A DNA stretch of 64,000 bases from a bacterium. GTDB taxonomy: Bacteria; UBP6; JAFGXH01. Positions 1-64,000 of this stretch are shown here, piece after piece. Numbering within the stretch: position 1 is the first letter of the stretch; every line of letters starts with the position of its first letter. The stretch is taken from NCBI GenBank assembly GCA_027064085.1, contig JAMOQH010000157.1:706-64705 (forward strand). The letters are read 5' to 3'. A model generated the notes under the pieces. That model saw nothing but the letters and a program-made list of their open reading frames with translations. It made no database searches and was not told the DNA's origin. Made by a program: the position numbers and the translations under genes.

Positions 1-1
1 C

Positions 2-886
2 GATGTTATAATTACAAGAGTTTACAAAGGAAGCCCTGCTGACAAACTAGGAGTTAAGCCTGAAATGAGTATAGAAAAAATTAATAATATACAAGTTTAT
101 GAAAAATCAAAAGAAGAAATTGATAAACTAATTAACGGAAAACTAGGGACTAACTTAACTTTAACATATTATTATAAAAACAGATTTAAAACATTAACAA
201 TTATAAGAGATAAAACAGATTTAGATGTAATTGAACACTTTTTAGTTAATAAAAAAATTATTTACATTAAAATATCTAGTTTTCAGAAAAACATTAGTAA
301 AAAATTCTTAAACATTGCATTAAGAAATAAAAAAAAGTCTATAATTTTAGATTTAAGAGATAATCCAGGTGGTTATGTTGACGAATCTGTAAAATTAGCA
401 AATTTATTTATTGAAAAAGGTGTTATTGTTTCTTCTATAGAAAGAAAAAAAGGAGAAGACTTTTATTATGCTAGTAAAAAAACTCCATTAAAAAACACTA
501 AAACTATTATTTTAATAAATAGTGAAACAGCCTCTGCGGCAGAAATATTTATAGCAGCAATGAAAGAATACAAAAAAGCAATTATTATTGGAGAAAGGAG
601 CTATGGAAAAGGAAGCATTCAGTCTATTATTAGAATAAACGGTAACGGGGCATTAAAATTAACAGTTGCATTATATTACACTCCAAAACATAATTTAATA
701 CAAGCAAAAGGAATAAAGCCACATATAGAAATACCAAAATTTTTTAAAATGGAAAAAAAAGAAAGAGAAGAGGATATTAAAAATATTATTAATTCAGAAA
801 AGAGTGATAAAAAAGAATTATTTTATCCAAGTTACTTAAAAGAGGATAAACAATTTATGACAGCTATAAGTTTTTTAAATAATTAA
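2..886 (+). CDS. S41 family C-terminal processing peptidase (CtpA/tail-specific protease-like), 5' end cut by window edge
   Basis: The frame is open from nt 2. It encodes a PDZ-like segment 'YKGSPADKLGVKPE' upstream of the first ATG at 65. S41 core motifs read from the translation: 'ILDLRDNPGGYV', 'INSETASAAEIFIAAMK', 'GERSYGKGSIQ'. Confidence 0.8.
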   Translation, partial: DVIITRVYKGSPADKLGVKPEMSIEKINNIQVYEKSKEEIDKLINGKLGTNLTLTYYYKNRFKTLTIIRDKTDLDVIEHFLVNKKIIYIKISSFQKNISKKFLNIALRNKKKSIILDLRDNPGGYVDESVKLANLFIEKGVIVSSIERKKGEDFYYASKKTPLKNTKTIILINSETASAAEIFIAAMKEYKKAIIIGERSYGKGSIQSIIRINGNGALKLTVALYYTPKHNLIQAKGIKPHIEIPKFFKMEKKEREEDIKNIINSEKSDKKELFYPSYLKEDKQFMTAISFLNN

Positions 887-895
887 AGAGGAAGT

Positions 896-1747
896 ATGTA
901 CACATTATTAAATGGAAAAGAGTTAAGTAAAAAAATTAAAAGAGAAATAGCAAGCGAAGTTGCCAGTATAATTGACTCAGGAAAACGCTCTCCTTCACTT
1001 GCTGTTGTTTTAGTTGGAGAAGATGAAGCCTCTAAAATTTATGTTAGAAATAAAATTAAAGCAACTAAAGCAACTGGAATTATTAGTCATGAATATAAAT
1101 TACCAGAATCAATAACAGAAAAAGAATTAATAGAAACCATTAGATTTTTAAATAATGACGATGAAGTTGATGGAATATTAGTACAACTCCCCCTCCCTAA
1201 ACAAATAAGTGAAGAAAAAATTATAAATTTAATTGCTCCAGAAAAAGATGTTGATGGTTTTACTCCTAAAAATACAGGAAGATTTTATATAGGCTTAAAC
1301 TCTTTAAAACCATGTACCCCAAGTGGAATAATGGAGTTTTTTAAAGAATATAATATTAAAATAGAGGGAAAATCTGCTGTAGTGCTAGGTAGGTCTAATA
1401 TAGTAGGTAAACCTATAGCAAATATGCTTTTAGAAAAGAATGCAACTGTTACTATCTGTCATTCTAAAACTCAAAACCTTAAAAAGATAGTTAAAAACAG
1501 CGATATCGTTGTTTCTGCAATAGGTAAAGCTGAATTTATTAAAGAAGATTGGATAAAAAAAGGAGCTGTTGTTATTGATGTTGGCATAAATTATAACGAA
1601 GCAAAACAATTAGTTGGAGATGTTGATTTTAAAAATGTTGCAGATAAATGTTCTTTTATAACTCCCGTACCAAAGGGAGTTGGACCTATGACTATAGCAA
1701 TGCTTATGAAAAACTGTTTAACTGCATATAAAATGAGAACAAAATAA
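896..1747 (+). CDS. folD: bifunctional methylenetetrahydrofolate dehydrogenase/cyclohydrolase FolD
   Basis: 283 aa. FolD signature stretches read: 'LAVVLVGEDEASKIYVRNK', 'DGILVQLPLP', 'KPCTPSGIMEF', 'AVVLGRSNIVGKP'. It lies 9 bp downstream of the peptidase gene. Confidence 0.9.
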   Translation: MYTLLNGKELSKKIKREIASEVASIIDSGKRSPSLAVVLVGEDEASKIYVRNKIKATKATGIISHEYKLPESITEKELIETIRFLNNDDEVDGILVQLPLPKQISEEKIINLIAPEKDVDGFTPKNTGRFYIGLNSLKPCTPSGIMEFFKEYNIKIEGKSAVVLGRSNIVGKPIANMLLEKNATVTICHSKTQNLKKIVKNSDIVVSAIGKAEFIKEDWIKKGAVVIDVGINYNEAKQLVGDVDFKNVADKCSFITPVPKGVGPMTIAMLMKNCLTAYKMRTK

Positions 1748-1751
1748 CAAG

Positions 1752-4700
1752 TTAATCAAGCTTTATCATTAAACCATCAATAATTTTATTAAAATAATCC
1801 AATGCTTGTTCTAAATTACTAAACTGACTAGTAATTGTTATATCATTTTTTTGACCAAATTTAATATTTGGATATTTATTTAAAAAAGGCATTAAACTAA
1901 CCAAGTCTAGTAAATCCGGGTCGTCTAAAATCATATAAATTATAGCTCTACTAATAGTTATTTTAGATATTTTATATTTCATTGCTCTGATTTTAATTTT
2001 TACTAAATTTAAAAAGTTAATAAGTTCCTCGGGGAACACTCCAAATCTATCTCTTAATTCTTCAGTAATTTCATCAACTTCTGTATCATCTATTGAGTTT
2101 GAAAGAGATTTATAAAATGATAACCTCGTAAATTCATCTTCAATATAAGAAGCCGGAATAAGAGCAGAAAAGGCGGTATTTAATTCTGTTTTGAAATCAA
2201 CAGAAGACTTCTTATCCCCCTTTAGTTCGGCAAGAGCTTCTTTTAGAAAATTCATATAAGTTTCATAGCCAACTTCATCAACATGTCCTTTTTGAGCAAA
2301 ACCGAGTAGAGTTCCTGCTCCTCTAATTTCCATATCTTGTAAAGCTATTTGAAAACCACTTCCCAAATCAGTATATCTTGAAATAACAGATAACCTTCTT
2401 TCGGCAATAGATGTAATTTTTCCTTTTTTAGGTAACTGTAATATGCAATAACCTTGTCTTTCTGCTCTTCCTACTCTACCCCTAAGCTGATATAAAGATG
2501 CTAATCCAAAATTATCAGCTCTATCAATTATCATAGTATTTGCATTTGGTATATCAATCCCTGATTCAATAATATTTGTAGAAAGTAATAAATCAAATTT
2601 TCCATCATAAAACTCCATCATTAACTTTTCTAGTTTTGATTTAGCTAGCTCTGCATGAGCAATTGCAAGTTTGATATTAGGAAAAAGCTCTAATAAGTAA
2701 TCTGCCTCTTGATAAATTGTAGCTATCCTATTGTGAATATAAAAGACTTGCCCCCCTCTATCTAGTTCAAAGGAAATTGCTTCTTTTAATTTTTTAGGAT
2801 TTTTACGAACAACTATAGTTTTTACTGATTTTCTGTTTTTTGGTGGGGTATTTATTATACTTAAATCCCTAATTCCAGAAAGGGAGAAGTTTAAAGTTCT
2901 AGGAATAGGAGTTGCAGTCATAGCGAGAGTATCTATATTTAGTTTTAATTCTCTTAATTTTTCCTTATCTTTTACTCCAAATTTATGCTCTTCATCTATA
3001 ATTAATAAGCCTAGCGATTTGAAATTAACCATTTTAGCTAAAATAGCCTGAGTACCAATTAAAATATCTATTTTTCCTCTTTTTAACTGTTCAAAAATGA
3101 TTTTTTTATCTTTAACAGACTTAAAACTACTAATAAAATTTATTTCTATAGGAAAATTAGAAAACCTTTTTTTAAATGTCAAATAATGCTGAAACGACAA
3201 AACTGTTGTTGGAGCAAGTATTGCAACTTGCTTGTTATCTGCAACAGCCTTAAATGCTGCTCTCATCGCAACTTCAGTTTTTCCAAATCCAACATCTCCA
3301 CAAACAAGCCTATCCATAGGCTTAATATTTTCCATGTCTCCCATAATTTCATTAATTGTTTTTTCTTGATCTACAGTTAAAATATATGGAAACTCTGAAA
3401 CAAAAGCATCATATAACTCATCATTTTGAGTAAAAGCATAACCTCTTGCAGTCATTCTAGAAGCATATAGTTGAATTAGTTCTTTTGCTATTTTTTCTAT
3501 AGACTTTTTAATTCTTCGTTTTCTATTTTCCCAAGCCTTAGACCTAAAACTATCTAACTTAGTAGTAGTTTCACTAGAGCTATGTTTATAGAGTAATGAC
3601 ATATTATAAACAGGAAGAAATAATTTATCACCCTTTGCGTAATCAATTTCTAAAAAATCAGTAATATTTCCATTTATTGTTTTTGAAGAAATGCCTATAT
3701 ATTTCCCTATACCATAATTAGTATGAACAACAAAATCCCCTTTATTTAAATCAGAAAATGAAGAGATTATATTTTTCATTCTTTTAGTTGATGCTGGAGG
3801 CGAATAAACCCCTAAAATCAAATAATCAGATAAAAATATTTCTTCATTTGTCTGAAAAGCATCTTTTAATAACCCTGTTTTCCAAATAATTCCGCTACTT
3901 AACAAATCAAGTTGATTTAATATTTTTTCTATTTTTTGTTTTCTTTCTTCAACAACATAAAAAATAATAACTTTTTTATCCTGTTTTAAATTATCTTCAA
4001 TTAATTTTGATAACCTAAAATATGTTTTAGGTTCTTGTAAGATTATTCTATAGGGTGAAGTTATTTCTGAATTTAATACTATAGTTTGCTTAGTTCCATC
4101 TTGAATAGGAGATATTTGAAATATTTTTTTACTGTTTTTACTATTATTATCTAAAATTGTTTTTAATGTTTTTAAATCATAATATATTTCACTTTTATTA
4201 ACTTTGTATATTTCATCTATTTCCTGAGCAATATTATTTGTATCGTATAAAAAAATATTTTTATACTTCTTTTTAATTAAGGTAAAAACTGTTGTTGGAT
4301 CTTTATAAAAAAATGGAGCATACTCTATTAATTCTTGACTAATATTTTTTTCTTCAATAAGTGATAATAATTTATCTAATTTATCATAAGAAATTATTTC
4401 ATTTTCAAATTCACTATTTATATATTTTTTAAAATTTTCAATATTGTTATCAGTAAAATCAAAGCGAATTGAAGAAATCAGTTTAAAAGACTTAATTTCT
4501 TCTATTGTTGTTTGAAAATCTGCATCAAAAAACCTGATTGATTCTATTTCATCTCCAAAGAGCTCAATTCTTATTGGATTTTGATAATAAGGAACAAAAA
4601 CATCTATTATTCCACCCTTTATTTGAAAACACCCCTTCTCCTCTACGGGAACCTCATATCTATAACCTAAATCCAATAATTTTCTTCTAAAATTATCTAC

Positions 4701-5063
4701 ATTGATTTCTTGTTCTATTTTAATTTCATCATAATCATTTTTGTTTATTTCTGGTATTTTTTTAAAAAGAGCTTCTAGAGTAATTATTGGTATTGAATTT
4801 TCAACAAATATTTTATAAAGACTAGAAGTTTCCTCTATAAATTTTTCGTAATCAAAAAATTGATTATTTTCTAATATATTTTTATATAAAATATTGCTTT
4901 TTTTCTTTATTTTTAAAAATTCAGCAAATAAATCAATTTCAGTTTTTACTTTTTCAGCTACTTTATTACTAGGAACAATAATCGCAAACTTTTTAATCTC
5001 TTTTATATTTTTTAAAAGATAATAAACAGGAGCAGGATTTAATATTGATTGTATATTTCTCAT
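1752..5063 (-). CDS. mfd: transcription-repair coupling factor Mfd
   Basis: 1103 aa. Superfamily-2 helicase core with Walker A 'CGDVGFGKTEVAMRAAF' and 'LLIIDEEHKFGV', plus 'LAMTATPIPRTL'. A CarD/TRCF-type RNAP-interacting region ('FVVHTNYGIGKY') precedes the helicase, and a TRCF C-terminal domain follows. Confidence 0.9.
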   Translation of the reverse strand: MRNIQSILNPAPVYYLLKNIKEIKKFAIIVPSNKVAEKVKTEIDLFAEFLKIKKKSNILYKNILENNQFFDYEKFIEETSSLYKIFVENSIPIITLEALFKKIPEINKNDYDEIKIEQEINVDNFRRKLLDLGYRYEVPVEEKGCFQIKGGIIDVFVPYYQNPIRIELFGDEIESIRFFDADFQTTIEEIKSFKLISSIRFDFTDNNIENFKKYINSEFENEIISYDKLDKLLSLIEEKNISQELIEYAPFFYKDPTTVFTLIKKKYKNIFLYDTNNIAQEIDEIYKVNKSEIYYDLKTLKTILDNNSKNSKKIFQISPIQDGTKQTIVLNSEITSPYRIILQEPKTYFRLSKLIEDNLKQDKKVIIFYVVEERKQKIEKILNQLDLLSSGIIWKTGLLKDAFQTNEEIFLSDYLILGVYSPPASTKRMKNIISSFSDLNKGDFVVHTNYGIGKYIGISSKTINGNITDFLEIDYAKGDKLFLPVYNMSLLYKHSSSETTTKLDSFRSKAWENRKRRIKKSIEKIAKELIQLYASRMTARGYAFTQNDELYDAFVSEFPYILTVDQEKTINEIMGDMENIKPMDRLVCGDVGFGKTEVAMRAAFKAVADNKQVAILAPTTVLSFQHYLTFKKRFSNFPIEINFISSFKSVKDKKIIFEQLKRGKIDILIGTQAILAKMVNFKSLGLLIIDEEHKFGVKDKEKLRELKLNIDTLAMTATPIPRTLNFSLSGIRDLSIINTPPKNRKSVKTIVVRKNPKKLKEAISFELDRGGQVFYIHNRIATIYQEADYLLELFPNIKLAIAHAELAKSKLEKLMMEFYDGKFDLLLSTNIIESGIDIPNANTMIIDRADNFGLASLYQLRGRVGRAERQGYCILQLPKKGKITSIAERRLSVISRYTDLGSGFQIALQDMEIRGAGTLLGFAQKGHVDEVGYETYMNFLKEALAELKGDKKSSVDFKTELNTAFSALIPASYIEDEFTRLSFYKSLSNSIDDTEVDEITEELRDRFGVFPEELINFLNLVKIKIRAMKYKISKITISRAIIYMILDDPDLLDLVSLMPFLNKYPNIKFGQKNDITITSQFSNLEQALDYFNKIIDGLMIKLD

Positions 5064-5097
5064 AATTTACCAAAAATAAATAATAAAAGCAAAATAA

Positions 5098-6084
5098 CTA
5101 TTCTTTTTTAATTTTATTTATTTCTCCTTTTGATAATCCTGTTAATTCCATAATTTTATTAATATCTGTTTTAGTATTTATTAATAATTTCACTAAATTT
5201 ACAATTTGTTTTTTAGCTTTTTCCTCTCTCTCAAGAGCTTTTTCTTTTTCTTTTTGAGCTTTTTCTATCTTTTCTTTAGCTTCTTCAAGACCTTTTTGTA
5301 TCCCTTTGTTTTCAGCTGTGCTTAGTACAGCATACCAATCTCGGTATTCCTTTAAACTTGCTAGATATTTGTTTTGGTCTTTTTTATCCATATTTACAAA
5401 TTCTGCTTTATTAAAAGCATCTTTTATCACTTTATCATCATTAAATATCTTGGGAATTTCATTTAGAGAATCTAAATTATTTAAAAAATAAAACCATTTA
5501 TCCAAATATGTATTTAATTCATTTTCTCTTTTGGTAAATTTAGGCATCTCTACAAATACATAATTTAATTTATCGTAAAATACATCATTATTCTGGTCTT
5601 TTAACTTCACATAATGAAGATAATCTTTATTATTGTTTTCTTTAAACTCAAAATCAAGTATTCCTATACAATAAACAGCACTTAGTTTATAGTCCCAACT
5701 CACCTTTCTTGGACTTCCATCTCTTGTTAATGCAGTTCCATCGTAATATAAGCCTTTTAAACCTTGCTCCTGTATTAAAATACTTGAATAATATACCATT
5801 CTATCTTTAAAATAGGTTTGCTCTGCTCTTTGCAATTCTACAAGTATGTGATTATTGTCTTCGTCAAGGCAGTAAATATCAAAAACGGTATTCCTGTCTC
5901 TTTTGCTTAAACCCAGCTTTTCTAAGTTTTTAAACTCTAAATCAACTATTTTAGCCCTATTTTCAAGCTCCAAAAAAGCATTGATAAAAGATATAAGCTG
6001 TGGTTTACTTCCTTCTTCACCAAATAGTTTTTTAAAACCATAATCTGTGAATGGATTTATATATTTTGATGTTAAACACATCAT
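5098..6084 (-). CDS. Rpn-family recombination-promoting nuclease / PD-(D/E)XK putative transposase
   Basis: The N-terminus 'YINPFTDYGFKKLFGEE' is the hallmark of the Rpn/YhgA-like PD-(D/E)XK 'putative transposase' family. A 'DIYCLDEDNNHILVELQ' nuclease-core-like stretch follows. The tail is a Lys/Glu-rich coiled coil. The gene sits 34 bp upstream of mfd on the same strand. Confidence 0.75.
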   Translation of the reverse strand: MMCLTSKYINPFTDYGFKKLFGEEGSKPQLISFINAFLELENRAKIVDLEFKNLEKLGLSKRDRNTVFDIYCLDEDNNHILVELQRAEQTYFKDRMVYYSSILIQEQGLKGLYYDGTALTRDGSPRKVSWDYKLSAVYCIGILDFEFKENNNKDYLHYVKLKDQNNDVFYDKLNYVFVEMPKFTKRENELNTYLDKWFYFLNNLDSLNEIPKIFNDDKVIKDAFNKAEFVNMDKKDQNKYLASLKEYRDWYAVLSTAENKGIQKGLEEAKEKIEKAQKEKEKALEREEKAKKQIVNLVKLLINTKTDINKIMELTGLSKGEINKIKKE

Positions 6085-6745
6085 TCCTCCTCTGGCTCTT
6101 TATGCAATTGCCCTAGTATATTATAACTTATATTTGGGATTATGCAAGATTTTTTATGTGATTTTATTGATGTATTAAATACTTATCAACAACAAAATAG
6201 TAAAGAGGAAAAGAACTACTTAAAACGAGAGTAATTTATCTCTTTTTAAAGAGATATTAGTAGTGTCAGTGGAAGAATACTGTAATTTGCACTATTTTAT
6301 TAGTTGTAACAATAGGTTAGAAAATATATTAAGTTTTATAAAAAAAATATTGAGTCAACTATAAATAATGATTTTATTTTTTAACCCATATTTCCTTTTT
6401 TTATTAAGGAGCATTGTTTTTGTAGTAATAAATGCTGTATTTAGTGGAAGAATTGCAAATAACTCTCTTGCAACTCTTAAAGCAACTCCACAGACATAAT
6501 CTTGATATAATTCATAAAATTTAGCTTTAGTCATATTTTTTTCAGATACCTTTCCACTTTTATTTATAAAAGTTAGCTTATTTTTGTGAAGAAAACACTT
6601 AAAGGTGTTTGATGAACCTTAATAATATTTAAATTTATACTAACGGAATAATAAAACGGTAGAAAATAAACACTTTTCTATAAATTTACTTAAAAAATAA
6701 ATATTAATGTGTTATAATGTTGCTCATTAAAGTTATGGAGGTTTT

Positions 6746-9622
6746 ATGATTTGTCCTAATTGTGGCCATAAAGAAGATTATGATTTTTATATTTGTCCGA
6801 AATGCCAATACGATATTGATGTGGATATCAATAAAGATGACCCCGACTTTGATGATGAACTGGCAAGTGTTTTAGATGAACAAACCAATTATCAAATAGA
6901 TGCTAATGAATTAATGTTTGAGGAAGATACAAGTATCCGATATGATAATAATGTTATAGAAGAACTGGTTGATGATTTAATTGAAGAAAATAAGTCTCAA
7001 CTTGAAGTTAATCAGGTTTTCAACTTACATATTAATGAAAAAGATCTTATTGGTCGAGATGATGAACTAAATAAACTGTTATTATATTTTAAAAAAATAA
7101 GAGAAAATAATTCAGTAGCCTCCTTAACTGTAGTGAGCGAACATGGCCTTGGAAAAACTGATTTAATTTCATTATTTTTAAGAAAAATAAAATCTTCTGA
7201 CTCCACAATTATGATTATAGAAGCAACAGGATTAGGTAACACTAAAAATGAAGATTACTCTATTTTTAAATCAATACTTAAAAAACTAACCCAAATATCT
7301 GATTCTGATATTAGTGATATAAAAAAACAAAAACTAAAAGTTTTTTTAAAAGAATCAACTCCATTTCACCTATACCATGAATTAAAGGTTGTTTTTAGCC
7401 GATTATTAGAAATGAAAACAGAAAAAGATATTGAAGAAATGGATATAATGTCCTATGATAGACTTTTAAAAAGAAGCTTTAGGCAAATATTTAACTATTA
7501 CACATCTCAAAATATTTTTTTAATTTTAGCAATTAAAGATTTTCATAATATTGATATTAGATCTATAGAAATGATTGACTACTTTATGTCTTTACCAAAC
7601 TACAAGAATTTACTCTTTTTATTGACATCAGAATTAGAAGATAAAGTTCAAAGATTTTTAAAAGGAGAACATTCAAAAAGATTTTTTCTAAAGTTATTAC
7701 CCTTGACACAAGAAGATTCTGTAAAATTAGTTAAGCACATATTAAAAGATATTAAAAACTTAGAATTAGAAACTATAGAATTAATTGTAGCAAATACCAA
7801 AGGAACACCACTGCATATAAAAGAAAGCATTAGTTATTTAGTAAATTCAGGTGCAATTATTCAAAAAAACGGAAAATATACTGGAATTAATAAATTAGTA
7901 CTAAAAAGAATTCAGATTCCAATGACTTTTGAAGAAACAATCAGAGCTAAAATAGATAGATTATCTAAATTTGACTACTCTATTTTACAATTAGCATCAA
8001 TATCAGGAGAAATATTTAAATATAGCTATATAAAGTTACTTATAAATATTGATAACCTCGTTGTAAAAGAAGAAAATAAAATAAAATTGTGGAATACTAA
8101 AAATTTAGAAAATAAATTAAGTAAAACATTTGAAAATTTAATTAAAGAAGATGTATTAAAAAAACAAAAAGGGACTCTAAATGATCAAGAATACTTATTT
8201 AGTAATACAGTAGAACAAAAACTCATATATTCTACAATTCCGCCAAGATTAAAAAAAATATATCATGGATATTTAGCTCAATATTTAGAGTCTAAACTTG
8301 ATAAAAAAATGGAAAAAAACTTAGAACAATTATCGCTACAATATAAATTAGCATCAAATACATATCAAGCATCTAAATATTATTTTGTTGCAGCTAAAAA
8401 AGCTGAAGAAAGATATGCAAACCGAAGAGCCATAAAGTATAACTTAGAAGCATTAAACCTTCTTCCTGCTGAAAATGTACTAAACAGGCTTGAGGTATTA
8501 CATAACCTAGGCTCTTTATATACGCTTATTGGTAAAACAGAGGATTCTATAGTAACTTTTGAAGAAATGGTTCAACTTTCACAAATAATACTAAACAACA
8601 ATAAACTTGGAGCTGCATATAATAAGATAGGAAGAATCTATAGAGATATTGGTTCTCATAAAAAATCATCAAACTACCTAACCCTTGCTTACAATAGCTT
8701 TAGGATAGCAAAAGATAGAAGAGGTATTGCATCAACACTTGATGACTTAGGTCGCTTATATTGGCAACAAGGTAAATTTGAAGAGTCTCTAAAAAACTAT
8801 ATGAAATCTCTTGATATAAGAAAAAAACTAAACATGCCTAAGTCAATAGCATTATCATTAAACAATATTGGCTTACTATATTATTCTCAAGGCTTTGTTG
8901 ATGAAGCAGAGGAATATTTATTTGAAGCCTATAAACTAAGAAAACAAATTAAGGACAAACAAGGTGAAATGTCTTCTTTAAATAATCTTGCAATATTAAC
9001 AGATAATAAAGGAGACGACATTGAAGCAAGGGCATTATGGCTTAAATCTTTAACAATTGCAGAAGAAATAGGTGACATAAAATACCAAGCAACTTGTATG
9101 AATAATTTAGGCGGGCTGTTTATTGAAAGCAATAAGTACAATAAGGCACAAGACTATCTGAAAAATGCTTTAGAGATAGCTCTGGAATCCTCTAACAAGA
9201 GAATACTAGGATACATTTACCTTAATTTGGGTGAACTAAACTTAAAGCAACATAAAACATCTAATGCTAAAAAATATCTTGAGAGAGCATTTGAGCTTTC
9301 AGAAGAATCTGGAGATAAACAAGTCGCAGGAAGAGTTTATTGTTTATTTGGAGACATTGAGTCCGCTACACTATTTAATGATAATGGTGGTGATGGAGTT
9401 GCTCCAGCTGAAGATTATTACCTAAGAAGCTTAGATTTACTAAGAAAGGTATCTGAACCTTTAATGGCTGCAACAAATATCTCATATGCAGAATACTTAT
9501 TAAGCAAAGGCAAAAAAGGCAAAGCTAAAAAATTATTAAATCAAGCAGAAAATATATATCAAAATTACAATATGCAACTTAAATTATCTAAAATAAGAAG
9601 ATTAAAAAAAGATATACTATAG
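6746..9622 (+). CDS. zinc-ribbon + AAA_16 (STAND-like) P-loop NTPase + TPR-repeat signalling protein
   Basis: 958 aa. N-terminal double Cys pair 'CPNCGH...CPKCQY' (zinc ribbon), then an acidic linker. The AAA_16-type pattern 'LIGRDDELNKLLLYFKKIRENNSVASLTVVSEHGLGKTDLISLF' matches 'GRExEL...GExGxGKT'. The C-terminal ~400 aa read as tandem TPR-like repeats (e.g. 'LDDLGRLYWQQGKFEESLKNYMKSLDI', 'LNNIGLLYYSQGFVDEAEEYLFEAYKL'). A GGAGG-like RBS lies upstream. Confidence 0.6.
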   Translation: MICPNCGHKEDYDFYICPKCQYDIDVDINKDDPDFDDELASVLDEQTNYQIDANELMFEEDTSIRYDNNVIEELVDDLIEENKSQLEVNQVFNLHINEKDLIGRDDELNKLLLYFKKIRENNSVASLTVVSEHGLGKTDLISLFLRKIKSSDSTIMIIEATGLGNTKNEDYSIFKSILKKLTQISDSDISDIKKQKLKVFLKESTPFHLYHELKVVFSRLLEMKTEKDIEEMDIMSYDRLLKRSFRQIFNYYTSQNIFLILAIKDFHNIDIRSIEMIDYFMSLPNYKNLLFLLTSELEDKVQRFLKGEHSKRFFLKLLPLTQEDSVKLVKHILKDIKNLELETIELIVANTKGTPLHIKESISYLVNSGAIIQKNGKYTGINKLVLKRIQIPMTFEETIRAKIDRLSKFDYSILQLASISGEIFKYSYIKLLINIDNLVVKEENKIKLWNTKNLENKLSKTFENLIKEDVLKKQKGTLNDQEYLFSNTVEQKLIYSTIPPRLKKIYHGYLAQYLESKLDKKMEKNLEQLSLQYKLASNTYQASKYYFVAAKKAEERYANRRAIKYNLEALNLLPAENVLNRLEVLHNLGSLYTLIGKTEDSIVTFEEMVQLSQIILNNNKLGAAYNKIGRIYRDIGSHKKSSNYLTLAYNSFRIAKDRRGIASTLDDLGRLYWQQGKFEESLKNYMKSLDIRKKLNMPKSIALSLNNIGLLYYSQGFVDEAEEYLFEAYKLRKQIKDKQGEMSSLNNLAILTDNKGDDIEARALWLKSLTIAEEIGDIKYQATCMNNLGGLFIESNKYNKAQDYLKNALEIALESSNKRILGYIYLNLGELNLKQHKTSNAKKYLERAFELSEESGDKQVAGRVYCLFGDIESATLFNDNGGDGVAPAEDYYLRSLDLLRKVSEPLMAATNISYAEYLLSKGKKGKAKKLLNQAENIYQNYNMQLKLSKIRRLKKDIL

Positions 9623-9632
9623 GAGTAAATAA

Positions 9633-10370
9633 ATGCAAATATTAATAGGGACAGATAATCCAACATTTAGTCTAAAAAAATACACAGAACAATTTAATTT
9701 TTTAGAATATGGGGATACGTATAAAGCTTTTGTAAAAAAGAAAACTCTTTTAAATATAAGAAAAAAAGCTGGAGACAATTTTTCCTTTTCATTAAAAGCT
9801 CCATTATTTATTGCAGAAGACCAAGAAACAATAAAAAGATTTTCATCAAATGTTCCACTGCTAAACAAAGAAAGCTTAAGCAACTATGGATTATTCAAAA
9901 AAACGCAAGAAAATCAAAAACTTACAGAAATACTTATACAGGAAATTGAAAATTTAGATGCAGATGCTACAATTTTTTATACTTCTAACAAATTTCAACC
10001 TACCAAAGAAAACATTAAAAATATAAATCAATACTTTAAAGATTTAGGCTCATATCTAAAAAAAGATGACAGGGACCTATTTTGGACCCCTTTAGGTTTT
10101 TGGTCTCCAGATATCATTATGGAAGCATTAAAAGATACATCGGTTATTCCAGCTTATGATCCGCTCATAGATGAAATAGAAATAAACTCTCTTGTTAATT
10201 ATTTTGTAATGAGAGGACTAGGAAGATACTCAAAAGGATACTCTGATTCTGCTCTTGAAAACCTAGCCGAAATTATTTTCAATAAAGGCGTTGATACCTA
10301 TGTTGTTTTTCAAGGAACATATCAAGTTTCAAATGCAAAAAGATTCAACGAAATTATAAAATATTGGTAA
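9633..10370 (+). CDS. DUF72 (YecE-like) family protein
   Basis: 245 aa. 'ILIGTDNPTF...YTEQFNFLEYGDTYKAF...NFSFSLKAPLFI' parallels the YecE pattern 'IGLPQW...FNCVEGNTTLYALP...FRFCFKFPATI'. It starts 10 bp after the NTPase gene. Confidence 0.55.
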   Translation: MQILIGTDNPTFSLKKYTEQFNFLEYGDTYKAFVKKKTLLNIRKKAGDNFSFSLKAPLFIAEDQETIKRFSSNVPLLNKESLSNYGLFKKTQENQKLTEILIQEIENLDADATIFYTSNKFQPTKENIKNINQYFKDLGSYLKKDDRDLFWTPLGFWSPDIIMEALKDTSVIPAYDPLIDEIEINSLVNYFVMRGLGRYSKGYSDSALENLAEIIFNKGVDTYVVFQGTYQVSNAKRFNEIIKYW

Positions 10371-10374
10371 TAAT

Positions 10375-10860
10375 ATGAAAACAGCATTTACCTTACTTGA
10401 AGTTACAATTATAACAATGATTGTTGCTTTTTTAGTTATATCTACAAATTTTTTTAATAAGGAAATAGTTTCCAATAACATAAAAGGAGCTCAATTATCC
10501 TTAATGAAGTTATATAAAGCAGAGAAGCTGTACTTTAAAGAAAACAAAAAATACACAGATAATTTAGAAAAAATTTGGAAATATCAAAAAAGAATACCGG
10601 AATACCCTGTAACAATTGTAGATTTCAGAAAAAGAAGTTTGCATAAAGAAAAAGAACCTATCCTGCACTTCAGGATTGACCACTACTACATCGATATAAA
10701 AACCTCTGACAACAATCAAAAATTTAAAATAATTGCAAAGGTTCCTACTGCAGATAAACGCTCTAAAGAACTTCCAGTATTTACAATAAATAATGATAAA
10801 GAGAAAATGCCTAAAAGTAAAAATTTATGGTTAATAAATACTCAAAATGATGATGAATAA
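10375..10860 (+). CDS. prepilin-type N-terminal cleavage/methylation domain protein (type IV minor pilin / pseudopilin-like)
   Basis: The N-terminus 'MKTAFTLLEVTIITMIVAFLVIS' carries the FTLLE N-methylation motif plus a hydrophobic helix. Ala rather than Gly sits at -1. The protein is 161 aa and lies 4 bp after the DUF72 gene. Confidence 0.6.
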   Translation: MKTAFTLLEVTIITMIVAFLVISTNFFNKEIVSNNIKGAQLSLMKLYKAEKLYFKENKKYTDNLEKIWKYQKRIPEYPVTIVDFRKRSLHKEKEPILHFRIDHYYIDIKTSDNNQKFKIIAKVPTADKRSKELPVFTINNDKEKMPKSKNLWLINTQNDDE

Positions 10861-12025
10861 TACTTATGCTGTAGTAATTACAGTAAAAAAAAATATAATC
10901 TATAATTATAAATTATTAATAACAGTTTTATTAATAATGCTTTTAACTCAATTTATATATATTATTGTACTGAAAATAAAAAGAAAGAAGCGTAAAAAAA
11001 ACCTAAATAAGTTTGAAGACTTATCATCAATTCTTATACCATTAAATCAAAAAATAAACACTCTAAAGGAAGATAAAAAAAATTATATAACAACCTTATC
11101 AGAAATACAAGAAGAAATAAAATTATATAGCGAAGAAATACTTAATATTATAGAAACAGGTGTTTTATTACTTGATAAGGATAGTAATGTTATATATCAA
11201 AATAACTGGTTTAAAGAAAACAATATTAACAATTTATCTTTAATAACTAAAATTAAGGATAATAATACTGAAAAAGAAATAAATAATAATTTTTTTTTAA
11301 TTAAAAATAAAAAATATGAAAACATGTCTGTTTATACAATTAATGATATAACAGAAATAAAAAAACTAGAACAAGAAATTCAGATAAAAGAAAAACTAGC
11401 TTATTTAGGAGAAATGTCCGCTTCAATAGCTCATGAATTTAAAAATTCTCTTACAGCGATAAAAGGATTTGCCTCTGCTCTAAGAAGAAAATCAGATAAC
11501 CCAGCAATCGTTAAAAATGTTTCAGCAAACATAGAAGAAGAAGTTGATTATTTCCATAAAATACTAATTGATTACTTAAATTATTCTAAAGAAATAAGCT
11601 TAATAAAAGAAAATATAAATGTTAAATCTTTTTTTAATGAAATAATTTCAAAGATTTTTAATGATTCAAATATCACAATAACTACACATATTAAAAATAT
11701 TTATGCAGATAAAGACAAATTAAAACAGGTTTTTATAAATTTAATAAAAAACTCTGTGGAAGCATCAGACAATTCATCTTTGATCGAAATAGAAATAGAA
11801 AATATTGATAAAATGACAAAAATTTTAATAAAAGATAAAGGAACCGGCATTACTGAAGAAAATATGAAAAAAATATACAATCCTTTTTTTACTACTAAAT
11901 CCACCGGTACCGGCTTAGGCACATCTATTTCTTATCAAATTATAAAAGCCCATAAAGGAACATTAGAGTACAAAAACAGACCCCATAAAGGAACAATTAC
12001 AATTGTTAACATTCCAAATTCTTAA
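10847..12025 (+). CDS. sensor histidine kinase (single TM, PAS-like, HisKA + HATPase_c)
   Basis: TM helix 'LLITVLLIMLLTQFIYIIVL'. H-box 'SASIAHEFKNSLTAIKGFASAL'. N/G boxes 'LIKNSVEA', 'DKGTGITEENMKKIYNPFFTTK', 'GTGLGTSISYQIIKAH'. It overlaps the pilin-like gene by 14 nt. Confidence 0.8.
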   Translation: MMMNNTYAVVITVKKNIIYNYKLLITVLLIMLLTQFIYIIVLKIKRKKRKKNLNKFEDLSSILIPLNQKINTLKEDKKNYITTLSEIQEEIKLYSEEILNIIETGVLLLDKDSNVIYQNNWFKENNINNLSLITKIKDNNTEKEINNNFFLIKNKKYENMSVYTINDITEIKKLEQEIQIKEKLAYLGEMSASIAHEFKNSLTAIKGFASALRRKSDNPAIVKNVSANIEEEVDYFHKILIDYLNYSKEISLIKENINVKSFFNEIISKIFNDSNITITTHIKNIYADKDKLKQVFINLIKNSVEASDNSSLIEIEIENIDKMTKILIKDKGTGITEENMKKIYNPFFTTKSTGTGLGTSISYQIIKAHKGTLEYKNRPHKGTITIVNIPNS

Positions 12026-12381
12026 ATACTAATATCTTTTAAAAATTGTTTCAAAAGGAGTGTCTTGAAAAGACCAAATTCTAATTTATTAGGGTCTAAT
12101 ATAATCGTGAAGTTAAAGTCTGGATTTAATTTACCTGTATAAAAAACCTTATTATCGAAAACGATAGCAAAACTCTTTAAAGAATCTGAAAAATTAAACA
12201 TATTTAAAGAGTTAAAAAACGATTTAAACAAATTATTAGATACACTTGATATTCCATAATCTATATTACTTCCAGTAATAACTAAATCATCTTCACTTGA
12301 ATAAACTCCAACCGACACAATTCCATCATTAGAATTTTTTACCATGGTTGAAATAGCTTTATTCATTTTATCAATATCCAT
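12022..12381 (-). CDS. small hypothetical protein, possibly roadblock/LC7-like
   Basis: 119 aa. 'GIVSVGVYSSEDDLVITGSNIDYG' loosely resembles the roadblock/LC7 (MglB-like) core. It is the last gene of a three-gene minus-strand operon and shares a TTAA stop overlap with the convergent kinase gene. Confidence 0.3.
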   Translation of the reverse strand: MDIDKMNKAISTMVKNSNDGIVSVGVYSSEDDLVITGSNIDYGISSVSNNLFKSFFNSLNMFNFSDSLKSFAIVFDNKVFYTGKLNPDFNFTIILDPNKLEFGLFKTLLLKQFLKDISI

Positions 12382-12388
12382 AATACCT

Positions 12389-12799
12389 CTATATCTTATC
12401 TTTAAAAAATTCCTTATACTTCATATCTGACTTCAAAATATGATTTATTATCCATTCTCTTAAAAAATCAAGTAACTTAATGACCTCTATCATTGTTATG
12501 CCTTTTTTATATGCATCTATAGCTTCAACAACAGTGTTTAGAAACTTTTCATGTTCAACATGTTGTAAAGCTAAGTGGTGATAGTTATACTTTTCCATCA
12601 TCTTTTCTTCTGCCTTAAAGTGATATACGGTATATTTTGCTAATTCATTAAAAATAATCTCTATATGCTTTTTATTATTAGTACTATCAACAACAGAATG
12701 CAGTAAGTTTAATAAATCAACAAGCCTTTTATGATGGGTATTAAAAAGTTCAACTCCAACATTAAATTTATCTTTGTCCCATTTTATAATTAAGCCCAT
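12389..12799 (-). CDS. bacteriohemerythrin-like (hemerythrin HHE cation-binding domain) protein
   Basis: 136 aa. Iron-ligand pattern 'FNTHHKRLVDLL...HFKAEEKMMEKYNYHHLALQHVEHEKF...HILKSD' fits the H..HHE...H...H...D motif of hemerythrins. Confidence 0.7.
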   Translation of the reverse strand: MGLIIKWDKDKFNVGVELFNTHHKRLVDLLNLLHSVVDSTNNKKHIEIIFNELAKYTVYHFKAEEKMMEKYNYHHLALQHVEHEKFLNTVVEAIDAYKKGITMIEVIKLLDFLREWIINHILKSDMKYKEFFKDKI

Positions 12800-13452
12800 T
12801 ATACTCCTATCTCGCCCTTAATAACAGATATAAATTTAGGATATATCGCATTTAAAAACATCCCTACCCCTAATTTTTTTAAATCAATAAGAAAACTAAA
12901 CGAAATCTCAGTATTCTTAATATCACCTAACACCAAAGCTACATCTTCTGATATTTCAAAATATACATATTTAAATTCACTTTCAGAAACATTCATCAAG
13001 CTAAACTTTGAACGAAGTTCTTGATATACAGAGTAATAAACATCAGTTGCAAATGTATTTTGATTATATCCAGAAATAAGAGTCCCATCATTCTTCTTAA
13101 ATAATTCAATAAAAAAGATTCCCCTTCCAAAATCATCTTTAAAATCCATAATTAAGTTATTAAGCTTTAATATATTTAATTTAATATTATTGTTTTTATT
13201 CTCAAAAATAGTTTTTAAATGTCTGATTGCATTTTTATGAGATTTTTCCATAATATCTTTATATACTAAATCTTCTTTTTTAGTATAAACATTTTTGTTG
13301 CTCCAAACGACCTCACCTTCTTGAAAGACCTGAGAAACAACAACATTTACTTTTTTCCTATTAATGAACTCTGTCTGTATATGATAAATTACATCTTGAA
13401 TATTAATATTGTGATTTAATAACTGCATCTGAACCTTTAAAAACATAAACAA
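12799..13452 (-). CDS. hypothetical protein (first gene of the hemerythrin operon)
   Basis: 217-aa ORF whose stop overlaps the hemerythrin start (ATGA). No recognisable motif. Confidence 0.4.
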   Translation of the reverse strand: MFMFLKVQMQLLNHNINIQDVIYHIQTEFINRKKVNVVVSQVFQEGEVVWSNKNVYTKKEDLVYKDIMEKSHKNAIRHLKTIFENKNNNIKLNILKLNNLIMDFKDDFGRGIFFIELFKKNDGTLISGYNQNTFATDVYYSVYQELRSKFSLMNVSESEFKYVYFEISEDVALVLGDIKNTEISFSFLIDLKKLGVGMFLNAIYPKFISVIKGEIGV

Positions 13453-13552
13453 TAAATTATAAACTTTTTTAGTAAAAAAAACAAGTTTTTAATAAATATT
13501 GATTATTTTGCTTTATTTTGCTATAACTAAAATTAGTTTTTAAGAGGTTTTT

Positions 13553-14635
13553 ATGAAAAAAATTTTAGCATTATTCGCAATTTTAATATTTATTACCATT
13601 TCTTGTTCTAAAGAAACAAAAAAAATTGTTCACTTAAGATACAATTCGCTTGATAGGATAAAAGTTATTCCTATTGCTATAAACGAAAGAGGTGGAACAG
13701 ACCAAATAACAACTTTTATTTCTCAACTAACAGAAAACTCATTTAAGCAATCAAAAAGATTTGAACTTATGGACTTAAATAATTGGGCATTAATGAGAGA
13801 TAATCCTAACACTATTGTTAAAATAAATAAAATACACTCTCAAATTAAAAGAGTTATAACATTCTTCCAAAACAATAAAATGGAAAAAGCTTTTGATTTA
13901 TCAGAAAGACTATTAACTCATTTATCTAAAAACTTTCAATATTTTGAAGATATAGATGAGGTTTATCTATTAAAGTCATATCAGGCTGCATCTGCAATGC
14001 TTGGTGATGTCATAGACTCTGAAAGATTTTTCAAACAACTTGCCATACTTGATCCTCATTATGATTTTGATTCAAATAAATTTGGCCCTGGAATACTCAA
14101 ACAATTTAAAGAAGCAGTAAAAGAAGCTAAAAGAGAGAAAAAAGGAATAATAACAGTTAATTCATCTCCTGTTACTGCTAAGGTTTTTATAAATGGTAAA
14201 TATGTTGGAGTAACTCCATTTCAATCAGAAAAAGTAAGAGCGGGTGAACACTATGTGAAAGTAGAAGCGGATGGCTATCTTCCTTATGGAGAAATCATTA
14301 CCGTTTTACCTCAAGAAAATCCGGTTGAAGCAAATTTTAAAAGTTTTTCAATTAACCGAGAATTAAATATTTTAAGGACTTCATTAACAAAATCAATAGA
14401 GAGCAAAGATGTAAAATTCCCAAAAATGGTTTTAAAGTTCTTAAGAGTAATTCCATTTGATCAACTCATTCTTATTAGAGCAAGAACAGTAAATAGTGAA
14501 ATATTTATAAAAGTATTTGTATATGATGTCCCAACAACATCTCTATATAAAACCGGTAACTTTAAGCTAAACCTAGATAGTGAACACCTTGAAGACATAT
14601 TCAAAAATAATATCGAAAGAATCTTAAACTACTAA
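13553..14635 (+). CDS. PEGA-domain lipoprotein
   Basis: Signal peptide plus lipobox 'ITISCSKE'. PEGA-like segment 'ITVNSSPVTAKVFINGKYVGVTPFQSEKVRAGEHYVKVEADGY'. Confidence 0.55.
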   Translation: MKKILALFAILIFITISCSKETKKIVHLRYNSLDRIKVIPIAINERGGTDQITTFISQLTENSFKQSKRFELMDLNNWALMRDNPNTIVKINKIHSQIKRVITFFQNNKMEKAFDLSERLLTHLSKNFQYFEDIDEVYLLKSYQAASAMLGDVIDSERFFKQLAILDPHYDFDSNKFGPGILKQFKEAVKEAKREKKGIITVNSSPVTAKVFINGKYVGVTPFQSEKVRAGEHYVKVEADGYLPYGEIITVLPQENPVEANFKSFSINRELNILRTSLTKSIESKDVKFPKMVLKFLRVIPFDQLILIRARTVNSEIFIKVFVYDVPTTSLYKTGNFKLNLDSEHLEDIFKNNIERILNY

Positions 14636-14636
14636 A

Positions 14637-15731
14637 ATGTTCTTAAAAAACATCAAAATCAATAATTTTAGAAATATTCAAAACGAAGACATTAACTTTT
14701 CTAAAAACATTAATATAATATACGGAGATAATGGTAATGGAAAAACAAATCTTCTAGAATCTATTTACTACACAACATCTCTCAAGCCTATTAAAAAAAA
14801 ACACAAATTAATTCATTTAATAAATGAAAACAGTAAAGCTTCAATAATTAAATCTACTTTTGAAAATAACGACTATAAAGAGATTATAAAAATAGCAATA
14901 ACACCAGAAAAGAAAGCTTTAATTTATAATCAAAATAACAATACAAATATTCAATCATATCTCCACAAATTCAAATCGGTTCTTTTTACACCTGATGATT
15001 TAATGATAATAAAAGGAGAACCACAAAAAAGGAGAGATTTCTTCAACAAAGCAATATTTCATTTAAATCAATATTATTACAGCAATCTTATAGAATACAA
15101 CAAAATATTAAAAACAAGAAATAAGATTTTAAAAGATATAGCAGAAGGAGATAAAAGGCAATTAGCAATACTTGAAATAATCAATGAACAATTTACAGAT
15201 ATTTCATTAAAAATATATCAAAATAGAATTAACTACCTAATAAACTATATTCCAATCTTAATAAATACAGTAAATCAATTATCAAAAAAAGATTTTTTAC
15301 CATATTTAATATACAAAACAGATTTTAACTATAAAAATAGAGATGACTTCTTAAGTAAATTAAAGTCAAAACAAAAAAGAGAAATATTATACAAAAGAAC
15401 ATTAACTGGCCCCCACTTTGATGATTATAAAATAATTACCAATGATAAAGAAATAAAATTCTTTGGTAGCCAAGGAGAAATAAGACTTTTTACACTAGCC
15501 ATGAAAATTGCTCATATAATATATGTCAAAGAAACAACAAATAATTACCCTATATTATTATTAGACGACATCTCAAGTGAACTAGACAGTAATAGAAAAG
15601 AGTTTTTATTTAACTTTCTCAAAACAATTGACTCACAAATATTTATAACAACAACTGCCATTAATCATATACCTAAGCTAGAAAACATGGACTTCCTCGA
15701 AATAAAAAATGGAAAAACTAATTGGAAATGA
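14637..15731 (+). CDS. recF: DNA replication and repair protein RecF
   Basis: N-terminus 'FLKNIKINNFRNIQNEDINF...IIYGDNGNGKTNLLESIYY' (RecF Walker A). 364 aa. SMC-like C-terminus 'LLLDDISSELDSNRKEFL' (D-loop / Walker B region). Confidence 0.85.
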   Translation: MFLKNIKINNFRNIQNEDINFSKNINIIYGDNGNGKTNLLESIYYTTSLKPIKKKHKLIHLINENSKASIIKSTFENNDYKEIIKIAITPEKKALIYNQNNNTNIQSYLHKFKSVLFTPDDLMIIKGEPQKRRDFFNKAIFHLNQYYYSNLIEYNKILKTRNKILKDIAEGDKRQLAILEIINEQFTDISLKIYQNRINYLINYIPILINTVNQLSKKDFLPYLIYKTDFNYKNRDDFLSKLKSKQKREILYKRTLTGPHFDDYKIITNDKEIKFFGSQGEIRLFTLAMKIAHIIYVKETTNNYPILLLDDISSELDSNRKEFLFNFLKTIDSQIFITTTAINHIPKLENMDFLEIKNGKTNWK

Positions 15732-15739
15732 AAAATGTT

Positions 15740-17065
15740 TCACGAGGAACATTCTATAAAAAAACCCAGCATTTCAATATCTGAAAAATAATTTGGATAT
15801 GATGATCCAAGATTCTTAACATTGACTATTTTAACTCTTTTATTTTTTTTCATCCCAAGCAAGGAAGCCCCCATAATAATCCTATGATCATCATGTGCAT
15901 CAATCTTTATATTATTTAAACTATCACTGCCCATGAAACGAAGTTTTGAATTAGTCATTTCAACATTTATCCCCATATTAATTAGGTTTTCATATAAAAC
16001 ACTTACCCTGTCTGTTTCTTTATAGCGAATTGACTCCAAATTAAGAAATTCATAATAATATGGATATTGAACAAGAAAAAAAACAAGTGCCGGCAACATA
16101 TCCGGAGTATCAGCCATGTCAAATACAGCACTTTTTTTTACATTTCCTATAAGATTTAAGATATTATTATTATAAGTATACTCAACTCCCAGTTTATTTA
16201 AAAAATGAAGAATTTTTTTATCTCCCTGAGCATCATTTAAATCCAAATTATGAATATTTATATCTCCCTCAGAAAGAACTGACGCAAGAATAACATAAGT
16301 AGCAGAAGAAAAATCACTTGGAACGGTAAATTCAAAATACTCCATCTTTCTAATAGGATTTATAATCATTTTTTTGTAATTATGATTTTTAATATTTACC
16401 CCTACTCTTTTCAGGTGAAATAAAGTCATGTCAACATAAGGTTTCTCACTTAATTCATCGATGTAAACAGTTGATTGTTCAGTTAAAAAAGATAAGCTCA
16501 ATAAAAGAGATGATAAAAATTGCGAAGATTTTCCTGAGATATGAGTAATTCCTGGTTTAATATTTTTTGTGATATAAAAAGGGATTTCTTTTTCTGTATT
16601 AAATCCATAGTCTAAACCAAGGGAGTGTAGAGATATTAATAATTTTTTTATTTTTCTTTTTCGTAATTGATTATCTCCATCTATTATAAGCTTTTGATTA
16701 TAAGATTTTAAATTACTGAAATATGTTACCATAAATCTTAATGCTGTTCCCGAATTTTTAAAGTTATAATTTTCTTTAATAATTAATTTGCGAGATTCTT
16801 TAATAAATAAAACATCATTTTTTTTATCAATACTGAATCCTAAGGATTTTATTATTTTTACAAAATTATCTACATCCTCACTTTTTAAAAGATTTTTTAT
16901 AATAGAGCTTTTACTATATAAAGATAACAATAATGCTCTAAATGAATGTGATTTAGATGGTGGTGGAAAATAATCACCTTTAACAAAACCTCTATTGCTC
17001 ACAGTAATTTCATTGAAGTCACTCAAAAAACGACCTCCAAAATCAAACGACATTAAATAAACCAA
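15740..17065 (-). CDS. aroA: 3-phosphoshikimate 1-carboxyvinyltransferase (EPSP synthase) AroA-like
   Basis: 'PPPSKSHSFRALLLS' corresponds to the AroA 'PGSKSxSNRALLLAAL' motif. 'GKSSQFLSSLLL' and 'SDFSSATYVILASV' are also present. The C-terminal 'AHDDHRIIMGASLLG...SSYPNYFSDI' matches the AroA 'DHRMAMxxSL...FPDYF' pattern. Confidence 0.75.
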   Translation of the reverse strand: MVYLMSFDFGGRFLSDFNEITVSNRGFVKGDYFPPPSKSHSFRALLLSLYSKSSIIKNLLKSEDVDNFVKIIKSLGFSIDKKNDVLFIKESRKLIIKENYNFKNSGTALRFMVTYFSNLKSYNQKLIIDGDNQLRKRKIKKLLISLHSLGLDYGFNTEKEIPFYITKNIKPGITHISGKSSQFLSSLLLSLSFLTEQSTVYIDELSEKPYVDMTLFHLKRVGVNIKNHNYKKMIINPIRKMEYFEFTVPSDFSSATYVILASVLSEGDINIHNLDLNDAQGDKKILHFLNKLGVEYTYNNNILNLIGNVKKSAVFDMADTPDMLPALVFFLVQYPYYYEFLNLESIRYKETDRVSVLYENLINMGINVEMTNSKLRFMGSDSLNNIKIDAHDDHRIIMGASLLGMKKNKRVKIVNVKNLGSSYPNYFSDIEMLGFFIECSS

Positions 17066-17134
17066 ACCAACGCCCCCCTATTCCACGCAAAGATAAAAAA
17101 ACACTCACCAGTGGGTAAATTAAAGGCGTTTCAG

Positions 17135-17632
17135 TCATCCAACAGCGACAATACCTTTTATTTTTGCTAAATCAAGTAATGACGGAGTTATTAATATAGG
17201 ATATTGAATATCTGATGAAGTACTCAATAAATAAAATTGTTCTTCTATTTTATTTTTAATAAGTATTGTATTTAAAAAATCTAATAAAGTTTCAACATCA
17301 AACCTAGAGCCATTTATCCTAAAAGCTTTTTTATATTTTTTACCATTTACAACTAGTTCTAGTTTATTTTTTTTTAAACAATTTATTTTTTCTATTTTGA
17401 ATTGAGGATATCGATTAATAACATTATGAGTTAGTTTATTTATTATATAGTGATAATCTTCACAATCATTATATTCAAATAAGTCAAATTGAAAAATTGC
17501 TAAATTTATATATTTTTTTTCTGGAAAATTTAAAAACTGTTCTTTGATGATATTGATTTCAGTATTTTTAAAATTATTAAACCAATTTATATTATCATAA
17601 TCTTCAAAAATTATTATATCCTTCATAATCAT
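17135..17632 (-). CDS. hypothetical protein
   Basis: 165-aa ORF upstream of and co-oriented with aroA. No recognisable motif. Coding-like composition. Confidence 0.4.
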   Translation of the reverse strand: MIMKDIIIFEDYDNINWFNNFKNTEINIIKEQFLNFPEKKYINLAIFQFDLFEYNDCEDYHYIINKLTHNVINRYPQFKIEKINCLKKNKLELVVNGKKYKKAFRINGSRFDVETLLDFLNTILIKNKIEEQFYLLSTSSDIQYPILITPSLLDLAKIKGIVAVG

Positions 17633-18398
17633 ACTCCCAAATAAATATTAGTTTATTATATTTATTTATATACTTAAATCAATCTTTTTATTAATTTATT
17701 ATATATCTTTTTCTTTTATTGTTATGCTTGGGGGTAAAATGTGGAAAACTTTTATAGTTAAGTAATTTCAGTGTATTAGACGCGAAAACACTGTTGGTAA
17801 CTTTGTTGATAAGTCGTTATGTAGCTGTTATTAACTTCTTTAGTTAACACTGGTTAAGAGTATTTTACCAAGAATTAACTAATTAAAGATTTAATCAAGA
17901 TTAAGGAAAGGAGATATTAATCTTTCTTTAGTATTTAGTAATTGTTTATAAGGTGTTAATTAAATATTGATAAGTTTGTTGATAAGTTTTTATGCTGATT
18001 GTAATCTAATAATAATAATAACTAGTACTTATAGTAAATAAAGAGTTAAAAAAGTATTTTTAAATCTAAAGATGGTAATAAATTTGAAAGTCGTCATCGT
18101 AATAATAAAAAGAAAAGTGCATTTACTTCTTCTTTACTCATAAAAACTCCTTCCTTTTCCATTTAAACTCCTAAAAAAATCAAGAAAATCCTATTAAGAG
18201 TATAACATAAAATAGGACATTTCTACTTTGCTCCTACAAGCTATTTATTGTTATTGTAATTTATTCTATTATATGATAAACTAATAATATAATGAAGCTA
18301 GAGTGTTTCATTAACCGTTAATTATATTAAACAGGTGAACTTATACCGTTTATTTCGTAAAATAAAATCAAAAAGCTTACCTAAAAAAGAGGAAAAAC

Positions 18399-20123
18399 AT
18401 GGAAAATTTTAAAAAACTAGGCCTATCTGCAAAAACTTTGGAAACTTTAAAAATAAAAGGTTTTGAAGAACCAACTGAAATACAAGAATTAGTAATTCCT
18501 GTAATTTTAAAAGATGAAACAGATGTCATTGCACAAGCTCAAACAGGAACAGGAAAAACAGCTGCATTCGGCCTTCCATTAATAGAGAAATTAAAAAAAA
18601 TAGGTAAAGTACAAGCTATTATTATTGCACCAACAAGAGAATTAGTTTTACAAGTAACTGAAGAAATAAATTCATTGAAAGGTAGCAACAAGCTTGACAT
18701 TGTAACAATTTATGGCGGTCAATCTATTGATATTCAACTTAAAAGATTAAGAAGAGGAGTTGATATTGTTGTTGGAACCCCTGGAAGAGTAATTGATCAT
18801 TTAAATAGAGGAACATTAAATATAAGTGAAGTAAAATACTTTATACTTGACGAAGCTGATGAAATGTTAAATATGGGCTTTTTGGATGATATTGAAATTA
18901 TCTTTAAGAAGACACCTAAAGACAAAAGAGTTATGTTGTTTTCAGCAACAATGCCCGACAGAATAAGAAGACTTGCTGAAAACTATATGGGAAAATATAC
19001 TCATGCTAAAACTAAAACTAAATTAACAACTAATTTAACAGAACAAATATATTTTGAAGTTAATGGAAGAGATAAACTAGAAGCTTTAACTAGAATTATT
19101 GATATTGAGACTAAATTTTATGGAATTGTTTTTTGTAGAACCAAAGTCGAAGTAGATGAAATTACTAGTAAATTAACAGAAAAGGGATATTTTGTCGATG
19201 GTTTACATGGAGACATTTCACAAGCACAAAGAGAAAGAACCCTCAAGCGTTTTAAACAAGAAATTATTTCTGTTTTAATTGCAACAGATGTTGCAGCAAG
19301 AGGAATTGATGTAGATAACTTAACTCATGTTATAAATTATTCTATACCTCAGAATCCAGAGGCTTATGTTCATAGAATAGGTAGAACCGGAAGAGCAGGA
19401 AAAAAAGGAACTGCAATTACCTTTATTACTCCATCTGAATTTAGAAAGCTAGGATTTATTAAAAAAGTAACAAATACTGATATTAAAAAAGAAGAAGTTC
19501 CGAATATTAAAGACATAATTAGTTCTAAAAAAGAGAAAATTGAAGCAGATATTAAAGATAATATACAAGAAAATAAAAATAAAGCTTATGTTGAGTGGGC
19601 TAAATCAATAATTAAATCAAATGAAGATAAAACTACTGAAGACATAATGGCTTCTATTTTGAAACTTGCTTATGGTAAAGAGTTAAATGAAGGAAATTAT
19701 AATAAAATCAAACCAGTAAGAGAAAGAGGAGAAAAGAGAGAAAAAATAAAATTAAATGGAAAATCAAGATTATTTATCGCAAAAGGTTCTTCTGCAAGTA
19801 TAGATACAAAATCTTTAATAGAGTTTATTGCTAAGAAAGCTAATGTTTCTAAAAAATTAATTGAGGATGTTGATATTCATGAAAATTTCTCTTTTGTAAC
19901 TGTTCCATTTAAAGAAGCTAAGCAAATTTTAGATGTATTTTCAAAAGTTAAGGCAGGTAAAAAACCATTAATTGAAGAAGCAAATCAAAAAAGAAATTCT
20001 AATGGTGGTAATTCAAGAGATAGAAACCGAGGAAGAAGTAGAGATAGTTATAAAGGTAATAAGGGTTCAAAAACAGAGGGGGGAAATAATAACAGAAGAA
20101 ACTCTAAGTATAGAAAAAAATAA
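18399..20123 (+). CDS. DEAD-box ATP-dependent RNA helicase (DeaD/CsdA/CshA-like) with DbpA-type C-terminal RNA-binding domain and basic RG/N-rich tail
   Basis: Q-motif 'FEEPTEIQ'. Motif I 'AQTGTGKT'. Ia 'PTRELV'. II 'DEAD'. III 'SAT'. VI 'HRIGRTGRAG'. DbpA-like 'RLFIAKGSSASIDTKSLIEFIAKKANV'. Tail 'NSRDRNRGRSRDSYKGNKGSKTEGGNNNRRNSKYRKK'. Confidence 0.9.
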   Translation: MENFKKLGLSAKTLETLKIKGFEEPTEIQELVIPVILKDETDVIAQAQTGTGKTAAFGLPLIEKLKKIGKVQAIIIAPTRELVLQVTEEINSLKGSNKLDIVTIYGGQSIDIQLKRLRRGVDIVVGTPGRVIDHLNRGTLNISEVKYFILDEADEMLNMGFLDDIEIIFKKTPKDKRVMLFSATMPDRIRRLAENYMGKYTHAKTKTKLTTNLTEQIYFEVNGRDKLEALTRIIDIETKFYGIVFCRTKVEVDEITSKLTEKGYFVDGLHGDISQAQRERTLKRFKQEIISVLIATDVAARGIDVDNLTHVINYSIPQNPEAYVHRIGRTGRAGKKGTAITFITPSEFRKLGFIKKVTNTDIKKEEVPNIKDIISSKKEKIEADIKDNIQENKNKAYVEWAKSIIKSNEDKTTEDIMASILKLAYGKELNEGNYNKIKPVRERGEKREKIKLNGKSRLFIAKGSSASIDTKSLIEFIAKKANVSKKLIEDVDIHENFSFVTVPFKEAKQILDVFSKVKAGKKPLIEEANQKRNSNGGNSRDRNRGRSRDSYKGNKGSKTEGGNNNRRNSKYRKK

Positions 20124-20147
20124 ATACTTACAAATTATGATATAGTC

Positions 20148-21350
20148 TTAAATTTTTTCAAAAACTTCTTTAATAATTGCGATTGCTTTCATTAATTCAT
20201 CTTCTTTAATAGTAAGTGGAGGAGCAAATCTTATGATATTACCATGAGTTTGCTTGGCAAGTAAACCTGCTTCTTTTAATGCTAGGCAGGTGTTCCAAGC
20301 TTCAAAACCTTCTTCAAACAACACCGCATTAAGCAACCCTTTTCCTCTTACTTTTACTACTTTATCACATTTAATCTTTCTAACTTCATCTCTGAATATT
20401 TCACCAAGTTTTTCAGATCTGTCAGCAAGGTTTTCGTTGTCCAAAACATCTAAACTAGCCATAGCAACCGCACATGCCAATGGGTTACCACCAAAAGTAG
20501 AGCCATGAGTTCCTGGAGTGAACAATTCCATAAATTTTTTATCTGCAACAACTGCAGAAACAGGGAAAACTCCACCACCCAATGCTTTACCTAGAGTCAT
20601 AGCATCTGGCTTTACATTTTCGTGATTAACAGCGAATTTTTTACCAGTTCTACAAAAACCTGTCTGTACTTCATCGGCAATCATCATAATATTATTTTTA
20701 GTACATATTTCTCTTACAGTTTTTAAATATCCCGCATCGGGAACATTTACTCCTGCTTCTCCTTGAATTGGTTCAAACATAAATGCAACTGTATTTTCTG
20801 TGATAGTTTCTTCAAGGGCTTTTGTGTCATTGTAAGGTATTAATTTAATTCCTTCTGTATATGGACCATAGTTGATTCTTGCTTCAGGGTCATTTGAAGC
20901 TGAAACAATTGCAATTGTTCTTCCATGAAAGTTTTCTTTGGCAAAGATTATCTCTTGTTTACCATTTTCAACTCCTTTTACTTCAACACCCCATCTTCTT
21001 GCTAGTTTCATTGCTGTTTCAACGGCTTCTGCTCCTGTATTCATAGGCAAAGCCATTTCATAGCCAGTGTAATTACATAATTGTTCTAAAAAATCACCTA
21101 AAATATCATTGTGAAATGCTCTTGATGTTAATGTAACTCTATCTGCTTGGTCTTTTAATGCTTTAATTATTTTGGGATGCCTGTGCCCTTGATTTACTGC
21201 TGAATAAGCAGATAAAAAATCATAATAGATATTTCCTTCTGGGTCTTCAACCATTATTCCTTCTGCTTTTGCAATAACAACTGGAAGAGGATGATAGTTA
21301 TGTGCTCCAAATTTTTCTGTTTTTGCTATTATTTGTTCTGATTTAGTCAT
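20148..21350 (-). CDS. rocD: ornithine--oxo-acid aminotransferase (class III PLP aminotransferase)
   Basis: 400 aa. N-terminus 'AHNYHPLPVVIAKAEGIMVEDPEGNIYYDFLSAYSAVNQGHRHPKI' is OAT-like. PLP lysine region 'DAMTLGKALGGG'. Confidence 0.8.
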   Translation of the reverse strand: MTKSEQIIAKTEKFGAHNYHPLPVVIAKAEGIMVEDPEGNIYYDFLSAYSAVNQGHRHPKIIKALKDQADRVTLTSRAFHNDILGDFLEQLCNYTGYEMALPMNTGAEAVETAMKLARRWGVEVKGVENGKQEIIFAKENFHGRTIAIVSASNDPEARINYGPYTEGIKLIPYNDTKALEETITENTVAFMFEPIQGEAGVNVPDAGYLKTVREICTKNNIMMIADEVQTGFCRTGKKFAVNHENVKPDAMTLGKALGGGVFPVSAVVADKKFMELFTPGTHGSTFGGNPLACAVAMASLDVLDNENLADRSEKLGEIFRDEVRKIKCDKVVKVRGKGLLNAVLFEEGFEAWNTCLALKEAGLLAKQTHGNIIRFAPPLTIKEDELMKAIAIIKEVFEKI

Positions 21351-21358
21351 TTATACTC

Positions 21359-21904
21359 CTATAAGTTAAAAAAATTATTAACATCATTAATAAACGTTTC
21401 TAATTGATTTGCTATTTTTATAAAATATTCATTTTTTGTATTTCTTTTTATATTACTTGAAAATTCATCAAGCCATGATAAGTACTCTTTATAAAAACTT
21501 TTAGCTTCTTTTTCTAAATCATTTGTTAATAAAAGAGTCATAAATTCCATCATTGTAGGAACAAAATCAGGAAACTGTTCATTTGATAACTCTATTCCGT
21601 ATTCTTCGTATAGATCATATAACTTATTACTATATTCAGATACCACCATACCGGTTTGATATGCAGAGAAATAAGGTGGACATGGTGTTTTAGGGTAACC
21701 TGTAATAAACAAGGAAGTATATTCAGCTTCTAACTCTTCTCTATTGTTATCAAATCCAATTAAAATTTCATTAAAAGTTTTTTGCGTATTCTCTTCTTTA
21801 ATTTGGCTAATAGTTTTTTCAATATCATCTTTCAACTCTTTAGTTGGATATGTTAAAAACTTAGCTAAAACAAAGAATTTTTGTGCTAATATTTCTGTAT
21901 TCAA
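21359..21904 (-). CDS. hypothetical protein, possibly TorD/DmsD/NarJ-like redox-enzyme maturation chaperone
   Basis: 181 aa. 'EYTSLFITGYPKTPCPPYFSAY' resembles the TorD-family 'EYxRLFxGP...PPYESxY' motif. It lies 8 bp upstream of rocD on the same strand. Confidence 0.35.
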   Translation of the reverse strand: MNTEILAQKFFVLAKFLTYPTKELKDDIEKTISQIKEENTQKTFNEILIGFDNNREELEAEYTSLFITGYPKTPCPPYFSAYQTGMVVSEYSNKLYDLYEEYGIELSNEQFPDFVPTMMEFMTLLLTNDLEKEAKSFYKEYLSWLDEFSSNIKRNTKNEYFIKIANQLETFINDVNNFFNL

Positions 21905-22129
21905 TATGTCTCCATCAAAATAAGAAATTAATGAGTATCAAAAACTATATCTTTTGTCAATTTAAGTTTCAAAAAAATACATAAAGTTTCATTTTAAAAC
22001 ATTTTCTTTTTTATTTATTTATGTAGTTTTTCCTAAAATAAGGTTTAAAAAACTTATTTTAGGAAAAAGTTTAAATTTAGGAAATAAAATTTCTATAACT
22101 CCAATGTTTTTAATTGATTTGGAGGAAAT

Positions 22130-22471
22130 ATGTTTAAAACTTTAATTCTTGTTACAATGTTACTGTCATTAATATCTTGCTATGGAAATAATAATGACTT
22201 ATATAGTAAAAGCTTAAATATTATCAATAAGGCCAAGGTATATGATGTTGATAGAATAGAAAATAGTATTGTTGTGTTGATATCAAAAGATTTGAAAGAA
22301 ATAAAGAAAATAAAGTTATCTGTTTTCAAAAAAGAAATAAGAGAGGGATATCAAGTTACTTATATTAATGGAGAAATTTATGTTAATTCAAATAAAAAGT
22401 TAGAATCTAAAGTTTCTAAAATTTTATTTGAATTAAATCCTGAAAACAAAAAGTTTTCATTAAATCTATAA
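22130..22471 (+). CDS. small lipoprotein, hypothetical
   Basis: 113 aa. Signal peptide plus lipobox 'LISCYGNNN'. Confidence 0.4.
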   Translation: MFKTLILVTMLLSLISCYGNNNDLYSKSLNIINKAKVYDVDRIENSIVVLISKDLKEIKKIKLSVFKKEIREGYQVTYINGEIYVNSNKKLESKVSKILFELNPENKKFSLNL

Positions 22472-22472
22472 G

Positions 22473-23546
22473 TTATTCAAATGAAAACTCAAGAGGGATT
22501 TTGCCTAATCTAGGCATAGGGATTCTATTTGTTTTAATGGTTTTAAATGCTTTTAATATACAGTAATTTAAGTCATCTTTTTTATTTTTATATTTAGAAT
22601 CTTGAATTGTAACATCATAAAAATAACCATTTTTTCTCACAGTATATGTAATTACTATTTGAGTGGGTAATTCAATACCTTTGTTACTTTCTTTAATAAA
22701 ACAATTTATTATTTTGGGTTTTATTTTTGATATTTTTTGTTTTATTTCGGATTCTATATTTCTATTGTTGTTAATATTCCCCTTAAAGGAAACGTATGAA
22801 ACATCTCTATTTTTTTTATTATTATTTTTAAATACTTGTTCTCTTTTTTCTTTTCTTATTTTTTTGACATAATCCGAAATACTAAAATTAGAAATAGGAT
22901 ATCTTTTTCTTGTTTTTAAAGAATAGTGCCACCACTTACTTTTACTATATGACAGACCATTTCTTATCATTACTCTTTTTAATAAGTTTCTGTTTTTTTT
23001 AACTTTTTTATTTAATCTTTTATACTTATGCCATGATTTTTTAGAAAAACTATCAAATTTTGTAGGCATTCTTACTTTTTTACCTTTTAAATCTACTAAG
23101 GTAACATCAACAGACAAACCTCTGTTGTGTTTAGAACCTTTTGACGGATGTTCTATGTATTTTTTATTGTGGAACCTTTTCCATCTTTTTTTCTGAATAC
23201 TCCAAGGTCTGTAGCAGTCCCAAAATTTTAATCTTTTTTTGTATTTTCTTTTTAATTTATTATTTATTCTCTTTAATTTTTGGGCTAGTCTTTTATTCAC
23301 AAGACAAATATTCTTTTTATATAAAGCTCTTTTTGAAATCCTATTTTTTTTATTATAACTTAAATCAACAATTGCATCTGGAATGTAATCTTGGATATTA
23401 ACAAGCTTTGCTTTATTTACATCTTTGTTTATATTTATTCTTATTGTTCTTCCTTTTAAGTTTTTAATTTTTTTTATATTTCCTAAAAGAAAAGTTGGCA
23501 GTAGCAACAACAGTAGTAAACATTTAATAGTTAAATATAATTTCAT
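22473..23546 (-). CDS. secreted M15-family D-Ala-D-Ala dipeptidase (VanX-like) domain protein with Lys-rich C-terminal extension
   Basis: Signal peptide 'LLLLLLPTFLLG'. Zinc-site motifs 'SKHNRGLSVDVTLVD' (SxHxxGxAxD) and 'KWWHYS' (xWWHF). 'WDCYRPWSIQKKRW' is also present. The protein is highly basic overall. Confidence 0.65.
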   Translation of the reverse strand: MKLYLTIKCLLLLLLLPTFLLGNIKKIKNLKGRTIRININKDVNKAKLVNIQDYIPDAIVDLSYNKKNRISKRALYKKNICLVNKRLAQKLKRINNKLKRKYKKRLKFWDCYRPWSIQKKRWKRFHNKKYIEHPSKGSKHNRGLSVDVTLVDLKGKKVRMPTKFDSFSKKSWHKYKRLNKKVKKNRNLLKRVMIRNGLSYSKSKWWHYSLKTRKRYPISNFSISDYVKKIRKEKREQVFKNNNKKNRDVSYVSFKGNINNNRNIESEIKQKISKIKPKIINCFIKESNKGIELPTQIVITYTVRKNGYFYDVTIQDSKYKNKKDDLNYCILKAFKTIKTNRIPMPRLGKIPLEFSFE

Positions 23547-23714
23547 TTTTCTCCTAAAAGAACTTATGTTAATTATAAAGATAATTTATTATTCTTTCAA
23601 CTATTTGGTAACTATTCTGGTTGATTTCCATTAATTTTAAATATCAAACAATTATAACACAATCTTTTTTAAACTCTTTTGTATATTTATGAATGTGAGG
23701 AGTAAATAATAAAG

Positions 23715-24158
23715 TTATAAACCTTGATTAATTTCAGATTCGGCAGTTAAAATATCAGATATTGAAAATCCTCTTCTTACACAATAAGCAATTACTTTAT
23801 TTCTATCATCTTGGCTTTTAGATTTCTTAATAATTAAAATTTTAATATTGTTATTAATTAGTTCTTGAGTATAAAACTCATCTAAAGATATTTCTACATC
23901 ACTACTGTTAGCACCAAGCATAAATAATTTATTTCTTATTCTGTTAGGACCATTTAACTTTCTTATTCCTGACTTTACGAAAGACTTTATAAAGGAATTA
24001 TCATCAATATATCCCAACTCTTTTAATCTGCTAATACTCTCTGTTATAACAACTTGACTTGCACCTTTTTTAGATAATTTATCTATTAAGGTTTTTTCTA
24101 GATATTCTCTTTGAGAGATTAATCTATATAAATATTTGAGAGCGTTTTCTTTGTTCAC
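23715..24158 (-). CDS. recX: regulatory protein RecX
   Basis: 147 aa. 'ALKYLYRLISQREYLEKTLIDKLSKKGAS' matches the RecX N-terminal three-helix repeat. 'NKVIAYCVRRGFSISDI' is a C-terminal repeat. Confidence 0.65.
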   Translation of the reverse strand: MNKENALKYLYRLISQREYLEKTLIDKLSKKGASQVVITESISRLKELGYIDDNSFIKSFVKSGIRKLNGPNRIRNKLFMLGANSSDVEISLDEFYTQELINNNIKILIIKKSKSQDDRNKVIAYCVRRGFSISDILTAESEINQGL

Positions 24159-24246
24159 TATCTTTCTACCTACTTAATTTACCTCTTGCGAAATGTAGAG
24201 GAATTCTTCACAAGCAACAGGTGGCTTGCTTTAAGTTTAAGCATTT

Positions 24247-26550
24247 CTATTTTTCTAGTTTTCTTGCTTTAATTTTAACTGCTCTGTTTGAATCAGTGAA
24301 AATCAAATAGGAGTTACCCTTTTTAATGATTTTCCATATATCTTTGTTTTTTAATTTTCTGTTTTTAAATACTTTTAAAGTATTAGCATTTTTATCAAAA
24401 ATAATTAATCCATCATTTTGAGTACCAAGAAATATTTTATTATTTGAATAATTTAATGCTGTTACAAAATTTCTTTTAATTTTAGAAACATAAAGAATAT
24501 AGGATTTATTTGTATTTCTATCGTATGCCGTTACAATACCTTTATAATGAGCTCTATAAACAACATTATTGGCAGTAATTGTTGCAATTATAGGATGAAT
24601 ACCTTTTGCAACAAATTTACTATCTTGGTCACCATTATACATTCTGAGTCTTAATTGTAATTCTCTGTTTTTATTTAAAAAACCATTATCTCTAACCCAT
24701 AATTGAACAGCATCCTTAGGATCATTCTGAGAAATTTCTCTTGGCTTTTTAACAAATCCAAATTTAAAAATCATTCTTTTAAACCATGGCTTTAAATTGT
24801 TAGGTGTATTTTTTGTAAATTTAAATTCAACTTCAGGATCAAAATCACCAATTGCTTCACCCATTCTAGCATAAGCTGTATAAGTCTTTTTGTTCCCTAC
24901 TGAATATAAATTTAAAAGATTATAAGCTTTTCTTTTATCAACAGTAGTATAATAAATATCCTTTAAATTATCTTTCTGAACATCTTCCATACCATTAAAA
25001 TTCATAGCCATTTTTACTCTTTTAAGCTTTATATTGCTCTTTAAATTAACTCTCCATGAATAATTTTGGTTTACTAAAATATATAATTTTCTTGTTGTAA
25101 TTACAGCAATTTTTATTTGATTATTTTCTTTGTAAACAAAAACATTTACTATAGTTTCATTTCTTCTTAATCTTACATTATTATTAAAAATATTTCTAGC
25201 TTCCTGATTATTTGGCATTTTCACAATAATAGCTTTTTTATAAACTCTTACTTTTGTAACAGAGCTATCATATCTTTCATGTGCACCATTTACAGAAAAG
25301 TTTATATGTGTTGATTTATTGGTTTTTCTTACATCAGATAATCTTAAAGTTTTCATAGCACCTTTATAAGTTAATTTCCAAGTGCCATTTCTGTATCTTT
25401 CATGAGCTGCAATATAATTTACAGGACCATATACTTGTTGAAATATAATTTCGTATCCCTTAAAGTCATTTATGGAAATACCACAGTAGTTTCCACCAGT
25501 TCGGTATCCACCTTTTCCATTTGTAGTGATATCACACAAATAAATGTAGCTTCCACCAAGCATTGGCTTATCTTCTTTTGGTGCTTGAACAATGACAGTA
25601 TCATTAATTCCTAGTTTTTTTTTCATCCATTTATGAAATTTACCATTAATTTTTAAATTTCCTGATTTTGTTAAGCTACCATTAGTTTTTTTCATTAATA
25701 AATAGAAACTATATTTTCCTTGCTTAGGTTTTGTATTTACAACAGATAAAACTTTATTGCCTGCATTATTTTTTACCATATAGTAAAAATCACCAAATCC
25801 ATTTCCTTTAACATCATACATACCTACACTATTTAAAATAAGTTGATATCTATTTTTTAATTTTTTATTAAAAAACTTTTTGTATGAGTTACCATTATTT
25901 AAAAATAAATATGCTTTTGAAGATGTTAATGCAAATAAGAATTTACTTCCATTTTGATTTGTATAAAAACCTGCTCTTAATACTTTTCCATCAACTAATC
26001 CTTCAGCTATTTTAACTGCATTTGGTTTAACTAATTGTAAAGGAGGTCTTTTAGATGTTTTATTTACAACATTAACATTTTGATTTAAATGTTTAACTTT
26101 ATTTGTCATCCATTTATGAAATTTTCCATTGACTTGTAAGTTTCCAGATTTAACAACAGAGCCATTATTTCTTAAGGCCACTATATAAAAACTATATTTT
26201 CCTTTTTTGGGTCTTGTATTAACAACATATAGTGTTTTTTTATTATTAGATTTTGTTGCATACCATAAATCTAAAGAACCATTTTTATCTATATCGGTAA
26301 GGCCTGCAGATCTAAACAATGGTGTTTCAGTATTTTTAAAAGTTTTTGCAAAAAACTTATTAAAATTAGAACCGTGTTTAATGAATAAGTAGGCTCCACT
26401 AGAAGTAATTGCAAATAGCTTTTGACTTCCATCACTTGCATAAGAAGCAGCTAGAACTTTACCATTTGTTAAGTTTTTAGCTTGATTCATAGCATTATTA
26501 CCAAGAATTGTTAAGCTAAACATCAACATAAACAACAATAATTTACTCAT
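24247..26550 (-). CDS. large secreted protein with internal tandem duplication, hypothetical
   Basis: 767 aa with a signal peptide. Two ~145-aa direct repeats, e.g. '...LYVVNTRPKKGKYSFYIVALRNNGSVVKSGNLQVNGKFHKWMTNK' versus '...LSVVNTKPKQGKYSFYLLMKKTNGSLTKSGNLKINGKFHKWMKKK'. The C-terminal half carries beta-propeller-like repeats. Confidence 0.5.
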   Translation of the reverse strand: MSKLLLFMLMFSLTILGNNAMNQAKNLTNGKVLAASYASDGSQKLFAITSSGAYLFIKHGSNFNKFFAKTFKNTETPLFRSAGLTDIDKNGSLDLWYATKSNNKKTLYVVNTRPKKGKYSFYIVALRNNGSVVKSGNLQVNGKFHKWMTNKVKHLNQNVNVVNKTSKRPPLQLVKPNAVKIAEGLVDGKVLRAGFYTNQNGSKFLFALTSSKAYLFLNNGNSYKKFFNKKLKNRYQLILNSVGMYDVKGNGFGDFYYMVKNNAGNKVLSVVNTKPKQGKYSFYLLMKKTNGSLTKSGNLKINGKFHKWMKKKLGINDTVIVQAPKEDKPMLGGSYIYLCDITTNGKGGYRTGGNYCGISINDFKGYEIIFQQVYGPVNYIAAHERYRNGTWKLTYKGAMKTLRLSDVRKTNKSTHINFSVNGAHERYDSSVTKVRVYKKAIIVKMPNNQEARNIFNNNVRLRRNETIVNVFVYKENNQIKIAVITTRKLYILVNQNYSWRVNLKSNIKLKRVKMAMNFNGMEDVQKDNLKDIYYTTVDKRKAYNLLNLYSVGNKKTYTAYARMGEAIGDFDPEVEFKFTKNTPNNLKPWFKRMIFKFGFVKKPREISQNDPKDAVQLWVRDNGFLNKNRELQLRLRMYNGDQDSKFVAKGIHPIIATITANNVVYRAHYKGIVTAYDRNTNKSYILYVSKIKRNFVTALNYSNNKIFLGTQNDGLIIFDKNANTLKVFKNRKLKNKDIWKIIKKGNSYLIFTDSNRAVKIKARKLEK

Positions 26551-26604
26551 ATTTCCTCCAAAAAAAAAGTTGTCTTCGTATAGACTACTTTGGTTTATAA
26601 ATAT

Positions 26605-27333
26605 TCATTCATTTTTTATAAAATAAATAATATACTCTTGATTTCCATGTGTCCCAGCTAAAACTGATGGAATAACATCTATTATTTTTATACTATAATC
26701 ATTTAGAAAACTTTTAATATCACTAATTACATCATTATGTATCAGCTTATCTTTAATTATTCCGTTGTATTTGTCTGCAATATCCTTGCTAACCTCAAAT
26801 TGAGGCTTAATTAACATCAAGGCTTTACTTTTAGGTTTCATTGCAGGGATAAACTGTTTTAAAATTAGTTTTAGTGAAATAAAACTTAAATCTCCTGTAT
26901 ATAAATCAATATTTTCTAATTTCATAAAATCAAAATATCTTGCATTTGTTTTTTCAAGCGACTTTACTTTTTTGTTTGTTCTTAATTTATATGCTAATTG
27001 ATTAGTTCCTACATCTATTGCATAAACAAAGCTAGCACCATTTTGCAATAATAAATCAGTAAATCCGCCAGTAGAAGAACCTATATCAACACAATTATAA
27101 TTAGTTACATCAAGTTTAAAATTATCTAATGCTGTTTTTAACTTATAAGCTGCTCTTGAAACATAAGGACTTTTACTTTTTACTCTTATTTTATCCGTTT
27201 CTTTAAATTTTACTGAAGAATTAGCAACTTTCTGCTCATTTACAAGTACATCACCTGCAATTACAAGAGCCTGAGCCATTTTTATAGAATCAGCAAATCC
27301 TAACTTTACAAGAAGCTTATCAATTCTTTCCAA
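26605..27333 (-). CDS. tlyA: TlyA-family rRNA 2'-O-methyltransferase / hemolysin A
   Basis: S4 domain 'MERIDKLLVKLGFADSIKMAQALVIAGDVLVNEQKV'. FtsJ-like SAM motif 'CVDIGSSTGGFTDLLLQNGA'. 'LIKPQFE' is also present. Confidence 0.85.
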   Translation of the reverse strand: MERIDKLLVKLGFADSIKMAQALVIAGDVLVNEQKVANSSVKFKETDKIRVKSKSPYVSRAAYKLKTALDNFKLDVTNYNCVDIGSSTGGFTDLLLQNGASFVYAIDVGTNQLAYKLRTNKKVKSLEKTNARYFDFMKLENIDLYTGDLSFISLKLILKQFIPAMKPKSKALMLIKPQFEVSKDIADKYNGIIKDKLIHNDVISDIKSFLNDYSIKIIDVIPSVLAGTHGNQEYIIYFIKNE

Positions 27334-28335
27334 TTATTTAATCTCCGCTTTTAAATCTCTAGTCATCAATTCTTTTCCAGCCTCTTTAATTGTTAACCCC
27401 TTGTATAGAATTTTATAAATCGTATTAAATATTGGCATTTCAACATCTATTTTTTGAGCCGCAAAGTAAATTGACTCACTATTTTTTATACCTTCTGCAA
27501 TCATATTCATACTATTTAGAATATCATCTATTTTTTCACCTTTGCCTAATCTATTTCCAACTGTCCAATTTCTAGATAACGAGCTCGTAGATGTTAGAAC
27601 TAAATCACCTAAACCACTTAATCCACTTAATGTCAATGGATTTGCACCTCTTTTTATTGCAAATTGAGTCATATTAGCAAGCCCTCTTGTTATAAGGGCT
27701 GAAGTAGTATTACTTCCATATCCTAAACCAGAAACAATACCTGCACCAATGGCAATTACATTTTTTAATGCTCCTCCAATTTCAACACCAATAACATCGT
27801 TGGTTGTATAAGCTCTGAAAAATGAAGTTGAGAAGAATTCTTGTACTTTTTTAGCGAGTTTTTGATTTATAGATGCTACAGTAACCAAAGTAGGATGTTC
27901 AGAAGCAACTTCTCTTGCAAATGAAGGGCCTGATAAGAAAGTTAAGTAGTAGTGATATCTTTCATGCAAAACATCTTCTAATATCTCTGATATCAAAAAG
28001 GAAGTATCTAACTCTATTCCCTTAGTTGCAGAAACAATAGGTATATATAAAGGAATGTCATCTTTTATTTCAGTAAAAATTTTTCTTACAAATTGAGAAG
28101 GAAGAACTGATAGCAACATATCTGCATCTCTTATTACTTCTTTTATATTATTATGAGCTACCAAATTATTAGATAAACTAAAATCTGGTAGAAATGTAAT
28201 ATTTTCATGTTTATTATTTATCTCTTTTTTTACAGACTCTTCATAAACCCATATTTTAACATTATATCCTTTATCTGAAAGCAATTTAGCTAAAGCTGTT
28301 CCCCAGCTACCTCCGCCTAATACAGCTATATTCAT
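27334..28335 (-). CDS. gpsA: NAD(P)H-dependent glycerol-3-phosphate dehydrogenase GpsA
   Basis: 'MNIAVLGGGSWGTALAKLL' Rossmann motif. 333 aa. 'NDVIGVEIGGALKNVIAIGAGI' is the GpsA core. Its stop abuts the tlyA start. Confidence 0.9.
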   Translation of the reverse strand: MNIAVLGGGSWGTALAKLLSDKGYNVKIWVYEESVKKEINNKHENITFLPDFSLSNNLVAHNNIKEVIRDADMLLSVLPSQFVRKIFTEIKDDIPLYIPIVSATKGIELDTSFLISEILEDVLHERYHYYLTFLSGPSFAREVASEHPTLVTVASINQKLAKKVQEFFSTSFFRAYTTNDVIGVEIGGALKNVIAIGAGIVSGLGYGSNTTSALITRGLANMTQFAIKRGANPLTLSGLSGLGDLVLTSTSSLSRNWTVGNRLGKGEKIDDILNSMNMIAEGIKNSESIYFAAQKIDVEMPIFNTIYKILYKGLTIKEAGKELMTRDLKAEIK

Positions 28336-28352
28336 ATAAACTTCTCCTTATT

Positions 28353-29624
28353 TTATTTTTTATTATCTAATTTTAAAACAGTAAGCTTGGTTAAATTAAC
28401 ACCATCAACATCGTTTACTGTAATTTTAACACCATCTTTAATTAATTCATCACCTACTTTCGCAACTCTTCCTAGTTCATTAAAAACCAGTCCACCAATA
28501 GTTTCAAAATCATCTTCAGGTAAATTTATTTCTAATAAATCATTAATTTCACCAATATCTGCCCTACCCTTAATTAATACTTTGCCTATTGCTTTATCTA
28601 AATGAAGAACATCATCTTCTTCTTTATCGTATTCATCTCTAATTTCACCAACAATTTCTTCTAAAATATCTTCAATTGTTACAAGCCCTTCTGTTCCTCC
28701 ATATTCATCAATAACAATAGCCATTTGTAAATGAGATTTTTTCATTTCCCATAATAATTCATTTATTTTTTTATCTTCGGGTATTCTGTATGGCTTTCTC
28801 ATTATTTCTTTAACGGTAATTGTTTCAATATCATTATACTTTTCTAAATAAACTTTAAAAATATCTTTTATGTGTACAATTCCAATTATATTATCCACAG
28901 ATTCTTCAATAATAGGAATTCTACTAAAACCAACACTTGTTGCATATTCCATTGCTTCTTTAATTGTAGTATTTTTATTTAATCTTTCAATATCTACTCT
29001 TGGGGTTAATATTTCAGAAACGGTAATATCCTTAAATTCAACAGCATTAGTAATTATTTCAGAAGCATCTTGATCAAATACTCCATTTTGGCTACTTTTT
29101 TCAAGTTGATATTTAAAATCATCTTCTGTCATATGTAGAATAATAGGAGATTTAAACTTTCTTAATATTGGATATGTAAATATATTTATTAAAACAATAA
29201 ATGGTTTCATTATAAATTCAAATAATTTAATCCACTTATAGTATTTTTTAGCAAGGGTTAAAGAATAATGTGTTGCTAATGATTTTGGAATAATTTCTCC
29301 AAAAATTAAAACAACAAAAGTAACACCAAAAGTTGATACTAAAACAGCATATTCTCTATTTTTAATTAACTCTATTGCTATATATGTTGAAATTGACGCA
29401 GCTGCAATATTAACAATATTATTGCCGAGTAAAATAACTGTTAGAAATTGTTTAGGGTTATTTATTAAATTTAATATTTTTTGTGACCTTTTATCTCCAT
29501 TTTTAGCATCACTTTCTAATCTTATTTTACTTAATGAAATATAAGCAGTCTCTGCCGATGAAAAGAAACTAGATAAAAGGAAAAGAATAAACAAGAGTAT
29601 AAAACTCCCGACTAAATCGTCCAT
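28353..29624 (-). CDS. HlyC/CorC-family transporter (DUF21 + CBS pair + CorC_HlyC; TlyC-like hemolysin)
   Basis: Four N-terminal TM helices (DUF21). CBS-type 'ILTPRVDIERL...' and 'GIVHIKDI'. The C-terminal 'GGLVFNELGRVAKVGDEL' matches the transporter-associated domain. Confidence 0.85.
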   Translation of the reverse strand: MDDLVGSFILLFILFLLSSFFSSAETAYISLSKIRLESDAKNGDKRSQKILNLINNPKQFLTVILLGNNIVNIAAASISTYIAIELIKNREYAVLVSTFGVTFVVLIFGEIIPKSLATHYSLTLAKKYYKWIKLFEFIMKPFIVLINIFTYPILRKFKSPIILHMTEDDFKYQLEKSSQNGVFDQDASEIITNAVEFKDITVSEILTPRVDIERLNKNTTIKEAMEYATSVGFSRIPIIEESVDNIIGIVHIKDIFKVYLEKYNDIETITVKEIMRKPYRIPEDKKINELLWEMKKSHLQMAIVIDEYGGTEGLVTIEDILEEIVGEIRDEYDKEEDDVLHLDKAIGKVLIKGRADIGEINDLLEINLPEDDFETIGGLVFNELGRVAKVGDELIKDGVKITVNDVDGVNLTKLTVLKLDNKK

Positions 29625-29707
29625 TTAAATTTTACCTCCATAATCAATACACCTAAATTGGCATATTATAATTTGTTTAATAGCTTCTATCTTTGTTAAT
29701 ATCATAA

Positions 29708-30829
29708 TTAAAAATAAGGACTTGCCTGAACAGGCTCTAATTCTACATTTGTATTACTTGATGTATCTGTTTTTTTAAAAGAAATGTCCATAGGATCACT
29801 CTTTTCTTCAATATAATCATTTTCAACAATTAATTCTTCCACTGTTGGAGTGATATTATTATTATCATCTCCGTATGTAATAATATCATTGTTACAACTT
29901 TTCATTGCAATCTCTGCTTGCTTAACTTCATTAAATGAGGAATAAACCTTAGCTAGTAATTGTTTTGCTTTACTTAAATTAGATTTCGCAATCGCTTCAT
30001 CTATTGCAACACCATTATCTTCAGCCCTTCTAACATACCCTTTTATTGTCATTACATTACCATTAATACAATCTAATTTAGGTATATTCTTTTCTTTTCT
30101 AGTTTTCTTTAATACTGTATAAGCATTAGATAAAATAGACCTCATCTTTCCAATATATTTATTCGCAGAACTTGTTACTTCTCCTTCATTAAAAGACTTA
30201 AATTTATTTGTTTTGCTTGAATTTTTATTTTCTATAGTTTCAAATTTTGAATTAAAACTTTTTATTTGAGCCATATTTATATTTGTAACAATAGGTAAAT
30301 TTTCTCCGCTTACTTCTAATACTTTATTAGAAGTAAGCTTTAGCTTATTAAATTTATCAAGAACTGATTTAACTGCAATAATTCCTTCTGTAAGAAATAT
30401 TTTTACCTTTTGGGAGTGGTTAGTTAAAACAAAGGAAGTTCCTTTAATTTCTAGTGTAATATATCCACTAGTTATTTCAAAAAGGTTATTTCCAAACTTT
30501 CTTTTAACATTAACTTTAATGTCTCCAGAAATTAATTTTAAAAGTGCAAACCTTTTACTTTTGCTAGCATCGACTACAAATTTTTTAATTGATAATTTTG
30601 TTTTTTTAGCTAATGATATTTCTGTTTCATCATTAAATTTTATTTTTATTTTACCTTTTTTAGTGTCAATTAAATCACTACTATAAATAGAATCACCTTT
30701 ATTTAGTATTTCGTCTCTGCTTGTGGAGCGCACTCTATAAACTTTTCCTTCAACAGATCTGATAACTCCAACTTGCTGTTCAAGCCCTAAAAGACTAAAT
30801 GATAATAGAAAAAATATTATATATTTCAT
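29708..30829 (-). CDS. secreted FecR-domain-like protein
   Basis: Signal peptide present. 'VGVIRSVEGKVYRV...GDSIYSSDLIDTKKGKIKIKFNDETEISLAKKTKLSI...SGDIKVNV...ITSGYITLEIKGTSFVL...VKIFLTEGIIAV' follows the FecR beta-sandwich pattern. Confidence 0.5.
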   Translation of the reverse strand: MKYIIFFLLSFSLLGLEQQVGVIRSVEGKVYRVRSTSRDEILNKGDSIYSSDLIDTKKGKIKIKFNDETEISLAKKTKLSIKKFVVDASKSKRFALLKLISGDIKVNVKRKFGNNLFEITSGYITLEIKGTSFVLTNHSQKVKIFLTEGIIAVKSVLDKFNKLKLTSNKVLEVSGENLPIVTNINMAQIKSFNSKFETIENKNSSKTNKFKSFNEGEVTSSANKYIGKMRSILSNAYTVLKKTRKEKNIPKLDCINGNVMTIKGYVRRAEDNGVAIDEAIAKSNLSKAKQLLAKVYSSFNEVKQAEIAMKSCNNDIITYGDDNNNITPTVEELIVENDYIEEKSDPMDISFKKTDTSSNTNVELEPVQASPYF

Positions 30830-30899
30830 ATTAAACCTCTAAATCTATCTTAGATTATACTTTATAATAACTAAAAAATCAATATTCACAAGTAATTAT

Positions 30900-31667
30900 T
30901 TATATATTCTTAATTTTTTCTAAATCATCTTCTGTAAAATTTAAAAATAAGATAGATTTTTCTTTATTCCATAAAAATAATGAATTGTTATCTTCTATTG
31001 TAAATAAAATGTATTTATTTGTTTCTTCTGTAACTTTTTGTTTTTTAATAAAAACTTTTAATTTATTAATAGAGTCTTGATTTATTTTCAATGGCTCTAT
31101 CGTTGATATAATAATTCCTTTATATTGTGCTTCCCTTTTAATATATTGCTTAAAAAAAGGAAAAGAATTATCATCATTTATAAAAAGTTTTTGATAATTG
31201 GAAATAGAATCTATTTTATTTTTAGGAAGTTTTATTTTAGTATTTGCTACAATTTTTAATTTATTTAAATCACATAATGGCAAACTTACTATGTAAATAT
31301 ACTCATTAGACAAAATTACAACTTTACCTGCTACTTGATAAGCGAATTCAGATTTATCAAATTTGCCGTAACTGCTATCTCTTGCAATTGTAAATTCAGA
31401 ATAAGCATAAAGAGCTGTCTTATATTTATAGCGATAAATCTCTAGATTTTTATCATATTTTGCATTAATAAATTCTGTCATTGCATTATTTTCATTATAT
31501 TTTTGATATAAATTTAACTTTTTGGAGTTGTTTTCAATAATTTCTGATGTTTTATTATATTTATTAATTGTTTTAGGGAATACTCCTTGTATTTTTGCTT
31601 TTTTGTTATTATTACAAGAATATACAAGAACAATTAATAACCCAAATAAAAAAAATCTAAACTTCAT
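30900..31667 (-). CDS. lipoprotein, hypothetical
   Basis: Signal peptide plus lipobox 'LVYSCNNNKK'. 255 aa. Confidence 0.4.
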   Translation of the reverse strand: MKFRFFLFGLLIVLVYSCNNNKKAKIQGVFPKTINKYNKTSEIIENNSKKLNLYQKYNENNAMTEFINAKYDKNLEIYRYKYKTALYAYSEFTIARDSSYGKFDKSEFAYQVAGKVVILSNEYIYIVSLPLCDLNKLKIVANTKIKLPKNKIDSISNYQKLFINDDNSFPFFKQYIKREAQYKGIIISTIEPLKINQDSINKLKVFIKKQKVTEETNKYILFTIEDNNSLFLWNKEKSILFLNFTEDDLEKIKNI

Positions 31668-31691
31668 TTAATTCTCCATTTAATTAATATC

Positions 31692-33329
31692 TTAAGGGCG
31701 AGGTCTGCAATATTTACTAGGATATGGATAAGAAGTATTTTCATAACAATAAAAATTACTACTATAGCAATCACTATCCGTTTCGCAAGTATCCATCCAA
31801 TACATCATCCAAGAATCATTTACATTCATACCTACACACATAACTTCATTAGGATAAGTTGTATTATCAAGAGCTCCTTGCTGAGGACAATCACTTGCCA
31901 CACATATATTGTAATGTTCAAAAGCCATACATGTTCCATTTTGATAATCACAATCAAAATCTGAATTACACTCTATACCAACTGGTTTCAATGAGCTATC
32001 ATATTTACAGTAACCTAAATCATCCCAGTTATTAACAGAAATACACCTGTTGTATTCCTCACATTTAGAATTATTAATATTACCTTCACTTGGCTTGCAA
32101 GCAGGCTCACACCTTTTGGTCGTTTCTGAATTATTATCGTGATCAACACAAATACTACCTTGTAAACAAAGATTATTTTTATTACACAATCTTCCATTTT
32201 CTAAAGTACCTGTTACAGCACAAGCATTATAACTAATTTCATCAAAAGGATAACATGATTTTCCCACTTCTGAACAAGAATTATCAGAGAACATATCACA
32301 GTTTATGTCTTGAGTAACACATAAACCACTATTATTGTCACAAATTTGATAATCTTTACACTCACTATCACTTAAACATTTAGGCCTACATAATTTATCA
32401 TTATTACAAGTAAAATCACTTCTGCAATCTAAAATATTATTACAAGCTTGTAAACAGTATTTACCACTTAAATAATCACCACATTTATAATCATTACAAA
32501 CACTATCATCTGTACATCTTTTAGTACAATAACCATTTTCTATACCGTTTAAAAGACAAATCATATCACTAGGACACTGACTTTGTGTATTACACATAGA
32601 CCCCATAGTAGGAGGCGGTGTACATGCTCCATCTATACACAGATAACCATCTATATCACATATACCAGTAGGATGCTCTGCACTGCATTTGTCAAGTTCA
32701 ACAATACATAATTCACCGGTTTCATCTTTTTTAAATCCTTGTTTACAATCCCATTCACATTTTGTTGTTTCTTCCCAGGCATCATTTACCCAGTTAATTT
32801 CAAACTGGGTAACAATGATTTCTCCATTTTCAGGAATAGTTATATGCCTATCACATTGAACAAGTTTTGTATTTTCCTTACAATTATCATTTTCACAATG
32901 TTGTGTATCTGTGCATTCTATATTACCACATAACTCAAGGCCATCTTTAACACAATTTAAACCAACAGGATGATAGCCACTTGTACAAATACAAATAGCT
33001 TTATCAAAATCATTTAAATCACATGTTCCATTACCACTACAATCAACAGAATTACATTTAGCTTCCTTTAGAGTTTTACAAACTCCATCATAGCATTCCT
33101 TATCTTTTTCTCTGCAATAGCCAAATTTATTTGTTTCAGAACATTCCAAATCGACTTTTTCACATTTATTTTTAACACATTCATACCCTTCAAGACACTT
33201 AACAGAGTCATCACAATAAGCCTTACTTGCTGTTGAAGCAGCACATGATGATAATAATAAAAAGATAAATATTATTATATAGTGGAAATTATTCCTGATT
33301 ATATTACCTAAATTCATAAAAATACCCAA
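31692..33329 (-). CDS. secreted cysteine-rich repeat protein (EGF-like / myxobacterial-type Cys-rich repeats)
   Basis: 545 aa with a signal peptide. Many Cys residues (on the order of 70 by eye) fall in recurring C-x-C-x(n)-C-x-G-x-C units, e.g. 'CEKVDLECSETNKFGYCREKDKECYDGVCK', 'CNSVDCSGNGTCDLNDFDKAICICTSGYHPVGLNC'. Confidence 0.6.
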   Translation of the reverse strand: MGIFMNLGNIIRNNFHYIIIFIFLLLSSCAASTASKAYCDDSVKCLEGYECVKNKCEKVDLECSETNKFGYCREKDKECYDGVCKTLKEAKCNSVDCSGNGTCDLNDFDKAICICTSGYHPVGLNCVKDGLELCGNIECTDTQHCENDNCKENTKLVQCDRHITIPENGEIIVTQFEINWVNDAWEETTKCEWDCKQGFKKDETGELCIVELDKCSAEHPTGICDIDGYLCIDGACTPPPTMGSMCNTQSQCPSDMICLLNGIENGYCTKRCTDDSVCNDYKCGDYLSGKYCLQACNNILDCRSDFTCNNDKLCRPKCLSDSECKDYQICDNNSGLCVTQDINCDMFSDNSCSEVGKSCYPFDEISYNACAVTGTLENGRLCNKNNLCLQGSICVDHDNNSETTKRCEPACKPSEGNINNSKCEEYNRCISVNNWDDLGYCKYDSSLKPVGIECNSDFDCDYQNGTCMAFEHYNICVASDCPQQGALDNTTYPNEVMCVGMNVNDSWMMYWMDTCETDSDCYSSNFYCYENTSYPYPSKYCRPRP

Positions 33330-33393
33330 AAAACAATAAGTTATTATACTACGAATTATACTTTATTTCAAGATAGAGTTTTAAATTATTTAT

Positions 33394-34602
33394 TTATTTT
33401 TTAATATCTTTCACTGCCAATACAGCCATACTTGAGGCCACCTGAATATTGTAGCCCCCTGTATCTCCATCTATATCAAGAACTTCTCCTGCAAAGTATA
33501 GCCCTTTTACAAGTTTACTTTCCATAGTTTTAGGATTTATCTCTTTGATATTAATTCCACCTGCTGTTGCCATACCTGAAGGAGAAATTTTATATATTTT
33601 ATTTTTATATTCTGTTAACATTCTAAGCAAAGATTCTCTCATTTTTTTATTTATATCTGCAATTTTAATATTTTCATCTATATTTATAATATTTAATATT
33701 TTTAGTATAAATCTAGTTGGTAAATTATATTTTTTTAAATAATTTTTTAATAATCTCCTACCGTTTTCTTGTTGTGTGTGTAATAAATCGTCTTTAACTT
33801 CACTTTTACTAAATCCAACAAAGTTAATTTGTAAATAATAGCCTACTTTTGCATACCTAGATATATTTAATATTACCGGCCCTGATAAATTTCTATGTGT
33901 TAATAATAAATCATTTTTTAATGTAGCTATTCTTTTATTATTCTCATTTAAGATTATTATTTCAACATTTTTAAATGAAATACCACTAATATCTTTAAAT
34001 TGATAATTTTCTATGAAAATTGGAGATAATGCTGGCTTAGGCTCAATTATTGTATGCCCAAAATATTTTGCGAATTTATAACCATCTCCCGTACTACCGG
34101 TATGGGGATATGTTATTCCACCTGTTGCAATCAACACATTTTTAGAGTAAAAAACTCCGTTATTTATTATAAAATTATTACTATATTCAATAGATTCAAC
34201 TTTTTGATTTACAAATATATCCACATGGTTTTTTCTGCACAAATCATATAATAAAGAGACTACATCTCCTGCTTTTTTGCTTTCGGGAAATACCTTTCCA
34301 TCATCTCTAATGTATAAATTCAATCCATTATCTTTGTAAAAACTCATGAGGTCAGTCGGAGTAAAATTATATAAAGAATTTCTCAAAAACTTATTGTTTT
34401 TACCATATTTTGTTAAAAATTCACTTATCTCATCAGAATTTGTAATATTACATTGACCCGCACCAGAAATTAGAATCTTTCGTCCTAGCTTACCGTTCTT
34501 TTCAAGAAGAGCAACTTGTAACCCCTTTTCTGCTCCCTTTATTGCCCCTATAAGTCCTGCTACTCCACCACCTATTATAATTAAGTCATATAGTTTATTC
34601 AT
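33394..34602 (-). CDS. HI0933/BaiN-family NAD(P)/FAD-dependent flavoprotein (aminoacetone-oxidase-family FAD-binding enzyme)
   Basis: 'YDLIIIGGGVAGLIGAI' dinucleotide-binding motif. 402 aa. 'GGITYPHTGSTGDGY' and the C-terminal 'GLYFAGEVLDIDGDTGGYNIQVA' are family-typical. Confidence 0.8.
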   Translation of the reverse strand: MNKLYDLIIIGGGVAGLIGAIKGAEKGLQVALLEKNGKLGRKILISGAGQCNITNSDEISEFLTKYGKNNKFLRNSLYNFTPTDLMSFYKDNGLNLYIRDDGKVFPESKKAGDVVSLLYDLCRKNHVDIFVNQKVESIEYSNNFIINNGVFYSKNVLIATGGITYPHTGSTGDGYKFAKYFGHTIIEPKPALSPIFIENYQFKDISGISFKNVEIIILNENNKRIATLKNDLLLTHRNLSGPVILNISRYAKVGYYLQINFVGFSKSEVKDDLLHTQQENGRRLLKNYLKKYNLPTRFILKILNIINIDENIKIADINKKMRESLLRMLTEYKNKIYKISPSGMATAGGINIKEINPKTMESKLVKGLYFAGEVLDIDGDTGGYNIQVASSMAVLAVKDIKK

Positions 34603-34603
34603 C

Positions 34604-35896
34604 TTAAAACATATACTTTAATTCAAAAAAGAATCTACTAAATTCTTCAAGCCGCCCAAATCTTGTACCACTAGCTCCTCTAAAATTTATTACACCTATG
34701 TAAGATTTTAATTGGCTTGATATATTCCAAGAAGCAAACAATAAATTCATCATATTTAAATCTAATAAATCAGCAGAACCTAAAAATTGAAAACTTAACA
34801 TTGGAGTAAATGAATATCTTATTCTGTAAATAGTGCTATATGTATTTATTCTTGATACAAAAATATCATCTCCAAGCATAGGACTCAAACTATCATACTC
34901 TAACTGCCTGTTGTAATTTAATAATCTTGTGTAAGATATTTGTAAAGAAATAGATAAACCATTAGAAAATTCTTTTTCAAAGCCAAATGCTGTTTTTATA
35001 TTTCTATTTTTAATACTAACATCTTTACCAATTTCATCTTCTGTATGATGATATGCTAATTCAAAAAGCCAAACTGTATCAAATAATATTGTTTCAAAAT
35101 CTAAACCCATTACTTGTAGCTTTTTGTATTCTGGAGTAAATGTTGCCACATTCATATCAACAACAACAGAAAAATTTCTATCATATCCTTTAAAATAATT
35201 TAATGAAAAATCAGTATCTTCTCCTACCTCAAATGTAATTTTAGCACCAATTTCAGTATTGGTAATATTTCTTGATGAATGTTTTGCTATTGTTTTAGTT
35301 AGTGGCCCCATTTGATTTGGTAATTCCATTTTATTTATAGGAGCAATTGGAAGAAATACTGTTTCTAATGTTGCAATATCAAAAAGATTAAAATCTAATT
35401 TTAAGGCATCAACAGCAACTCTATAGTTCTCTTTTTCTGCACTCATAGTCATAAAATTCCATGGAGAAATAACATCAAGTGCCCCACCCCATTCAAATTT
35501 TCCCCAAAAAATATACTGACGCCCTAATTTTAAATCAAGGAACCCTCCTATATCTCTAATCCCTATATAACCTTCTTTAAAATAAGTTGTCATGCCATCT
35601 GAATTCAAAGAAGTTGGTTCTTGTTCTAAAATTTTAAAATCATAATCAAATTCTAATATTGTATTAAAATAAATATCTTTAGTTACATCGTTATTAAACC
35701 TTAATTGTAAAGTTAAACCACCTCTATCATATATAAATTTATCTTTTTTTAATTTTTGATTACTCCAATTTATGTCAGACATAGCTCCACTAATATCAGT
35801 ATAATTGTAGTCCTTGATATAACCTGATATTAAATTATTTTCTGCAAATAAATTAACAGTAAATATAAAAAATGCCAAAATAGGTATTATTCTCAT
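34604..35896 (-). CDS. putative outer-membrane beta-barrel protein, hypothetical
   Basis: Signal peptide 'ILAFFIFTVNLFA'. Alternating hydrophobic strands. C-terminal aromatic residue ('...ELKYMF'). 1-bp gap to the flavoprotein gene. Confidence 0.35.
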   Translation of the reverse strand: MRIIPILAFFIFTVNLFAENNLISGYIKDYNYTDISGAMSDINWSNQKLKKDKFIYDRGGLTLQLRFNNDVTKDIYFNTILEFDYDFKILEQEPTSLNSDGMTTYFKEGYIGIRDIGGFLDLKLGRQYIFWGKFEWGGALDVISPWNFMTMSAEKENYRVAVDALKLDFNLFDIATLETVFLPIAPINKMELPNQMGPLTKTIAKHSSRNITNTEIGAKITFEVGEDTDFSLNYFKGYDRNFSVVVDMNVATFTPEYKKLQVMGLDFETILFDTVWLFELAYHHTEDEIGKDVSIKNRNIKTAFGFEKEFSNGLSISLQISYTRLLNYNRQLEYDSLSPMLGDDIFVSRINTYSTIYRIRYSFTPMLSFQFLGSADLLDLNMMNLLFASWNISSQLKSYIGVINFRGASGTRFGRLEEFSRFFFELKYMF

Positions 35897-35908
35897 GATT
35901 TCCTTATT

Positions 35909-36643
35909 TTATAAAGTTTTTAAATATCTTGTTGTAAATATCTTTGAAGAGATTTTCTTTATTTTTATATTTGTTAATATAATTTCAGCCTTAACGCCCT
36001 CATCAAGGTCACTTGTTTCCATTTTAGTAATAAAATTAACATTATTTATCTTTTTTGATTCTAAAACAGTTTGTATTCTTCTTTTTTTGCCATCTTTACC
36101 AAAAAATTCTGTTTTAACAATAATGTTTTTTTTCTTGTTAATATTCAATATAAGTTTTTTATAACCTGTAATTTCTATGGTTTTATCAGATTTAGCAATA
36201 GCTTCAACAGTAACAATACTATTTTCTTCTTTTAATAATTTGTAATTCCATAATTCAACTCTTGGTTTTAACAAATAAAGAGACAAAAAATCTCTTAACA
36301 TAAAATTATCACCATTAGCAGGAACCTTTTTAACTCTTCTTAGTGCTCTTAAATAAATATACCTTTTATCTTTTAGGTTTTTATTACAATGAGCTAAAAA
36401 AGCCATCCCTTTCATGTGAGAAGGAAAAGTAAATATTGCTAAAATTTTTTGTCCATCTTTAGTATCAATAGCTTTGACTGTCATTTTTTTTATTAGGCTT
36501 TCCTTATTTCCTCTTTTTAAATCTAATTGCATATTTGCAGAAAATCCTGTCCAAGACATATTTTTTAAAATATTTTCTATATTTGATTCATAAGAAAATA
36601 ATTGGAGATTAAACATAAAAACAAATAAAATCAAAAACTTCAT
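35909..36643 (-). CDS. LolA-like outer-membrane lipoprotein-sorting family protein
   Basis: 244 aa with a signal peptide. The overall pattern resembles the 'outer membrane lipoprotein-sorting protein' (LolA-fold) family: 'KKMTVKAIDTKDGQKILAIFTFPSHMKGMAFL...RYIYLRALRRVKKV'. Confidence 0.45.
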   Translation of the reverse strand: MKFLILFVFMFNLQLFSYESNIENILKNMSWTGFSANMQLDLKRGNKESLIKKMTVKAIDTKDGQKILAIFTFPSHMKGMAFLAHCNKNLKDKRYIYLRALRRVKKVPANGDNFMLRDFLSLYLLKPRVELWNYKLLKEENSIVTVEAIAKSDKTIEITGYKKLILNINKKKNIIVKTEFFGKDGKKRRIQTVLESKKINNVNFITKMETSDLDEGVKAEIILTNIKIKKISSKIFTTRYLKTL

Positions 36644-36651
36644 AAAATCTC

Positions 36652-37011
36652 CTATTCAAATAATAATTTTTCAACCAAATAAAAATCACTTAAAAAAGCG
36701 ACTATCATAAATATATTCGACCACAAAATTCTATATTTATTCTTTTTTAAAATAAAATACCAAACATTTAGTATAAATGGATACATTAAATTGAGATATT
36801 TAGGCTCATTTAACTTTATGGAAAGAACTGTAAAAATAGTAATTACTAAAAATGACAACACCGAACCCAAAACAGAATATTTTACAGTAGTTTTTATATT
36901 TTTACTTGAAAGAAATAAAACAATAATAGCAACTATTAATAAAACTCCAGTTGTAAGAAGTGCAGGCTTTAAAACAAATTCTTCTATAAGTTTTAGTATA
37001 CTTTTTAACAT
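36652..37011 (-). CDS. small integral membrane protein, hypothetical
   Basis: 119 aa with three predicted TM helices. Gaps are 8 bp to the LolA-like gene and 3 bp to the Cys-rich lipoprotein gene. Confidence 0.35.
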   Translation of the reverse strand: MLKSILKLIEEFVLKPALLTTGVLLIVAIIVLFLSSKNIKTTVKYSVLGSVLSFLVITIFTVLSIKLNEPKYLNLMYPFILNVWYFILKKNKYRILWSNIFMIVAFLSDFYLVEKLLFE

Positions 37012-37014
37012 TTA

Positions 37015-38016
37015 TTAATCAATATCTAGTATTTCAACATTTTCGGTAATATTACTTTCGGGTAAAACTACTGAAAATTTAACTTGAGGGTCAGTATCTT
37101 CTGCCTTAAAACCAGTTCCATCAACATCACCATAAAGCCAAATATAAAAATCACCATTATAATCAGTTGCAAGTTTAAATGTTCCTTCTTTTGTTGGGTC
37201 TAAAGTAAAGGTATATGGAAAAGTAATAGGTCCGTCTATAAAATGAGCATATTTAGGCATTCCCCCATAAGTATCATTATCATAACCAGCAAGACCTATT
37301 CTTTTTATTTCTTTTGAACCTGTGTAATTAACGGTAATATTCATTTCATAAGATTTTGTAGTTGCTTCACATGTTAATTGGTCTTCACTACAAATAGTAC
37401 CTGCCTCACAAGTTCCACAAGTATTACCACCACAACCATCATCGCCACAAACTTTATCTGTACAATCAGGCACACAATTGTCTTCACAAACACCTTCATT
37501 ACATACTTTATTATCTTCACATTTTCCATTTGGATGTTCTTTAGAACATAAATCTTCATTAGTTGTTTGGTCTTTTAATTCAACATTAAATGTTTCATCT
37601 TTAGTTGGAGTAAAATCAGCTCCTAGATAAACCGGGTCTATACTATGAACTTCTAGTTTTCCGTCTGTTGTATCAACATCACCATAAATAACAACTAAAT
37701 ATTTTTTCCCTTTAAATCCTTCTAGTTTAATTTCAACTTCTTTAGAAAAATCAACTCCACCTGTTGTAAGGGCTTCAGTAGGAAAAGAAAGCGCACTTGC
37801 AGGAGAGCCAGCAGGCATTTGATTTTGTACACTTGTTTCATAATCAAAAAAAGCTGCTCTTACTTGTTTAATTTCAGAACTTCCTTTATAGTCTATTTTA
37901 TAAGTTAAGGTATAGCTTTCTTTATCTGTATTTTTTACAATTTTCTCATCTCCACATGCAGAAAACACAAACATTGAGATTAAAGAAAGAGCTAGAATTT
38001 GGTAAATTCTTTTCAT
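37015..38016 (-). CDS. cysteine-rich lipoprotein (EGF-like Cys cluster)
   Basis: Signal peptide plus lipobox 'VFSACGDEK'. Central cluster 'CSKEHPNGKCEDNKVCNEGVCEDNCVPDCTDKVCGDDGCGGNTCGTCEAGTICSEDQLTCE'. Confidence 0.5.
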   Translation of the reverse strand: MKRIYQILALSLISMFVFSACGDEKIVKNTDKESYTLTYKIDYKGSSEIKQVRAAFFDYETSVQNQMPAGSPASALSFPTEALTTGGVDFSKEVEIKLEGFKGKKYLVVIYGDVDTTDGKLEVHSIDPVYLGADFTPTKDETFNVELKDQTTNEDLCSKEHPNGKCEDNKVCNEGVCEDNCVPDCTDKVCGDDGCGGNTCGTCEAGTICSEDQLTCEATTKSYEMNITVNYTGSKEIKRIGLAGYDNDTYGGMPKYAHFIDGPITFPYTFTLDPTKEGTFKLATDYNGDFYIWLYGDVDGTGFKAEDTDPQVKFSVVLPESNITENVEILDID

Positions 38017-38180
38017 TTTTATACTCCTATTTATAATAAAATAAAAAATTTTTGTTATACATAATGTATAAACTATAGTTTTATAGCTTAATTTATAAAA
38101 TTTGTCAATACAAATAAGTTAAAAAAATACTTGTTTATGTTTATTCTTTGTTTTTATTTCTAGTGAATTTTAATTACTGC

Positions 38181-38209
38181 TTGACAATATTTCCTTTCTA
38201 CAATATAGT
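38181..38209 (+). promoter_or_regulatory. sigma-70-like promoter candidate (TTGACA-N17-TATAGT)
   Basis: TTGACA at 38181-38186, a 17-nt spacer, and TATAGT at 38204-38209. It lies about 110 bp upstream of the inositol monophosphatase start. Confidence 0.4.
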
Positions 38210-38322
38210 TTTTATCTGGTATTAAAGGGGGTGACTAAGCTTAAAAATCGTTTATCCAGATTGAAATAGGGATTACACAAAGGCATTCTAAGGGAATATT
38301 TGTGCATAAAAAAAGGAGAAAA

Positions 38323-39102
38323 ATGAATGATATAGAAAGCAGAATAGAATATGCAAAAATATTTGCAAAAGGAGCAGGAAAAGTGCTTCTTAAAAGATTT
38401 AAAAAAAGAAAATTAGTTATAGAAAAAAAGGGAGATATCGATTTAGTTACAGATGCTGATAAAAAAGCAGAAGCTCATATAATTGGTTCTATTTTTAACA
38501 AATTTCCTGAAGATTCAATTTTGGCAGAGGAAAGTGGAGATATTCTTGTTAAAAACAGTAAATATAGATGGATAATAGACCCATTAGATGGAACAACTAA
38601 TTTTGCTCAAAAATTTTATTTATTTGCTGTTTCTATAGCAATAGAAAGCGAAAGAGGCATAGAAGCAGGTGTTATTTATATTCCTTATTTCGATGAAATG
38701 TACTATGCAATAAAAGGAAAAGAAGCTTTTTTAAATAATGACCCAATTAAAATATCACAAAAGGAAAAGCTAATAAACTCAGTTATCGCAACAGGTTTTC
38801 CATATAGTAAAAATGAAAATAATGACAATAATCTCAAAGAACACAATAAAATGATAACTAAATGTAGAGATATACGAAGAACAGGTAGTGCAGCTATTGA
38901 TTTAGCTTATACTGCAAGTGGAATTTGGGATGGATACTGGGAAAAGAAGTTAAAGCCTTGGGATATTGCAGCAGGAGCTTTAATTGTTAAAGAGGCTGGG
39001 GGAGTAATAAAGGGCTTAAAAGGTGAAAACTTTGATTATATGAGTGGAAATATTATCGCAGGCAATGAAAAAATTGTTAATTTAATGATTAATGAACTTT
39101 AA
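38323..39102 (+). CDS. inositol monophosphatase family protein (SuhB-like)
   Basis: 'WIIDPLDGTTNFAQ' IMPase motif. 'DLVTDADKKAEAHI', 'WDIAAGALIVKEAGG'. The start was chosen at the ATG preceded by AGGAG (the track ORF begins 21 nt upstream at 38302). Confidence 0.85.
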   Translation: MNDIESRIEYAKIFAKGAGKVLLKRFKKRKLVIEKKGDIDLVTDADKKAEAHIIGSIFNKFPEDSILAEESGDILVKNSKYRWIIDPLDGTTNFAQKFYLFAVSIAIESERGIEAGVIYIPYFDEMYYAIKGKEAFLNNDPIKISQKEKLINSVIATGFPYSKNENNDNNLKEHNKMITKCRDIRRTGSAAIDLAYTASGIWDGYWEKKLKPWDIAAGALIVKEAGGVIKGLKGENFDYMSGNIIAGNEKIVNLMINEL

Positions 39103-39351
39103 TTATTTACTCCATGCCAACAAGTTGGAGCTTATGTATAAAATATGAATTATTTAATTTAACATATTAAGTAAATCAATATTATTATAAAGAAAATGTT
39201 ATAATCCCACTGTAGTGGAGAGAAAATTATAAAAAATTATAAAAAAACTCTATTCAAAAGTTTTAAAGTATGATATATAAACTATCCGTCTATTTAAATA
39301 GACAAATTCAAGCATTTAATGTTTTAAACAATATATTTTTTAGGAGTCGCA

Positions 39352-40539
39352 ATGAATGAAAAAATTAAAAAAAATCTTGAAAGATTAAAAGAACTTAATA
39401 TTGATATGTTTGGTAAAGATTTTTTATTAACTTGGGAAAAAAGTGACGATGAAATCGAAGCGACTATGCTTTTTACTGAAATAATAAAAGAAATGCACAA
39501 AAATAACATCTCAACAAAGGTTTTTGATTCTGGTATTGCTGTTCCTGTATTTAGAGATAATTCTACAAGAACTAGATTTAGCTTTAGCTCAGCTTGTAAC
39601 GCTTTAGGTTTAGGCTTACAAGATTTAGATGAAAAAAAATCACAAATTGCTCATGGTGAAACTGTTAGAGAAACTGCAAATATGATATCATTTTTAGCTG
39701 ATGTTATTGGAATTCGTGATGACTTATATATTGAAGAAGGTGATAGATACCAAAGAGAAGTGGCTTCTGCATTAGATTTTGGCTACAATGAGGGATTATT
39801 ACACCAAAGACCAACTATAATTAATTTACAATCAGATATAGACCACCCAACTCAATCTATGAGTGATTTATCTAAAATTAAGGATCACTTTGGTTCTTTA
39901 GAAAATTTAAAGGGTAAAAAATTAGTAATGTCATGGGCATATTCACCAAGCTATGGAAAACCATTATCTGTTGCTCAAGGAATGATAGGTTTACTTACTA
40001 GATTTGGTATGGATGTTGTTTTGGCTCACCCTGAAGGATATAATGTAATGGATAGTGTTATTGATGTTGCAAAAGAAAATGCTGAAAAGAGTGGTGGTAG
40101 CTTTACTATTAGCCATGATATGAAAGAAGCATTTAAAGATGCTGATGTTGTATGTCCTAAATCTTGGGCTTCTTATTCTGTTATGGAGCAAAGAAGAGAT
40201 TTACTGCATGCACAAGACTTTGACGGACTTGATGCTCTTGAAAAAAGTTGCTTACTTGAAAATGCAGACCACATGAACTGGGAATACACCAAAGAAATGG
40301 AAGCATTAACTAATAATGCACTATACATGCATCCTCTTCCTGCTGATGTAACTGGCTTGAACTGCGAACACGGCGAAGTAACAAGAGAAGTTTTTGATTC
40401 TCACCTAAAAGATACTTATCATCAAGCATCATTTAAGCCTTTTGCTATGATGGCTATGATTTGGTTGAGTAAGTTTGAAAATCCTATAGCAAAAATAGAA
40501 GAAGTTTTAGAAAATAACAAAAAGAGATTAAATAAATAG
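39352..40539 (+). CDS. YgeW-like 'knotted' carbamoyltransferase (ATCase/OTCase superfamily)
   Basis: 'STRTRFSFSSA' carbamoyl-phosphate motif. 'HPLP' motif ('YMHPLPA'). 395 aa, longer than canonical OTCase/ATCase, as in the YgeW subgroup. Confidence 0.65.
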   Translation: MNEKIKKNLERLKELNIDMFGKDFLLTWEKSDDEIEATMLFTEIIKEMHKNNISTKVFDSGIAVPVFRDNSTRTRFSFSSACNALGLGLQDLDEKKSQIAHGETVRETANMISFLADVIGIRDDLYIEEGDRYQREVASALDFGYNEGLLHQRPTIINLQSDIDHPTQSMSDLSKIKDHFGSLENLKGKKLVMSWAYSPSYGKPLSVAQGMIGLLTRFGMDVVLAHPEGYNVMDSVIDVAKENAEKSGGSFTISHDMKEAFKDADVVCPKSWASYSVMEQRRDLLHAQDFDGLDALEKSCLLENADHMNWEYTKEMEALTNNALYMHPLPADVTGLNCEHGEVTREVFDSHLKDTYHQASFKPFAMMAMIWLSKFENPIAKIEEVLENNKKRLNK

Positions 40540-40595
40540 ATAATAGGCTTTTAACGATGATATTAGAGGCCTTGTTGATTTTTTAGGAGAAAAAA

Positions 40596-42062
40596 ATGGC
40601 AAAAAAAACAAGAGAAGAAGTTTTAGAAAACACTATTCAAAGATTTAAAGAAAAGGGACTTATTTTACCCACTTATGAACAAATGAGAAATCCTGAATTG
40701 GTTCCTCAAAAAATTAAAGAAGAGTTAAAAAATATTGGTTTATGGGACTTTAACCCTCTTAATTTATTCAGATTAACATGGAAGAACGATCCTGAAACAG
40801 GAGAATTTGGTAAAGTTAACTATATAGAACTTCCTACTGAATTAACAGGAGTTAAAGCTAAAATATTTGTATTAACTGGTAAATTTTTTCCTACAGGAGC
40901 ACATAAAGTTGGTGCAACTTATGGTCCACTAATAGAAAAATTAATTAATGGAACATTTGATCCAACAACTCAAAAAGCTTTATGGCCTTCTACAGGTAAC
41001 TATTGCCGTGGTGGAGCTTATGATAGTAAACTATTAGGATGTGAAGCTATAGCTATTTTACCCGAAGATATGTCTCAAGAAAGATTTGAATGGTTAAAAG
41101 AAACAGGTGCTGAAATTTTTGCAACTCATGGTTCTGAATCTAATGTTAAAGAAATTTATGACAAAGTTAAAGAATTAATGGCAGAGAGAGGTGATGAAAT
41201 AGTTAATCTTAACCAATTTGCAGAAATAGGAAATCCACTATGGCATTATGCAGTAACAGGGCCTGCTATGGAAGAAGTTTTTGGATACCATAAAGATGAA
41301 AACTCAAGATTTGCAGGTATTTTCTTAACTCAAGGAAGTGCAGGAACACTCGGTGCAGGTGAATACTTAAAAACAGTATTTCCTAATATGAAACTTGGTG
41401 TTGGTGAAGCTGTTCAATGTCCTACTTTATTAAGAAATGGATATGGTTCTCATAGAATAGAGGGAATAGGTGATAAACACATTCCTTGGGTACATAATAT
41501 TAGAAGTATGGACTTTGTTGCAGGTATTGATGATGAACCAAATATGCACATTATGCGTTTGTTCAATGAGCCTGAAGGACATAAATATTTATTAGAACAA
41601 GGTGTTAAACAAGAGTTAATTGACCAACTTCATTTACTTGGAATCTCTGGTATTGCAAATGTTATGGGTGCAATCAAACAAGCTAAATACTATGAAATGG
41701 ATGAAAATGATTTTATTCTTACTATAGGTACAGATTCTATGGAAATGTATCAATCAAGAATGAAAGAAGAACAAGAAAGATTAGGAGATTTTACTCATGA
41801 AGTAGCTGCTATGACTTATTATGGTGACTTAATGGGTTTAGGTACTGATAACATTATTGAGCCTAACTATGTTGAACTTAGAAGAATGCATAATTTAAAA
41901 TATTTTACTTGGATAGAGCAACAAGGTAAAACAGTTGAAGAGTTAGATGCTCAATGGTATGATAGAGATTATTGGACAAGAGAATGGCATAAAGCTGATG
42001 AGTGGGATGCCAAAATTAAAGAATTTAACGCTAGAACAGGTGTTGAAAAGAAATTTTTATAA
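40596..42062 (+). CDS. fold-type II PLP-dependent enzyme (TrpB-like / tryptophan-synthase-beta superfamily)
   Basis: 488 aa. 'FFPTGAHKVGATYG' resembles the TrpB PLP-lysine motif 'HTGAHKxN'. Gly-rich 'TQGSAGTLGAG' is present. 56-bp gap to the YgeW-like gene. Confidence 0.5.
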   Translation: MAKKTREEVLENTIQRFKEKGLILPTYEQMRNPELVPQKIKEELKNIGLWDFNPLNLFRLTWKNDPETGEFGKVNYIELPTELTGVKAKIFVLTGKFFPTGAHKVGATYGPLIEKLINGTFDPTTQKALWPSTGNYCRGGAYDSKLLGCEAIAILPEDMSQERFEWLKETGAEIFATHGSESNVKEIYDKVKELMAERGDEIVNLNQFAEIGNPLWHYAVTGPAMEEVFGYHKDENSRFAGIFLTQGSAGTLGAGEYLKTVFPNMKLGVGEAVQCPTLLRNGYGSHRIEGIGDKHIPWVHNIRSMDFVAGIDDEPNMHIMRLFNEPEGHKYLLEQGVKQELIDQLHLLGISGIANVMGAIKQAKYYEMDENDFILTIGTDSMEMYQSRMKEEQERLGDFTHEVAAMTYYGDLMGLGTDNIIEPNYVELRRMHNLKYFTWIEQQGKTVEELDAQWYDRDYWTREWHKADEWDAKIKEFNARTGVEKKFL

Positions 42063-42071
42063 TTATCTCCT

Positions 42072-42090
42072 CCCACTTGTGTGGGTTTTA
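42072..42090 (+). terminator. rho-independent terminator candidate
   Basis: CCCAC-TTGT-GTGGG hairpin followed by TTTTA, 10 nt after the PLP-enzyme stop. Confidence 0.5.
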
Positions 42091-42218
42091 ACCTCATAAA
42101 TGATACTCATTCAAATTTGATAAAAATATAGTTTAATTATTTAATATATTGTTTTTATTATAAAATCATAAAAAAGAAAAGCTTTGCTTTTACTTTTTTC
42201 AGTGTAAAAGACCTATAA

Positions 42219-42234
42219 AGCCAATGCTTTGGCT
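42219..42234. terminator. hairpin (AGCCAA-TGCT-TTGGCT) between convergent genes; possible glgB terminator
   Basis: Perfect 6-bp inverted repeat with a 4-nt loop, about 35 nt downstream of the glgB stop on the minus strand. Confidence 0.3.
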
Positions 42235-42267
42235 AGGGCTTTGAAACTGCACTAAAAAAACGAAAAA

Positions 42268-44469
42268 CTACTTAATAGGCTTTAAAATTAAAGCTCCTAA
42301 TGGTGGTAAAGTTAACTCTATAGCATACGGATTTTCTTGCCAAAACATTTTAACAGGTTTTAAAGGAAGCGGGGCTCCAATATTACTGCCACCATAATAT
42401 TCACTATCTGAATTAAAAATTATTTCGTATTCACAATTTTCAGGAACACCAATTTTATAACTATCCCTAACAACAGGAGTAAAATTTAAAATTGTAATAG
42501 TGTAATTATCTTCATCCTTTCCTTTTCTTATGTATGAAACAATGCTATTATCGCTATCATTAAAATCAATCCATTGAAACCCGTCATGTGAAAAATCTAC
42601 TTCAAAAAGAGATGGATTTTCTTTATAAACTCTATGTAAATCTTTAACAAAATAATTAAATTTTCTATATCTTTCTTCTTCAAGTTGATACCAATCTAAC
42701 TCTCTATCATGATTCCATTCTCTCCATTGTGCGATATCCATTCCCATAAAAGTTAATTTTTTGCCTGGATGAGTAAACATATATGTGTATAACAATCTTA
42801 AATTTGCCATCTTTTGCCATGTATCACCAGACATTTTTTCAATTAATGAACCTTTACCATGAACAACTTCATCATGTGATAATGCAAGAACAAAGTTTTC
42901 GCTAAAAGCATACCATAAAGAAAAGGTCAAAGAGCCTTGATTGTATTTTCTGTAAATAGAATCCTGTTTCATATAATCTAAAATATCATGCATCCATCCC
43001 ATATTCCACTTATATCCAAAACCTAGTCCTCCTGCATATATAGGCTTTGAAACAGATGGCCAAGATGTAGATTCTTCGGCAATAGTAACAATATCACTAA
43101 ACTGCATATAAACAGTTTCATTTAATCTTTTTAAAAATTCAATAGCTTCAATATTTTCTCTTCCACCAAACTTATTAGGAATCCATTCTCCTTCATTTCT
43201 AGAATAATCTAAGTACAACATAGATGCTACAGCATCTACTCTTAATCCATCTATATGATATTTATCTAACCAAAATAATGCATTTGAGATTAAAAAATTT
43301 CTTACTTCATATCTTCCAAAATTAAAGATTTTTGTTCCCCAATCTTTATGCTCTCCTAGCCTTGGATCTGAATGCTCATACAGAGCAGTTCCATCAAATA
43401 GTGAAAGAGCATGCTCATCTTTAGGAAAATGTGCAGGAACCCAATCTAAGATTACTCCAATATCATTTTGATGCATAATATCAACAAAATAAGCAAAATC
43501 TTCTGGATTCCCATACCTAGATGTAGGAGCAAAATAACCCGTTACTTGATAACCCCATGATGCAAAAAATGGATGTTCTGCAATAGGCAGTAATTCAATA
43601 TGAGTATAACCCATTGATTTTATGTACTCAACTAATGGATCTGCAATTTCTCTATATGACAAATATCTATTATTCTCTCCTCGCTTCCAAGAACCAATGT
43701 GAAGTTCGTAAATAGATATAGGGGCGTTTAATGCATTTTTTTCTTTTCTTGTTTTCATCCATAATTCATCTTTCCAATTGTGTTTATCAGAGTTATAAAC
43801 AATTGATGCTGTTTTAGGTGCAGATTCAATAAAAAAAGAATATGGGTCTTGTTTTAAAAGAGTTTGATTATTTTGTGTTTTAATTTCATATTTATATAAT
43901 TCTCCCTCAATTAACCCTGGTATAAAAATTTCCCAAAAGCCATTCATATTTCTCATTTGATGAATTCTGCCATCCCAATGATTAAAATTACCAACAACAC
44001 TAACCATCTTAGCATTAGGAGCCCATACAGCAAAGTAAACTCCAGTTATTTTATTTACTTCTTTAGTGTGAGCACCTAATATTTCATAGGATTTATAATG
44101 ATTACCCTCTGATAAAAGATGCAAATCTATTTCTCCCATAATAGGTAAAAAATGATATGGGTCATCAAATTGCCATGAATGTCCTTCAAAGTTTATTACT
44201 TCAAATTTATAATCAAAAAACTTCTTTCTTCTTTTAAACTCAATTTCAAAAAAACCTCTTTCATCTGTTTGAACCATTTTATGCTTTTTAGATGTTTTCC
44301 TGTCAATAACAAAAGCCTGCTCAATTCTTGGTAAAAATAATCTTACAACAAGTCCCTGTCTTTTTGTCTCATTAATATAATGAATGCCTAAAACAGAGAA
44401 AACATCCCCGCACTCTAAGTTCATTAAATTTTGTATTTTCTTTATATTTTCTTTACCCATTATGTTCAC
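42268..44469 (-). CDS. glgB: 1,4-alpha-glucan branching enzyme GlgB
   Basis: 733 aa. GH13 motifs '[13 protein letters not shown]', 'EESTSWP', '[10 protein letters not shown]', '[15 protein letters not shown]'. N-terminal CBM48 region. Confidence 0.9.
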
Positions 44470-44605
44470 CCCAAAAATTAAGTACTACATTATAAACATT
44501 TTACTAACATTTAACAAATATTTAAATATTTTATAAGTTTTTTACAAAACTTGAATATTGGAAAAAATAATGCTATAGTAGAAATGAATGATGGCTAGGA
44601 ATAAA

Positions 44606-44998
44606 ATGAAATATTTTTTAATAACAATTATAATAATATTATTTTTGGCATGTAATGCTAGTACAAAAAAAATTGAATTTACTAAACACTATCCTGATAA
44701 TTACAATGCATTTATTAGGTGGAAAAGATTTGATAATTTAAAGGTATTTCTCAAAGCAGAAGACTATAAAACTTTAGATAAAATCAAAAAGAAATATAAA
44801 AACAGCACTGTAAACTCATATAAATTAATTTTAATGAAAAAAATAAATAAAGATGAGTATAAAGTGATTATAGAAAGAGAAGAGGTTATTCTTCCTTCAA
44901 ATACCTTAAAAACTAATAGGTACATTCAATATTGGAATTTTAATAAAGAATTAAAACTATGGAAAATAGAGAAAGAAATAGAAGATAAGGAGGACTAA
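44606..44998 (+). CDS. small lipoprotein, hypothetical
   Basis: Signal peptide plus lipobox 'LFLACNAS'. Start placed at 'MKYFL' (the track ORF starts 18 nt upstream at 44588). Its stop overlaps the rpoN start codon. Confidence 0.4.
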   Translation: MKYFLITIIIILFLACNASTKKIEFTKHYPDNYNAFIRWKRFDNLKVFLKAEDYKTLDKIKKKYKNSTVNSYKLILMKKINKDEYKVIIEREEVILPSNTLKTNRYIQYWNFNKELKLWKIEKEIEDKED

Positions 44999-46554
44999 TG
45001 GAATTAGGACTACAACAAAAACTGGCTCTAAAACAAAAAATTACTCCACAAATGATACAATCCGTAACATTTCTTCAATATAATTTAACTGACTTAAATC
45101 AAGAGATTGATAAACAAGTTGAAGAAAATGTCCTACTAGAAAAAGAAACTCATGAAATATACTCAGAAGAAATAAATACTATTAATAGTTCAATACCTGA
45201 AACAGAAAAAGAATTTCCCATAGAAACTGCTAAACTAGAGGAAATAGAAAAAAAAAATGAGTTTAGTATTGAAGACTGGAAGGCTCACTATGAAAATGGA
45301 GGGCAAACCTTTGAAGGATATAAAACAAGAAACTCTGATTATGATGACTTGTATGATCCAGATAAAAAAGGCAAAAATACCAAAACATTAAAGTCTCACC
45401 TTCTTGAACAAGCAAATATTCACCTTAAAGATGAATTTGATAGAAAAATTGCAGAATTATTAGTAGAAAATATAAATTATGATGGTTTCTTAGATGAAAC
45501 AATAACTATTTATAGTGATAAACTTAATGATAAAAAAGAAAGAGAAATAATAAAACAGGAAAATATTTTTGACCACATAATAAATAAAATAAATAAAATT
45601 TATAATAAAATTTATAATAATGATATTATTGAAGAAGATGATATTCAGGATGTTTTAAATAAAATCTATACATTTGACCCTATTGGTTGTGGAGCTTTTA
45701 GCAAAATAGAATCACTATACATCCAGGCTAAACTTTACAACTATCCATCTTATGTTATTGATATAATAAAAAATGACTTGGAACTTCTTGCTGATAATAA
45801 AATTAAAGAGTTAAAAGAAAAGTATAATATTCCTGATAGCAAACTAATAAAAGCAATAAAATTAATTAAAAAACTAGAACCCATTCCCGGAAGACAGTTT
45901 TATCCTGAAGAACCTCAAAATATTGAACCAGAAATTAGATTAATCAAAGAAGGAAATAATTATAGAGTTGAATTAATCAAAGAGAGAATCCCCTCCCTAA
46001 GAATTAGTAATCACTATAGAAAACAACTAATGGACCCAAATACGGACAAAGAAACAAGAGAATATATAGAAGAAAAAATACAAGCGGCAATTCATATTAT
46101 AAATGCAATAAAACAAAGAAAAAAAACAATAATTCGGGTTATGGAAGTTATTATAAAAATACAAAAAGACTTTTTTGATAATAGTGGAAACTATGATTTT
46201 TTTAAAGCAATTACTTTAAAAGATGTCGCTCAGGAGCTTGAACTAGACGAATCAACAATTAGTCGAGCTACTTCAGGTAAATATTTAATATCAGATATTG
46301 GTATATATGAATTAAAACACTTCTTTTCAACATCGGTAAAAGTTATAGGAGGAGAAAACCAATCTATGATGCAAGTTAAAAACTTAATAAAAAAAATCAT
46401 AGATAATGAAGATAAAAAGAAGCCTTTGTCTGATGCTAAAATATCTAAAATATTAAAAGAAGAACATAATCTTAATATATTAAGAAAAACTATTGGTAAT
46501 TATAGAAAATATCTAGACATTCCTTCTACAACAAAAAGAAAAAAAATATTATAA
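44998..46554 (+). CDS. rpoN: RNA polymerase sigma-54 factor RpoN
   Basis: N-terminal Gln/Leu-rich region 'LQQKLALKQKITPQMIQSVTFLQYNLTDLNQEI'. HTH 'ESTISRATSGKYL'. RpoN box 'RKTIGNYRKYLDIPS' (cf. ARRTVAKYRE). Confidence 0.85.
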   Translation: MELGLQQKLALKQKITPQMIQSVTFLQYNLTDLNQEIDKQVEENVLLEKETHEIYSEEINTINSSIPETEKEFPIETAKLEEIEKKNEFSIEDWKAHYENGGQTFEGYKTRNSDYDDLYDPDKKGKNTKTLKSHLLEQANIHLKDEFDRKIAELLVENINYDGFLDETITIYSDKLNDKKEREIIKQENIFDHIINKINKIYNKIYNNDIIEEDDIQDVLNKIYTFDPIGCGAFSKIESLYIQAKLYNYPSYVIDIIKNDLELLADNKIKELKEKYNIPDSKLIKAIKLIKKLEPIPGRQFYPEEPQNIEPEIRLIKEGNNYRVELIKERIPSLRISNHYRKQLMDPNTDKETREYIEEKIQAAIHIINAIKQRKKTIIRVMEVIIKIQKDFFDNSGNYDFFKAITLKDVAQELELDESTISRATSGKYLISDIGIYELKHFFSTSVKVIGGENQSMMQVKNLIKKIIDNEDKKKPLSDAKISKILKEEHNLNILRKTIGNYRKYLDIPSTTKRKKIL

Positions 46555-46620
46555 ACAGTTAATATTCAAATAGTGTAACGATTCAGGTTAATTTTTTATT
46601 TTTTAGTAAAACTCATTTTA

Positions 46621-46959
46621 TTACTTCTTTTCTTTCTTTTGGCATTCATCAAAAATTTTAGCTTTCATCAAACAATCAATTTTTTCACTGCTATAAAACA
46701 AACTACATTCTGTTTCTAGATTTTTAACTTTTTTAAATTTTTCTGATATTTTTTTACATTTTCTAGATTTTTCTTGTTGATGACATTTTTTAGTTTCTTT
46801 ATCAGTTTTAGCATTTATCAGGCAGGTTATTAAATCTCCGGAGTCTCCTTCTCCTATTAAGCAACCTCCATCTTTTTTATCAGGTATTACTGTATCGCAA
46901 TCTGCACTGTAAATTGTGATACTTAATAATATTAAAATCAAAAGTGATAAAAACTTCAT
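46621..46959 (-). CDS. small secreted 8-Cys protein, hypothetical
   Basis: 112 aa. Signal peptide. 8 Cys. Lys-rich. Confidence 0.4.
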   Translation of the reverse strand: MKFLSLLILILLSITIYSADCDTVIPDKKDGGCLIGEGDSGDLITCLINAKTDKETKKCHQQEKSRKCKKISEKFKKVKNLETECSLFYSSEKIDCLMKAKIFDECQKKEKK

Positions 46960-46967
46960 AATTCCTC

Positions 46968-48089
46968 CTATATTATCCCATGATAGATATTTAACAATAT
47001 TCCACCATTTTTTATTTTTAAATTGTCCTTTTTTAATTTATTGAATTTATGATTTCTAGAAACTAAAATTAAATATTCCCAGTTTTTAAAATCTTTTAAT
47101 AATTTATGTTCTATTTCTTTATAAAAATCTACTTCCACCTTAATCCTTTTATTATAGGGTAAGTTCATAACAATAAATCCACTTTCTTTTGACGGAGTGA
47201 TATTTAAAAAATTCTCTTTTTTTGCTTTTATTCCATTAAAAATTGATAAATTTTCATTTGAAACCTTAACTGAAGCTTCTTCTAGGTCTGATGGCATAAT
47301 GTTTTTAATATTATAATTAAGATTTTTGGTATATTTATTTTTTAGAAAATTAAATGTTTTTTCTTTAAAATTAACCCAGTTCATAAAATTAAATTCTCTA
47401 TTAAATCCAGGAATTATATCATTTTTTATCATAGATGCTTCTATGGAAAATGTTGCACTTCCACACATAGGGTCAAGTAAATATTTATTTTTATCCCAGT
47501 ACTTTAATAACAGGGCCGCCGCAATATTTTCTCTTATTGGAGCTTTTGAAGTTTTCTTTTTTATATTCCTTTTATATAAAAAATCTCCACTAGCATCAAG
47601 GCTAATTGTTATTTCATTATCTTCTATTCTAACATATAGTTTTTCTTGAGATTTTTTATCCAAAATATAATTAAAGTCATTTTTTTTACCAAAACTTAAG
47701 ATTTCTTTAGCAAGAAACTCTTTTACCATATCTGTATGATATAACTTAGAGCTTTTTGAGCTTACTATAATATCAAAATTAGTGTCTTTAGGCCAAAACA
47801 AGCAAAAATCTAGCCTTGTTAAAGCTTTTTTTATTTCAGAGAGGTGAGTTGCTTTAAAAGTTGCTAACCTGAAAAGAATTTTAGTTGCAACTCTTGTTTT
47901 TAGTGATAAATCATATAAAACATCAAGCTTTCCCTTTACCTCTAAACCTCCATTTGTTTCTTTTGTAGTGTTATATCCGAAAGATATGATTTCATTTTTT
48001 AGAATTGATTCTAGGCCAGGCTGTACAATTAAGAAATAATTATGTTCTTTACTCCATATTTTTTGTTTAATTTTTCTTTCAATATTCAT
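46968..48089 (-). CDS. THUMP-domain class I SAM-dependent RNA methyltransferase (RlmL / COG0116-like)
   Basis: N-terminal THUMP-like region. 'LLDPMCGSATFSIEASM' motif I. 'VMNLPYNKRI' motif IV. Confidence 0.7.
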   Translation of the reverse strand: MNIERKIKQKIWSKEHNYFLIVQPGLESILKNEIISFGYNTTKETNGGLEVKGKLDVLYDLSLKTRVATKILFRLATFKATHLSEIKKALTRLDFCLFWPKDTNFDIIVSSKSSKLYHTDMVKEFLAKEILSFGKKNDFNYILDKKSQEKLYVRIEDNEITISLDASGDFLYKRNIKKKTSKAPIRENIAAALLLKYWDKNKYLLDPMCGSATFSIEASMIKNDIIPGFNREFNFMNWVNFKEKTFNFLKNKYTKNLNYNIKNIMPSDLEEASVKVSNENLSIFNGIKAKKENFLNITPSKESGFIVMNLPYNKRIKVEVDFYKEIEHKLLKDFKNWEYLILVSRNHKFNKLKKDNLKIKNGGILLNIYHGII

Positions 48090-48813
48090 CTTTTATAATA
48101 GAGATAGATTCTCTTCCTTTTAAATTTTTAAAACCTTTACCTTCTTTAATACCATTAATAAATAAATCTTTATCTTTTATTATTGTTCCACTGATAATAT
48201 CTATTCCATAATCAAACAGTATCGGGCTTAGAGGAGTAGAGGGACCAAGTAATATAATTTTAGTTTTATTGGTTTTATATTTTACTAATTCTTCAAATGT
48301 ATGATTAATTAAAGTTGTTGCTGTTATTGCTAGTATATCTAATTCATTTATGTAGTTTTTTAGATATTTTGAATGATACTCTCCTTTTTGTGGAAATAGT
48401 TCAAAAACATATAGCTTATTTATTTGATGTTTTAATTTTTTTATAAACGGAAAGCGTCCAACGACCCCAACATTATTATAATTTGGTAATAAATCATAGG
48501 CATTTATTTTTTTTAATTTTAAATTATCTCTATTTAATGCCGAATTTATTGTGGCAATGCCTATTGAGGCTTCCAATTCGTTATCTGATAGAGCAAGTTT
48601 AGCTACTTTCTTAGCGGAATTACCAATAATATCAATATTATTATATGGTTTTCTGTATGCTGGTTTTAAAGTTGAAGAAATTCCACAGTATTTACTTTCT
48701 ATTATTGTTTCAAAAACTCCAACAAGGCTATCTTTTATTTCGTAGTCTTCAATATTTTCTATTAACTTGTTTAAAATTTCCATATTTCCCAATATAAAAA
48801 TTATATATAGCAC
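48079..48813 (-). CDS. hypothetical protein, possibly DUF364/DUF4213-like Rossmann-fold protein
   Basis: 244 aa. 'VGVVGRFPFIKKL...KIILLGPSTPLSPILFDYGIDIISG' resembles the Rossmann-like core of the DUF364 family. Confidence 0.3.
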   Translation of the reverse strand: MLYIIFILGNMEILNKLIENIEDYEIKDSLVGVFETIIESKYCGISSTLKPAYRKPYNNIDIIGNSAKKVAKLALSDNELEASIGIATINSALNRDNLKLKKINAYDLLPNYNNVGVVGRFPFIKKLKHQINKLYVFELFPQKGEYHSKYLKNYINELDILAITATTLINHTFEELVKYKTNKTKIILLGPSTPLSPILFDYGIDIISGTIIKDKDLFINGIKEGKGFKNLKGRESISIIKDEY

Positions 48814-48880
48814 ATTTTTAAAAAAAATTGTATATTTGTTTTTCTTATTATATAATAAAATGGTTTAAAATGGAGGCGTT

Positions 48881-49519
48881 ATGATTTTTAGAAAAGAAGA
48901 GTATAATAAAATAACGGCAATTCTTTTATTTCCTGAAAATCAAATTTGGAAAGATATTTTATATATTTTTACTCAAGAGCAAGAAAATCTAGAAACAGAT
49001 ATTGATAAGATATCAAATGTTTCTTTAGATACCATTGATGAATTAGAAAATGTAATTTTTTATAAAATTGAAAAATTTAATGGTGATCAGGATATTAAGT
49101 TATTTGAAATTGCTAAATATGTAATTAAATTTGTTGTTGAATTAGAAGAGTTTTTTGATACAGAACTTGAAAAGTCATGTCCTGAAGTAAGAATAATATA
49201 TAATATGATATTTAAAATAGGGATTGATACAATAAAGCAAAAAAGTTTTAAGAAAATAAGAGAAGTTGTTGAAAAGCAAGTAGAGTTAGAAATACAAGGT
49301 AATCATAATCCTAGTACAATCACTGCATTAAATTGTATTATTAATGCTACTGATAAAAACTTTAAATCTGCTTCATTTCATTCTATAAAAGAGGCTGTTA
49401 ATACTTGGATACCATATTTTATACAAGAATATTCAAGTTTTGGTCATGAAGACATAAATTTAATTATAAAAGCTTTAAAGTTTACATTTTTAAAATCAAT
49501 TATACCATTTTTAATATAA
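48881..49519 (+). CDS. hypothetical protein
   Basis: 212-aa ORF upstream of and co-oriented with the HDOD gene. No recognisable motif. Confidence 0.35.
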   Translation: MIFRKEEYNKITAILLFPENQIWKDILYIFTQEQENLETDIDKISNVSLDTIDELENVIFYKIEKFNGDQDIKLFEIAKYVIKFVVELEEFFDTELEKSCPEVRIIYNMIFKIGIDTIKQKSFKKIREVVEKQVELEIQGNHNPSTITALNCIINATDKNFKSASFHSIKEAVNTWIPYFIQEYSSFGHEDINLIIKALKFTFLKSIIPFLI

Positions 49520-49574
49520 ATATTTTGATTTTATCATAAAAATTCCGAGAACATATTGTTGAGAAGGAGGTTTT

Positions 49575-50600
49575 ATGAAAAATTTAATTAATGATTTAGA
49601 CCCAAATAAAAAAAATAAAAATTTATTATCCAAAGTGCTAGGTTTTATTAAAAATATAAATAAACAAGAAGATGAAAGCCAAATTCTTATAGATATTGAG
49701 AAGTATCATACCCTACAAGAAAATACTTTAAAAAATGCAAAAATTCCTATAGAAAAATTATTTCTTGACTACATTAAAACAAAATCACAAGAAGAAAGTT
49801 TTGATGTTCCTTCTTTTCCAAATATTATACTAGAATTAAATAAAGCAGTTGCAAACCCAAATAGTACTTTTTTGGTATTTTCTGATATAATTAAACTAGA
49901 CCCATCTTTAACTCTTAAAATCTTAAAACTTGCAAATTCTCCTATTTATAAAAAAAATAAAGATATTGTAAACCTGGAAGATGCCATTGGATTAATTGGC
50001 CTAAAAGCGACTAAAAACTTAATTTTAGCTGTAATAATGAAGGGAAGTTTATTTAAATCAGGATATTCTGAAAAAATTGCTCAAAAATTTTTTAAGGATG
50101 CACTTTTAACTGCTATTATTGCAGAAAATTTTGCAAAATTGCAACAACTAAATGAAAGTTTTTTATATACATTGGCATTGTTACATAATATTGGTGGAAT
50201 TGTAGCATTAAATTTAGCAAGTAATTTTATTAAAGAAAACAATATTGAATTATCTGAAAATGAATTAATTTTAAGAATTATAAAAAAATTTCAACTTCAG
50301 TTAACAAAAACAATTTTAAAAAAATGGAAATTTAATGATTTATATATTAAGGCTGTTGTTAATCAAGATGAGGAAAAAGAAGAAAAAGATAATGTATTAT
50401 CAAAAATTTTATATTTCTCTCAAACAGTGTCTAAATCTTTACTTTCAGGAGGCTTAAAGTCTTTAGATAAAGAAGGTTTAACGATATTTTATGATGAAAC
50501 ACTTAAAAATGCCAAATTAAAAATATTCTCAAGAACAGCAAGAATTATCATGAATGAATCTATAAGAGAGTTTGAAGTGGTTTCCAGATTTATTTCTTAA
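49575..50600 (+). CDS. HDOD-domain signalling protein
   Basis: 'FPNIILELNKAVANPNS...SDIIKLDPSLTLKILKLANSPIY...LEDAIGLIGLKATKNLILAV...LLHNIGGIVAL' follows the HDOD (HD-related output domain) pattern. Confidence 0.7.
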   Translation: MKNLINDLDPNKKNKNLLSKVLGFIKNINKQEDESQILIDIEKYHTLQENTLKNAKIPIEKLFLDYIKTKSQEESFDVPSFPNIILELNKAVANPNSTFLVFSDIIKLDPSLTLKILKLANSPIYKKNKDIVNLEDAIGLIGLKATKNLILAVIMKGSLFKSGYSEKIAQKFFKDALLTAIIAENFAKLQQLNESFLYTLALLHNIGGIVALNLASNFIKENNIELSENELILRIIKKFQLQLTKTILKKWKFNDLYIKAVVNQDEEKEEKDNVLSKILYFSQTVSKSLLSGGLKSLDKEGLTIFYDETLKNAKLKIFSRTARIIMNESIREFEVVSRFIS

Positions 50601-51267
50601 AGTATTTTTGAATTAGAAATTCAGCATAATCCAAATCATTTTGAGTTGTTATTTTTATATTATTTTTTTCTCCTTCAATGTAGAAAACTTGTTCTTTAAT
50701 ATTTTCAACTAATTCAGAATCATCAAAGTTAATGTTTTTAAGATTAATATTAGAGTATGCTTTTTTTATTATATTAGTATGGAATCCTTGTGGTGTTTGT
50801 ACGGAAATAAGGTTTTCTCGGTTTATGGTATTTATTATTTGATTATTTTTTACTTTTTTTATTGTATTTGTTAGTTTTAATGCAGGAATTATCGCATTAT
50901 GTATTTTTAATGCCTCTATTACTCTTTTTATAAGTATATTTGTTACAAATGGCCTTGCCCCATCATGAATAAGGGTATATGGATTTTTATTATCTAGTAT
51001 TTTTATAGCATTATTTATTGATTCAGCTCTAGAGCTTCCCCCAATTATGGGAATGATTTTATTACTTAATTTTTGATATTTATTTTTATTATATTCAAAC
51101 TCCAGTTGTGGCAAAACTAAATAAATTTTATCTACTAATTTAATGTTAATCCAAGTCAATAAGTTCATTTCTAAAATTTCTATCCCTTGTATTTTTACAA
51201 ATTGTTTAGGTGTTTTTTCTGAAAACCTTGATCCGCTACCTGCTGCCGGGATAATTAAATTAATCAT
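50590..51267 (-). CDS. ispD: 2-C-methyl-D-erythritol 4-phosphate cytidylyltransferase IspD
   Basis: 'MINLIIPAAGSGSRF' motif. 225 aa. 'IHDGARPFV' is also present. Confidence 0.85.
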   Translation of the reverse strand: MINLIIPAAGSGSRFSEKTPKQFVKIQGIEILEMNLLTWINIKLVDKIYLVLPQLEFEYNKNKYQKLSNKIIPIIGGSSRAESINNAIKILDNKNPYTLIHDGARPFVTNILIKRVIEALKIHNAIIPALKLTNTIKKVKNNQIINTINRENLISVQTPQGFHTNIIKKAYSNINLKNINFDDSELVENIKEQVFYIEGEKNNIKITTQNDLDYAEFLIQKYFKK

Positions 51268-51272
51268 TTATT

Positions 51273-51770
51273 TTACTTTAAGCACTCTTCTAATTTGATT
51301 TCAATTACAGATTTGTTTGAATTATCAGAAACAACTAATTCTTGTATTATTAATTCTTTAGCTTGTTTATATATTTTATCTTCACTAAATGATAATTTTT
51401 TACTCATTTTAGCAAAGCTTAATTCTTTTAAGATAGTTGCAACATCATAGATTGAGCCGTTTTTAAGTTTTTCAGTATATTCTCTTAATCTTTTATTCCA
51501 ATTACTTTTTTTTATTTCAAAATCTTTATCTCCAAGAAAATCAAAAATTTCTTTAACTTCTGTTTCTGGAATAGGGCGTCTTATTGATGTTTGATTACTA
51601 GTTGGAACCATAAATTCAACATCTTTATTAAATACTTTTAAAACATAATAATCAAGATTATTCCTTTCTACAATATTAATAATCTCTGCAACTCCTTGCC
51701 CTCTGAATATAACTCTTTCATTTAGTTGGTAATTAGTTTGAAACATTAAAGCCTCCATATAATGTACCAT
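51273..51770 (-). CDS. carD: CarD/CdnL-family RNA-polymerase-binding transcription factor
   Basis: N-terminal RNAP-interaction domain 'VIFRGQGVAEIINIVERNNLDYYVLKVFNKDVEFMVPTSN'. 165 aa. Lies immediately upstream of ispD, a synteny conserved in other lineages. Confidence 0.8.
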   Translation of the reverse strand: MVHYMEALMFQTNYQLNERVIFRGQGVAEIINIVERNNLDYYVLKVFNKDVEFMVPTSNQTSIRRPIPETEVKEIFDFLGDKDFEIKKSNWNKRLREYTEKLKNGSIYDVATILKELSFAKMSKKLSFSEDKIYKQAKELIIQELVVSDNSNKSVIEIKLEECLK

Positions 51771-51838
51771 ATTCTACTATAAAAATAGAAAAATGTCAAA
51801 TCACATTAAATTTTACTAGATTTTTTAAAGATAATCTG

Positions 51839-52654
51839 TTATAAAGGTAAATTTTTGAAAAACTTATTTGATAATTTTATATTTCTTACTGTTGATGCAA
51901 CATCATGAACTCTCAATATATTGGCACCATTTTTGTATGCAATGAATTCTGTAATTGAGTTTCCTTCAACTTGGTTTTCTCTTTTTTTATCATTTATTGT
52001 GTTAAAAATATAAGATTTATTAGAAGCCCCTAATAGAATAGGTAAATTGAACACTTTTAAATAGTTTAGTTTTGATATTATTTCAAAATTATTATCTATT
52101 GATTTACCAAAACCAATACCTGGATCAATAATAATATTTTCTCTTTTTATATTTTGACTTGTTAGCTCTATTATCCTTTTGTCAAAAAAAGAAATAATAT
52201 TGCTCATTACACCATTTGGGTAGTGATATTTTTTTTGCATTTCATTTGGTTTCCATGGAGAGTGCATTATAATGACTGGGAGATTGGAATTTGCAACAAT
52301 TTTAGTAGAATTTTTATCCCACATAAGCCCTGAGATATCGTTTATTATATCAATTCCTTCATTTATGGCACTTCTCATCAATTCTGACTTAGTTGTATCA
52401 ATAGAGAGTGTTATTTTAGGGAATTGTTTTCGTATTTCTTTTAATATTGGTATCACTCTATTGGTTTCTTCTTTTAGGGATACAGGTTTTGCAGATGGTT
52501 TTGTTGATTCTCCGCCTATATCTATAATATCAGCACCACTTTCTATTAAGTTTTCAGTATGTTTTAATGCCTTAGTTATAGAATTATGTTTAGCTCCATC
52601 AAAAAAAGAATCTGGAGTTAAATTTAAAATTCCCATAATTTGAATATTTTTCAT
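51839..52654 (-). CDS. folP: dihydropteroate synthase FolP
   Basis: 'IMGILNLTPDSFFDGAKH', 'GADIIDIGGESTKP', 'SIDTTKSE', 'DIINDISG', 'IIDPGIGFGK'. Confidence 0.9.
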   Translation of the reverse strand: MKNIQIMGILNLTPDSFFDGAKHNSITKALKHTENLIESGADIIDIGGESTKPSAKPVSLKEETNRVIPILKEIRKQFPKITLSIDTTKSELMRSAINEGIDIINDISGLMWDKNSTKIVANSNLPVIIMHSPWKPNEMQKKYHYPNGVMSNIISFFDKRIIELTSQNIKRENIIIDPGIGFGKSIDNNFEIISKLNYLKVFNLPILLGASNKSYIFNTINDKKRENQVEGNSITEFIAYKNGANILRVHDVASTVRNIKLSNKFFKNLPL

Positions 52655-52691
52655 AATGCTACCAATTAAATTATAAGGAAAAAATAGAAAG

Positions 52692-52764
52692 TGCCCAGGG
52701 TCGGAATCGAACCAACGACACGGGGATTTTCAGTCCCCTGCTCTACCGACTGAGCTACCTGGGC
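52692..52764 (-). tRNA. tRNA-Phe (anticodon GAA)
   Basis: The reverse complement GCCCAGGTAGCTCAGTCGGTAGAGCAGGGGACTGAAAATCCCCGTGTCGTTGGTTCGATTCCGACCCTGGGCA folds as a cloverleaf: a 7-bp acceptor stem, D-loop AGTCGGTA, anticodon loop CTGAAAA (GAA), T-loop TTCGATT. CCA is not encoded. Confidence 0.9.
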
Positions 52765-52834
52765 ACGTGTGAATATGTATATATACTTTTTATAAGATAA
52801 TGTCAATACTTTTTTTAAAAATCTTATATTTTTT

Positions 52835-53245
52835 TTACGAAACAAACCATTTGTCAATAATGTTTTTTTCAGCATACTTTGTTAGTTCATTTTTAGATTT
52901 TTCTGTTCCTGCAATAAATTTAATCCCTAATTTAAGAGATTTACCATCATCAGAAAGGGTTGTGTTTGTTACTTGTCCTGCAACTGTAATAATTCCAGCA
53001 TTACTTTCAGGTACAGAAAAAGACATTAAAAGTTCTGTTCCTACATCATAAGGGACTCTGCTTTCTAAAGAAATACCATTGTCACTAACATCATTTGCTT
53101 TTAATATTGTCATTGAGGTTTCTGTTTCTGCTTCAACAACAGCATTAATAGGTACTCTGTCTGATTTTCTTCTTGAAACTCTTTTTACTACCTTAATTTT
53201 GTTATTAACTTCAATTAAGTCTATGATATTCTTCCTTCTTTCCAT
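52835..53245 (-). CDS. PilZ-domain c-di-GMP-binding protein
   Basis: 'RRKSDRVPI' (RxxxR) and 'DVSDNGISL' (D/NxSxxG) PilZ motifs. 136 aa. Divergent from the MCP gene. Confidence 0.7.
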   Translation of the reverse strand: MERRKNIIDLIEVNNKIKVVKRVSRRKSDRVPINAVVEAETETSMTILKANDVSDNGISLESRVPYDVGTELLMSFSVPESNAGIITVAGQVTNTTLSDDGKSLKLGIKFIAGTEKSKNELTKYAEKNIIDKWFVS

Positions 53246-53387
53246 GATTACCTCCTATCAGTATTTTTATAATAATAAAGTAAGTTGTAAAAAATCAATT
53301 TTTTGAATAAAAAAAGAAAAATTACTTTATAGCTTTATAGAAAAATCCGAATAAAAAGTAATATGCCATTATAGAAGGAGTACAATT

Positions 53388-55595
53388 ATGAGCTTTTTTA
53401 AAAACCTTAAGATACAATATCAAATGATAATACCAGTAATATTTATATTTTTATTGGTAATTATAGCTAGAATTATTACAGGACAAGCAAATTTAACTAA
53501 TTTAGGAGATATTATTATTTCTGAAACAATAGTTAATATGCCTGAAAAAATAAAAAGTGATATTGATGCTAAAATAAAGGTAACTGCAGAGAGAGCTAGT
53601 TTATTATCTGAAAATAGAAAGTTAATTGAATTATTTAATGATGCAGAATATGCTAAAGATGGAGAAAAAGAAGAAAAAAGAAAAAAATTTACTGATTATT
53701 TAGACTCTATTATTGCTAGAATAAAGGAAATGTCAGATGAAAAAACTGTTAAAATACATTTTCATACAGCAGATGTTAAATCATTTTATAGAGCTTGGAA
53801 AAAAAATAAACATGGAGATGATTTAAGTAGTTTTAGAAAAACAATCATAGATGCGAATAAAACCAAAAAAATAGTAAAAGGTATGGAAGTAGGGAAAGGA
53901 GCTATTCCTGTTAGAGCAATAGTACCAATACAATACAAAGGAAAATGGATAGGAACATTTGAGTATATGGAAGACATAAGGCCATTATTTAAAAACGAAA
54001 AAACAGAAAATATGACAGTTGCTTTTTTTGTTGATTCAAAAACAATGAAAGGAGCCCATAGAGAACTTAAAGAGAGTGAAAGATTTGGAGATTTGTATCT
54101 AACAACTAGCAATAATGATAAAATTTTAAAAAAGCATAAAAAATTATTTACTCAAATTATAAAAAAAGCATATATTGGCAAAAAAGAAACTTTAAATGAA
54201 AATGATGACTATATTACTGCAAGACCATATAAAGATTACTCAGGTAATATTATAGGGGTTATTTTAGTTCATTATGATAAACATGAAGTTATTAAGGCCA
54301 AAACTTCTGTTATGAAGAAAACTCTTATGTCTGCAATGGTTGCAATTAGTATTATTTTTATTCTTTTGTTTTTTATTTCCAGATTAATATCAAAACCAAT
54401 TTTGAATTTAAAAAGCTTTTTTGAAATTGCTTCTAGTGGAAAAGCTGATTTGACATTAAGGTTAAATGAAGTTTCTAATAGTAATAATGAAATAAATGAA
54501 GTTTCTATATTTTTTAATAAATTTATTTCTAATTTGCAAAAAATGATAATAGATTTAAACAGTAATGCTAGAAACTTAAATAAATCATCAGATATTTTAA
54601 AATCTGAAAGTATTGAAATGAAGGAAGGAAATAAAAATAATAATGAAATAACTAAACAAGTAAAAGATAAATTAGAAAATATAAATAGTAAAAACACAAA
54701 AATGACTAAAGAGTTAAATACAGCAACTTCGGATATAAATAATTTAGAAAATAAATTACAAAAAATTAATAGTTCGTTTAAAGAAATTGAGCAAGACTCT
54801 AATAATATAAAAGATATGACTTTAAGTGTGTCATCGGCAATAGAAGAAATGAATGCCACAATTAATGAAATATCATCAAATACAGTACAGGCAAGTGCTC
54901 TTTCTCAAAAAGCCTCAGAAAACGGAAAAGAAACAACCAAATTAATGAAAGAATTAAATCGTTCTACACAATCAATAACTGATATTGTAACTTTAATTGA
55001 AGAAATTGCTAGTCAAACTAATTTACTTGCCTTAAATGCAACTATAGAAGCTGCAAGTGCAGGAGAAGCAGGTAAGGGGTTTGCTGTTGTTGCTAATGAA
55101 ATTAAAAATCTAGCAAATCAAACAGCAGATGCAACTAAAAAAATATCACAACAGGTTGGTGGGATACAAACTGAAATGGAGAAATCTGTAGAGCATATTA
55201 TCAATATGTCTGATGATATTGAAAGTGTTAATCATGTTAATATTAATATTGCATCAGCTATAGAGCAACAAAACTCAACTATTGCTGAAATATCAAATAA
55301 TGTGCAACAAACATTGACAGCAGTTAATAATAGTACTGGTAACATTAAAGAAGTAGCTATCGAAATTGATGATGCCTCTGAAAAGATAGATTATATAACA
55401 GAAAATGTAAATAATATTATGCATAAAACTACTGAAATAAATGAAGAGCTTGGTAATTCTATGGATTCGGTTATAGAAGCAAGTAACTTATCTATTAAGT
55501 TGTATGAAAAGAGTGAATCTGTTTATGATAAATCTAATGAAACATCAGCTTTATCAGAAAATTTAAATGAAATTGTTAAAAAGTTTAAATTTTAA
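53388..55595 (+). CDS. methyl-accepting chemotaxis protein (Cache-like sensor + HAMP + MCP signalling domain)
   Basis: An N-terminal TM helix, a ~270-aa periplasmic domain and a second TM helix. HAMP present. Highly conserved signalling core '[41 protein letters not shown]'. Confidence 0.9.
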
Positions 55596-55811
55596 TTATT
55601 TTTTAATAACTTTAACTTTAACCTTTTTTTTAGTTTTGGTTTTAACTTTAACGCCTTTGTCATCTTTTTTAATTGTTGTTTTTTTAGTTTTAACTTTAAC
55701 ATTATCATTATCTGTTTTTACAACAACTTTTTTAGTTTTAACAACAGTTTTACCTGCATAAATTGTAGATACTGCAAATAATGCTACTAATCCAATCATA
55801 ATTGCTTTCAT
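55596..55811 (-). CDS. small secreted Lys/Val-rich repeat protein, hypothetical
   Basis: Signal peptide 'MKAIMIGLVALFAVSTIYAG', then 'KTVVKTKKVVVKTDNDNVKVKTKKTTIKKDDKGVKVKTKTKKKVKVKVIKK'. A GGAGG RBS lies 5 nt upstream of this ATG (the track ORF starts 12 nt further upstream at 55823). Confidence 0.4.
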   Translation of the reverse strand: MKAIMIGLVALFAVSTIYAGKTVVKTKKVVVKTDNDNVKVKTKKTTIKKDDKGVKVKTKTKKKVKVKVIKK

Positions 55812-55909
55812 ACTTTCCTCCAAAAAATAAATATGAGATAATATCTATACATAAAATTGCTATAAAATCAAATAATTATGAGTTTTTAGAGTAAAAATGA
55901 ATAAAATTA

Positions 55910-58270
55910 TTAAAACCAGTTGTTATATATCATGTTTATCCCAAAAAATAGATTATATGAATAAGACCAATTTTTTTCTTTTTCTTTATAAGCATAAGAA
56001 TCTATTTTTGTAGAAAAATGAAAAAATCCTAATATTGGAATATTTATATTAAATAAAAAATTTGCTATATTTGTTTGATTAAATCCAAGGAAATAATCAA
56101 GTTTAGATGTTATTTTAATTGGAATATCTAAACTTTTAATTTCATAGTTGTTTAAGTTATATCCAATAATTGAACCTAATAAAATATCATCATCTTTTCT
56201 GAAATCTTTAGAACCTTGTAAGCCTAGTTTAAATTCAAATTTATTATCAGAAGAAAGAAATGATATTCCACTTGAGAAAAATAATTCAAAATAGTGTTTT
56301 TCTTCTATTTTGGGTTTTGTCAATTCACTGTTAAGTTTACTTTCTAAAAATGGAAGTGGGATTAATATGTTATTCTGATTATTTATTTTAAAGTAATTAC
56401 TTTTGTAATTAAAAGCATAACTTATTGTGTCATTACTTTCCATAAATTCAGTATTATTTTCATTAGATTGATAGTAATGTAATTCAAATCTATTTTCAAT
56501 TATATGATATTTAGAACTTCCAATAAGATTAATATTTGAATCTAGTTTTAATAATTCTGTTGGAGTTGTATCAAATCTAGGCTTACTATATACGGAGTCA
56601 TTGGATACATCATTTTTTATATAGTAGATTCCTAAATTACTATAAAATTCCCATAAAAACCTTTTAGATAAGTCTTCAAATTCAATACTAGGATTAAAAA
56701 AAGAGTTTTTCTTTTTAAATTTTTCTTTTTTTAAATAATTTTTAAATATGTTTTTTATTCTACCATAATACTTCTTCTTTTTAATAAAAAATTCATCTTT
56801 AAAAAATCCATCACCACCATTTACAATAAATTCAGTTGTTACTACTTTGTATTTTTTTTTATCAATAATATTACGGCCATTAATTTTAATATTTTTGCCA
56901 AAATTTATATTTGTAAAAAGGAGTTTATTTTTATTTTTTTTTAAGAATTTTTTTAGTAATTTTCCTTTTATTCTGAAACTTGCGATTTTATTGTTATAAG
57001 TGATCGATTTTTCTATAGTATCGTATGTGAGTTTATTTATAGGGAAAGGTTTATTATTGAAATTACCTTCATTAATCATAGCTATTTCACTGTTTGTTTT
57101 CATAATCATTAATTTTAAAATAAAACTATAAAATGTTTTAAAAGAAAGAGATTTTATCTTCATATTATTTATAGGTAAATCATATTTTTTAAAATACTGT
57201 TTTCTATAGTTTTCTAAGATTTTTTTAAAAATAATGGAAACTTTTGATTTGTATTTAAATTTCTTGTTTAAATTTTCAATATTTTTTATTTGAAATTTAT
57301 TATTTATCTTTTTGATTTTTAATAGTAATAAATTAGGGGTATATCTATCAGGATTTGCTCCTATTATATAGATGTCATTATTATATCTTCTTATTAACCT
57401 TGTGTTTTCAGCATTACTAATTATTAAATCTATATTTTTTAATTTTTCAGATAAATTCATTGTTTTTTTAGGAGAAGTCTCCTTGTCTTCTACCTGAGCT
57501 AAAAGAATAATTACATCAACGCCCTTTTTTTCTTTTAAATATTTTGCTAGTTTATTAGTTTGCTTTATTTCTGGTAAAATATTCATATTTTTAATAGATT
57601 TATAAAATGCTTTTTTCATAATAGTATGTGAAACGACTGAAATTATTCCAATTTTTACATTATTTATTTTAAGAATTCTGTATTTTCTGTTTTTAGTTAA
57701 TTTACAAAGTGGTAAATTTTGAGAATTAGTGCAATTCATATTTGATGATAAAAACGGAAGGCTCATAATTTTTTTATTTTGAGATAGTTTTTTCATTATA
57801 TTATAGGGAGTATAAAAATCCTTTTTTCCTATATTTATTATGTCAAAATTATTTTCTTTAAGTAATGAATATACAAAATCTATGCCTTTAGGTTGTTGTA
57901 ATAAAAACTTAATTGAAATACTTGGCCAAAAACTTGCTCCGTTATTTAGAGTAATAGGTTTTTCCCAGTTATTAATTAGAGGTAATATATTTTGGTAATA
58001 TTTTATTTTTCCGAGTAGGTTATAGTAGCTATTTTTTTGAGTTTTATCTATGTTTATAAAACGGCCTTCAAAATCGGATATATATATAATGGGTATATTT
58101 ATTATTTTTTCTTTTTCTCCCCTAGCTTGAGTTGTTATTCCCGTAGAATAAGGTATCGCCTTATCCATACTATGATCAGGAGATTTAGAAATTTGATGTG
58201 TTACATCACTATTGGGTAAAGCCCAAACTATAATATTTAATAAAAACAAACTGATTACTAGTTTTATCAT
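55910..58270 (-). CDS. 5'-nucleotidase/UshA-fold family protein with degenerate metal-binding motifs and a C-terminal beta-barrel-like extension
   Basis: Signal peptide 'MIKLVISLFLLNIIVWALP'. Start placed at this Met (the track ORF starts 42 nt upstream at 58312 and would overlap the next gene). UshA-like blocks 'IIYISDFEG' (cf. TNDHHG), 'FDIINIGKKDF' (cf. AIGNHEFD), 'LPFLSSNM' (cf. PLLSANI), 'VVTTEFIVNGGDGF'. The last ~270 aa show alternating beta-strand character and end in '...NNWF'. Confidence 0.45.
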   Translation of the reverse strand: MIKLVISLFLLNIIVWALPNSDVTHQISKSPDHSMDKAIPYSTGITTQARGEKEKIINIPIIYISDFEGRFINIDKTQKNSYYNLLGKIKYYQNILPLINNWEKPITLNNGASFWPSISIKFLLQQPKGIDFVYSLLKENNFDIINIGKKDFYTPYNIMKKLSQNKKIMSLPFLSSNMNCTNSQNLPLCKLTKNRKYRILKINNVKIGIISVVSHTIMKKAFYKSIKNMNILPEIKQTNKLAKYLKEKKGVDVIILLAQVEDKETSPKKTMNLSEKLKNIDLIISNAENTRLIRRYNNDIYIIGANPDRYTPNLLLLKIKKINNKFQIKNIENLNKKFKYKSKVSIIFKKILENYRKQYFKKYDLPINNMKIKSLSFKTFYSFILKLMIMKTNSEIAMINEGNFNNKPFPINKLTYDTIEKSITYNNKIASFRIKGKLLKKFLKKNKNKLLFTNINFGKNIKINGRNIIDKKKYKVVTTEFIVNGGDGFFKDEFFIKKKKYYGRIKNIFKNYLKKEKFKKKNSFFNPSIEFEDLSKRFLWEFYSNLGIYYIKNDVSNDSVYSKPRFDTTPTELLKLDSNINLIGSSKYHIIENRFELHYYQSNENNTEFMESNDTISYAFNYKSNYFKINNQNNILIPLPFLESKLNSELTKPKIEEKHYFELFFSSGISFLSSDNKFEFKLGLQGSKDFRKDDDILLGSIIGYNLNNYEIKSLDIPIKITSKLDYFLGFNQTNIANFLFNINIPILGFFHFSTKIDSYAYKEKEKNWSYSYNLFFGINMIYNNWF

Positions 58271-58280
58271 AAAAACCTCT

Positions 58281-60542
58281 TTAAATTTTATATCTTTTAA
58301 TGTATATTTCAAGTAAAAATAATAGTATTAATAACAATAACATATAAACATTATCCCAAATAGGAACATATTTTTTTTCTGTAATTTCTGAGATTAATTT
58401 TTTAATTTTAATTTTACTTGCACTTTCATCATAACTTAGTATTTTAATATTCTGATATTTTGATATTTCTGATAAAAACTTTTTATTAATTTGTGGATTG
58501 TCAAATTCTTTGGATTTATCTTTAACAATAAACATACTGTAACTATTTTCTAACAACTTGCCTTTTAGATAAGTTTTAAATTCTATTTTATATCTTCCAT
58601 TTTTCTTAATTTTTTCTAATATTTGGGCTGTTCCAGAATTGTCTAGTTTTACTTCTTTTTTTATTAAAAACTTGTCATTGTCAATATTTGTTATTTGATA
58701 ATATAGTTTATTATTTTTTAATGGATTATAGTGGTAGTCATATGCTTTAATTAAAATGGATAAAGTTTCCTTTTTAGAAATGATGTTAGCATCAAATGAC
58801 ACTTTGATTAATTTCATATCAGGGTCTTTAATTAACCATTTTATTGCTTTATCCCAAAAATAACTATATATTTGCTTATGGGTAATATCTATTAATTTAT
58901 GAAAATTCCAAGTCCATTGGCTATCTGTTGTAATTGCCATTGTTCTTCCGTTTCCTGATTGTATAGTTGCTATTAAGGGATAAGTTTTATTGTTACATAC
59001 TTTATCTGTTTTAGCAATTAAAGTTGCTGTTGGTTTTAATGTCGTTTTATTGAAACCCTCTGATAATGGTAAGCCTGCTAAAGCAGATTTTTGTTTTTTA
59101 TAGTTGTTTGCAAACTTAAAGAATGGAGAGTCTAAACCATTTTTAGTTATTTTATAATGTGTATTTTTATAACAAATACTATCTTTTGCTGATTTTGAGC
59201 TTAAATTAACGGGTAAAATATCTTCTATTGGAGTGCCTTTATAGCCTCCTGCAGTAAAGGAATTTAGGCCTCCTATCATAACAAGTCCACCACCTCTTTT
59301 AGTAACAAAATCTTTAATATTTTGTAGATATGGTGATATTCCATAGGGAGCGTAATTAAAATTTTGTAAAATAATTAAATCAAAACTATTTAATCTATCA
59401 TAAAATAATTCGTGTGCAGGAAAGGGTATAAGAGATAGTTCTCTTTCAGGTACTAAATATACATCATTAGTTGTTCTTAAAATAAAAAATGATACCAAAT
59501 CAACATCTGGATGATTTTTTAATAATTGCCTCATAAATCTAACATCCCAACTAGGTTTTCCAACAACTTGTACAACTCTTATTTTATCTCTTATTACATT
59601 AATTATAAAATCTTTTTTATTATTAATTAGTAACTCTTCATTCTTTTCAGGTGGAATAATTACCGTGTATATGTATGTTCCCACATTTTTAGGTTTAAAT
59701 TTAAATGAAATTTTAATGTTTTTATTATCACTTAAAGAAACAGTTTTTCTATCAATAATTTCTTTATTTCTATACAGAAATACTTTTTTATTTATATTTT
59801 TATATCCAATAGATGATATTTCTAAGTCTATTGAAGTTGTATTTTGTACAAAAGCATAGCTATCATATTGTATTTTTTTAATGAAGATATCTTTTGTAGT
59901 CTTAATTTGTGGTAATATTAAGTTTAAGGGAATTTTATTTTTTATTAATTTTCTTATTATACCCGTTGAGCTTGTTAATTTTTCATCTGTATCAATAAAA
60001 TCAGATGCTATTATTATTGAGGATATTTCATTTATTGTATGATTTTGTAAAAATTTATTTAATGAATATCTTATTCTTGTTTCATCATCTATTGGAGTAA
60101 TCTTATGTTTATTATCAATTGCTTTAAGAGTTGTTCCAATACTATAAAAGATTGTATTGTATTCTTTTCTTAATTTATCAATTATAATTTTATTATTTTT
60201 AAAAAAATAATTTAAATTTTGAAACCTATTATTTTCTGTATTTTTCAGAGGGAGGGTTAATGATTTAGAGGTATCTTTAAAGAAAAATATTGATTTTTTA
60301 CCTTTATTAAATTTAACATACTCTAAAGATGGTTCTAAAAAAATAAAAAGCATTAATAGTAACAGTAGTGATCTAATGGACAATAATAAAATTCTTTTTT
60401 TAGGTAGTTTTAGATAACTATATATACTAAAAATAATAATACCCAAAAATCCAATATATATAAAAATATTTATTGGAGATAAATTTAAATTTAAAAATGT
60501 AAATTTATTATATGCAAATTCACTTAATATTTTACTATTCAT
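58281..60542 (-). CDS. membrane protein with N-terminal double-TM segment and class-I glutamine-amidotransferase-like (GATase1-like) domain
   Basis: Two TM helices flanking 'KLPKKR' (BatA-type N-terminal double-TM pattern). 'RGGGLVMIGGLNSFTAGGY' is GATase1-like. 753 aa. Confidence 0.4.
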   Translation of the reverse strand: MNSKILSEFAYNKFTFLNLNLSPINIFIYIGFLGIIIFSIYSYLKLPKKRILLLSIRSLLLLLMLFIFLEPSLEYVKFNKGKKSIFFFKDTSKSLTLPLKNTENNRFQNLNYFFKNNKIIIDKLRKEYNTIFYSIGTTLKAIDNKHKITPIDDETRIRYSLNKFLQNHTINEISSIIIASDFIDTDEKLTSSTGIIRKLIKNKIPLNLILPQIKTTKDIFIKKIQYDSYAFVQNTTSIDLEISSIGYKNINKKVFLYRNKEIIDRKTVSLSDNKNIKISFKFKPKNVGTYIYTVIIPPEKNEELLINNKKDFIINVIRDKIRVVQVVGKPSWDVRFMRQLLKNHPDVDLVSFFILRTTNDVYLVPERELSLIPFPAHELFYDRLNSFDLIILQNFNYAPYGISPYLQNIKDFVTKRGGGLVMIGGLNSFTAGGYKGTPIEDILPVNLSSKSAKDSICYKNTHYKITKNGLDSPFFKFANNYKKQKSALAGLPLSEGFNKTTLKPTATLIAKTDKVCNNKTYPLIATIQSGNGRTMAITTDSQWTWNFHKLIDITHKQIYSYFWDKAIKWLIKDPDMKLIKVSFDANIISKKETLSILIKAYDYHYNPLKNNKLYYQITNIDNDKFLIKKEVKLDNSGTAQILEKIKKNGRYKIEFKTYLKGKLLENSYSMFIVKDKSKEFDNPQINKKFLSEISKYQNIKILSYDESASKIKIKKLISEITEKKYVPIWDNVYMLLLLILLFLLEIYIKRYKI

Positions 60543-61276
60543 CGTCTATTCTTCAATAAATAATCTACATGAACTTGGTCTGCCTTGTAAGCTAAACAAG
60601 TTGCATACATAATTATATTAACCCCTGTTCTGTAGGCCATTTCCCTTGTTTTATTTCCTTCAGGAACCGAGTATTTCCAGTTACTAAAATCATCTACTGT
60701 GAGTGCTCCTATTATATCATTCTTGGAATATAATATTTCTATTCTGTTGTCTTCTTCTATTATATAAAAATTTGAGCTTATATTTAATCTTCCATATGGT
60801 TTATCAAGCAAGTTAAATGTTCTGTAAATAACATGATCTTTAGGAGCTATTTTTAATTTCTTTTTAGGATATAAGCTCTCAATTAAATTTTCTATAGATT
60901 TATTAAATGTTCCACTTGCTTCATCACTTGCAGAGTCAATAAAGAGCAAACCCCCAAAAGTTAAATAATTTTTTAAATTTTTAATTTCTGTTTTTGATAG
61001 TGAAAATTTTTTATCACCTGTTAAAAATAAAAGAGGATGTTTAAACAGTTTCTTTTTATTTTTTAAATCTATATCAATAATATCAAAAGAAACTTCAATA
61101 CTTGTTCTTTTAGAAACTTCCCAAAGCATTTTTTTTAAACCACTGTTTCTAAAGTTGTAATTTCCAGAATATTTTAAAATCCCAATTTCTAGAAATGATG
61201 ATTTTCCTATTGCTTTTAGTGATTGTGAAAAAAATGGAATTGATAAAATAGATAAAATAAATTGTTTTCTATTCAC
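60539..61276 (-). CDS. DUF4159-like secreted protein
   Basis: Signal peptide present. 'HPLLFLTGDKKFSLSKTEIKNLKNYLTFGGLLFIDSASDE' resembles the DUF4159 core. 4-nt overlap with the downstream gene. Confidence 0.4.
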   Translation of the reverse strand: MNRKQFILSILSIPFFSQSLKAIGKSSFLEIGILKYSGNYNFRNSGLKKMLWEVSKRTSIEVSFDIIDIDLKNKKKLFKHPLLFLTGDKKFSLSKTEIKNLKNYLTFGGLLFIDSASDEASGTFNKSIENLIESLYPKKKLKIAPKDHVIYRTFNLLDKPYGRLNISSNFYIIEEDNRIEILYSKNDIIGALTVDDFSNWKYSVPEGNKTREMAYRTGVNIIMYATCLAYKADQVHVDYLLKNRR

Positions 61277-61278
61277 TT

Positions 61279-61518
61279 TTATGATTCACTGTTTTCATTT
61301 AATTGTTTGTTTGATTCAGAGGTTGCCAATACTTTTTTTTCTTCACTTTCTTCTTTTTTATCATCATCGGTAACACCTTTTTTAAATTCTTTTATACCTT
61401 TACCAAAACCACCCATTAATTTAGGGATTTTACTTCCTCCAAAAATAACTAAAACGATAAATAGAACTATTAGTAATTCTGGTGTTGAGGGCATTGCAAG
61501 TAATATATTTTGATTCAT
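61279..61518 (-). CDS. tatA: twin-arginine translocase subunit TatA/E
   Basis: '[36 protein letters not shown]' is the TatA TM-hinge-amphipathic-helix signature. 79 aa with an acidic tail. Confidence 0.8.
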
Positions 61519-61581
61519 ATTTACCTCAAAAATAAAATATTCGAAATTATATTATATTTATTATTAAATTACAAGAAAGAA

Positions 61582-63156
61582 CTACTGTTCAATATAATCT
61601 TCTTCTACTAGTTTGTCTAAAATAGCATAGGTTTCTTCTTCTGATAGTTCTGTATTTTCTATAATTTCAGATATAGAACTGAAGTTATGAACAAGTTGTA
61701 AAACTTTGAGTTCATTTTTATTTAGCTCATCAAGAGGACTAAAAAGTGGCAACGGAAGAATATATTCATCATCCAAAGGAAATTTTTCTTTTAACTCGTC
61801 TATATTTATTTCTGTTTTATTTTCTTCTTCAACTAAGTCACTACTTACTGCATTTGAATTTTCTTCACTAAGTTTATTAGGTAAACTATCATGTTCTGAA
61901 ATAATTTCCTTAGGCACATCATCTAAATCATCAAGAGCAAAATCATTATCGTCATCGTCTAAATCATCAAGGTTGAAGTCATCATTTTTAGGCTTTGCTG
62001 TTTTTTGAGCATCGTCATCTAAATCATCAAGAGCAAAATCATTATCGTCATCGTCTAAATCATCAAGGTTGAAGTCATCATTTTTAGGCTTTGCTGTTTT
62101 TTGAGCATCGTCATCTAAATCATCAAGAGCAAAATCATCATCGTCATCTTCTAAATCATCAAGGTTGAAGTCATCATTTTTAGGCTTTGCTGTTTCTTGA
62201 GCATCGTCATCTAAATCATCAAGAGCAAAATCATCATCGTCATCTTCTAAATCATCAAGGTTGAAGTCATCATTTTTAGGCTTTGCTGTTTCTTGAGCAT
62301 CGTCATCTAAGTCATCAAGAGCAAAATCATCATCTTCTAAATCATCAAGAGCGAAGATATCATCTTCAGCATCTATGTTTTCATCGTTAAAGTCGTCTAA
62401 GCTAAGAATGTCCTCCGAATCGTCAACATTAACACTTATTTCATCAAAACTATCTAGCATTAAATCATCGTCATCTTCTTCTAATTCAAAGTCTAGGTCA
62501 TCTAAACCAACTTCATCTTCGTACTTTGCAGCTTCAAGGAGGAATGCATCTAAACTAATATTTAATCTATTTCCAAAATCACTAGGATCTTTTTGTTCAA
62601 ATTCAAAAAAACCAGAATCAAGCTTTATGAGCTTGATAAGTATTTTCTTAGGTTCTGCATTACTACTAGTCATAATAATATCTTTAAAGATTCCTTGAAC
62701 TAATTGTATTTCAGCAGAAATAGAACCTGAAGTTATTCTTAAAACTCCTGTTTTTTTACTAGTTGCAAGTAATTGTAATACTTCTGGAATTGGAATATCC
62801 TCAATTGAGCCTGATACTGCATTTGTTCCAATTTTAGCCGCATCTTCCATATTTTGTCCAGTGTCATCACTATCTATAAACTTGGCAATAGATGTTCCAA
62901 TTAATATTCTATCATTAAGCTTAAGCTTAATTTTTTTTATTCTATTACCGTTTACAAAGGTTCCATTGGTAGAGCCCATGTCTTCAAGTATTATATCACT
63001 TCCTGATATACTTATTTTTGCATGTTTTCTTGATACCATATCTTCAGAGAGAACCATTTCTAAATCACTGTGACGCCCAATAACAATTACATTTTTGTCT
63101 AATGGAAATTCACCACCTTTATATTTACCCGAAATAAACTTAAACATTAAAGCCAT
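61582..63156 (-). CDS. FHA-domain + DUF4388-domain protein with long acidic tandem-repeat tail
   Basis: N-terminal FHA 'VIGRHSDLEMVLSEDMVSRKHAKISISGSDIILEDMGSTNGTFVNGNRI'. DUF4388-like 'IPIPEVLQLLATSKKTGVLRITSGSISAEIQLVQG'. About 230 aa of D/E-rich sequence follow, built from a repeated 32-aa unit 'FALDDLDDDAQETAKPKNDDFNLDDLEDDDDD'. Confidence 0.75.
   Translation of the reverse strand: MALMFKFISGKYKGGEFPLDKNVIVIGRHSDLEMVLSEDMVSRKHAKISISGSDIILEDMGSTNGTFVNGNRIKKIKLKLNDRILIGTSIAKFIDSDDTGQNMEDAAKIGTNAVSGSIEDIPIPEVLQLLATSKKTGVLRITSGSISAEIQLVQGIFKDIIMTSSNAEPKKILIKLIKLDSGFFEFEQKDPSDFGNRLNISLDAFLLEAAKYEDEVGLDDLDFELEEDDDDLMLDSFDEISVNVDDSEDILSLDDFNDENIDAEDDIFALDDLEDDDFALDDLDDDAQETAKPKNDDFNLDDLEDDDDDFALDDLDDDAQETAKPKNDDFNLDDLEDDDDDFALDDLDDDAQKTAKPKNDDFNLDDLDDDDNDFALDDLDDDAQKTAKPKNDDFNLDDLDDDDNDFALDDLDDVPKEIISEHDSLPNKLSEENSNAVSSDLVEEENKTEINIDELKEKFPLDDEYILPLPLFSPLDELNKNELKVLQLVHNFSSISEIIENTELSEEETYAILDKLVEEDYIEQ
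61921..62340. repeat. 96-bp direct tandem repeat array (about 4.4 copies) inside the FHA protein gene
   Basis: Unit 'atctaaatcatcaagagcaaaatcattatcgtcatcgtctaaatcatcaaggttgaagtcatcatttttaggctttgctgttttttgagcatcgtc' at 61921-62016. An identical copy at 62017-62112. Copies at 62113-62208 and 62209-62304 are identical to each other and differ from the first pair at 3 positions. A diverged partial copy follows. The repeat is in frame (32 codons). Confidence 0.9.
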
Positions 63157-63326
63157 TACTACCTCTAAAATAATAAAATAGACAAGATAAAGCCCATAAA
63201 ATAAAATAAAGGATATATTATTTATGATTATTAATCAAGTTTTTAGTGTGTTATATGAAAATCATAATAAAAAACATTGAAAAATTATGCTTTAATTGAT
63301 ATTATTTCTTTTTTTAGGAGTAGGTT

Positions 63327-64000
63327 TTGTCGAATTTAACAAAAAGAATACTTTCGGCCATTGTTGGCCTAGCATTTGTTGTGGCAGTTTTAGTTTATGG
63401 TGAAGCATGGTTATGGAAACTTTTAATTTTACATTTAACGATGCTTGGATTAAATGAATTTTTTAAAAATATGGTTACAAATAGGTATCCTAAATACAGT
63501 GATTTAAAGTGGATTTCCATTTTTCTAGGAGGTTCAATCGCTTCTGTAATATTGTTTTATCCGAAATTTTTAGTAATCCTACCTACTGTTTTTCTTTTGG
63601 TTGTGGCTTTATACTTTTTGTTCAATTTTAAAGATATGGAAACAGTTATTGAAAGAATGGGGTATTTAGTTTTAGGAATTATTTATATCGCATTTACTTT
63701 GCCATACATTGGGGTTATTGTTGATTTTCCTATAAGTTCTATTAATGGTAAATATTTATTAATTTTAGTTTTTGCAATAACATGGGGTAATGATACTTTT
63801 GCTTATACTTTTGGTAGGCTTTTTGGTAAACACAAGCTATATGAGAAAATGTCTCCAAATAAAACAATTGAGGGGGCTATTGGTGGTTTGTTAGGTGGAA
63901 CAGGCCTTGCAATTTTAGTTAAAATATTCTTGTTAAAGGATTTATCTTATTCTGATATTTTACTAGTTGCTCTTTTTGCTGGTGCTTTTGGACAAATGGG
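63327..64000 (+). CDS. cdsA: phosphatidate cytidylyltransferase CdsA (3' end cut by window edge)
   Basis: TTG start after AGGAG. Multi-TM protein. The CdsA signature 'SPNKTIEGAIGG' is in frame near the window end. Absent from the ORF track because there is no stop before nt 64000. Confidence 0.75.
   Translation, partial: MSNLTKRILSAIVGLAFVVAVLVYGEAWLWKLLILHLTMLGLNEFFKNMVTNRYPKYSDLKWISIFLGGSIASVILFYPKFLVILPTVFLLVVALYFLFNFKDMETVIERMGYLVLGIIYIAFTLPYIGVIVDFPISSINGKYLLILVFAITWGNDTFAYTFGRLFGKHKLYEKMSPNKTIEGAIGGLLGGTGLAILVKIFLLKDLSYSDILLVALFAGAFGQM

Follow-up and report, generated by a model that had tools for sequence, protein, structure and literature searches.

DUF4159 (PF13709) and GATase1_like (PF07090) are large protein families with solved structures whose function is not known, one of them annotated as 'glutamine amidotransferase'; a literature search on the two returned nothing functional, only a Pfam clan note/database paper. 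Genes of both families are paired in Myxococcota, Bradymonadales (Persicimonas caeni and Bradymonas sediminis) and Brocadiales. The locus described here, part of a 64-kb window (the whole stretch of DNA that was analysed), encodes the same families in the same order, with the same tight coupling and the same ~750-780-aa architecture. Unlike the other pairs, the window and a few low-GC relatives have tatA at the front of the predicted operon, and the Tat signal in the window's clade carries RK.

The placement of a tatA-family gene with a gene for a twin-arginine-signal protein has precedents in Bacillus subtilis, where known Tat substrates are encoded in or beside tat loci, namely phoD in phoD-tatAd-tatCd and efeB/ywbN near tatAy-tatCy (PMC3827258). 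Compared with those loci, the window has no adjacent tatC, its tatA precedes the predicted substrate gene rather than following it, and the substrate is a DUF protein without known activity.

Bat-type inner-membrane proteins offer a second comparison. In one of them the vWA domain lies in the periplasm (PMC5700661), and a periplasmic complex has been proposed for Bat proteins (PMC3557215, PMC5700661). The 753-aa GATase1_like protein of the window resembles BatA/BatB and BB0173 in its predicted inner-membrane location, N-terminal TM helices and periplasmic vWA domain with a complete MIDAS (PMC3557215, PMC5700661). Unlike Bat/MoxR clusters, the locus lacks a BatA_N/TIGR02226 match as well as MoxR, DUF58, TPR and BatD partners; the 753-aa protein adds CARDB, GATase1-like and MG-like domains and a second membrane anchor, and its partner is a DUF4159 protein that is predicted to be exported by Tat.

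Other resemblances are confined to structure. The likeness of the 753-aa protein to OST48/Wbp1 of the eukaryotic oligosaccharyltransferase and to the GIFT domain of IFT52/GldG is structural only, at ~11-13% sequence identity; unlike OST48 and IFT52, the bacterial protein carries a vWA domain and an N-terminal TM hairpin as well, and its gene has no glycosylation or transport machinery nearby. The GIFT domain concept is said to go back to Beatson and Ponting in 2004. A 786-aa protein encoded next to the pair shares the two-domain 5'-nucleotidase fold of UshA/CD73, with the metal ligands replaced, and, like type Va autotransporters, is modelled with helices before a C-terminal multi-strand barrel and has an aromatic last residue. 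Unlike type Va autotransporters, it has no Autotransporter Pfam match, and the matches of its barrel are weak, from a model with a pLDDT of 58.

From the comparisons below, we lean somewhat towards a model in which tatA, the DUF4159 gene and the gene for the 753-aa protein form an operon with its own promoter, with the Tat-exported DUF4159 protein and its partner forming a periplasmic platform.

Layout of the locus

The initial annotation had described a co-directional cluster of six minus-strand genes. An open reading frame check of the window found all six at the same coordinates, and a profile search reproduced every Pfam assignment above its gathering threshold. The features are as follows.

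61582-63156, minus strand: gene for an FHA and DUF4388/PatA_N (PATAN) protein, 524 aa
61919-62334, minus strand: 96-bp tandem repeat inside the FHA gene, found with TRF
61546-61574, minus strand: candidate sigma-70 promoter for the predicted tatA operon, from a consensus scan and conservation
61279-61518, minus strand: tatA, encoding a TatA/E-family subunit of the twin-arginine translocase, 79 aa
60539-61276, minus strand: DUF4159 gene, GTG start, 245 aa
58281-60542, minus strand: GATase1_like gene, 753 aa
55910-58270, minus strand: 5_nucleotid_C gene from ATG 58270 (longest open reading frame 55910-58312), 786 aa
55596-55811, minus strand: Lys/Val-rich mini-ORF from the likely ATG 55811 (open reading frame 55596-55823), 71 aa

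The 786-aa product that starts at ATG 58270 is the version called in public assemblies. From the FHA gene to the mini-gene, the intergenic gaps are 63, 2, -4, 10 and 98 nt: the DUF4159 gene begins 2 nt beyond tatA and shares 4 nt with the gene for the 753-aa protein. The first four values agree with the initial annotation (63, 2, -4 and ~10), and the last measures 98 nt from the ATG of the mini-gene and 86 from its TTG start. A scan found no terminator-like hairpin in any spacer of the cluster, and an Rfam search of the cluster found no regulatory RNA. The tight spacing is compatible with co-transcription from tatA through the 5'-nucleotidase-like gene.

Neither tatC nor tatB was found among the Pfam-annotated open reading frames of the 64-kb window, and the window's tatA may be the only, housekeeping copy of the genome. 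Elsewhere in the window (21359-21904), a NarJ/TorD-type chaperone is encoded, which implies that the genome has other Tat substrates.

A widespread two-gene unit

Across a comparison set of about 100 related loci, the DUF4159 and GATase1_like genes stay together. In 67 of 80 genome loci (Myxococcota, Bradymonadia, Brocadiia/Planctomycetota and Acidobacteriota), the DUF4159 gene is the immediate upstream, same-strand neighbour of the GATase1_like gene; of the exceptions, four are cut off by a contig end, and in two DUF4159 follows directly downstream. No further neighbour family occurs in more than 14 of 84 pair loci, in which MoxR and DUF58 are not recurrent either, and the two recurrent neighbours that we inspected were UvrD and a sigma-70/S1/cmk lineage synteny. 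DUF4159 and the ~750-aa GATase1_like protein are thus a self-contained conserved pair that is widespread and unstudied. That the two families form such an obligate-looking gene pair offers a first way into their function, and Persicimonas, Bradymonas and Haliangium are culturable carriers.

tatA heads the pair in one lineage

The product of tatA is a clear member of its family (TIGR01411, 63.2 bits against a cutoff of 53.9; PF02416, TatA_B_E, 51.8 bits against 21), with one TM helix at residues 7-25. Its gene lies directly upstream of DUF4159 in five flank contexts, those of the window's clade and of loci L096, L091, L104 and L007. In these five upstream contexts the order TatA-DUF4159-GATase1_like is kept at GATase1_like identities of 100-72%, 63%, 51%, 44% and 42%. 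The flanks on both sides, upstream and downstream, have been rearranged at least five times without loss of the 2-3-nt junction between tatA and DUF4159. The linkage is limited to a lineage, since the pair stands without tatA in two relatives at 45-47% identity and no tatA lies near the pair in any of the 80 distant loci; among the ~100 related loci, tatA precedes the pair only in the window's low-GC lineage. Mfd homologs do not place this lineage, as those with a named source reach no more than 41% identity and are spread over phyla.

The 63-nt spacer between the FHA gene and tatA holds a candidate promoter, with a -35 element TTGTAA (61574-61569), a 17-nt spacer and a -10 element TATAAT (61551-61546), followed by a GAGG ribosome-binding site. 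A generic promoter/terminator scan is uninformative in this 24%-GC DNA (64 matches against 63.3 expected), and the promoter call is based on comparative conservation only. The block from CTTGTAATTTA to TAAATATAATATAATT is kept in the window, in L003 (77%) and in L096 (63%), and in L096 it persists although another gene lies upstream and the DNA before it cannot be aligned. TTGTAA-17-TATAAT occurs once in the window, where 0.05 occurrences are expected by chance, and among 104 loci it is confined to L001-L004, L093 and L096. Since this promoter and the ribosome-binding site are kept despite a different upstream gene, tatA probably has its own promoter and a transcript starting at the FHA gene is unlikely, contrary to the single transcription unit that had been proposed to begin there.

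A twin-arginine signal in most DUF4159 orthologs

The DUF4159 protein covers nearly the whole family profile (PF13709, 128 bits against 25.9; positions 2-201 of 202) and matches PDB 4i66 (Hoch_4089, uncharacterized) with an E value of 2e-38. It begins with a signal peptide, MNRKQFILSILSIPFFSQSLKA, followed by IGKSS, that is an RK variant of the twin-arginine signal: in M-N-R-K-Q-F-I-L, ending in SLKA before IG, Lys stands in place of one Arg, the h-region has a score of 2.3 and a further Lys lies in the c-region. The nearest outgroups have KRREF, NRRSF, NRRHF and NRRDF at this position. An RR pair, counted 13-30 aa ahead of the mature N-terminus and anchored there rather than on the initiator Met, was found in 63 of 82 DUF4159 partners against 2.7% in the control. 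Many DUF4159 orthologs use GTG or TTG starts. The tatA-linked DUF4159 proteins outside the window's RK clade (L096, L091, L104 and L007) are all predicted Tat substrates.

A twin-arginine signal in so many DUF4159 partners gives the link between tatA and DUF4159 a rationale. About 20% of the orthologs carry Sec-type signals, with a distinctly more hydrophobic h-region (median 3.03 versus 2.02); because of this minority and of the RK in the window's own signal, Tat export is not taken to be obligatory for the DUF4159 fold. For the window protein a periplasmic location is predicted. Tat may also accept substrates with a single Arg (PMC3827258), and we infer that the RK copy depends on this route as well. 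That DUF4159 is usually a predicted Tat substrate, and is predicted to be co-transcribed with tatA in one lineage, offers a second way into the family.

The best-surviving alternative, which we consider unlikely, is that an ordinary housekeeping tatA came by chance to lie beside the DUF4159 pair, with no relation beyond ordinary Tat export. The restriction of tatA to one lineage would fit such an accident, as would the lack of a nearby tatC, the NarJ/TorD-type chaperone (by which other Tat clients seem to be present) and the loss of one arginine from the window's own signal. The survival of the 2-3-nt junction through repeated flank rearrangements speaks against it, as does the prediction of a Tat signal in most orthologs and in every tatA-linked one outside the RK clade. 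Even a housekeeping tatA can share its regulation with an important client, and to that extent this alternative overlaps with the tatA-DUF4159-753-aa operon that we favour.

A probably non-catalytic GATase1-like domain on a proposed periplasmic scaffold

The 753-aa protein matches PF07090 (44.4 bits, above the gathering threshold) and has a predicted N-terminal TM hairpin (26-44, 51-69) and a C-terminal TM helix (~726-752). Between these anchors lie the domains assigned to the periplasm: a vWA/MIDAS domain (~71-210), a CARDB-type Ig domain (218-317), a GATase1-like/GIFT-like domain (321-575), an MG-like Ig domain (579-673) and a small domain. The vWA domain contains the MIDAS motif DxSxS...T...D, which is invariant in the family, and Pfam at E<=1 gave a weak VWA_CoxE match in the N-terminal 218 aa. 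A vWA partner had been reported as absent; that was wrong, as the domain sits within the 753-aa protein itself, whereas the accompanying statement that MoxR and DUF58 are missing from the 64-kb window stands and describes the norm for this subfamily.

NCBI gives the large protein the name 'glutamine amidotransferase', and by fold it is a member of the class-I glutamine amidotransferase/ThuA clan. Both points would fit an enzyme system in which DUF4159 and/or the GATase1_like protein is a periplasmic hydrolase or amidotransferase for an envelope substrate, with the pseudo-nucleotidase as substrate-binding partner, as would the invariant H148, H236, D187, E53 and several Arg in the alignment of the DUF4159 family. 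We regard this as quite improbable. Only the fold and the PF07090 match connect the 753-aa protein to class I glutamine amidotransferases, and their catalytic Cys-His-Glu triad was not found in it: no Cys column reaches 60% conservation in 97 GATase1_like family members, and the window protein has Ser at position 472, the site of the best-conserved His (91%). An amidotransferase role for the 753-aa protein was rejected because the family has no conserved Cys. Among structural relatives whose role is known, the closest, OST48/Wbp1 and IFT52, are non-catalytic scaffolds, and the solved relatives 4i66, 3rht, 2gk3 and 3soz bear only generic or 'uncharacterized' PDB names. With so many Arg, Asp, His and Glu positions invariant, DUF4159 itself may have a catalytic role.

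The initial annotation had called the 753-aa protein BatA-style, and a stripped-down Bat/MoxR 'aerotolerance' system, with this protein as the BatA/BatB-like component, DUF4159 as an accessory and MoxR/DUF58 encoded elsewhere, would account for the inner-membrane location, the N-terminal TM hairpin and the periplasmic MIDAS vWA domain. We think this very unlikely. The protein has no match to BatA_N (PF07584) or TIGR02226 at E<=0.1, nor has its N-terminal 218 aa at E<=1; MoxR and DUF58 are neither in the window nor recurrent neighbours in the 84 loci; and the Ig, GATase1-like and MG domains and the C-terminal TM helix go beyond the Bat architecture. Bat proteins themselves have not been assigned a function (PMC3557215).

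Returning to the periplasmic platform, the DUF4159 and 753-aa genes would represent an ancient two-gene module that is shared across several phyla and coupled translationally by the 4-nt overlap. The DUF4159 protein would fold in the cytoplasm and then be exported by the Tat pathway, directed by signals that are canonical in orthologs (S/T-R-R-x-F-L) and that in the window copy read N-R-K-Q-F-I-L, with a modest h-region and a basic c-region retained; in the window's lineage, tatA on the shared transcript would supply a TatA subunit together with the substrate. In the periplasm, DUF4159 presumably associates with its partner, which would be anchored in the inner membrane by the N-terminal TM hairpin and the C-terminal TM helix and would display the MIDAS vWA domain, two Ig-like domains and the non-catalytic GATase1-like (ThuA/GIFT/OST48-like) domain. 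We infer a physical association of the two proteins and a scaffold role; on the periplasmic face of the inner membrane, the complex would serve as a metal-dependent platform for binding or scaffolding rather than as a glutamine-metabolising enzyme. A large partner that faces the periplasm, carries a MIDAS vWA domain and an OST48/IFT52-like scaffold domain and lacks the catalytic triad gives a third way into these families. Taken together, the three lead to hypotheses on dependence on Tat, on a heterodimer of the two proteins and on ligand binding that requires metal.

Recent neighbours on both flanks

The FHA-PATAN, 5'-nucleotidase-like and mini-protein genes border on the pair only in relatives whose GATase1_like protein is at least 72% identical. 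They are not adjacent to it at 63%, 51%, 47%, 45%, 44% or 42% identity, and none lies within +-10 kb of the 80 distant pair loci. Every contig of the close clade keeps the six-gene order, but the housekeeping genes on the flanks stay in synteny too, over at least 10 kb; because that synteny is kept equally, gene order within the clade is uninformative. These three genes are recent neighbours outside the conserved core, and gene order is lost for them (three of the six) once more distant relatives are compared. Tight co-directional clusters can be misread as modules if only very close relatives are compared.

Least probable, and largely refuted by the neighbourhood data, is the reading of all six genes as one co-transcribed envelope assembly or export module, led by an FHA regulator and reaching from the inner membrane to a barrel and a secreted protein: co-directionality, short gaps free of terminator-like hairpins, an order kept throughout the close clade and predicted locations (cytoplasm, inner membrane, periplasm, outer membrane, secreted) that could span the envelope are outweighed by the uninformative synteny of that clade, the separation of three genes from the pair beyond it, the conserved promoter of tatA itself and a broad, independent 5'-nucleotidase-like/barrel family with a solitary member. 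The envelope module proposed at first is thus partly supported, its DUF4159/GATase1_like pair being conserved and its FHA, 5'-nucleotidase-like and mini genes not. We likewise doubt a wider proposal, in which a new periplasmic DUF4159-vWA/GIFT complex, shared by Myxococcota, Bradymonadia, Brocadiia and this deep low-GC lineage, would have gained a dedicated tatA here and, in the window's clade, would also be wired across the envelope to the outer-membrane pseudo-nucleotidase barrel and to FHA/Ser-Thr phospho-signalling.

The FHA-PATAN product (PF00498, 68.6 bits against 20.7; PF14332, DUF4388, 53.6 against 25) has no predicted TM helix and is a cytoplasmic signalling protein with an acidic 32-aa repeat. 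TRF finds 4.3 copies of the 96-bp unit at 98% identity, with units DDFALDDLDDDAQETAKPKNDDFNLDDLEDDD, and the product is 383, 428, 524 or 569 aa long among otherwise near-identical assemblies. An exact look-up found no public record of the 524-aa product. The place of the FHA gene upstream of tatA is taken by an Lpd-like gene in L096, by a hexapeptide transferase gene in L091 and L104 and, in L007, by a minus-strand gene. An FHA gene in L104 was considered as an ortholog and rejected, as it has an FHA-TM-TPR architecture and another gene lies between it and tatA. In cyanobacteria, PATAN domains are known to serve as modules for interaction with the motor of type IV pili (bioRxiv 10.1101/2021.06.11.447907).

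The 786-aa product matches PF02872 (5_nucleotid_C, 47.9 bits, above the gathering threshold) and has no match to the PF00149 metallophosphatase domain, and Foldseek aligns it with UshA/CD73/SoxB (E 1e-12). At the motif positions its family has the invariant sequences SDFEGRF, NNGASF, GKKDFY and LLAQVE, so that the metal ligands are replaced family-wide (DxHG by DFEG, GNHE by GKKD, H by Q); GNHEFD of 3ivd aligns with GKKDFY. Its description as a 'pseudo' 5'-nucleotidase is therefore borne out. In the AF2 model (overall pLDDT 58), helices at 499-546 are followed by 11 long strands at 572-780. This low-confidence barrel gives weak Foldseek matches (E 0.01-0.09) to EspP, AaaA, Hbp, OmpG and TamA, and the tail has no Pfam match at E<=1, Autotransporter (PF03797) included; the C-terminal aromatic residue is conserved in the family. 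The model suggests that the product is probably a secreted pseudo-5'-nucleotidase with a C-terminal, autotransporter-like beta-barrel in the outer membrane. This is a broad family (74 representatives at E<=1e-30), and a homolog at 37% identity stands alone with no mini-ORF beside it. In the window, the 10-nt gap is such that the gene may be read through from the tatA operon.

The mini-gene starts at an ATG (55811) preceded by a GGAGGA ribosome-binding site and encodes a Sec-type signal peptide and, after it, a mature stretch of 51 aa in which K and V alternate and 22 residues are Lys. Its ortholog, at 54% identity, is limited to the close clade, and a conserved block in the 98-nt upstream spacer, in the two sequences compared, suggests that the mini-gene has its own promoter.

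A probable tatA-led operon around a conserved gene pair

On the best-supported reading of this region, tatA heads an operon for a Tat-targeted DUF4159 protein and a membrane-anchored periplasmic vWA/GIFT-like partner; the flanking genes adjoin it only in the window's immediate clade. The six minus-strand ORFs of the initial annotation were borne out exactly, at a GC content of 20-31% across the stretch, and Pfam reproduced every one of its domain calls above gathering score.

Genes of the six-gene cluster (window coordinates; Pfam domains above gathering score)
61582-63156, minus strand: FHA + DUF4388/PatA_N (FHA-PATAN gene)
61279-61518, minus strand: TatA_B_E (tatA)
60539-61276, minus strand: DUF4159
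58281-60542, minus strand: GATase1_like
55910-58312, minus strand: 5_nucleotid_C (5'-NT-like gene)
55596-55823, minus strand: Lys/Val-rich ORF of 75 aa, no family (mini-gene)

NCBIfam confirmed TatA (TIGR01411, 63.2 bits versus 53.9). For the 5'-NT-like gene the most likely start is the ATG at 58270, which yields the 786-aa product of public assemblies; for the mini-gene it is the ATG at 55811, preceded by a GGAGGA site (71 aa). With starts so refined, the intergenic gaps are 63, 2, -4, 10 and 98 nt.

Several metagenome assemblies contain the window's contig family (loci L001-L004, L093 and L094). Upstream of the FHA gene, the source contig carries a divergent cdsA and then MobB/NTP-transferase, obg, rpmA and rplU; a convergent MCP gene lies downstream of the cluster. 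In the close clade, defined here by at least 72% identity of the GATase1_like protein to the window copy, contigs carry all six genes in order wherever the locus spans them; every flanking housekeeping gene is retained there too, for at least 10 kb, so close-clade order is uninformative on selection for the cluster. Below 72% identity, the six-gene cluster breaks up.

Gene order in more distant relatives (identity of GATase1_like to the window copy)
L096, 63%: Lpd-like gene, 530-bp spacer, TatA-DUF4159-GATase1_like
L091, 51%: hexapeptide transferase, TatA-DUF4159-GATase1_like, then Ser/Thr kinase
L007, 44%: minus-strand gene, TatA-DUF4159-GATase1_like, then convergent lipoprotein genes
L104, 42%: FHA-TM-TPR protein (not PATAN), hexapeptide transferase, TatA-DUF4159-GATase1_like
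L008 and L092, 45% and 47%: DUF4159-GATase1_like without tatA

We then used a family alignment to survey 80 distant loci, taking a single genome for each species. DUF4159 lay immediately upstream of GATase1_like on the same strand in 67 of the 80; the remainder included 4 truncated loci and 2 with DUF4159 immediately downstream. Within 10 kb on either side of these loci there was no match to TatA, FHA-PATAN, the 5'-NT-like protein or the mini-protein, even at E<0.1 with HMMER filters off. In all-against-all neighbour clustering, any other family recurred in 14 of 84 loci at most, and the two such families that we inspected reflected lineage synteny (UvrD in Bradymonadia; sigma-70/S1/cmk in Brocadia). 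A 37%-identity homologue of the 5'-NT-like gene is solitary: its neighbours are a GGDEF gene and a SnoaL gene, and no mini-ORF adjoins it. The neighbourhood comparison therefore identifies the DUF4159/GATase1_like pair as the conserved entity; tatA is a lineage-specific yet robust addition, and FHA-PATAN, the 5'-NT-like gene and the mini-gene are recent neighbours. The six-gene envelope assembly or export module first proposed thus finds partial support as an observation and none as a system, its order being lost beyond the close clade.

Genes for Ser/Thr phospho-signalling recur near the trio in different forms: a kinase downstream in L091 (4308-4607), an FHA-TM-TPR protein two genes upstream of tatA in L104 (159-1793) and FHA-PATAN instead in the window. 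Such recurrence might be a coincidence in genomes rich in kinases, or it might point to a loose functional link.

A conserved candidate promoter precedes tatA

A generic promoter scan was uninformative in DNA so AT-rich (64 matches versus 63.3 expected). The window, its 77% relative and L096 nevertheless have in common the block CTTGTAATTTA(N4)TAAATATAATATAATT, a candidate TTGTAA-17-TATAAT promoter (61574-61546), together with the ribosome-binding site TTTTTGAGGT. Even at two mismatches the motif has a single occurrence in the window (0.05 expected by chance), and among 104 loci it is confined to L096 and the close clade. L096 has a different upstream gene, and its alignment ends immediately 5' of the -35 box. 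Persistence of the block despite a different upstream gene argues that the transcription unit probably starts at tatA, behind its own conserved candidate promoter, rather than at the FHA gene as originally proposed.

In the 51% and 42% relatives, a 239-aa hexapeptide-repeat (LbH) transferase gene (L091 378-1097; L104 1851-2570) ends 11 nt before tatA, so the operon begins further upstream there; this suggests a four-gene operon including the transferase, which has no counterpart beside the window's tatA. At the other end of the cluster, the 98-nt spacer before the mini-gene holds a conserved block (two sequences compared). The stop of the MCP gene (53388-55595, plus strand) abuts that of the mini-gene (55596, minus strand) with zero spacer (window 55593-55598), leaving no possible intergenic terminator.

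Most DUF4159 partners carry Tat-type signals

We counted Tat signals in non-redundant DUF4159 partners relative to the conserved start of the mature protein (...A↓[IMF]G...). RR occurred 13-30 residues upstream in 63 of 82 partners, versus 2.7% in control windows, with a hydrophobic core in 58 of the 63; typical signals are MNRRDFLKAAALAGLGALVPGRAFA and MDRRDFLKAAGLAGL. Sixteen partners without RR, all Brocadiales among them, have a markedly more hydrophobic h-region (median 3.03 versus 2.02) and rarely a basic c-region, and by these sequence features look like Sec signals. Tat-type N-termini explain the link of tatA to the pair, with precedent for Tat substrates in or beside tat loci in phoD-tatAdCd and efeB-tatAyCy (PMC3827258).

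RR is found in every tatA-linked relative outside the immediate clade (KRREF, NRRSF, NRRHF). The window (NRKQF) and its 77% relative (NRKEF) have RK instead, reflecting AGA changed to AAA in a genome of 24% GC. The h-region of both remains modest (2.3), and the c-region of the window copy still has a Lys. Recognition may persist in substrates with one arginine missing (PMC3827258), and we infer that the window's RK copy is Tat-dependent.

The 64-kb window encodes neither TatC nor TatB. It encodes a chaperone of the NarJ/TorD/DmsD family (21359-21904, minus strand; PF02613, E 2.4e-18), which proofreads Tat signal peptides of molybdoenzymes; its presence implies other Tat clients in the organism.

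The GATase1_like product is a periplasm-facing vWA protein

The 753-aa GATase1_like product belongs to a large full-length family (1683 matches), publicly named 'glutamine amidotransferase' or 'uncharacterized membrane protein'. We modelled it with AlphaFold (97-sequence alignment, pLDDT 86.3), and Foldseek and PDB profile searches were concordant.

Layout of the 753-aa protein (residues)
26-44 and 51-69: TM hairpin
71-210: alpha/beta domain
218-317: Ig domain
321-575: alpha/beta domain
579-673: Ig domain
C-terminal: small domain, then terminal TM helix

Residues 70-725 are assigned to the periplasm from the KLPKKR loop and the KRYKI tail. MIDAS positions are conserved across the 97 sequences (D90, S92, T/S155 and D181 in 97/97; S94 in 95/97). 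The protein is thus a periplasm-facing MIDAS-vWA protein, and the vWA partner initially thought absent is built into it. Because the alignment has no conserved-Cys column and its best-conserved His is Ser in the window protein, an amidotransferase identity is ruled out; the OST48/IFT52-like domain is presumably non-catalytic.

A matching topology has been demonstrated by experiment for BB0173, a Bat-type protein (PMC5700661). The 753-aa protein lacks the Bat-defining N-terminal domain and has no MoxR or DUF58 partners. NCBIfam gave no match for either this protein or DUF4159, and specifically none to TIGR02226, the double-TM model relevant to the proposed BatA-style assignment. MoxR and DUF58 are absent from the 64-kb window, which outside the cluster is ordinary chromosomal housekeeping sequence.

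DUF4159 has a relative of unknown function with a structure solved by structural genomics (4i66, Hoch_4089 of Haliangium; E 2e-38), and its many invariant polar residues include R57-T58-S59, H148, D187, R211, R216 and H236. The two proteins of the pair may associate physically, and their complex would act as a scaffold.

Three recent neighbours

The FHA gene encodes a cytoplasmic FHA-PATAN protein and contains a 96-bp tandem repeat (61919-62334; 4.3 copies, 98% identity) specifying an acidic 32-aa unit. Product lengths of 383, 428, 524 and 569 aa in near-identical assemblies reflect either real copy-number variation or assembly collapse.

The 5'-NT-like protein combines a Sec signal with a UshA/CD73-like two-domain fold (Foldseek E 1e-12) in which the metal-ligand motifs are all replaced (DxHG to DFEG, GNHEFD to GKKDFY, H to Q). 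After helices, its C-terminal ~210 residues form 11 long antiparallel strands in a low-confidence model (pLDDT 58, 8 sequences), weakly similar by Foldseek to autotransporter beta-domains. An exhaustive HMMER search returned 1268 representatives at E<=1e-3, of which 74 passed E<=1e-30; most are 750-900 aa long and align over their full length. Distant members lack the motif-I His, and nearly all sampled have an aromatic C-terminal residue. This shows membership of a broad family of its own rather than a local oddity. The architecture of a pseudo-5'-nucleotidase plus a putative C-terminal beta-barrel (55910-58270; P0129-P0276) is apparently an unnamed family, possibly worth separate study. The mini-protein, a Sec signal followed by 51 residues with 22 Lys, is kept only in the close clade (54% identity).

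Lineage and remaining window

Within its own four-member clade, Mfd (1752-5063) shows identities of 100, 87, 80 and 60%; no protein outside that clade exceeds 41%, and those matches are scattered over unrelated phyla. Sampling of this lineage is very poor, its nearest genome representative being the Zodletone MAG JAFGXH01.

The only mobile-element-like gene seen in the window encodes a PD-(D/E)XK nuclease-family transposase (5098-6084, minus strand; PF12784, E 2.7e-60), followed by a 660-bp gap. Pfam left four sizeable minus-strand ORFs of 767, 545, 430 and 333 aa (24247-26550, 31692-33329, 34604-35896 and 37015-38016) unassigned at E<=1e-5, two of which flank genes for a LolA-like protein (35909-36643) and a FecR-domain protein (29708-30829). 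A 958-aa STAND-like protein (6746-9622, plus strand), with an AAA_16 ATPase and multiple TPR, MalT-like, is encoded next to DUF72 and a histidine kinase. ARAGORN and Rfam detected a single RNA gene across the window, tRNA-Phe (GAA) at 52691-52764 on the minus strand.

Follow-up and report, generated by a model that had tools for sequence, protein, structure and literature searches.

A UshA-like protein with a degenerate active site and a predicted outer-membrane barrel: a candidate bacterial pseudoenzyme family

What might a protein do that follows the block order of a secreted 5'-nucleotidase, has lost nearly all of the catalytic residues, and ends like an outer-membrane barrel? This question was raised by an 800-codon open reading frame listed at 55910..58312 on the minus strand of the window (the whole stretch of bacterial DNA analysed, 64,000 nucleotides). 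The frame taken in the earlier note was confirmed, but its TTG start was not. The ATG at 58270 is probably the start of the gene, because TTG 58312 falls within the upstream gene (stop 58281-58283) and AGAGG precedes the ATG; database gene calls and 8/8 close homologs begin at this same ATG, and a 786-aa gene call identical to the target was found in public assemblies. A hydrophobic N-terminus was common to all homologs. The features of the gene and its three modules are as follows.

55910..58270, minus strand: target gene, encoding a 786-aa secreted three-module protein (open reading frame, ATG with ribosome-binding site, identical public gene call)
55910-55912, minus strand: stop codon of the target gene
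58276..58280, minus strand: Shine-Dalgarno-like AGAGG, 5 nt before the ATG and directly behind the upstream TAA at 58281-58283 (sequence read)
58208..58270, minus strand: putative signal peptide MIKLVISLFLLNIIVWA, followed by LP..., without a lipobox Cys (read from sequence)
57266..58105, minus strand: metallophosphatase-like N-domain of UshA fold with a degenerate active site, about residues 56-335 (AF2, Foldseek, hhalign)
56696..57265, minus strand: linker helix and 5'-nucleotidase C-terminal domain, about residues 336-525 (PF02872, UshA alignment, family columns)
55913..56695, minus strand: predicted 12-stranded outer-membrane beta-barrel, about residues 526-786, ending NNWF

The N-terminal module has the UshA fold. 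Its AF2 model reached pLDDT 70-90, and Foldseek searches with the N-terminal half matched 3ive (E 8e-16, over about 500 columns) and UshA (about 1e-14 to 1e-13), with SoxB, YfkN and CpdB among the other matches of the N-domain. When the family profile was compared with E. coli UshA, hhalign gave 95% probability (E 3.8e-8, 413 columns) and paired IPIIYISDFEGRF with ITVLHTNDHHGHF and IINIGKKDFYTPY with AMAIGNHEFDNPL; the aligned stretches of the UshA sequence used agree with the PDB chain except for an engineered Leu to Cys change. These comparisons bore out the previous observation that the order and spacing of the UshA/5'-nucleotidase blocks are recognisable. The proposed replacements of NDHHG by SDFEG (residues 65-69 of the 786-aa protein) and of GNHEFD by GKKDFY (residues 148-153) were likewise upheld by hhalign, and the register of the second motif was identical in HMMER alignments to PDB 3ivd and UshA.

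58064..58078, minus strand: motif I remnant SDFEG, corresponding to UshA NDHHG (hhalign, family columns)
57812..57829, minus strand: motif III remnant GKKDFY, corresponding to UshA GNHEFD (HMMER against PDB, hhalign)

UshA binds its metals through Asp41, His43, Asp84, Asn116, His217 and His252, and its catalytic dyad is His117-Asp120. At motif I of the target, Asp41 is retained as Asp66 and His43 is replaced by Glu68, whereas at motif III Asn116, His117 and Asp120 are replaced by Lys149, Lys150 and Tyr153. Across the eight positions D41, H43, D84, N116, H117, D120, H217 and H252 the target reads D-E-A-K-K-Y-Q-A, where the D84 and H252 columns were read from the family alignment only, and the one canonical residue surviving (1/8) is Asp41. 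Motifs II and V were located by the family alignment together with predicted strands; hhalign was out of register there. The HMM check suggested in the earlier note gave a divided answer: PF02872 was recovered, but PF00149 had no match in the target protein at E <= 1 in the Pfam search. The NCBIfam UshA equivalog NF007109 scored 37.7 bits against a cut-off of 600. Only Gly69, Gly111, Gly148, Asn177, Asp281 and Cys residues were strongly conserved in the N-domain across the family, a pattern that, judged from the alignment, is one of a relaxed former active site. The degeneracy was family-wide, and together with the single surviving residue it supports, at the level of sequence, the earlier idea of a catalytically dead pseudo-enzyme.

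The middle module was identified by PF02872 (E 2.1e-12, 47.9 bits against a gathering cut-off of 23.6), which was detected in 10/10 diverse relatives and exceeded the cut-off in 7/10, and it came out at low confidence (pLDDT about 40) when the full-length protein was modelled. In the alignment to UshA, the nucleoside clamp is kept (Tyr425 for Phe429, Phe481 for Phe498), as are the ribose/base contacts (Asn427 for Asn431, Asp487 for Asp504). The phosphate-binding Arg410 of the GGIR motif is replaced by Asn405 in the target, and Arg occupies this position in only 22/66 family members. The conserved stacking aromatics make it plausible that the module was retained for binding, as had been suggested, and we infer such binding from these residues; nucleoside binding would nevertheless not be guaranteed, because the Arg410 equivalent is gone and the Phe429-equivalent position is non-aromatic in 20/66 members.

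The C-terminal module is a predicted barrel. It had been noticed that the last ~270 residues alternate in character and end in Trp-Phe; in agreement with this, the last ~260 residues were predicted to form 12 long strands in which hydrophobic and polar faces alternate, most of them with one clearly hydrophobic face (e.g., LLSILG, FLFSIFS, NAFFIII), and the target ends in ...IYNNWF, the final residue being aromatic in 51/66 family members. The motif remnants, the PF02872 match and this strand pattern are not products of chance. Structure prediction, a further check that had been called for, yielded a confident model of a closed antiparallel barrel with an even strand number, alongside the UshA-fold N-domain, and nearly all structural neighbours of the barrel were outer-membrane barrels. 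No Pfam family matched the target C-terminal domain at E <= 0.1, and a search with a 45-sequence barrel alignment as query recovered one protein only. The host of the gene is probably diderm, because of a LolA_like gene. A fusion of a metallophosphatase fold to a barrel had been regarded as unusual; the fusion is real, but it is no one-off, since the same nucleotidase-barrel architecture recurs in a small, uncharacterised family, which comprises about 79 clusters when grouped at 50% identity and in which the active site is degenerate throughout. The family includes predatory Bradymonadales, among them the cultured predators Lujinxingia and Persicimonas. The window clade is apparently absent from species representatives, in whose contigs a scan with a close-homolog alignment found no relative, and a literature search on nucleotidase-barrel fusions found nothing relevant.

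We propose, at about even confidence, that the target is an outer-membrane UshA-pseudoenzyme/barrel protein whose periplasmic module would bind a nucleoside-like ligand or a partner without catalysis. A Sec signal peptide would come first, the two-domain UshA/5'-nucleotidase-like module second, and the 12-stranded outer-membrane barrel third. The UshA-like module would have neither a dinuclear metal centre nor the Asp-His dyad of catalysis and would therefore presumably be unable to act as a canonical phosphoesterase. Most likely, this dead-enzyme module would lie at the barrel opening that faces the periplasm, because the barrel starts where the UshA fold ends, a placement that was inferred from linker length alone. 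Because the aromatic clamp and the ribose-binding Asp are kept, whereas the phosphate-binding Arg has been lost along with the metal ligands, the module would most likely bind, without catalysis, a nucleoside-like ligand or a partner occupying the cleft, and the barrel beside it would be a small channel or anchor in the outer membrane. More tentatively, the family may represent an unrecognised outer-membrane class in which the dead UshA module is a periplasmic or surface nucleoside/nucleotide receptor, or the gate of a Tsx-like 12-stranded channel with a possible transport role; such a receptor or gate could serve nucleoside scavenging or signalling in predatory Bradymonadales and related low-GC bacteria. 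A tie to c-di-GMP circuitry may also exist, as several family members have PilZ or GGDEF genes beside them. When all loci were scanned with a PilZ regex, convincing PilZ neighbours were confined to L029, L030 and the window clade, and we treat the PilZ neighbourhood as a lead, not evidence.

The surroundings of the gene bear on a different reading, namely that in the window clade the protein would chiefly fix to the outer membrane an envelope-spanning assembly that it forms with DUF4159 and GATase1_like (Bat/aerotolerance-type) proteins. The dead module would then be a protein-interaction scaffold, not a small-molecule binder.

61279..61518, minus strand: TatA-family gene, head of the DUF4159/GATase1_like/target string (open reading frame; PF02416 on the identical L001 gene)
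60539..61276, minus strand: DUF4159 protein with a signal-peptide-like N-terminus, overlapping the GATase1_like gene start (Pfam PF13709, E 4e-37)
58281..60542, minus strand: upstream 753-aa membrane protein with a GATase1_like domain (Pfam PF07090, E 1.9e-11)
55596..55823, minus strand: small Lys/Val-rich protein with a signal-peptide-like N-terminus, directly downstream of the target (open reading frame; L001, L004 gene calls)

The overlap of the DUF4159 and GATase1_like genes and the 10-nt gap between the latter and the target gene, which are predicted to share an operon, favour such an assembly. So does the order TatA, DUF4159, GATase1_like, target and small secreted protein, which is maintained in a 67%-identity relative; the GATase1_like-target order is shared by loci L001, L002, L004 and L005, and the small protein, kept at the relative's locus, has 44% identity to L004/L005 by tblastn. 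The 47%-identity homolog P0008 adjoins DUF58 and BatA/VWA genes, but these are convergently oriented and not co-transcribed with it. Moreover, tblastn found neither DUF4159 nor GATase1_like outside the window clade in any fetched locus, including 15 Bradymonadales loci, and the neighbours of other family members were unrelated, with no family-wide partner gene found. The association is thus clade-specific, whereas the architecture and pocket residues are family-wide, and because neighbourhoods differ among members, the context gives no consistent functional clue. A promoter/terminator scan in this AT-rich DNA was uninformative (62 promoter-like sites against 63 expected). We consider the envelope assembly unlikely, though among the better of the alternatives.

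Somewhat less probable again is an autotransporter-like (type V) protein whose barrel exports the UshA-like passenger to the surface, where it would bind extracellular nucleotides or prey/host molecules. Type Va autotransporter barrels were among the best Foldseek matches of the target barrel, but the autotransporter HMM PF03797 was absent from the target (E <= 1) and from 45 family C-terminal domains (E <= 0.1). The 24 residues preceding strand 1 were predicted to hold only helical turns of 3-4 residues and no pore-spanning helix, and the 34-55 residues between GGD and the barrel match the 46-residue tail natural to UshA. We doubt even more strongly that the protein is still an enzyme, such as a non-canonical hydrolase using Asp66/Glu68/Asp151 with one metal, or Lys149/Lys150. 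Asp66 is kept, Glu68 and Asp151 are acidic substitutes for His43 and Glu118, these three residues could in principle yet bind a metal ion, and SoxB is a precedent for a re-purposed fold; however, the substitutes are unconserved across the family, the His43 column being mixed (D, E, K, N, A, Y, Q) and the Asn116 and His117 columns likewise. Loss of catalytic residues also resembles gene decay, but a decaying pseudogene or mis-called frame without function is hardly credible given the intact 786-codon frame, the 47-87% identity to 7 homologs, the residues that stay invariant in each of the three modules, and the same architecture in divergent clusters with a barrel and N-domain that model confidently. 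On this evidence, we give low weight to reading the protein as a pseudogene, a classical autotransporter or an active enzyme.

If the pseudoenzyme/barrel reading holds, the family would supply a clear family-wide bacterial pseudoenzyme in which the UshA fold serves something besides hydrolysis, and an enzyme-fold module that runs with no linker into a small outer-membrane barrel would lie outside the autotransporter, Omp85-type and OmpA-like classes. Family genes are probably annotated as 5'-nucleotidases at present, an activity that is unlikely given the lost catalytic residues. The occurrence of the family in cultured predators would allow genetic tests of whether the module acts in nucleoside capture, in organising the envelope or in predation.

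Compared with known systems, the target resembles UshA, c4898 (PDB 3ivd/3ive) and CD73 in its metallophosphatase-like N-domain, linker helix, PF02872 domain, and motif order and spacing, and it keeps the signal peptide, base-stacking aromatics and GGD motif of the UshA family. Unlike that family, it has 7/8 metal/catalytic residues replaced, Arg410 lost and PF00149 undetected, and it carries an appended 260-residue outer-membrane barrel; we know of no characterised UshA-family member with such an addition. The barrel is only 5-10% identical to those of Tsx, PcoB, OMPLA and NanC/KdgM and has no Pfam match, and none of these proteins has an enzyme-like N-terminal module of roughly 500 residues. 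That the modelled barrel matched the nucleoside channel Tsx best is suggestive, but the match is one of generic fold; the target showed neither the sequence family nor the nucleoside-specific pore of Tsx. DUF3078 (PF11276), a domain of uncharacterised proteins listed in Bacteroidota outer-membrane-vesicle proteomes, gave weak matches in 15/45 family C-terminal domains (best E 6e-7) and none in the target's own barrel at E <= 0.1; in P0015, the sole member with coordinates, the match covers about 60 barrel residues. One such protein is listed in a table of P. gingivalis vesicle proteins (PMC12937337). Finally, although the target differs from type Va autotransporters in that PF03797 is absent, no helix is predicted to span the pore and strand 1 follows with virtually no linker, it shares with EstA, AaaA and NalP the order of signal peptide, enzyme-fold module and C-terminal 12-stranded barrel.

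The gene had been placed in the earlier note at 55910-58312 of this AT-rich DNA (GC about 21-33%). The 800-codon frame is present on the minus strand, but its TTG start (58312) falls within the upstream gene, which stops at 58281-58283; moreover, AGAGG lies 5' of the ATG at 58270 with a spacer of 5 nt, public gene calls give an identical product of 786 aa, and all close homologs start with the Met at this ATG. Thus, we took 55910..58270 as the gene. The N-terminus of the product is a typical signal peptide, MIKLVISLFLLNIIVWA, without a lipobox cysteine.

The proposed UshA/5'-nucleotidase fold is secure, since it is supported by Pfam, profile matches, and a predicted structure. The C-terminal domain PF02872 was the sole Pfam match (E 2e-12, 47.9 bits vs 23.6), but PF00149, also expected, was not found by Pfam even at E <= 1. 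The UshA equivalog of NCBIfam, which has a cut-off of 600 bits, scored 37.7. When the PDB was searched with the single sequence, 3ivd, a putative 5'-nucleotidase of E. coli, was matched at E 3e-4, and with an 8-sequence profile at 6e-11, with UshA at about 6e-7 to 9e-7. Using hhalign, the same profile matched E. coli UshA with 95% probability (E 3.8e-8, 413 columns, query 52-491 on UshA 27-508); the UshA sequence used agrees with the aligned PDB stretches save an engineered Leu->Cys in that chain. The full-length AlphaFold model, based on an 8-sequence alignment only, had a mean pLDDT of 62 (N-domain 70-90, middle domain about 40), and Foldseek aligned it over about 500 columns with 3ive (8e-16) and UshA (about 1e-14 to 1e-13), and also found SoxB, YfkN, and CpdB (each about 1e-10).

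A C-terminal barrel had also been suspected, and modeling bore this out. AlphaFold on residues 515-786 (45-sequence alignment) gave twelve long strands with pLDDT 89.9 and pTM 0.85, and the best 50 of 74 Foldseek matches at E <= 1e-3 were all outer-membrane barrels, with NalP, Pla, and EstA at the top. As anticipated, most strands have one polar and one hydrophobic face, and the chain ends in NNWF; Phe, Tyr, or Trp is terminal in 51 of the 66 full-length members of the family alignment. No Pfam family matched this barrel itself; among the barrels of 45 relatives, 15 matched DUF3078 weakly (best 6e-7), and single ones matched OMP_b-brl, DUF481, and Porin_4. A DUF3078 protein appears in a table of P. 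gingivalis outer-membrane-vesicle proteins (PMC12937337). The window also has a LolA_like gene, in support of a diderm host.

An exhaustive HMMER search of 1.84 billion cluster representatives with the last 267 residues returned 79 proteins at E <= 1e-3, of which 38 reached <= 1e-10; almost all have 750-900 aa and were matched C-terminally, and 45 of them made up the alignment for the barrel model. No model in Pfam or NCBIfam spans the full architecture, and full-text literature searches gave no description of a nucleotidase-barrel fusion; the novelty lies in a new domain architecture assembled from known folds. In species-representative genomes, a profile of the high-GC subgroup matched Persicimonas, Lujinxingia vulgaris, and several MAGs named 'Bradymonadales' or 'Myxococcales', which places this subgroup in Bradymonadales; the low-GC window clade was not found among those scanned.

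The window and a 67%-identity relative share one gene order around the fusion gene: FHA/PatA_N, TatA, DUF4159, GATase1_like (753 aa, membrane-anchored), the fusion gene, and a small Lys-rich secreted protein, with gaps of <=10 nt or overlaps. The first-ranked alternative is a clade-specific structural role together with the DUF4159 and GATase1_like proteins; however, tblastn detected no such genes in the retrieved loci outside the window clade, including 15 Bradymonadales loci. The DUF58 and BatA/VWA genes beside the family member P0008 (47% identity) hint at a link to Bat-type envelope systems. P0008 is the most distant close homolog; its convergent flank (L003 9475-12756, GCA_054034575.1) holds DUF58, unknown, BatA/VWA, and DUF6115 genes, and this flank represents one part of the Bat/aerotolerance-type envelope gene sets, the DUF4159 and GATase1_like genes of the window another. 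Other members adjoin glycosidase and peptidase genes (P0017), NAD-salvage and GGDEF genes (P0011), or radical-SAM genes (P0012). We regard the recurrence of c-di-GMP-related genes as a lead only, and a crude regex found none beside the 15 Bradymonadales loci:

Locus L029, 6342-7001: PilZ gene abutting the start of P0041
Locus L030, 4855-5181: PilZ gene just downstream of P0044
Locus L008, 7133-7864: divergent GGDEF gene upstream of P0011
Window, 52835-53245, minus strand: PilZ gene 2.6 kb downstream of the fusion gene, past an MCP gene

The small protein directly downstream (55596-55823, minus strand, about 71-75 aa) starts with a signal-peptide-like segment and continues as repetitive, Lys/Val-rich sequence of VKTKK-like units, without a recorded family match; it is conserved in the 67%-identity relative's locus, where its counterpart has the same position and is 44% identical. 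The FHA/PatA_N (DUF4388) gene (61582-63156, minus strand) contains a 96-nt tandem repeat (61919-62334, 4.3 copies, 98% identical) coding acidic units, DDFxLDDL...AKPKN. Its product is 524 aa in the window, 428 aa in the near-identical locus L001, 569 aa in L004, and 383 aa in L005; these differences between otherwise near-identical contigs suggest copy-number variation or assembly collapse. Four further features were recorded, of which the three ORFs share a long minus-strand gene run with the FecR and LolA_like genes:

5098-6084, minus strand: PD-(D/E)XK nuclease-family transposase (PF12784, E 3e-60), adjoining mfd (TRCF)
24247-26550, minus strand: ORF of 767 aa, no Pfam match at E <= 1e-5
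31692-33329, minus strand: ORF of 545 aa, no Pfam match at E <= 1e-5
34604-35896, minus strand: ORF of 430 aa, no Pfam match at E <= 1e-5

Autotransporter-like surface display, the second-ranked alternative, bears on orientation. From the GGD motif to a conserved F-P-D-L motif before strand 1 there are 34-55 residues (median 48), and the UshA chain ends 46 residues past the same GGD Asp; therefore, the barrel begins at the end of the UshA fold, with roughly 6-24 residues between them in this protein. Classical autotransporters require a pore-spanning helix at this point, whereas no long helix was predicted before strand 1 in the barrel model, and PF03797 matched neither this protein nor the C-terminal domains of the 45 relatives. 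Given also that even-stranded outer-membrane barrels have periplasmic termini, we favour a module that would face the periplasm; a short extended linker might still thread the barrel pore.

The earlier proposal that the metal ligands were replaced held, with 1/8 canonical positions kept. IPIIYISDFEGRF pairs with UshA ITVLHTNDHHGHF (Asp41 retained as Asp66, His43 -> Glu68), IINIGKKDFYTPY with AMAIGNHEFDNPL (Asn116 -> Lys149, His117 -> Lys150, Asp120 -> Tyr153), and LLAQV with AATHM (His217 -> Gln259). The changes in motif II (GGD -> NGA) and motif V (GGH -> SNA), read from the family alignment and predicted strand positions, are weaker assignments because hhalign is out of register there. Across the 66 aligned members, equivalents of His43 and His252 are absent from all, the motif II Asp (GD) is kept in 28, and GNH[E/D] in few (e.g., P0017, P0019, P0023, P0049, and P0068); the best-preserved members retain 5/8 residues, and the window clade has the most degenerate site. 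Conservation is concentrated in the barrel (Tyr561, Tyr599, Glu611, Asp614, Pro638, Pro640, Glu649, and Gly668) and the substrate-binding domain (Gly436, Asn464, Arg466, Tyr474, and GG485-486), and the N-domain strongly conserves Gly69, Gly111, Gly148, Asn177, Asp281, and the Cys180-Cys189 pair. About 87-90% of members carry Cys at two further columns, after motif I and at the inter-domain helix start, and an inter-domain disulfide between these could lock the UshA-type hinge; the window clade has lost both (Lys76 and Phe360, numbered as in P0001) and keeps Cys180-Cys189 (about 57704-57733).

A non-canonical enzyme ranks third, but the residues substituting the former ligands are unconserved across the family, which, on the alignment, argues for an active site that was relaxed rather than rebuilt as a new one. 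Gene decay ranks last. The best-supported reading is a non-catalytic UshA-like binding module, which would be tethered at the periplasmic side of a small outer-membrane barrel; fold, residues, and barrel are well supported, and the ligand and biological role we infer. Compared with UshA, the protein shares the base-stacking pair (Tyr425 for Phe429, Phe481 for Phe498) and the contacts Asn427 (Asn431) and Asp487 (Asp504, GGD motif), whereas the metal centre is mostly replaced and the phosphate-binding Arg410 is lost, with Asn405 in its place.

Follow-up and report, generated by a model that had tools for sequence, protein, structure and literature searches.

A tandem-repeat acidic linker with FxLDDL-type motifs in an FHA-PATAN protein of an uncultured bacterium

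We analyzed a 64,000-nucleotide stretch of DNA (the window) from an uncultured, very AT-rich bacterium and found that one of its genes encodes a member of a large, uncharacterized family of cytoplasmic three-domain adaptors, here interrupted by an acidic insert that carries a 96-bp tandem array. Comparison with relatives demonstrated that the array gains and loses whole in-frame units, via unequal recombination or replication slippage. As judged from the aligned sequences, the units have been homogenized within each lineage, and a six-residue motif is held nearly constant while the spacers and the copy number drift. The locus is a real, tidy repeat-built protein linker and not a new kind of system. 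We consider it probable that the protein is an FHA-PATAN adaptor in which the short linker between the PATAN and C-terminal domains was replaced by a multivalent linker, built of short motifs and able to evolve in length. The features of the locus are listed in Table 1.

Table 1. Features of the FHA-PATAN gene and its neighbors (window positions)
Feature	Position	Strand	Basis or remark
Whole gene	61582..63156	-	524-aa cytoplasmic FHA - PATAN - acidic repeat insert - C-terminal helical domain protein
FHA domain, aa 1-98	62863..63156	-	Pfam FHA residues 24-87 + AlphaFold2
DUF4388 / PatA_N (PATAN) domain, aa 115-215	62512..62814	-	Pfam PF14332 + AlphaFold2
Disordered acidic insert, aa 219-446	61819..62502	-	AlphaFold2, composition, motif count
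Degenerate acidic motif copies VGLDDL, LSLDDF, FALDDL, aa 216-277	62326..62511	-	Older, precede array
96-bp tandem array, 4 complete 32-codon units + partial fifth	61918..62325	-	Tandem Repeats Finder, unit comparison
Conserved C-terminal domain, aa 447-524: PLPLFSPL segment + three-helix bundle	61585..61818	-	AlphaFold2, conservation
tatA, 79 aa	61279..61518	-	TIGR01411; 63 bp downstream of FHA-PATAN gene
cdsA-like gene (CTP_transf_1), divergent	63327..64000	+	Pfam E=7e-32; continues past window end

An earlier note on this DNA had described an FHA-DUF4388 protein followed by tatA, and profile searches placed all three assignments above their curated cut-offs. In Pfam, the FHA domain (PF00498) matched at 68.6 bits against a cut-off of 20.7 (E=6e-19), and DUF4388, now named PatA_N, at 53.6 bits against 25 (E=2.8e-14, profile positions 1-120 of 122); the Yop-YscD_cpl model also matched the FHA region (E=4e-20). 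TatA scored 63.2 bits with TIGR01411, compared to a cut-off of 53.9. The FHA domain is predicted to be a phosphothreonine reader; its phosphothreonine-binding residues (G27, R28, S42, R43, H45 and N64) are canonical and invariant across a 63-sequence alignment. AlphaFold2 modeled this domain as a confident beta-sandwich, the PATAN domain with pLDDT of 80-92 and the C-terminal domain with pLDDT of 86-96 and helices at residues 480-492, 495-501 and 506-518. The C-terminal domain (78 residues) is conserved in Myxococcota homologues and is acidic as well, its net charge of -15 speaking against DNA binding; it looks winged-helix-like at a sub-threshold level only, in that its profile matches (PDB 7dvn, MarR, E=0.26; Pfam HTH_24/TrmB/DnaD_N, E=0.004-0.02) all fell below cut-off. 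A Foldseek search of the PDB with the PATAN and C-terminal domains, leaving out FHA, gave no match below E=0.1, so these two domains are not informed by any solved structure. The Foldseek output for the full model consisted mainly of FHA matches. The 524-aa protein contains no transmembrane segment (maximum Kyte-Doolittle value of 0.93 in a 19-residue window), no twin-arginine (RR) motif and no hydrophobic N-terminus. Rfam and tRNA scans detected nothing inside or near the gene, and the plus-strand open reading frames at 61706-62008 and 62375-62698 were rejected as genes, as they are Ser-rich and mirror the GAT/GAC runs.

Tandem Repeats Finder reported a period of 96 bp and 4.3 copies at 61919-62334 (98% matches, no indels, score 783), in agreement with the proposal of a 32-codon in-frame unit repeated about 4.4 times; it is the sole array scoring at least 80 across the whole 64-kb window. 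The periodicity ends sharply at ~61910 and ~62230+96. Two pairs of identical copies differing at 3 nt had also been claimed, and, counted in register from 61921, copies 1 and 2 and copies 3 and 4 are exactly so. In the coding register the units are u1 (62230-62325), u2 (62134-62229), u3 (62038-62133) and u4 (61942-62037), followed by a partial fifth unit of 24 nt (61918-61941). In this register u3 and u4 are identical and u1 differs from u2 by one synonymous change, giving an AABB pattern, and the three differences between the u1/u2 and u3/u4 pairs are all non-synonymous (E>K, E>D and D>N). Each unit encodes FALDDLDDD-AQ(E/K)TAKPKNDD-FNLDDL(E/D)DDD(D/N)D. A remnant with a 30-bp period lies at 62298-62367, inside the degenerate motif region preceding the array, and a leader homologous to this region was found in two related metagenome loci, L001 and L004.

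The insert (228 residues) contains 104 Asp/Glu (46%), 12 Lys and no Arg, for a net charge of about -92, or -96 over the wider stretch of residues 216-466. Its net charge per residue is -0.40, and a charge-hydropathy measure places it among disordered sequences; residues 220-446 have pLDDT <50 and lack secondary structure in the AlphaFold2 model. The earlier note had called this region an acidic disordered tail. The disorder was upheld, but the region is an insert or linker and not a tail, since a folded, conserved C-terminal domain, shared with the short Myxococcota homologues, follows it. An F/L-x-L-D-D-L/F motif occurs 13 times in residues 216-466, with 12 of the 13 copies within the insert. 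In the full-length proteins of the clade to which the window protein belongs, the repeat unit reads F-x-L-D-D-L, Lys-rich spacer, F-x-L-D-D-L, acidic spacer. The long (Lys-rich) and short (acidic) spacers alternate throughout the clade, with 10-17 FxLDDL-type motifs per protein, and the motif is nearly invariant while the spacers diverge. A phmmer search with the array (residues 262-445) against 1.84 billion representatives returned only 4 marginal matches (E of 4e-6 to 2e-4), and these do not lend a binding module independent support at the family level; the search missed even clade members, indicating that it is insensitive for such biased sequence. The motif matched none of the short linear motifs that could be tested. 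The VP16-type acidic activation motif, the paxillin LD motif, the FFAT motif and the clathrin box were considered and not adopted, as their hydrophobic spacing differs. The single Thr in the spacers of each unit was likewise rejected as the FHA ligand, as it is not conserved in L004 or in another clade locus, L007.

We recovered 6,610 homologues of the FHA-PATAN protein. More than 6,000 homologues, mostly from Myxococcota and about 310 aa long, share its three domains but have no insert. The best 120 of the 6,610 are 253-397 aa in length, and among these only P0001-P0003 carry acidic motif repeats. Full-length clade proteins (540-598 aa) came from metagenome loci L004-L007. The insert is, as far as the available sequences indicate, restricted to one small, deep-branching, low-GC uncultured clade, in which it was kept in 7/7 members seen. 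GTDB species genomes contained no close relatives and only two distant FHA matches, an exact-sequence look-up of the window protein found no record, and one of the 100%-identical Mfd (P0121) yielded no contig. The short Myxococcota proteins (for example P0101, an 'FHA domain-containing protein' from Myxococcus landrumensis, 311 aa) match the window protein in their three folded domains and in the order of these, show 42-48% identity with it across FHA and PATAN, and share the invariant FHA phosphothreonine-binding residues, the PATAN residues and the C-terminal L/Q positions. They differ in having about 20 residues between the PATAN and C-terminal domains, where the window protein has 228, and the four Myxococcota-type loci examined differ in having a BamD/TPR gene upstream and no tatA. 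In the literature on FHA+DUF4388 and FHA+PATAN proteins, including Myxococcus and SgnC, we found no account of this architecture, nor is any FHA protein of the Myxococcus Kil system called a PATAN protein there.

Every full-length clade protein contains a tandem array (period 93-111 bp, 2.8-6.9 copies). The relatives have 3-7 units per protein, as counted in short-read metagenome assemblies, and their units are 78-114 bp long, all in frame; together with the 96-bp, 32-codon unit of the window, this indicates that the length of the protein can vary and its reading frame cannot. A phase-variable contingency locus, switched on and off by slippage, was ruled out on the same grounds, the unit length being divisible by three. 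Unit DNA is 0.95-0.97 identical within the window protein, L004 and L007 and 0.66-0.78 identical between proteins, and the nearest neighbor of 20/25 units is a unit of the same protein. The units of the window array are 97% identical to each other and 69-78% identical to those of relatives, consistent with the recent expansion or concerted evolution that the earlier note had predicted. Gap columns between relatives number 0-4 in the folded domains and 45-219 in the insert; the folded domains are 72-87% identical among proteins whose arrays were homogenized independently. The units of L005 and L006 are old (77% identical), and their motifs are nevertheless intact. The predicted variation in copy number was seen both among relatives and in a near-identical pair of assemblies. 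The flanks of L001 and L004 are 99.93-100% identical over 12 kb, with differences at 5 flanking positions, and a single clean in-frame 558-bp indel of exactly six units separates proteins of 383 and 569 aa in these short-read assemblies. The L001 allele retains 5 motif copies.

We compared the protein with better-known systems that share one or another of its parts. The polar landmarks HubP (Vibrio, Shewanella) and FimV are hubs that capture client proteins and are linked to type IV pili and chemotaxis, and HubP has a large unstructured cytoplasmic region with imperfect acidic repeats whose composition, length and number vary between closely related species (PMC12918733). The window protein likewise has an acidic, repeat-containing unstructured cytoplasmic region, but it lacks the N-terminal periplasmic LysM domain, the transmembrane segment and the FimV TPR domain at the C-terminus that HubP/FimV have, and the repeats show no sequence homology, making this an analogy and not membership. 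The acidic proline-rich linker of Caulobacter PopZ, the length and charge of which tune polar scaffold behavior (PMC9512792), is also disordered, acidic and placed between modules (net charge per residue of -0.28, compared to -0.40 here); it differs in its conserved length and in having no tandem repeats, no hydrophobic motif array and no homology. The PATAN/DUF4388 domain is common to the window protein and the PatA-type PATAN-REC regulators (PixE, PixG and PatA), and in Synechocystis PATAN is an output domain that binds PilB1/PilC (10.1101/2021.06.11.447907). The input of PATAN-REC regulators is a receiver domain, whereas that of the window protein is an N-terminal FHA domain, in reversed domain order. 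Pfam detected no Response_reg (REC) match in the window protein, which ends in the three-helix domain; this domain and the acidic array are additional relative to PATAN-REC regulators. The best structural matches were the FHA domains of GarA, OdhI and Bdellovibrio DgcB (Foldseek E ~1e-9, target TM-score 0.84-0.92). The architecture of these proteins outside FHA is unrelated, and the window protein scored far below the NCBIfam equivalog cut-offs for OdhI (49.9 vs 200) and FhaB (71.5 vs 125). With the type III secretion proteins SctD/YscD only the FHA-like part matched (TIGR02500, 21.5 bits vs a cut-off of 86), and the transmembrane segment is missing.

We propose the following for the adaptor with the multivalent linker. 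The FHA domain would dock on a partner marked by phosphothreonine, and the PATAN domain might bind a component of a motor or of the polarity machinery, in the way that PATAN engages PilB/PilC in Synechocystis. The motifs could serve as short linear docking sites ('stickers') present in repeated copies, with DDFNLDDLEDDDDDFALDDLDDD as the candidate docking peptide, in which case the adaptor's valency and reach would be set by the copy number of the array. The array may recruit several copies of a client or serve as an electrostatic, entropic spacer; either role would resemble that of the HubP acidic repeats or the PopZ acidic linker. Given that more than 6,000 homologues manage with no insert and that the L001 allele, if real, has 5 motifs, the array may be dispensable. 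The earlier suggestion that the protein may be a tunable scaffold is a reasonable one. A stronger version, in which the FxLDDL array is a genetically tunable multivalent docking platform and the gain or loss of units at the strain level changes the valency of a phosphothreonine-regulated FHA-PATAN hub, seems doubtful to us. If it held, valency would alter the number of clients gathered, or condensation, at a motility or polarity machine, and the array would be a cytoplasmic counterpart to the changes in repeat number familiar from surface proteins. It would further offer a first way into the function of the 6,000+ uncharacterized FHA-PATAN proteins.

Acidic disordered repeats are known in bacterial polar hubs, and the value of this locus lies in offering a compact natural series for the effects of repeat number: the same folded domains and six-residue motif with 3-7 units, and possibly a strain-level pair with 0 versus 6 extra units. 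The series could be used to ask whether valency or linker length tunes a signaling scaffold. Practical consequences are modest, given an uncultured organism without an associated phenotype, while the locus draws attention to a very widespread, unstudied family of FHA-PATAN-helical-domain proteins in Myxococcota and their relatives.

The multivalent-linker reading has to be weighed against near-neutral, low-complexity expansion, in which the linker tolerates any length and slippage-prone GAT/GAC-rich DNA makes and deletes acidic units. The array would then have no specific function beyond being harmless. This is possible, though we judge it unlikely. The absence of the insert from the family at large, the strong variation in unit number and spacer sequence, and an L001 allele that lacks all six units and otherwise matches L004 are all in line with it, and the units in the window are too young (97-100% identical) for their similarity to inform on selection. 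Against it, the layout of F-x-L-D-D-L and spacer was kept despite independent homogenization in proteins whose folded domains have diverged, spacers diverged freely while the motif stayed constant, the old units of L005/L006 have intact motifs, no clade member seen has lost the insert, and the motif array is also present in P0003, a partial protein at 63% identity. The contig of P0003 ends within its array, one of several observations that would fit an assembly artefact, whereby short-read collapse or duplication of repeats would have produced the array, or at least its copy number and the gap between 383 and 569 aa. The identity of u3 and u4 over 96 bp means that k-mers shorter than ~137 nt would probably not fix the unit number. 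Moreover, taking six units out of L004 gives exactly L001, whose contig name (k141_...) is in megahit style, and the two share a 61-nt junction. A Logan contig from SRR7968125, with tatA and downstream genes, begins 57 bp upstream of tatA, short of the array. We nevertheless consider an artefact improbable. The same array architecture appears in five independent assemblies that represent different samples and species, and the window array is ordered (AABB), in frame and marked by unit-specific substitutions, which leaves its existence secure and only the exact numbers in doubt. The 5 flanking differences between L001 and L004 further point to distinct populations.

Two other explanations appear very improbable. 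The insert might be a polyanion, serving as a high-capacity, low-affinity Ca2+/Mg2+ or polyamine buffer or as a nucleic-acid mimic, as its strong negative charge, Asp/Glu content and lack of Arg would allow. The strictly conserved positions are, however, the hydrophobic F and L, which a charge-only function does not need; the layout of the Lys-rich spacers is conserved, and the fusion partners are two signaling domains and not a storage or anti-restriction context. Equally remote is a Tat-linked regulator that gates or positions the twin-arginine translocase of the adjoining gene, a role at which the earlier note had hinted on adjacency alone. The tatA gene lies on the same strand, the 63-bp gap before it contains no terminator-like site, and tatA also follows the FHA-PATAN gene in L001, L004 and L006. 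A promoter-like site in the gap (61574-61546) is not above chance frequency, making the promoter/terminator scan uninformative in such AT-rich DNA. On the other hand, tatA is absent beside the gene in L007, a clade member with 74% identity, and in the four Myxococcota-type loci examined, and was not found upstream in the P0003 contig. Neither tatB nor tatC adjoins the gene in the window, where the next genes encode DUF4159 and GATase1-like proteins. The FHA-PATAN protein has no Tat-family match in Pfam or NCBIfam, in addition to having no transmembrane segment or RR motif, and close relatives are expected to keep gene order by descent alone. The link between the protein and tatA is weak, and the hint of Tat gating was not borne out. 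The arrangement of the divergent cdsA-like gene is the same in L001 as in the window.

We analyzed the gene that an earlier note had read as encoding an FHA-DUF4388 protein with near-identical, in-frame 96-bp repeats. Tandem Repeats Finder returned an array of 4.3 copies in this gene (98% matches, no indels, score 783), the only one with a score of at least 80 across the 64-kb window, and together with a comparison of the units this confirmed the repeats. In the register that starts at 61921, copy 1 matches copy 2 and copy 3 matches copy 4 without a difference, and three positions separate the two pairs, exactly as noted before. In the coding register each complete unit (u1 – u4) encodes FALDDLDDD-AQ(E/K)TAKPKNDD-FNLDDL(E/D)DDD(D/N)D. 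Nothing separates u3 from u4, a single synonymous change separates u1 from u2, and the three positions that set the u1/u2 pair apart from the u3/u4 pair are all non-synonymous. The order of the units is AABB and therefore indicates in-place duplication of each unit type. Two Ser-rich ORFs on the strand opposite the acidic region mirror its GAT/GAC runs and are highly unlikely to represent genes.

Features of the window and of loci carrying relatives (L-numbers) of its FHA-PATAN gene
Feature	Sequence	Position	Strand	Remark
FHA-PATAN gene	window	61582-63156	-	524 residues
Tandem array	window	61919-62334		period 96 bp
u1	window	62230-62325	-	coding register
u2	window	62134-62229	-	coding register
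u3	window	62038-62133	-	coding register
u4	window	61942-62037	-	coding register
Partial fifth unit	window	after u4	-	24-nt start only
Ser-rich ORF	window	61706-62008	+	100 aa
Ser-rich ORF	window	62375-62698	+	107 aa
tatA	window	61279-61518	-	
mfd	window	1752-5063	-	
PD-(D/E)XK ORF	window	5098-6084	-	PDDEXK_2, E=3e-60
TorD/NarJ-type gene	window	21359-21904	-	Nitrate_red_del
ORF	window	24247-26550	-	767 aa
ORF	window	31692-33329	-	545 aa
P0001 locus	L001	10001-11152		383 aa
Relative	L004	6001-7710		569 aa, full length
Relative	L005			587 aa, full length
Relative	L006			598 aa, full length
Relative	L007			540 aa, full length
P0003 locus	L013	4254-5185		GCA_016936735.1
P0002 locus	L014	133-1476		359 aa
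Myxococcota-type locus	L008	3753-5995		
Myxococcota-type locus	L010	1-5973		

Pfam recovered both proposed domains above its cut-offs, FHA at residues 24-87 (E=6e-19) and DUF4388, now PatA_N (PATAN), at residues 115-215 (E=2.8e-14). In an AlphaFold2 model built with a 63-sequence alignment, the FHA beta-sandwich (residues 1-98) and the PATAN domain (112-218) were predicted with confidence, and a C-terminal domain of three helices with very high confidence (pLDDT 86-96). The canonical phosphothreonine-binding residues of the FHA domain (G27, R28, S42, R43, H45 and N64) are invariant throughout the alignment, and the domain superposes on the FHA structures of GarA, OdhI and DgcB with a target TM-score of 0.84-0.92. 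PATAN and the C-terminal domain matched none of the solved structures; the latter (residues 447-524) produced sub-threshold winged-helix matches only, and its net charge of -15 suggests that it does not bind DNA. The protein contains neither a transmembrane segment nor a twin-arginine motif and is therefore cytoplasmic. Residues 220-446 were modelled with pLDDT <50 and no secondary structure. The insert (219-446) contains 104 D/E, 12 K and no Arg, has a net charge per residue of -0.40 and falls deep within the disordered area of a charge-hydropathy plot, bearing out the prediction of an extremely acidic, disordered region; the net charge is -96 for the slightly wider segment (aa 216-466) that the conserved flanks delimit.

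With residues 1-227 as the query, 6,610 homologues were retrieved. All of the best 120 carry FHA and DUF4388, nearly all are 300-330 aa long, and the labels of many name Myxococcota, Polyangiaceae or Myxococcus. Following PATAN, the homologues share a third conserved element of about 60 residues (consensus PLxxPLRDLxPEELDVLQLVxNxG...DLET...L.KxxY), which in the window protein is residues 447-524. This element and the confidently modelled C-terminal domain make the acidic region an insert rather than the tail it had been taken for, and it replaces a linker of about 20 residues that joins PATAN to the conserved C-terminal domain.

Among the best 120 of the 6,610 homologues, acidic motif repeats occur only in the three closest, P0001 (87% identity), P0002 (79%) and P0003 (63%), and a metagenome scan added four further loci (L004 – L007, 74-87% identity). 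Within this coverage the insert is specific to the clade of the window protein and is made of repeats throughout that clade. Each of these four loci has a tandem array, with a period of 93-111 bp and 2.8-6.9 copies; identity within the arrays of the relatives is 76%-94%, compared to 98% in the window. After the inserts were split at each motif copy, all showed the same unit layout: F-(A/S/D)-L-D-D-L, acidic residues, a Lys/Pro-rich spacer, F-(N/D)-(L/F)-D-D-L and a short acidic spacer. The full-length proteins carry 10-17 copies of this six-residue motif (FxLDDL), with 13 in the window protein and none in any frame elsewhere in the window. At the DNA level, units from one protein are more alike (identity 0.97 in the window, 0.95 in L004 and 0.95 in L007) than units from different proteins (0.66-0.78), and 20 of 25 units have their nearest neighbour within their own protein. 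Gap columns between relatives number 0-4 in the folded domains and 45-219 in the insert. Judged from these sequences, the arrays appear to expand, contract and homogenise in each lineage with the short motif kept constant, and the recent expansion or concerted evolution proposed earlier holds.

The P0002 gene has a stop codon inside the acidic region and lacks the conserved C-terminal domain, with a nucleotidyltransferase-like ORF directly after it; P0002 is either a truly truncated variant with an acidic tail or the product of a chimeric 1.5-kb contig. Two unrelated proteins have acidic F-S-L-x-D-L motif arrays resembling those of the clade. P0244 has about 15 copies of 'DDFSLPDLDDNTE(S/T)GE' besides a fragment of an Hsp70 substrate-binding domain, a LysM domain and a hydrophobic segment that looks transmembrane-like by eye (unscored). 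In P0242, many 'EPELTPFSLEDLGLSPEEIA' repeats occur together with TPR repeats and sigma-70 region 1.1. Motifs of this kind may have been adopted convergently by other scaffolds.

The expectation that copy number varies between strains was supported across relatives by the spread in copies per array, and at strain level it depends on one pair of contigs. The metagenome contigs L001 (ENA) and L004 (JGI) have flanks that match at 99.93% over 6.9 kb and at 100% over 5.3 kb, and the two genes differ by a single clean in-frame 558-bp indel of exactly six units with 61 nt shared at the breakpoints. Either very close strains truly differ in copy number here, or one of the two assemblies has collapsed the repeat. 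That such arrays interrupt short-read assemblies is shown by the contig of P0003, which terminates within its own array, and the identity of u3 and u4 makes the window unit count a lower bound for a short-read assembly. A Logan contig, the only other record of the window region, begins 57 bp upstream of tatA and stops short of the array. The existence of the arrays is beyond doubt because they are seen in five independent assemblies.

The protein is a cytoplasmic three-domain adaptor in which the linker from PATAN to the C-terminal domain has become a long disordered polyanion, bearing a regular array of hydrophobic-acidic motifs and changing in length by whole in-frame units. Going by their families, the FHA domain would read a phosphothreonine mark and PATAN would serve as a protein-interaction output domain; in Synechocystis, PATAN binds both PilB1 and PilC and by itself suffices for a switch in phototaxis (10.1101/2021.06.11.447907). 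The anatomy of the insert suggests that the conserved F/L positions in an acidic setting, with Lys-rich patches, would behave as repeated short linear motifs or ‘stickers’, whose number would determine valency and reach. HubP and PopZ come closest as working analogies: the acidic imperfect repeats of HubP vary in number even between close species (PMC12918733), and the acidic linker of PopZ tunes scaffold behaviour by its length and charge (PMC9512792). The likeness is one of mechanism only, and the window protein is not a member of the HubP/FimV or PopZ groups, having no LysM, transmembrane segment, FimV domain or homology. Acidic, repeat-built disordered regions are already known in bacterial scaffolds, and the FHA-PATAN case is a new variant, in a very large, uncharacterised family and from an uncultured lineage. 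Its interest is moderate and would be higher if reads confirmed strain-level copy-number variation and a partner of the FxLDDL motif were found.

The main rival to this reading of the repeated motifs is a near-neutral low-complexity expansion in a tolerant linker. In its favour, thousands of homologues lack the array, as the L001 allele possibly does; against it, the motif and its layout of long and short spacers are conserved across independently homogenised arrays. The insert is less likely to act in cation buffering or nucleic-acid mimicry, for which the conserved hydrophobic positions would be needless. On/off phase variation is excluded, since every unit length is a multiple of three. Gating linked to Tat, also less likely, has shallow synteny as its sole basis. 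Upstream, a cdsA-like gene runs divergently from the FHA-PATAN gene; downstream lie tatA and then the genes for a DUF4159 and a GATase1-like protein. L001, L004 and L006 keep this order. No tatA lies downstream in L007, four Myxococcota-type loci have no tatA at all, two of them having BamD/YfiO and TPR genes upstream, and the P0003 contig has ExbB/ExbD-like genes upstream rather than cdsA. The tatA adjacency to which the earlier note had pointed is thus shallow synteny and not a conserved association.

The window tatA has no adjoining tatB/tatC ORF, its neighbours being the DUF4159 and GATase1-like genes, which often accompany Bat/VWA clusters. At a distance of 40 kb from tatA is a chaperone gene of the TorD/NarJ type; chaperones of this family serve Tat substrates. 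In L008 and L010 the short homologue is just downstream of BamD/YfiO-like and TPR genes, which in L010 come after a Bat-like operon (VWA, BatD, SH3); the FHA-PATAN gene may have a loose recurring association with Bat-type neighbours.

The window is ordinary chromosome of 26% GC and encodes, among others, a PilZ protein, an MCP and the products of mfd, rpoN, glgB, aroA, folP and ispD. In metagenomes four proteins are close to the window Mfd (100, 87, 80 and 60%), beyond which matches spread across many phyla at about 47% identity or less. The sparse relatives and the GC content therefore point to a deep-branching uncultured lineage, which was not found in a scan of GTDB species representatives. 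The ORFs of 767 and 545 aa had no Pfam match at E<=1e-5, and an ORF of the PD-(D/E)XK ‘transposase’ family sits amid the housekeeping genes.
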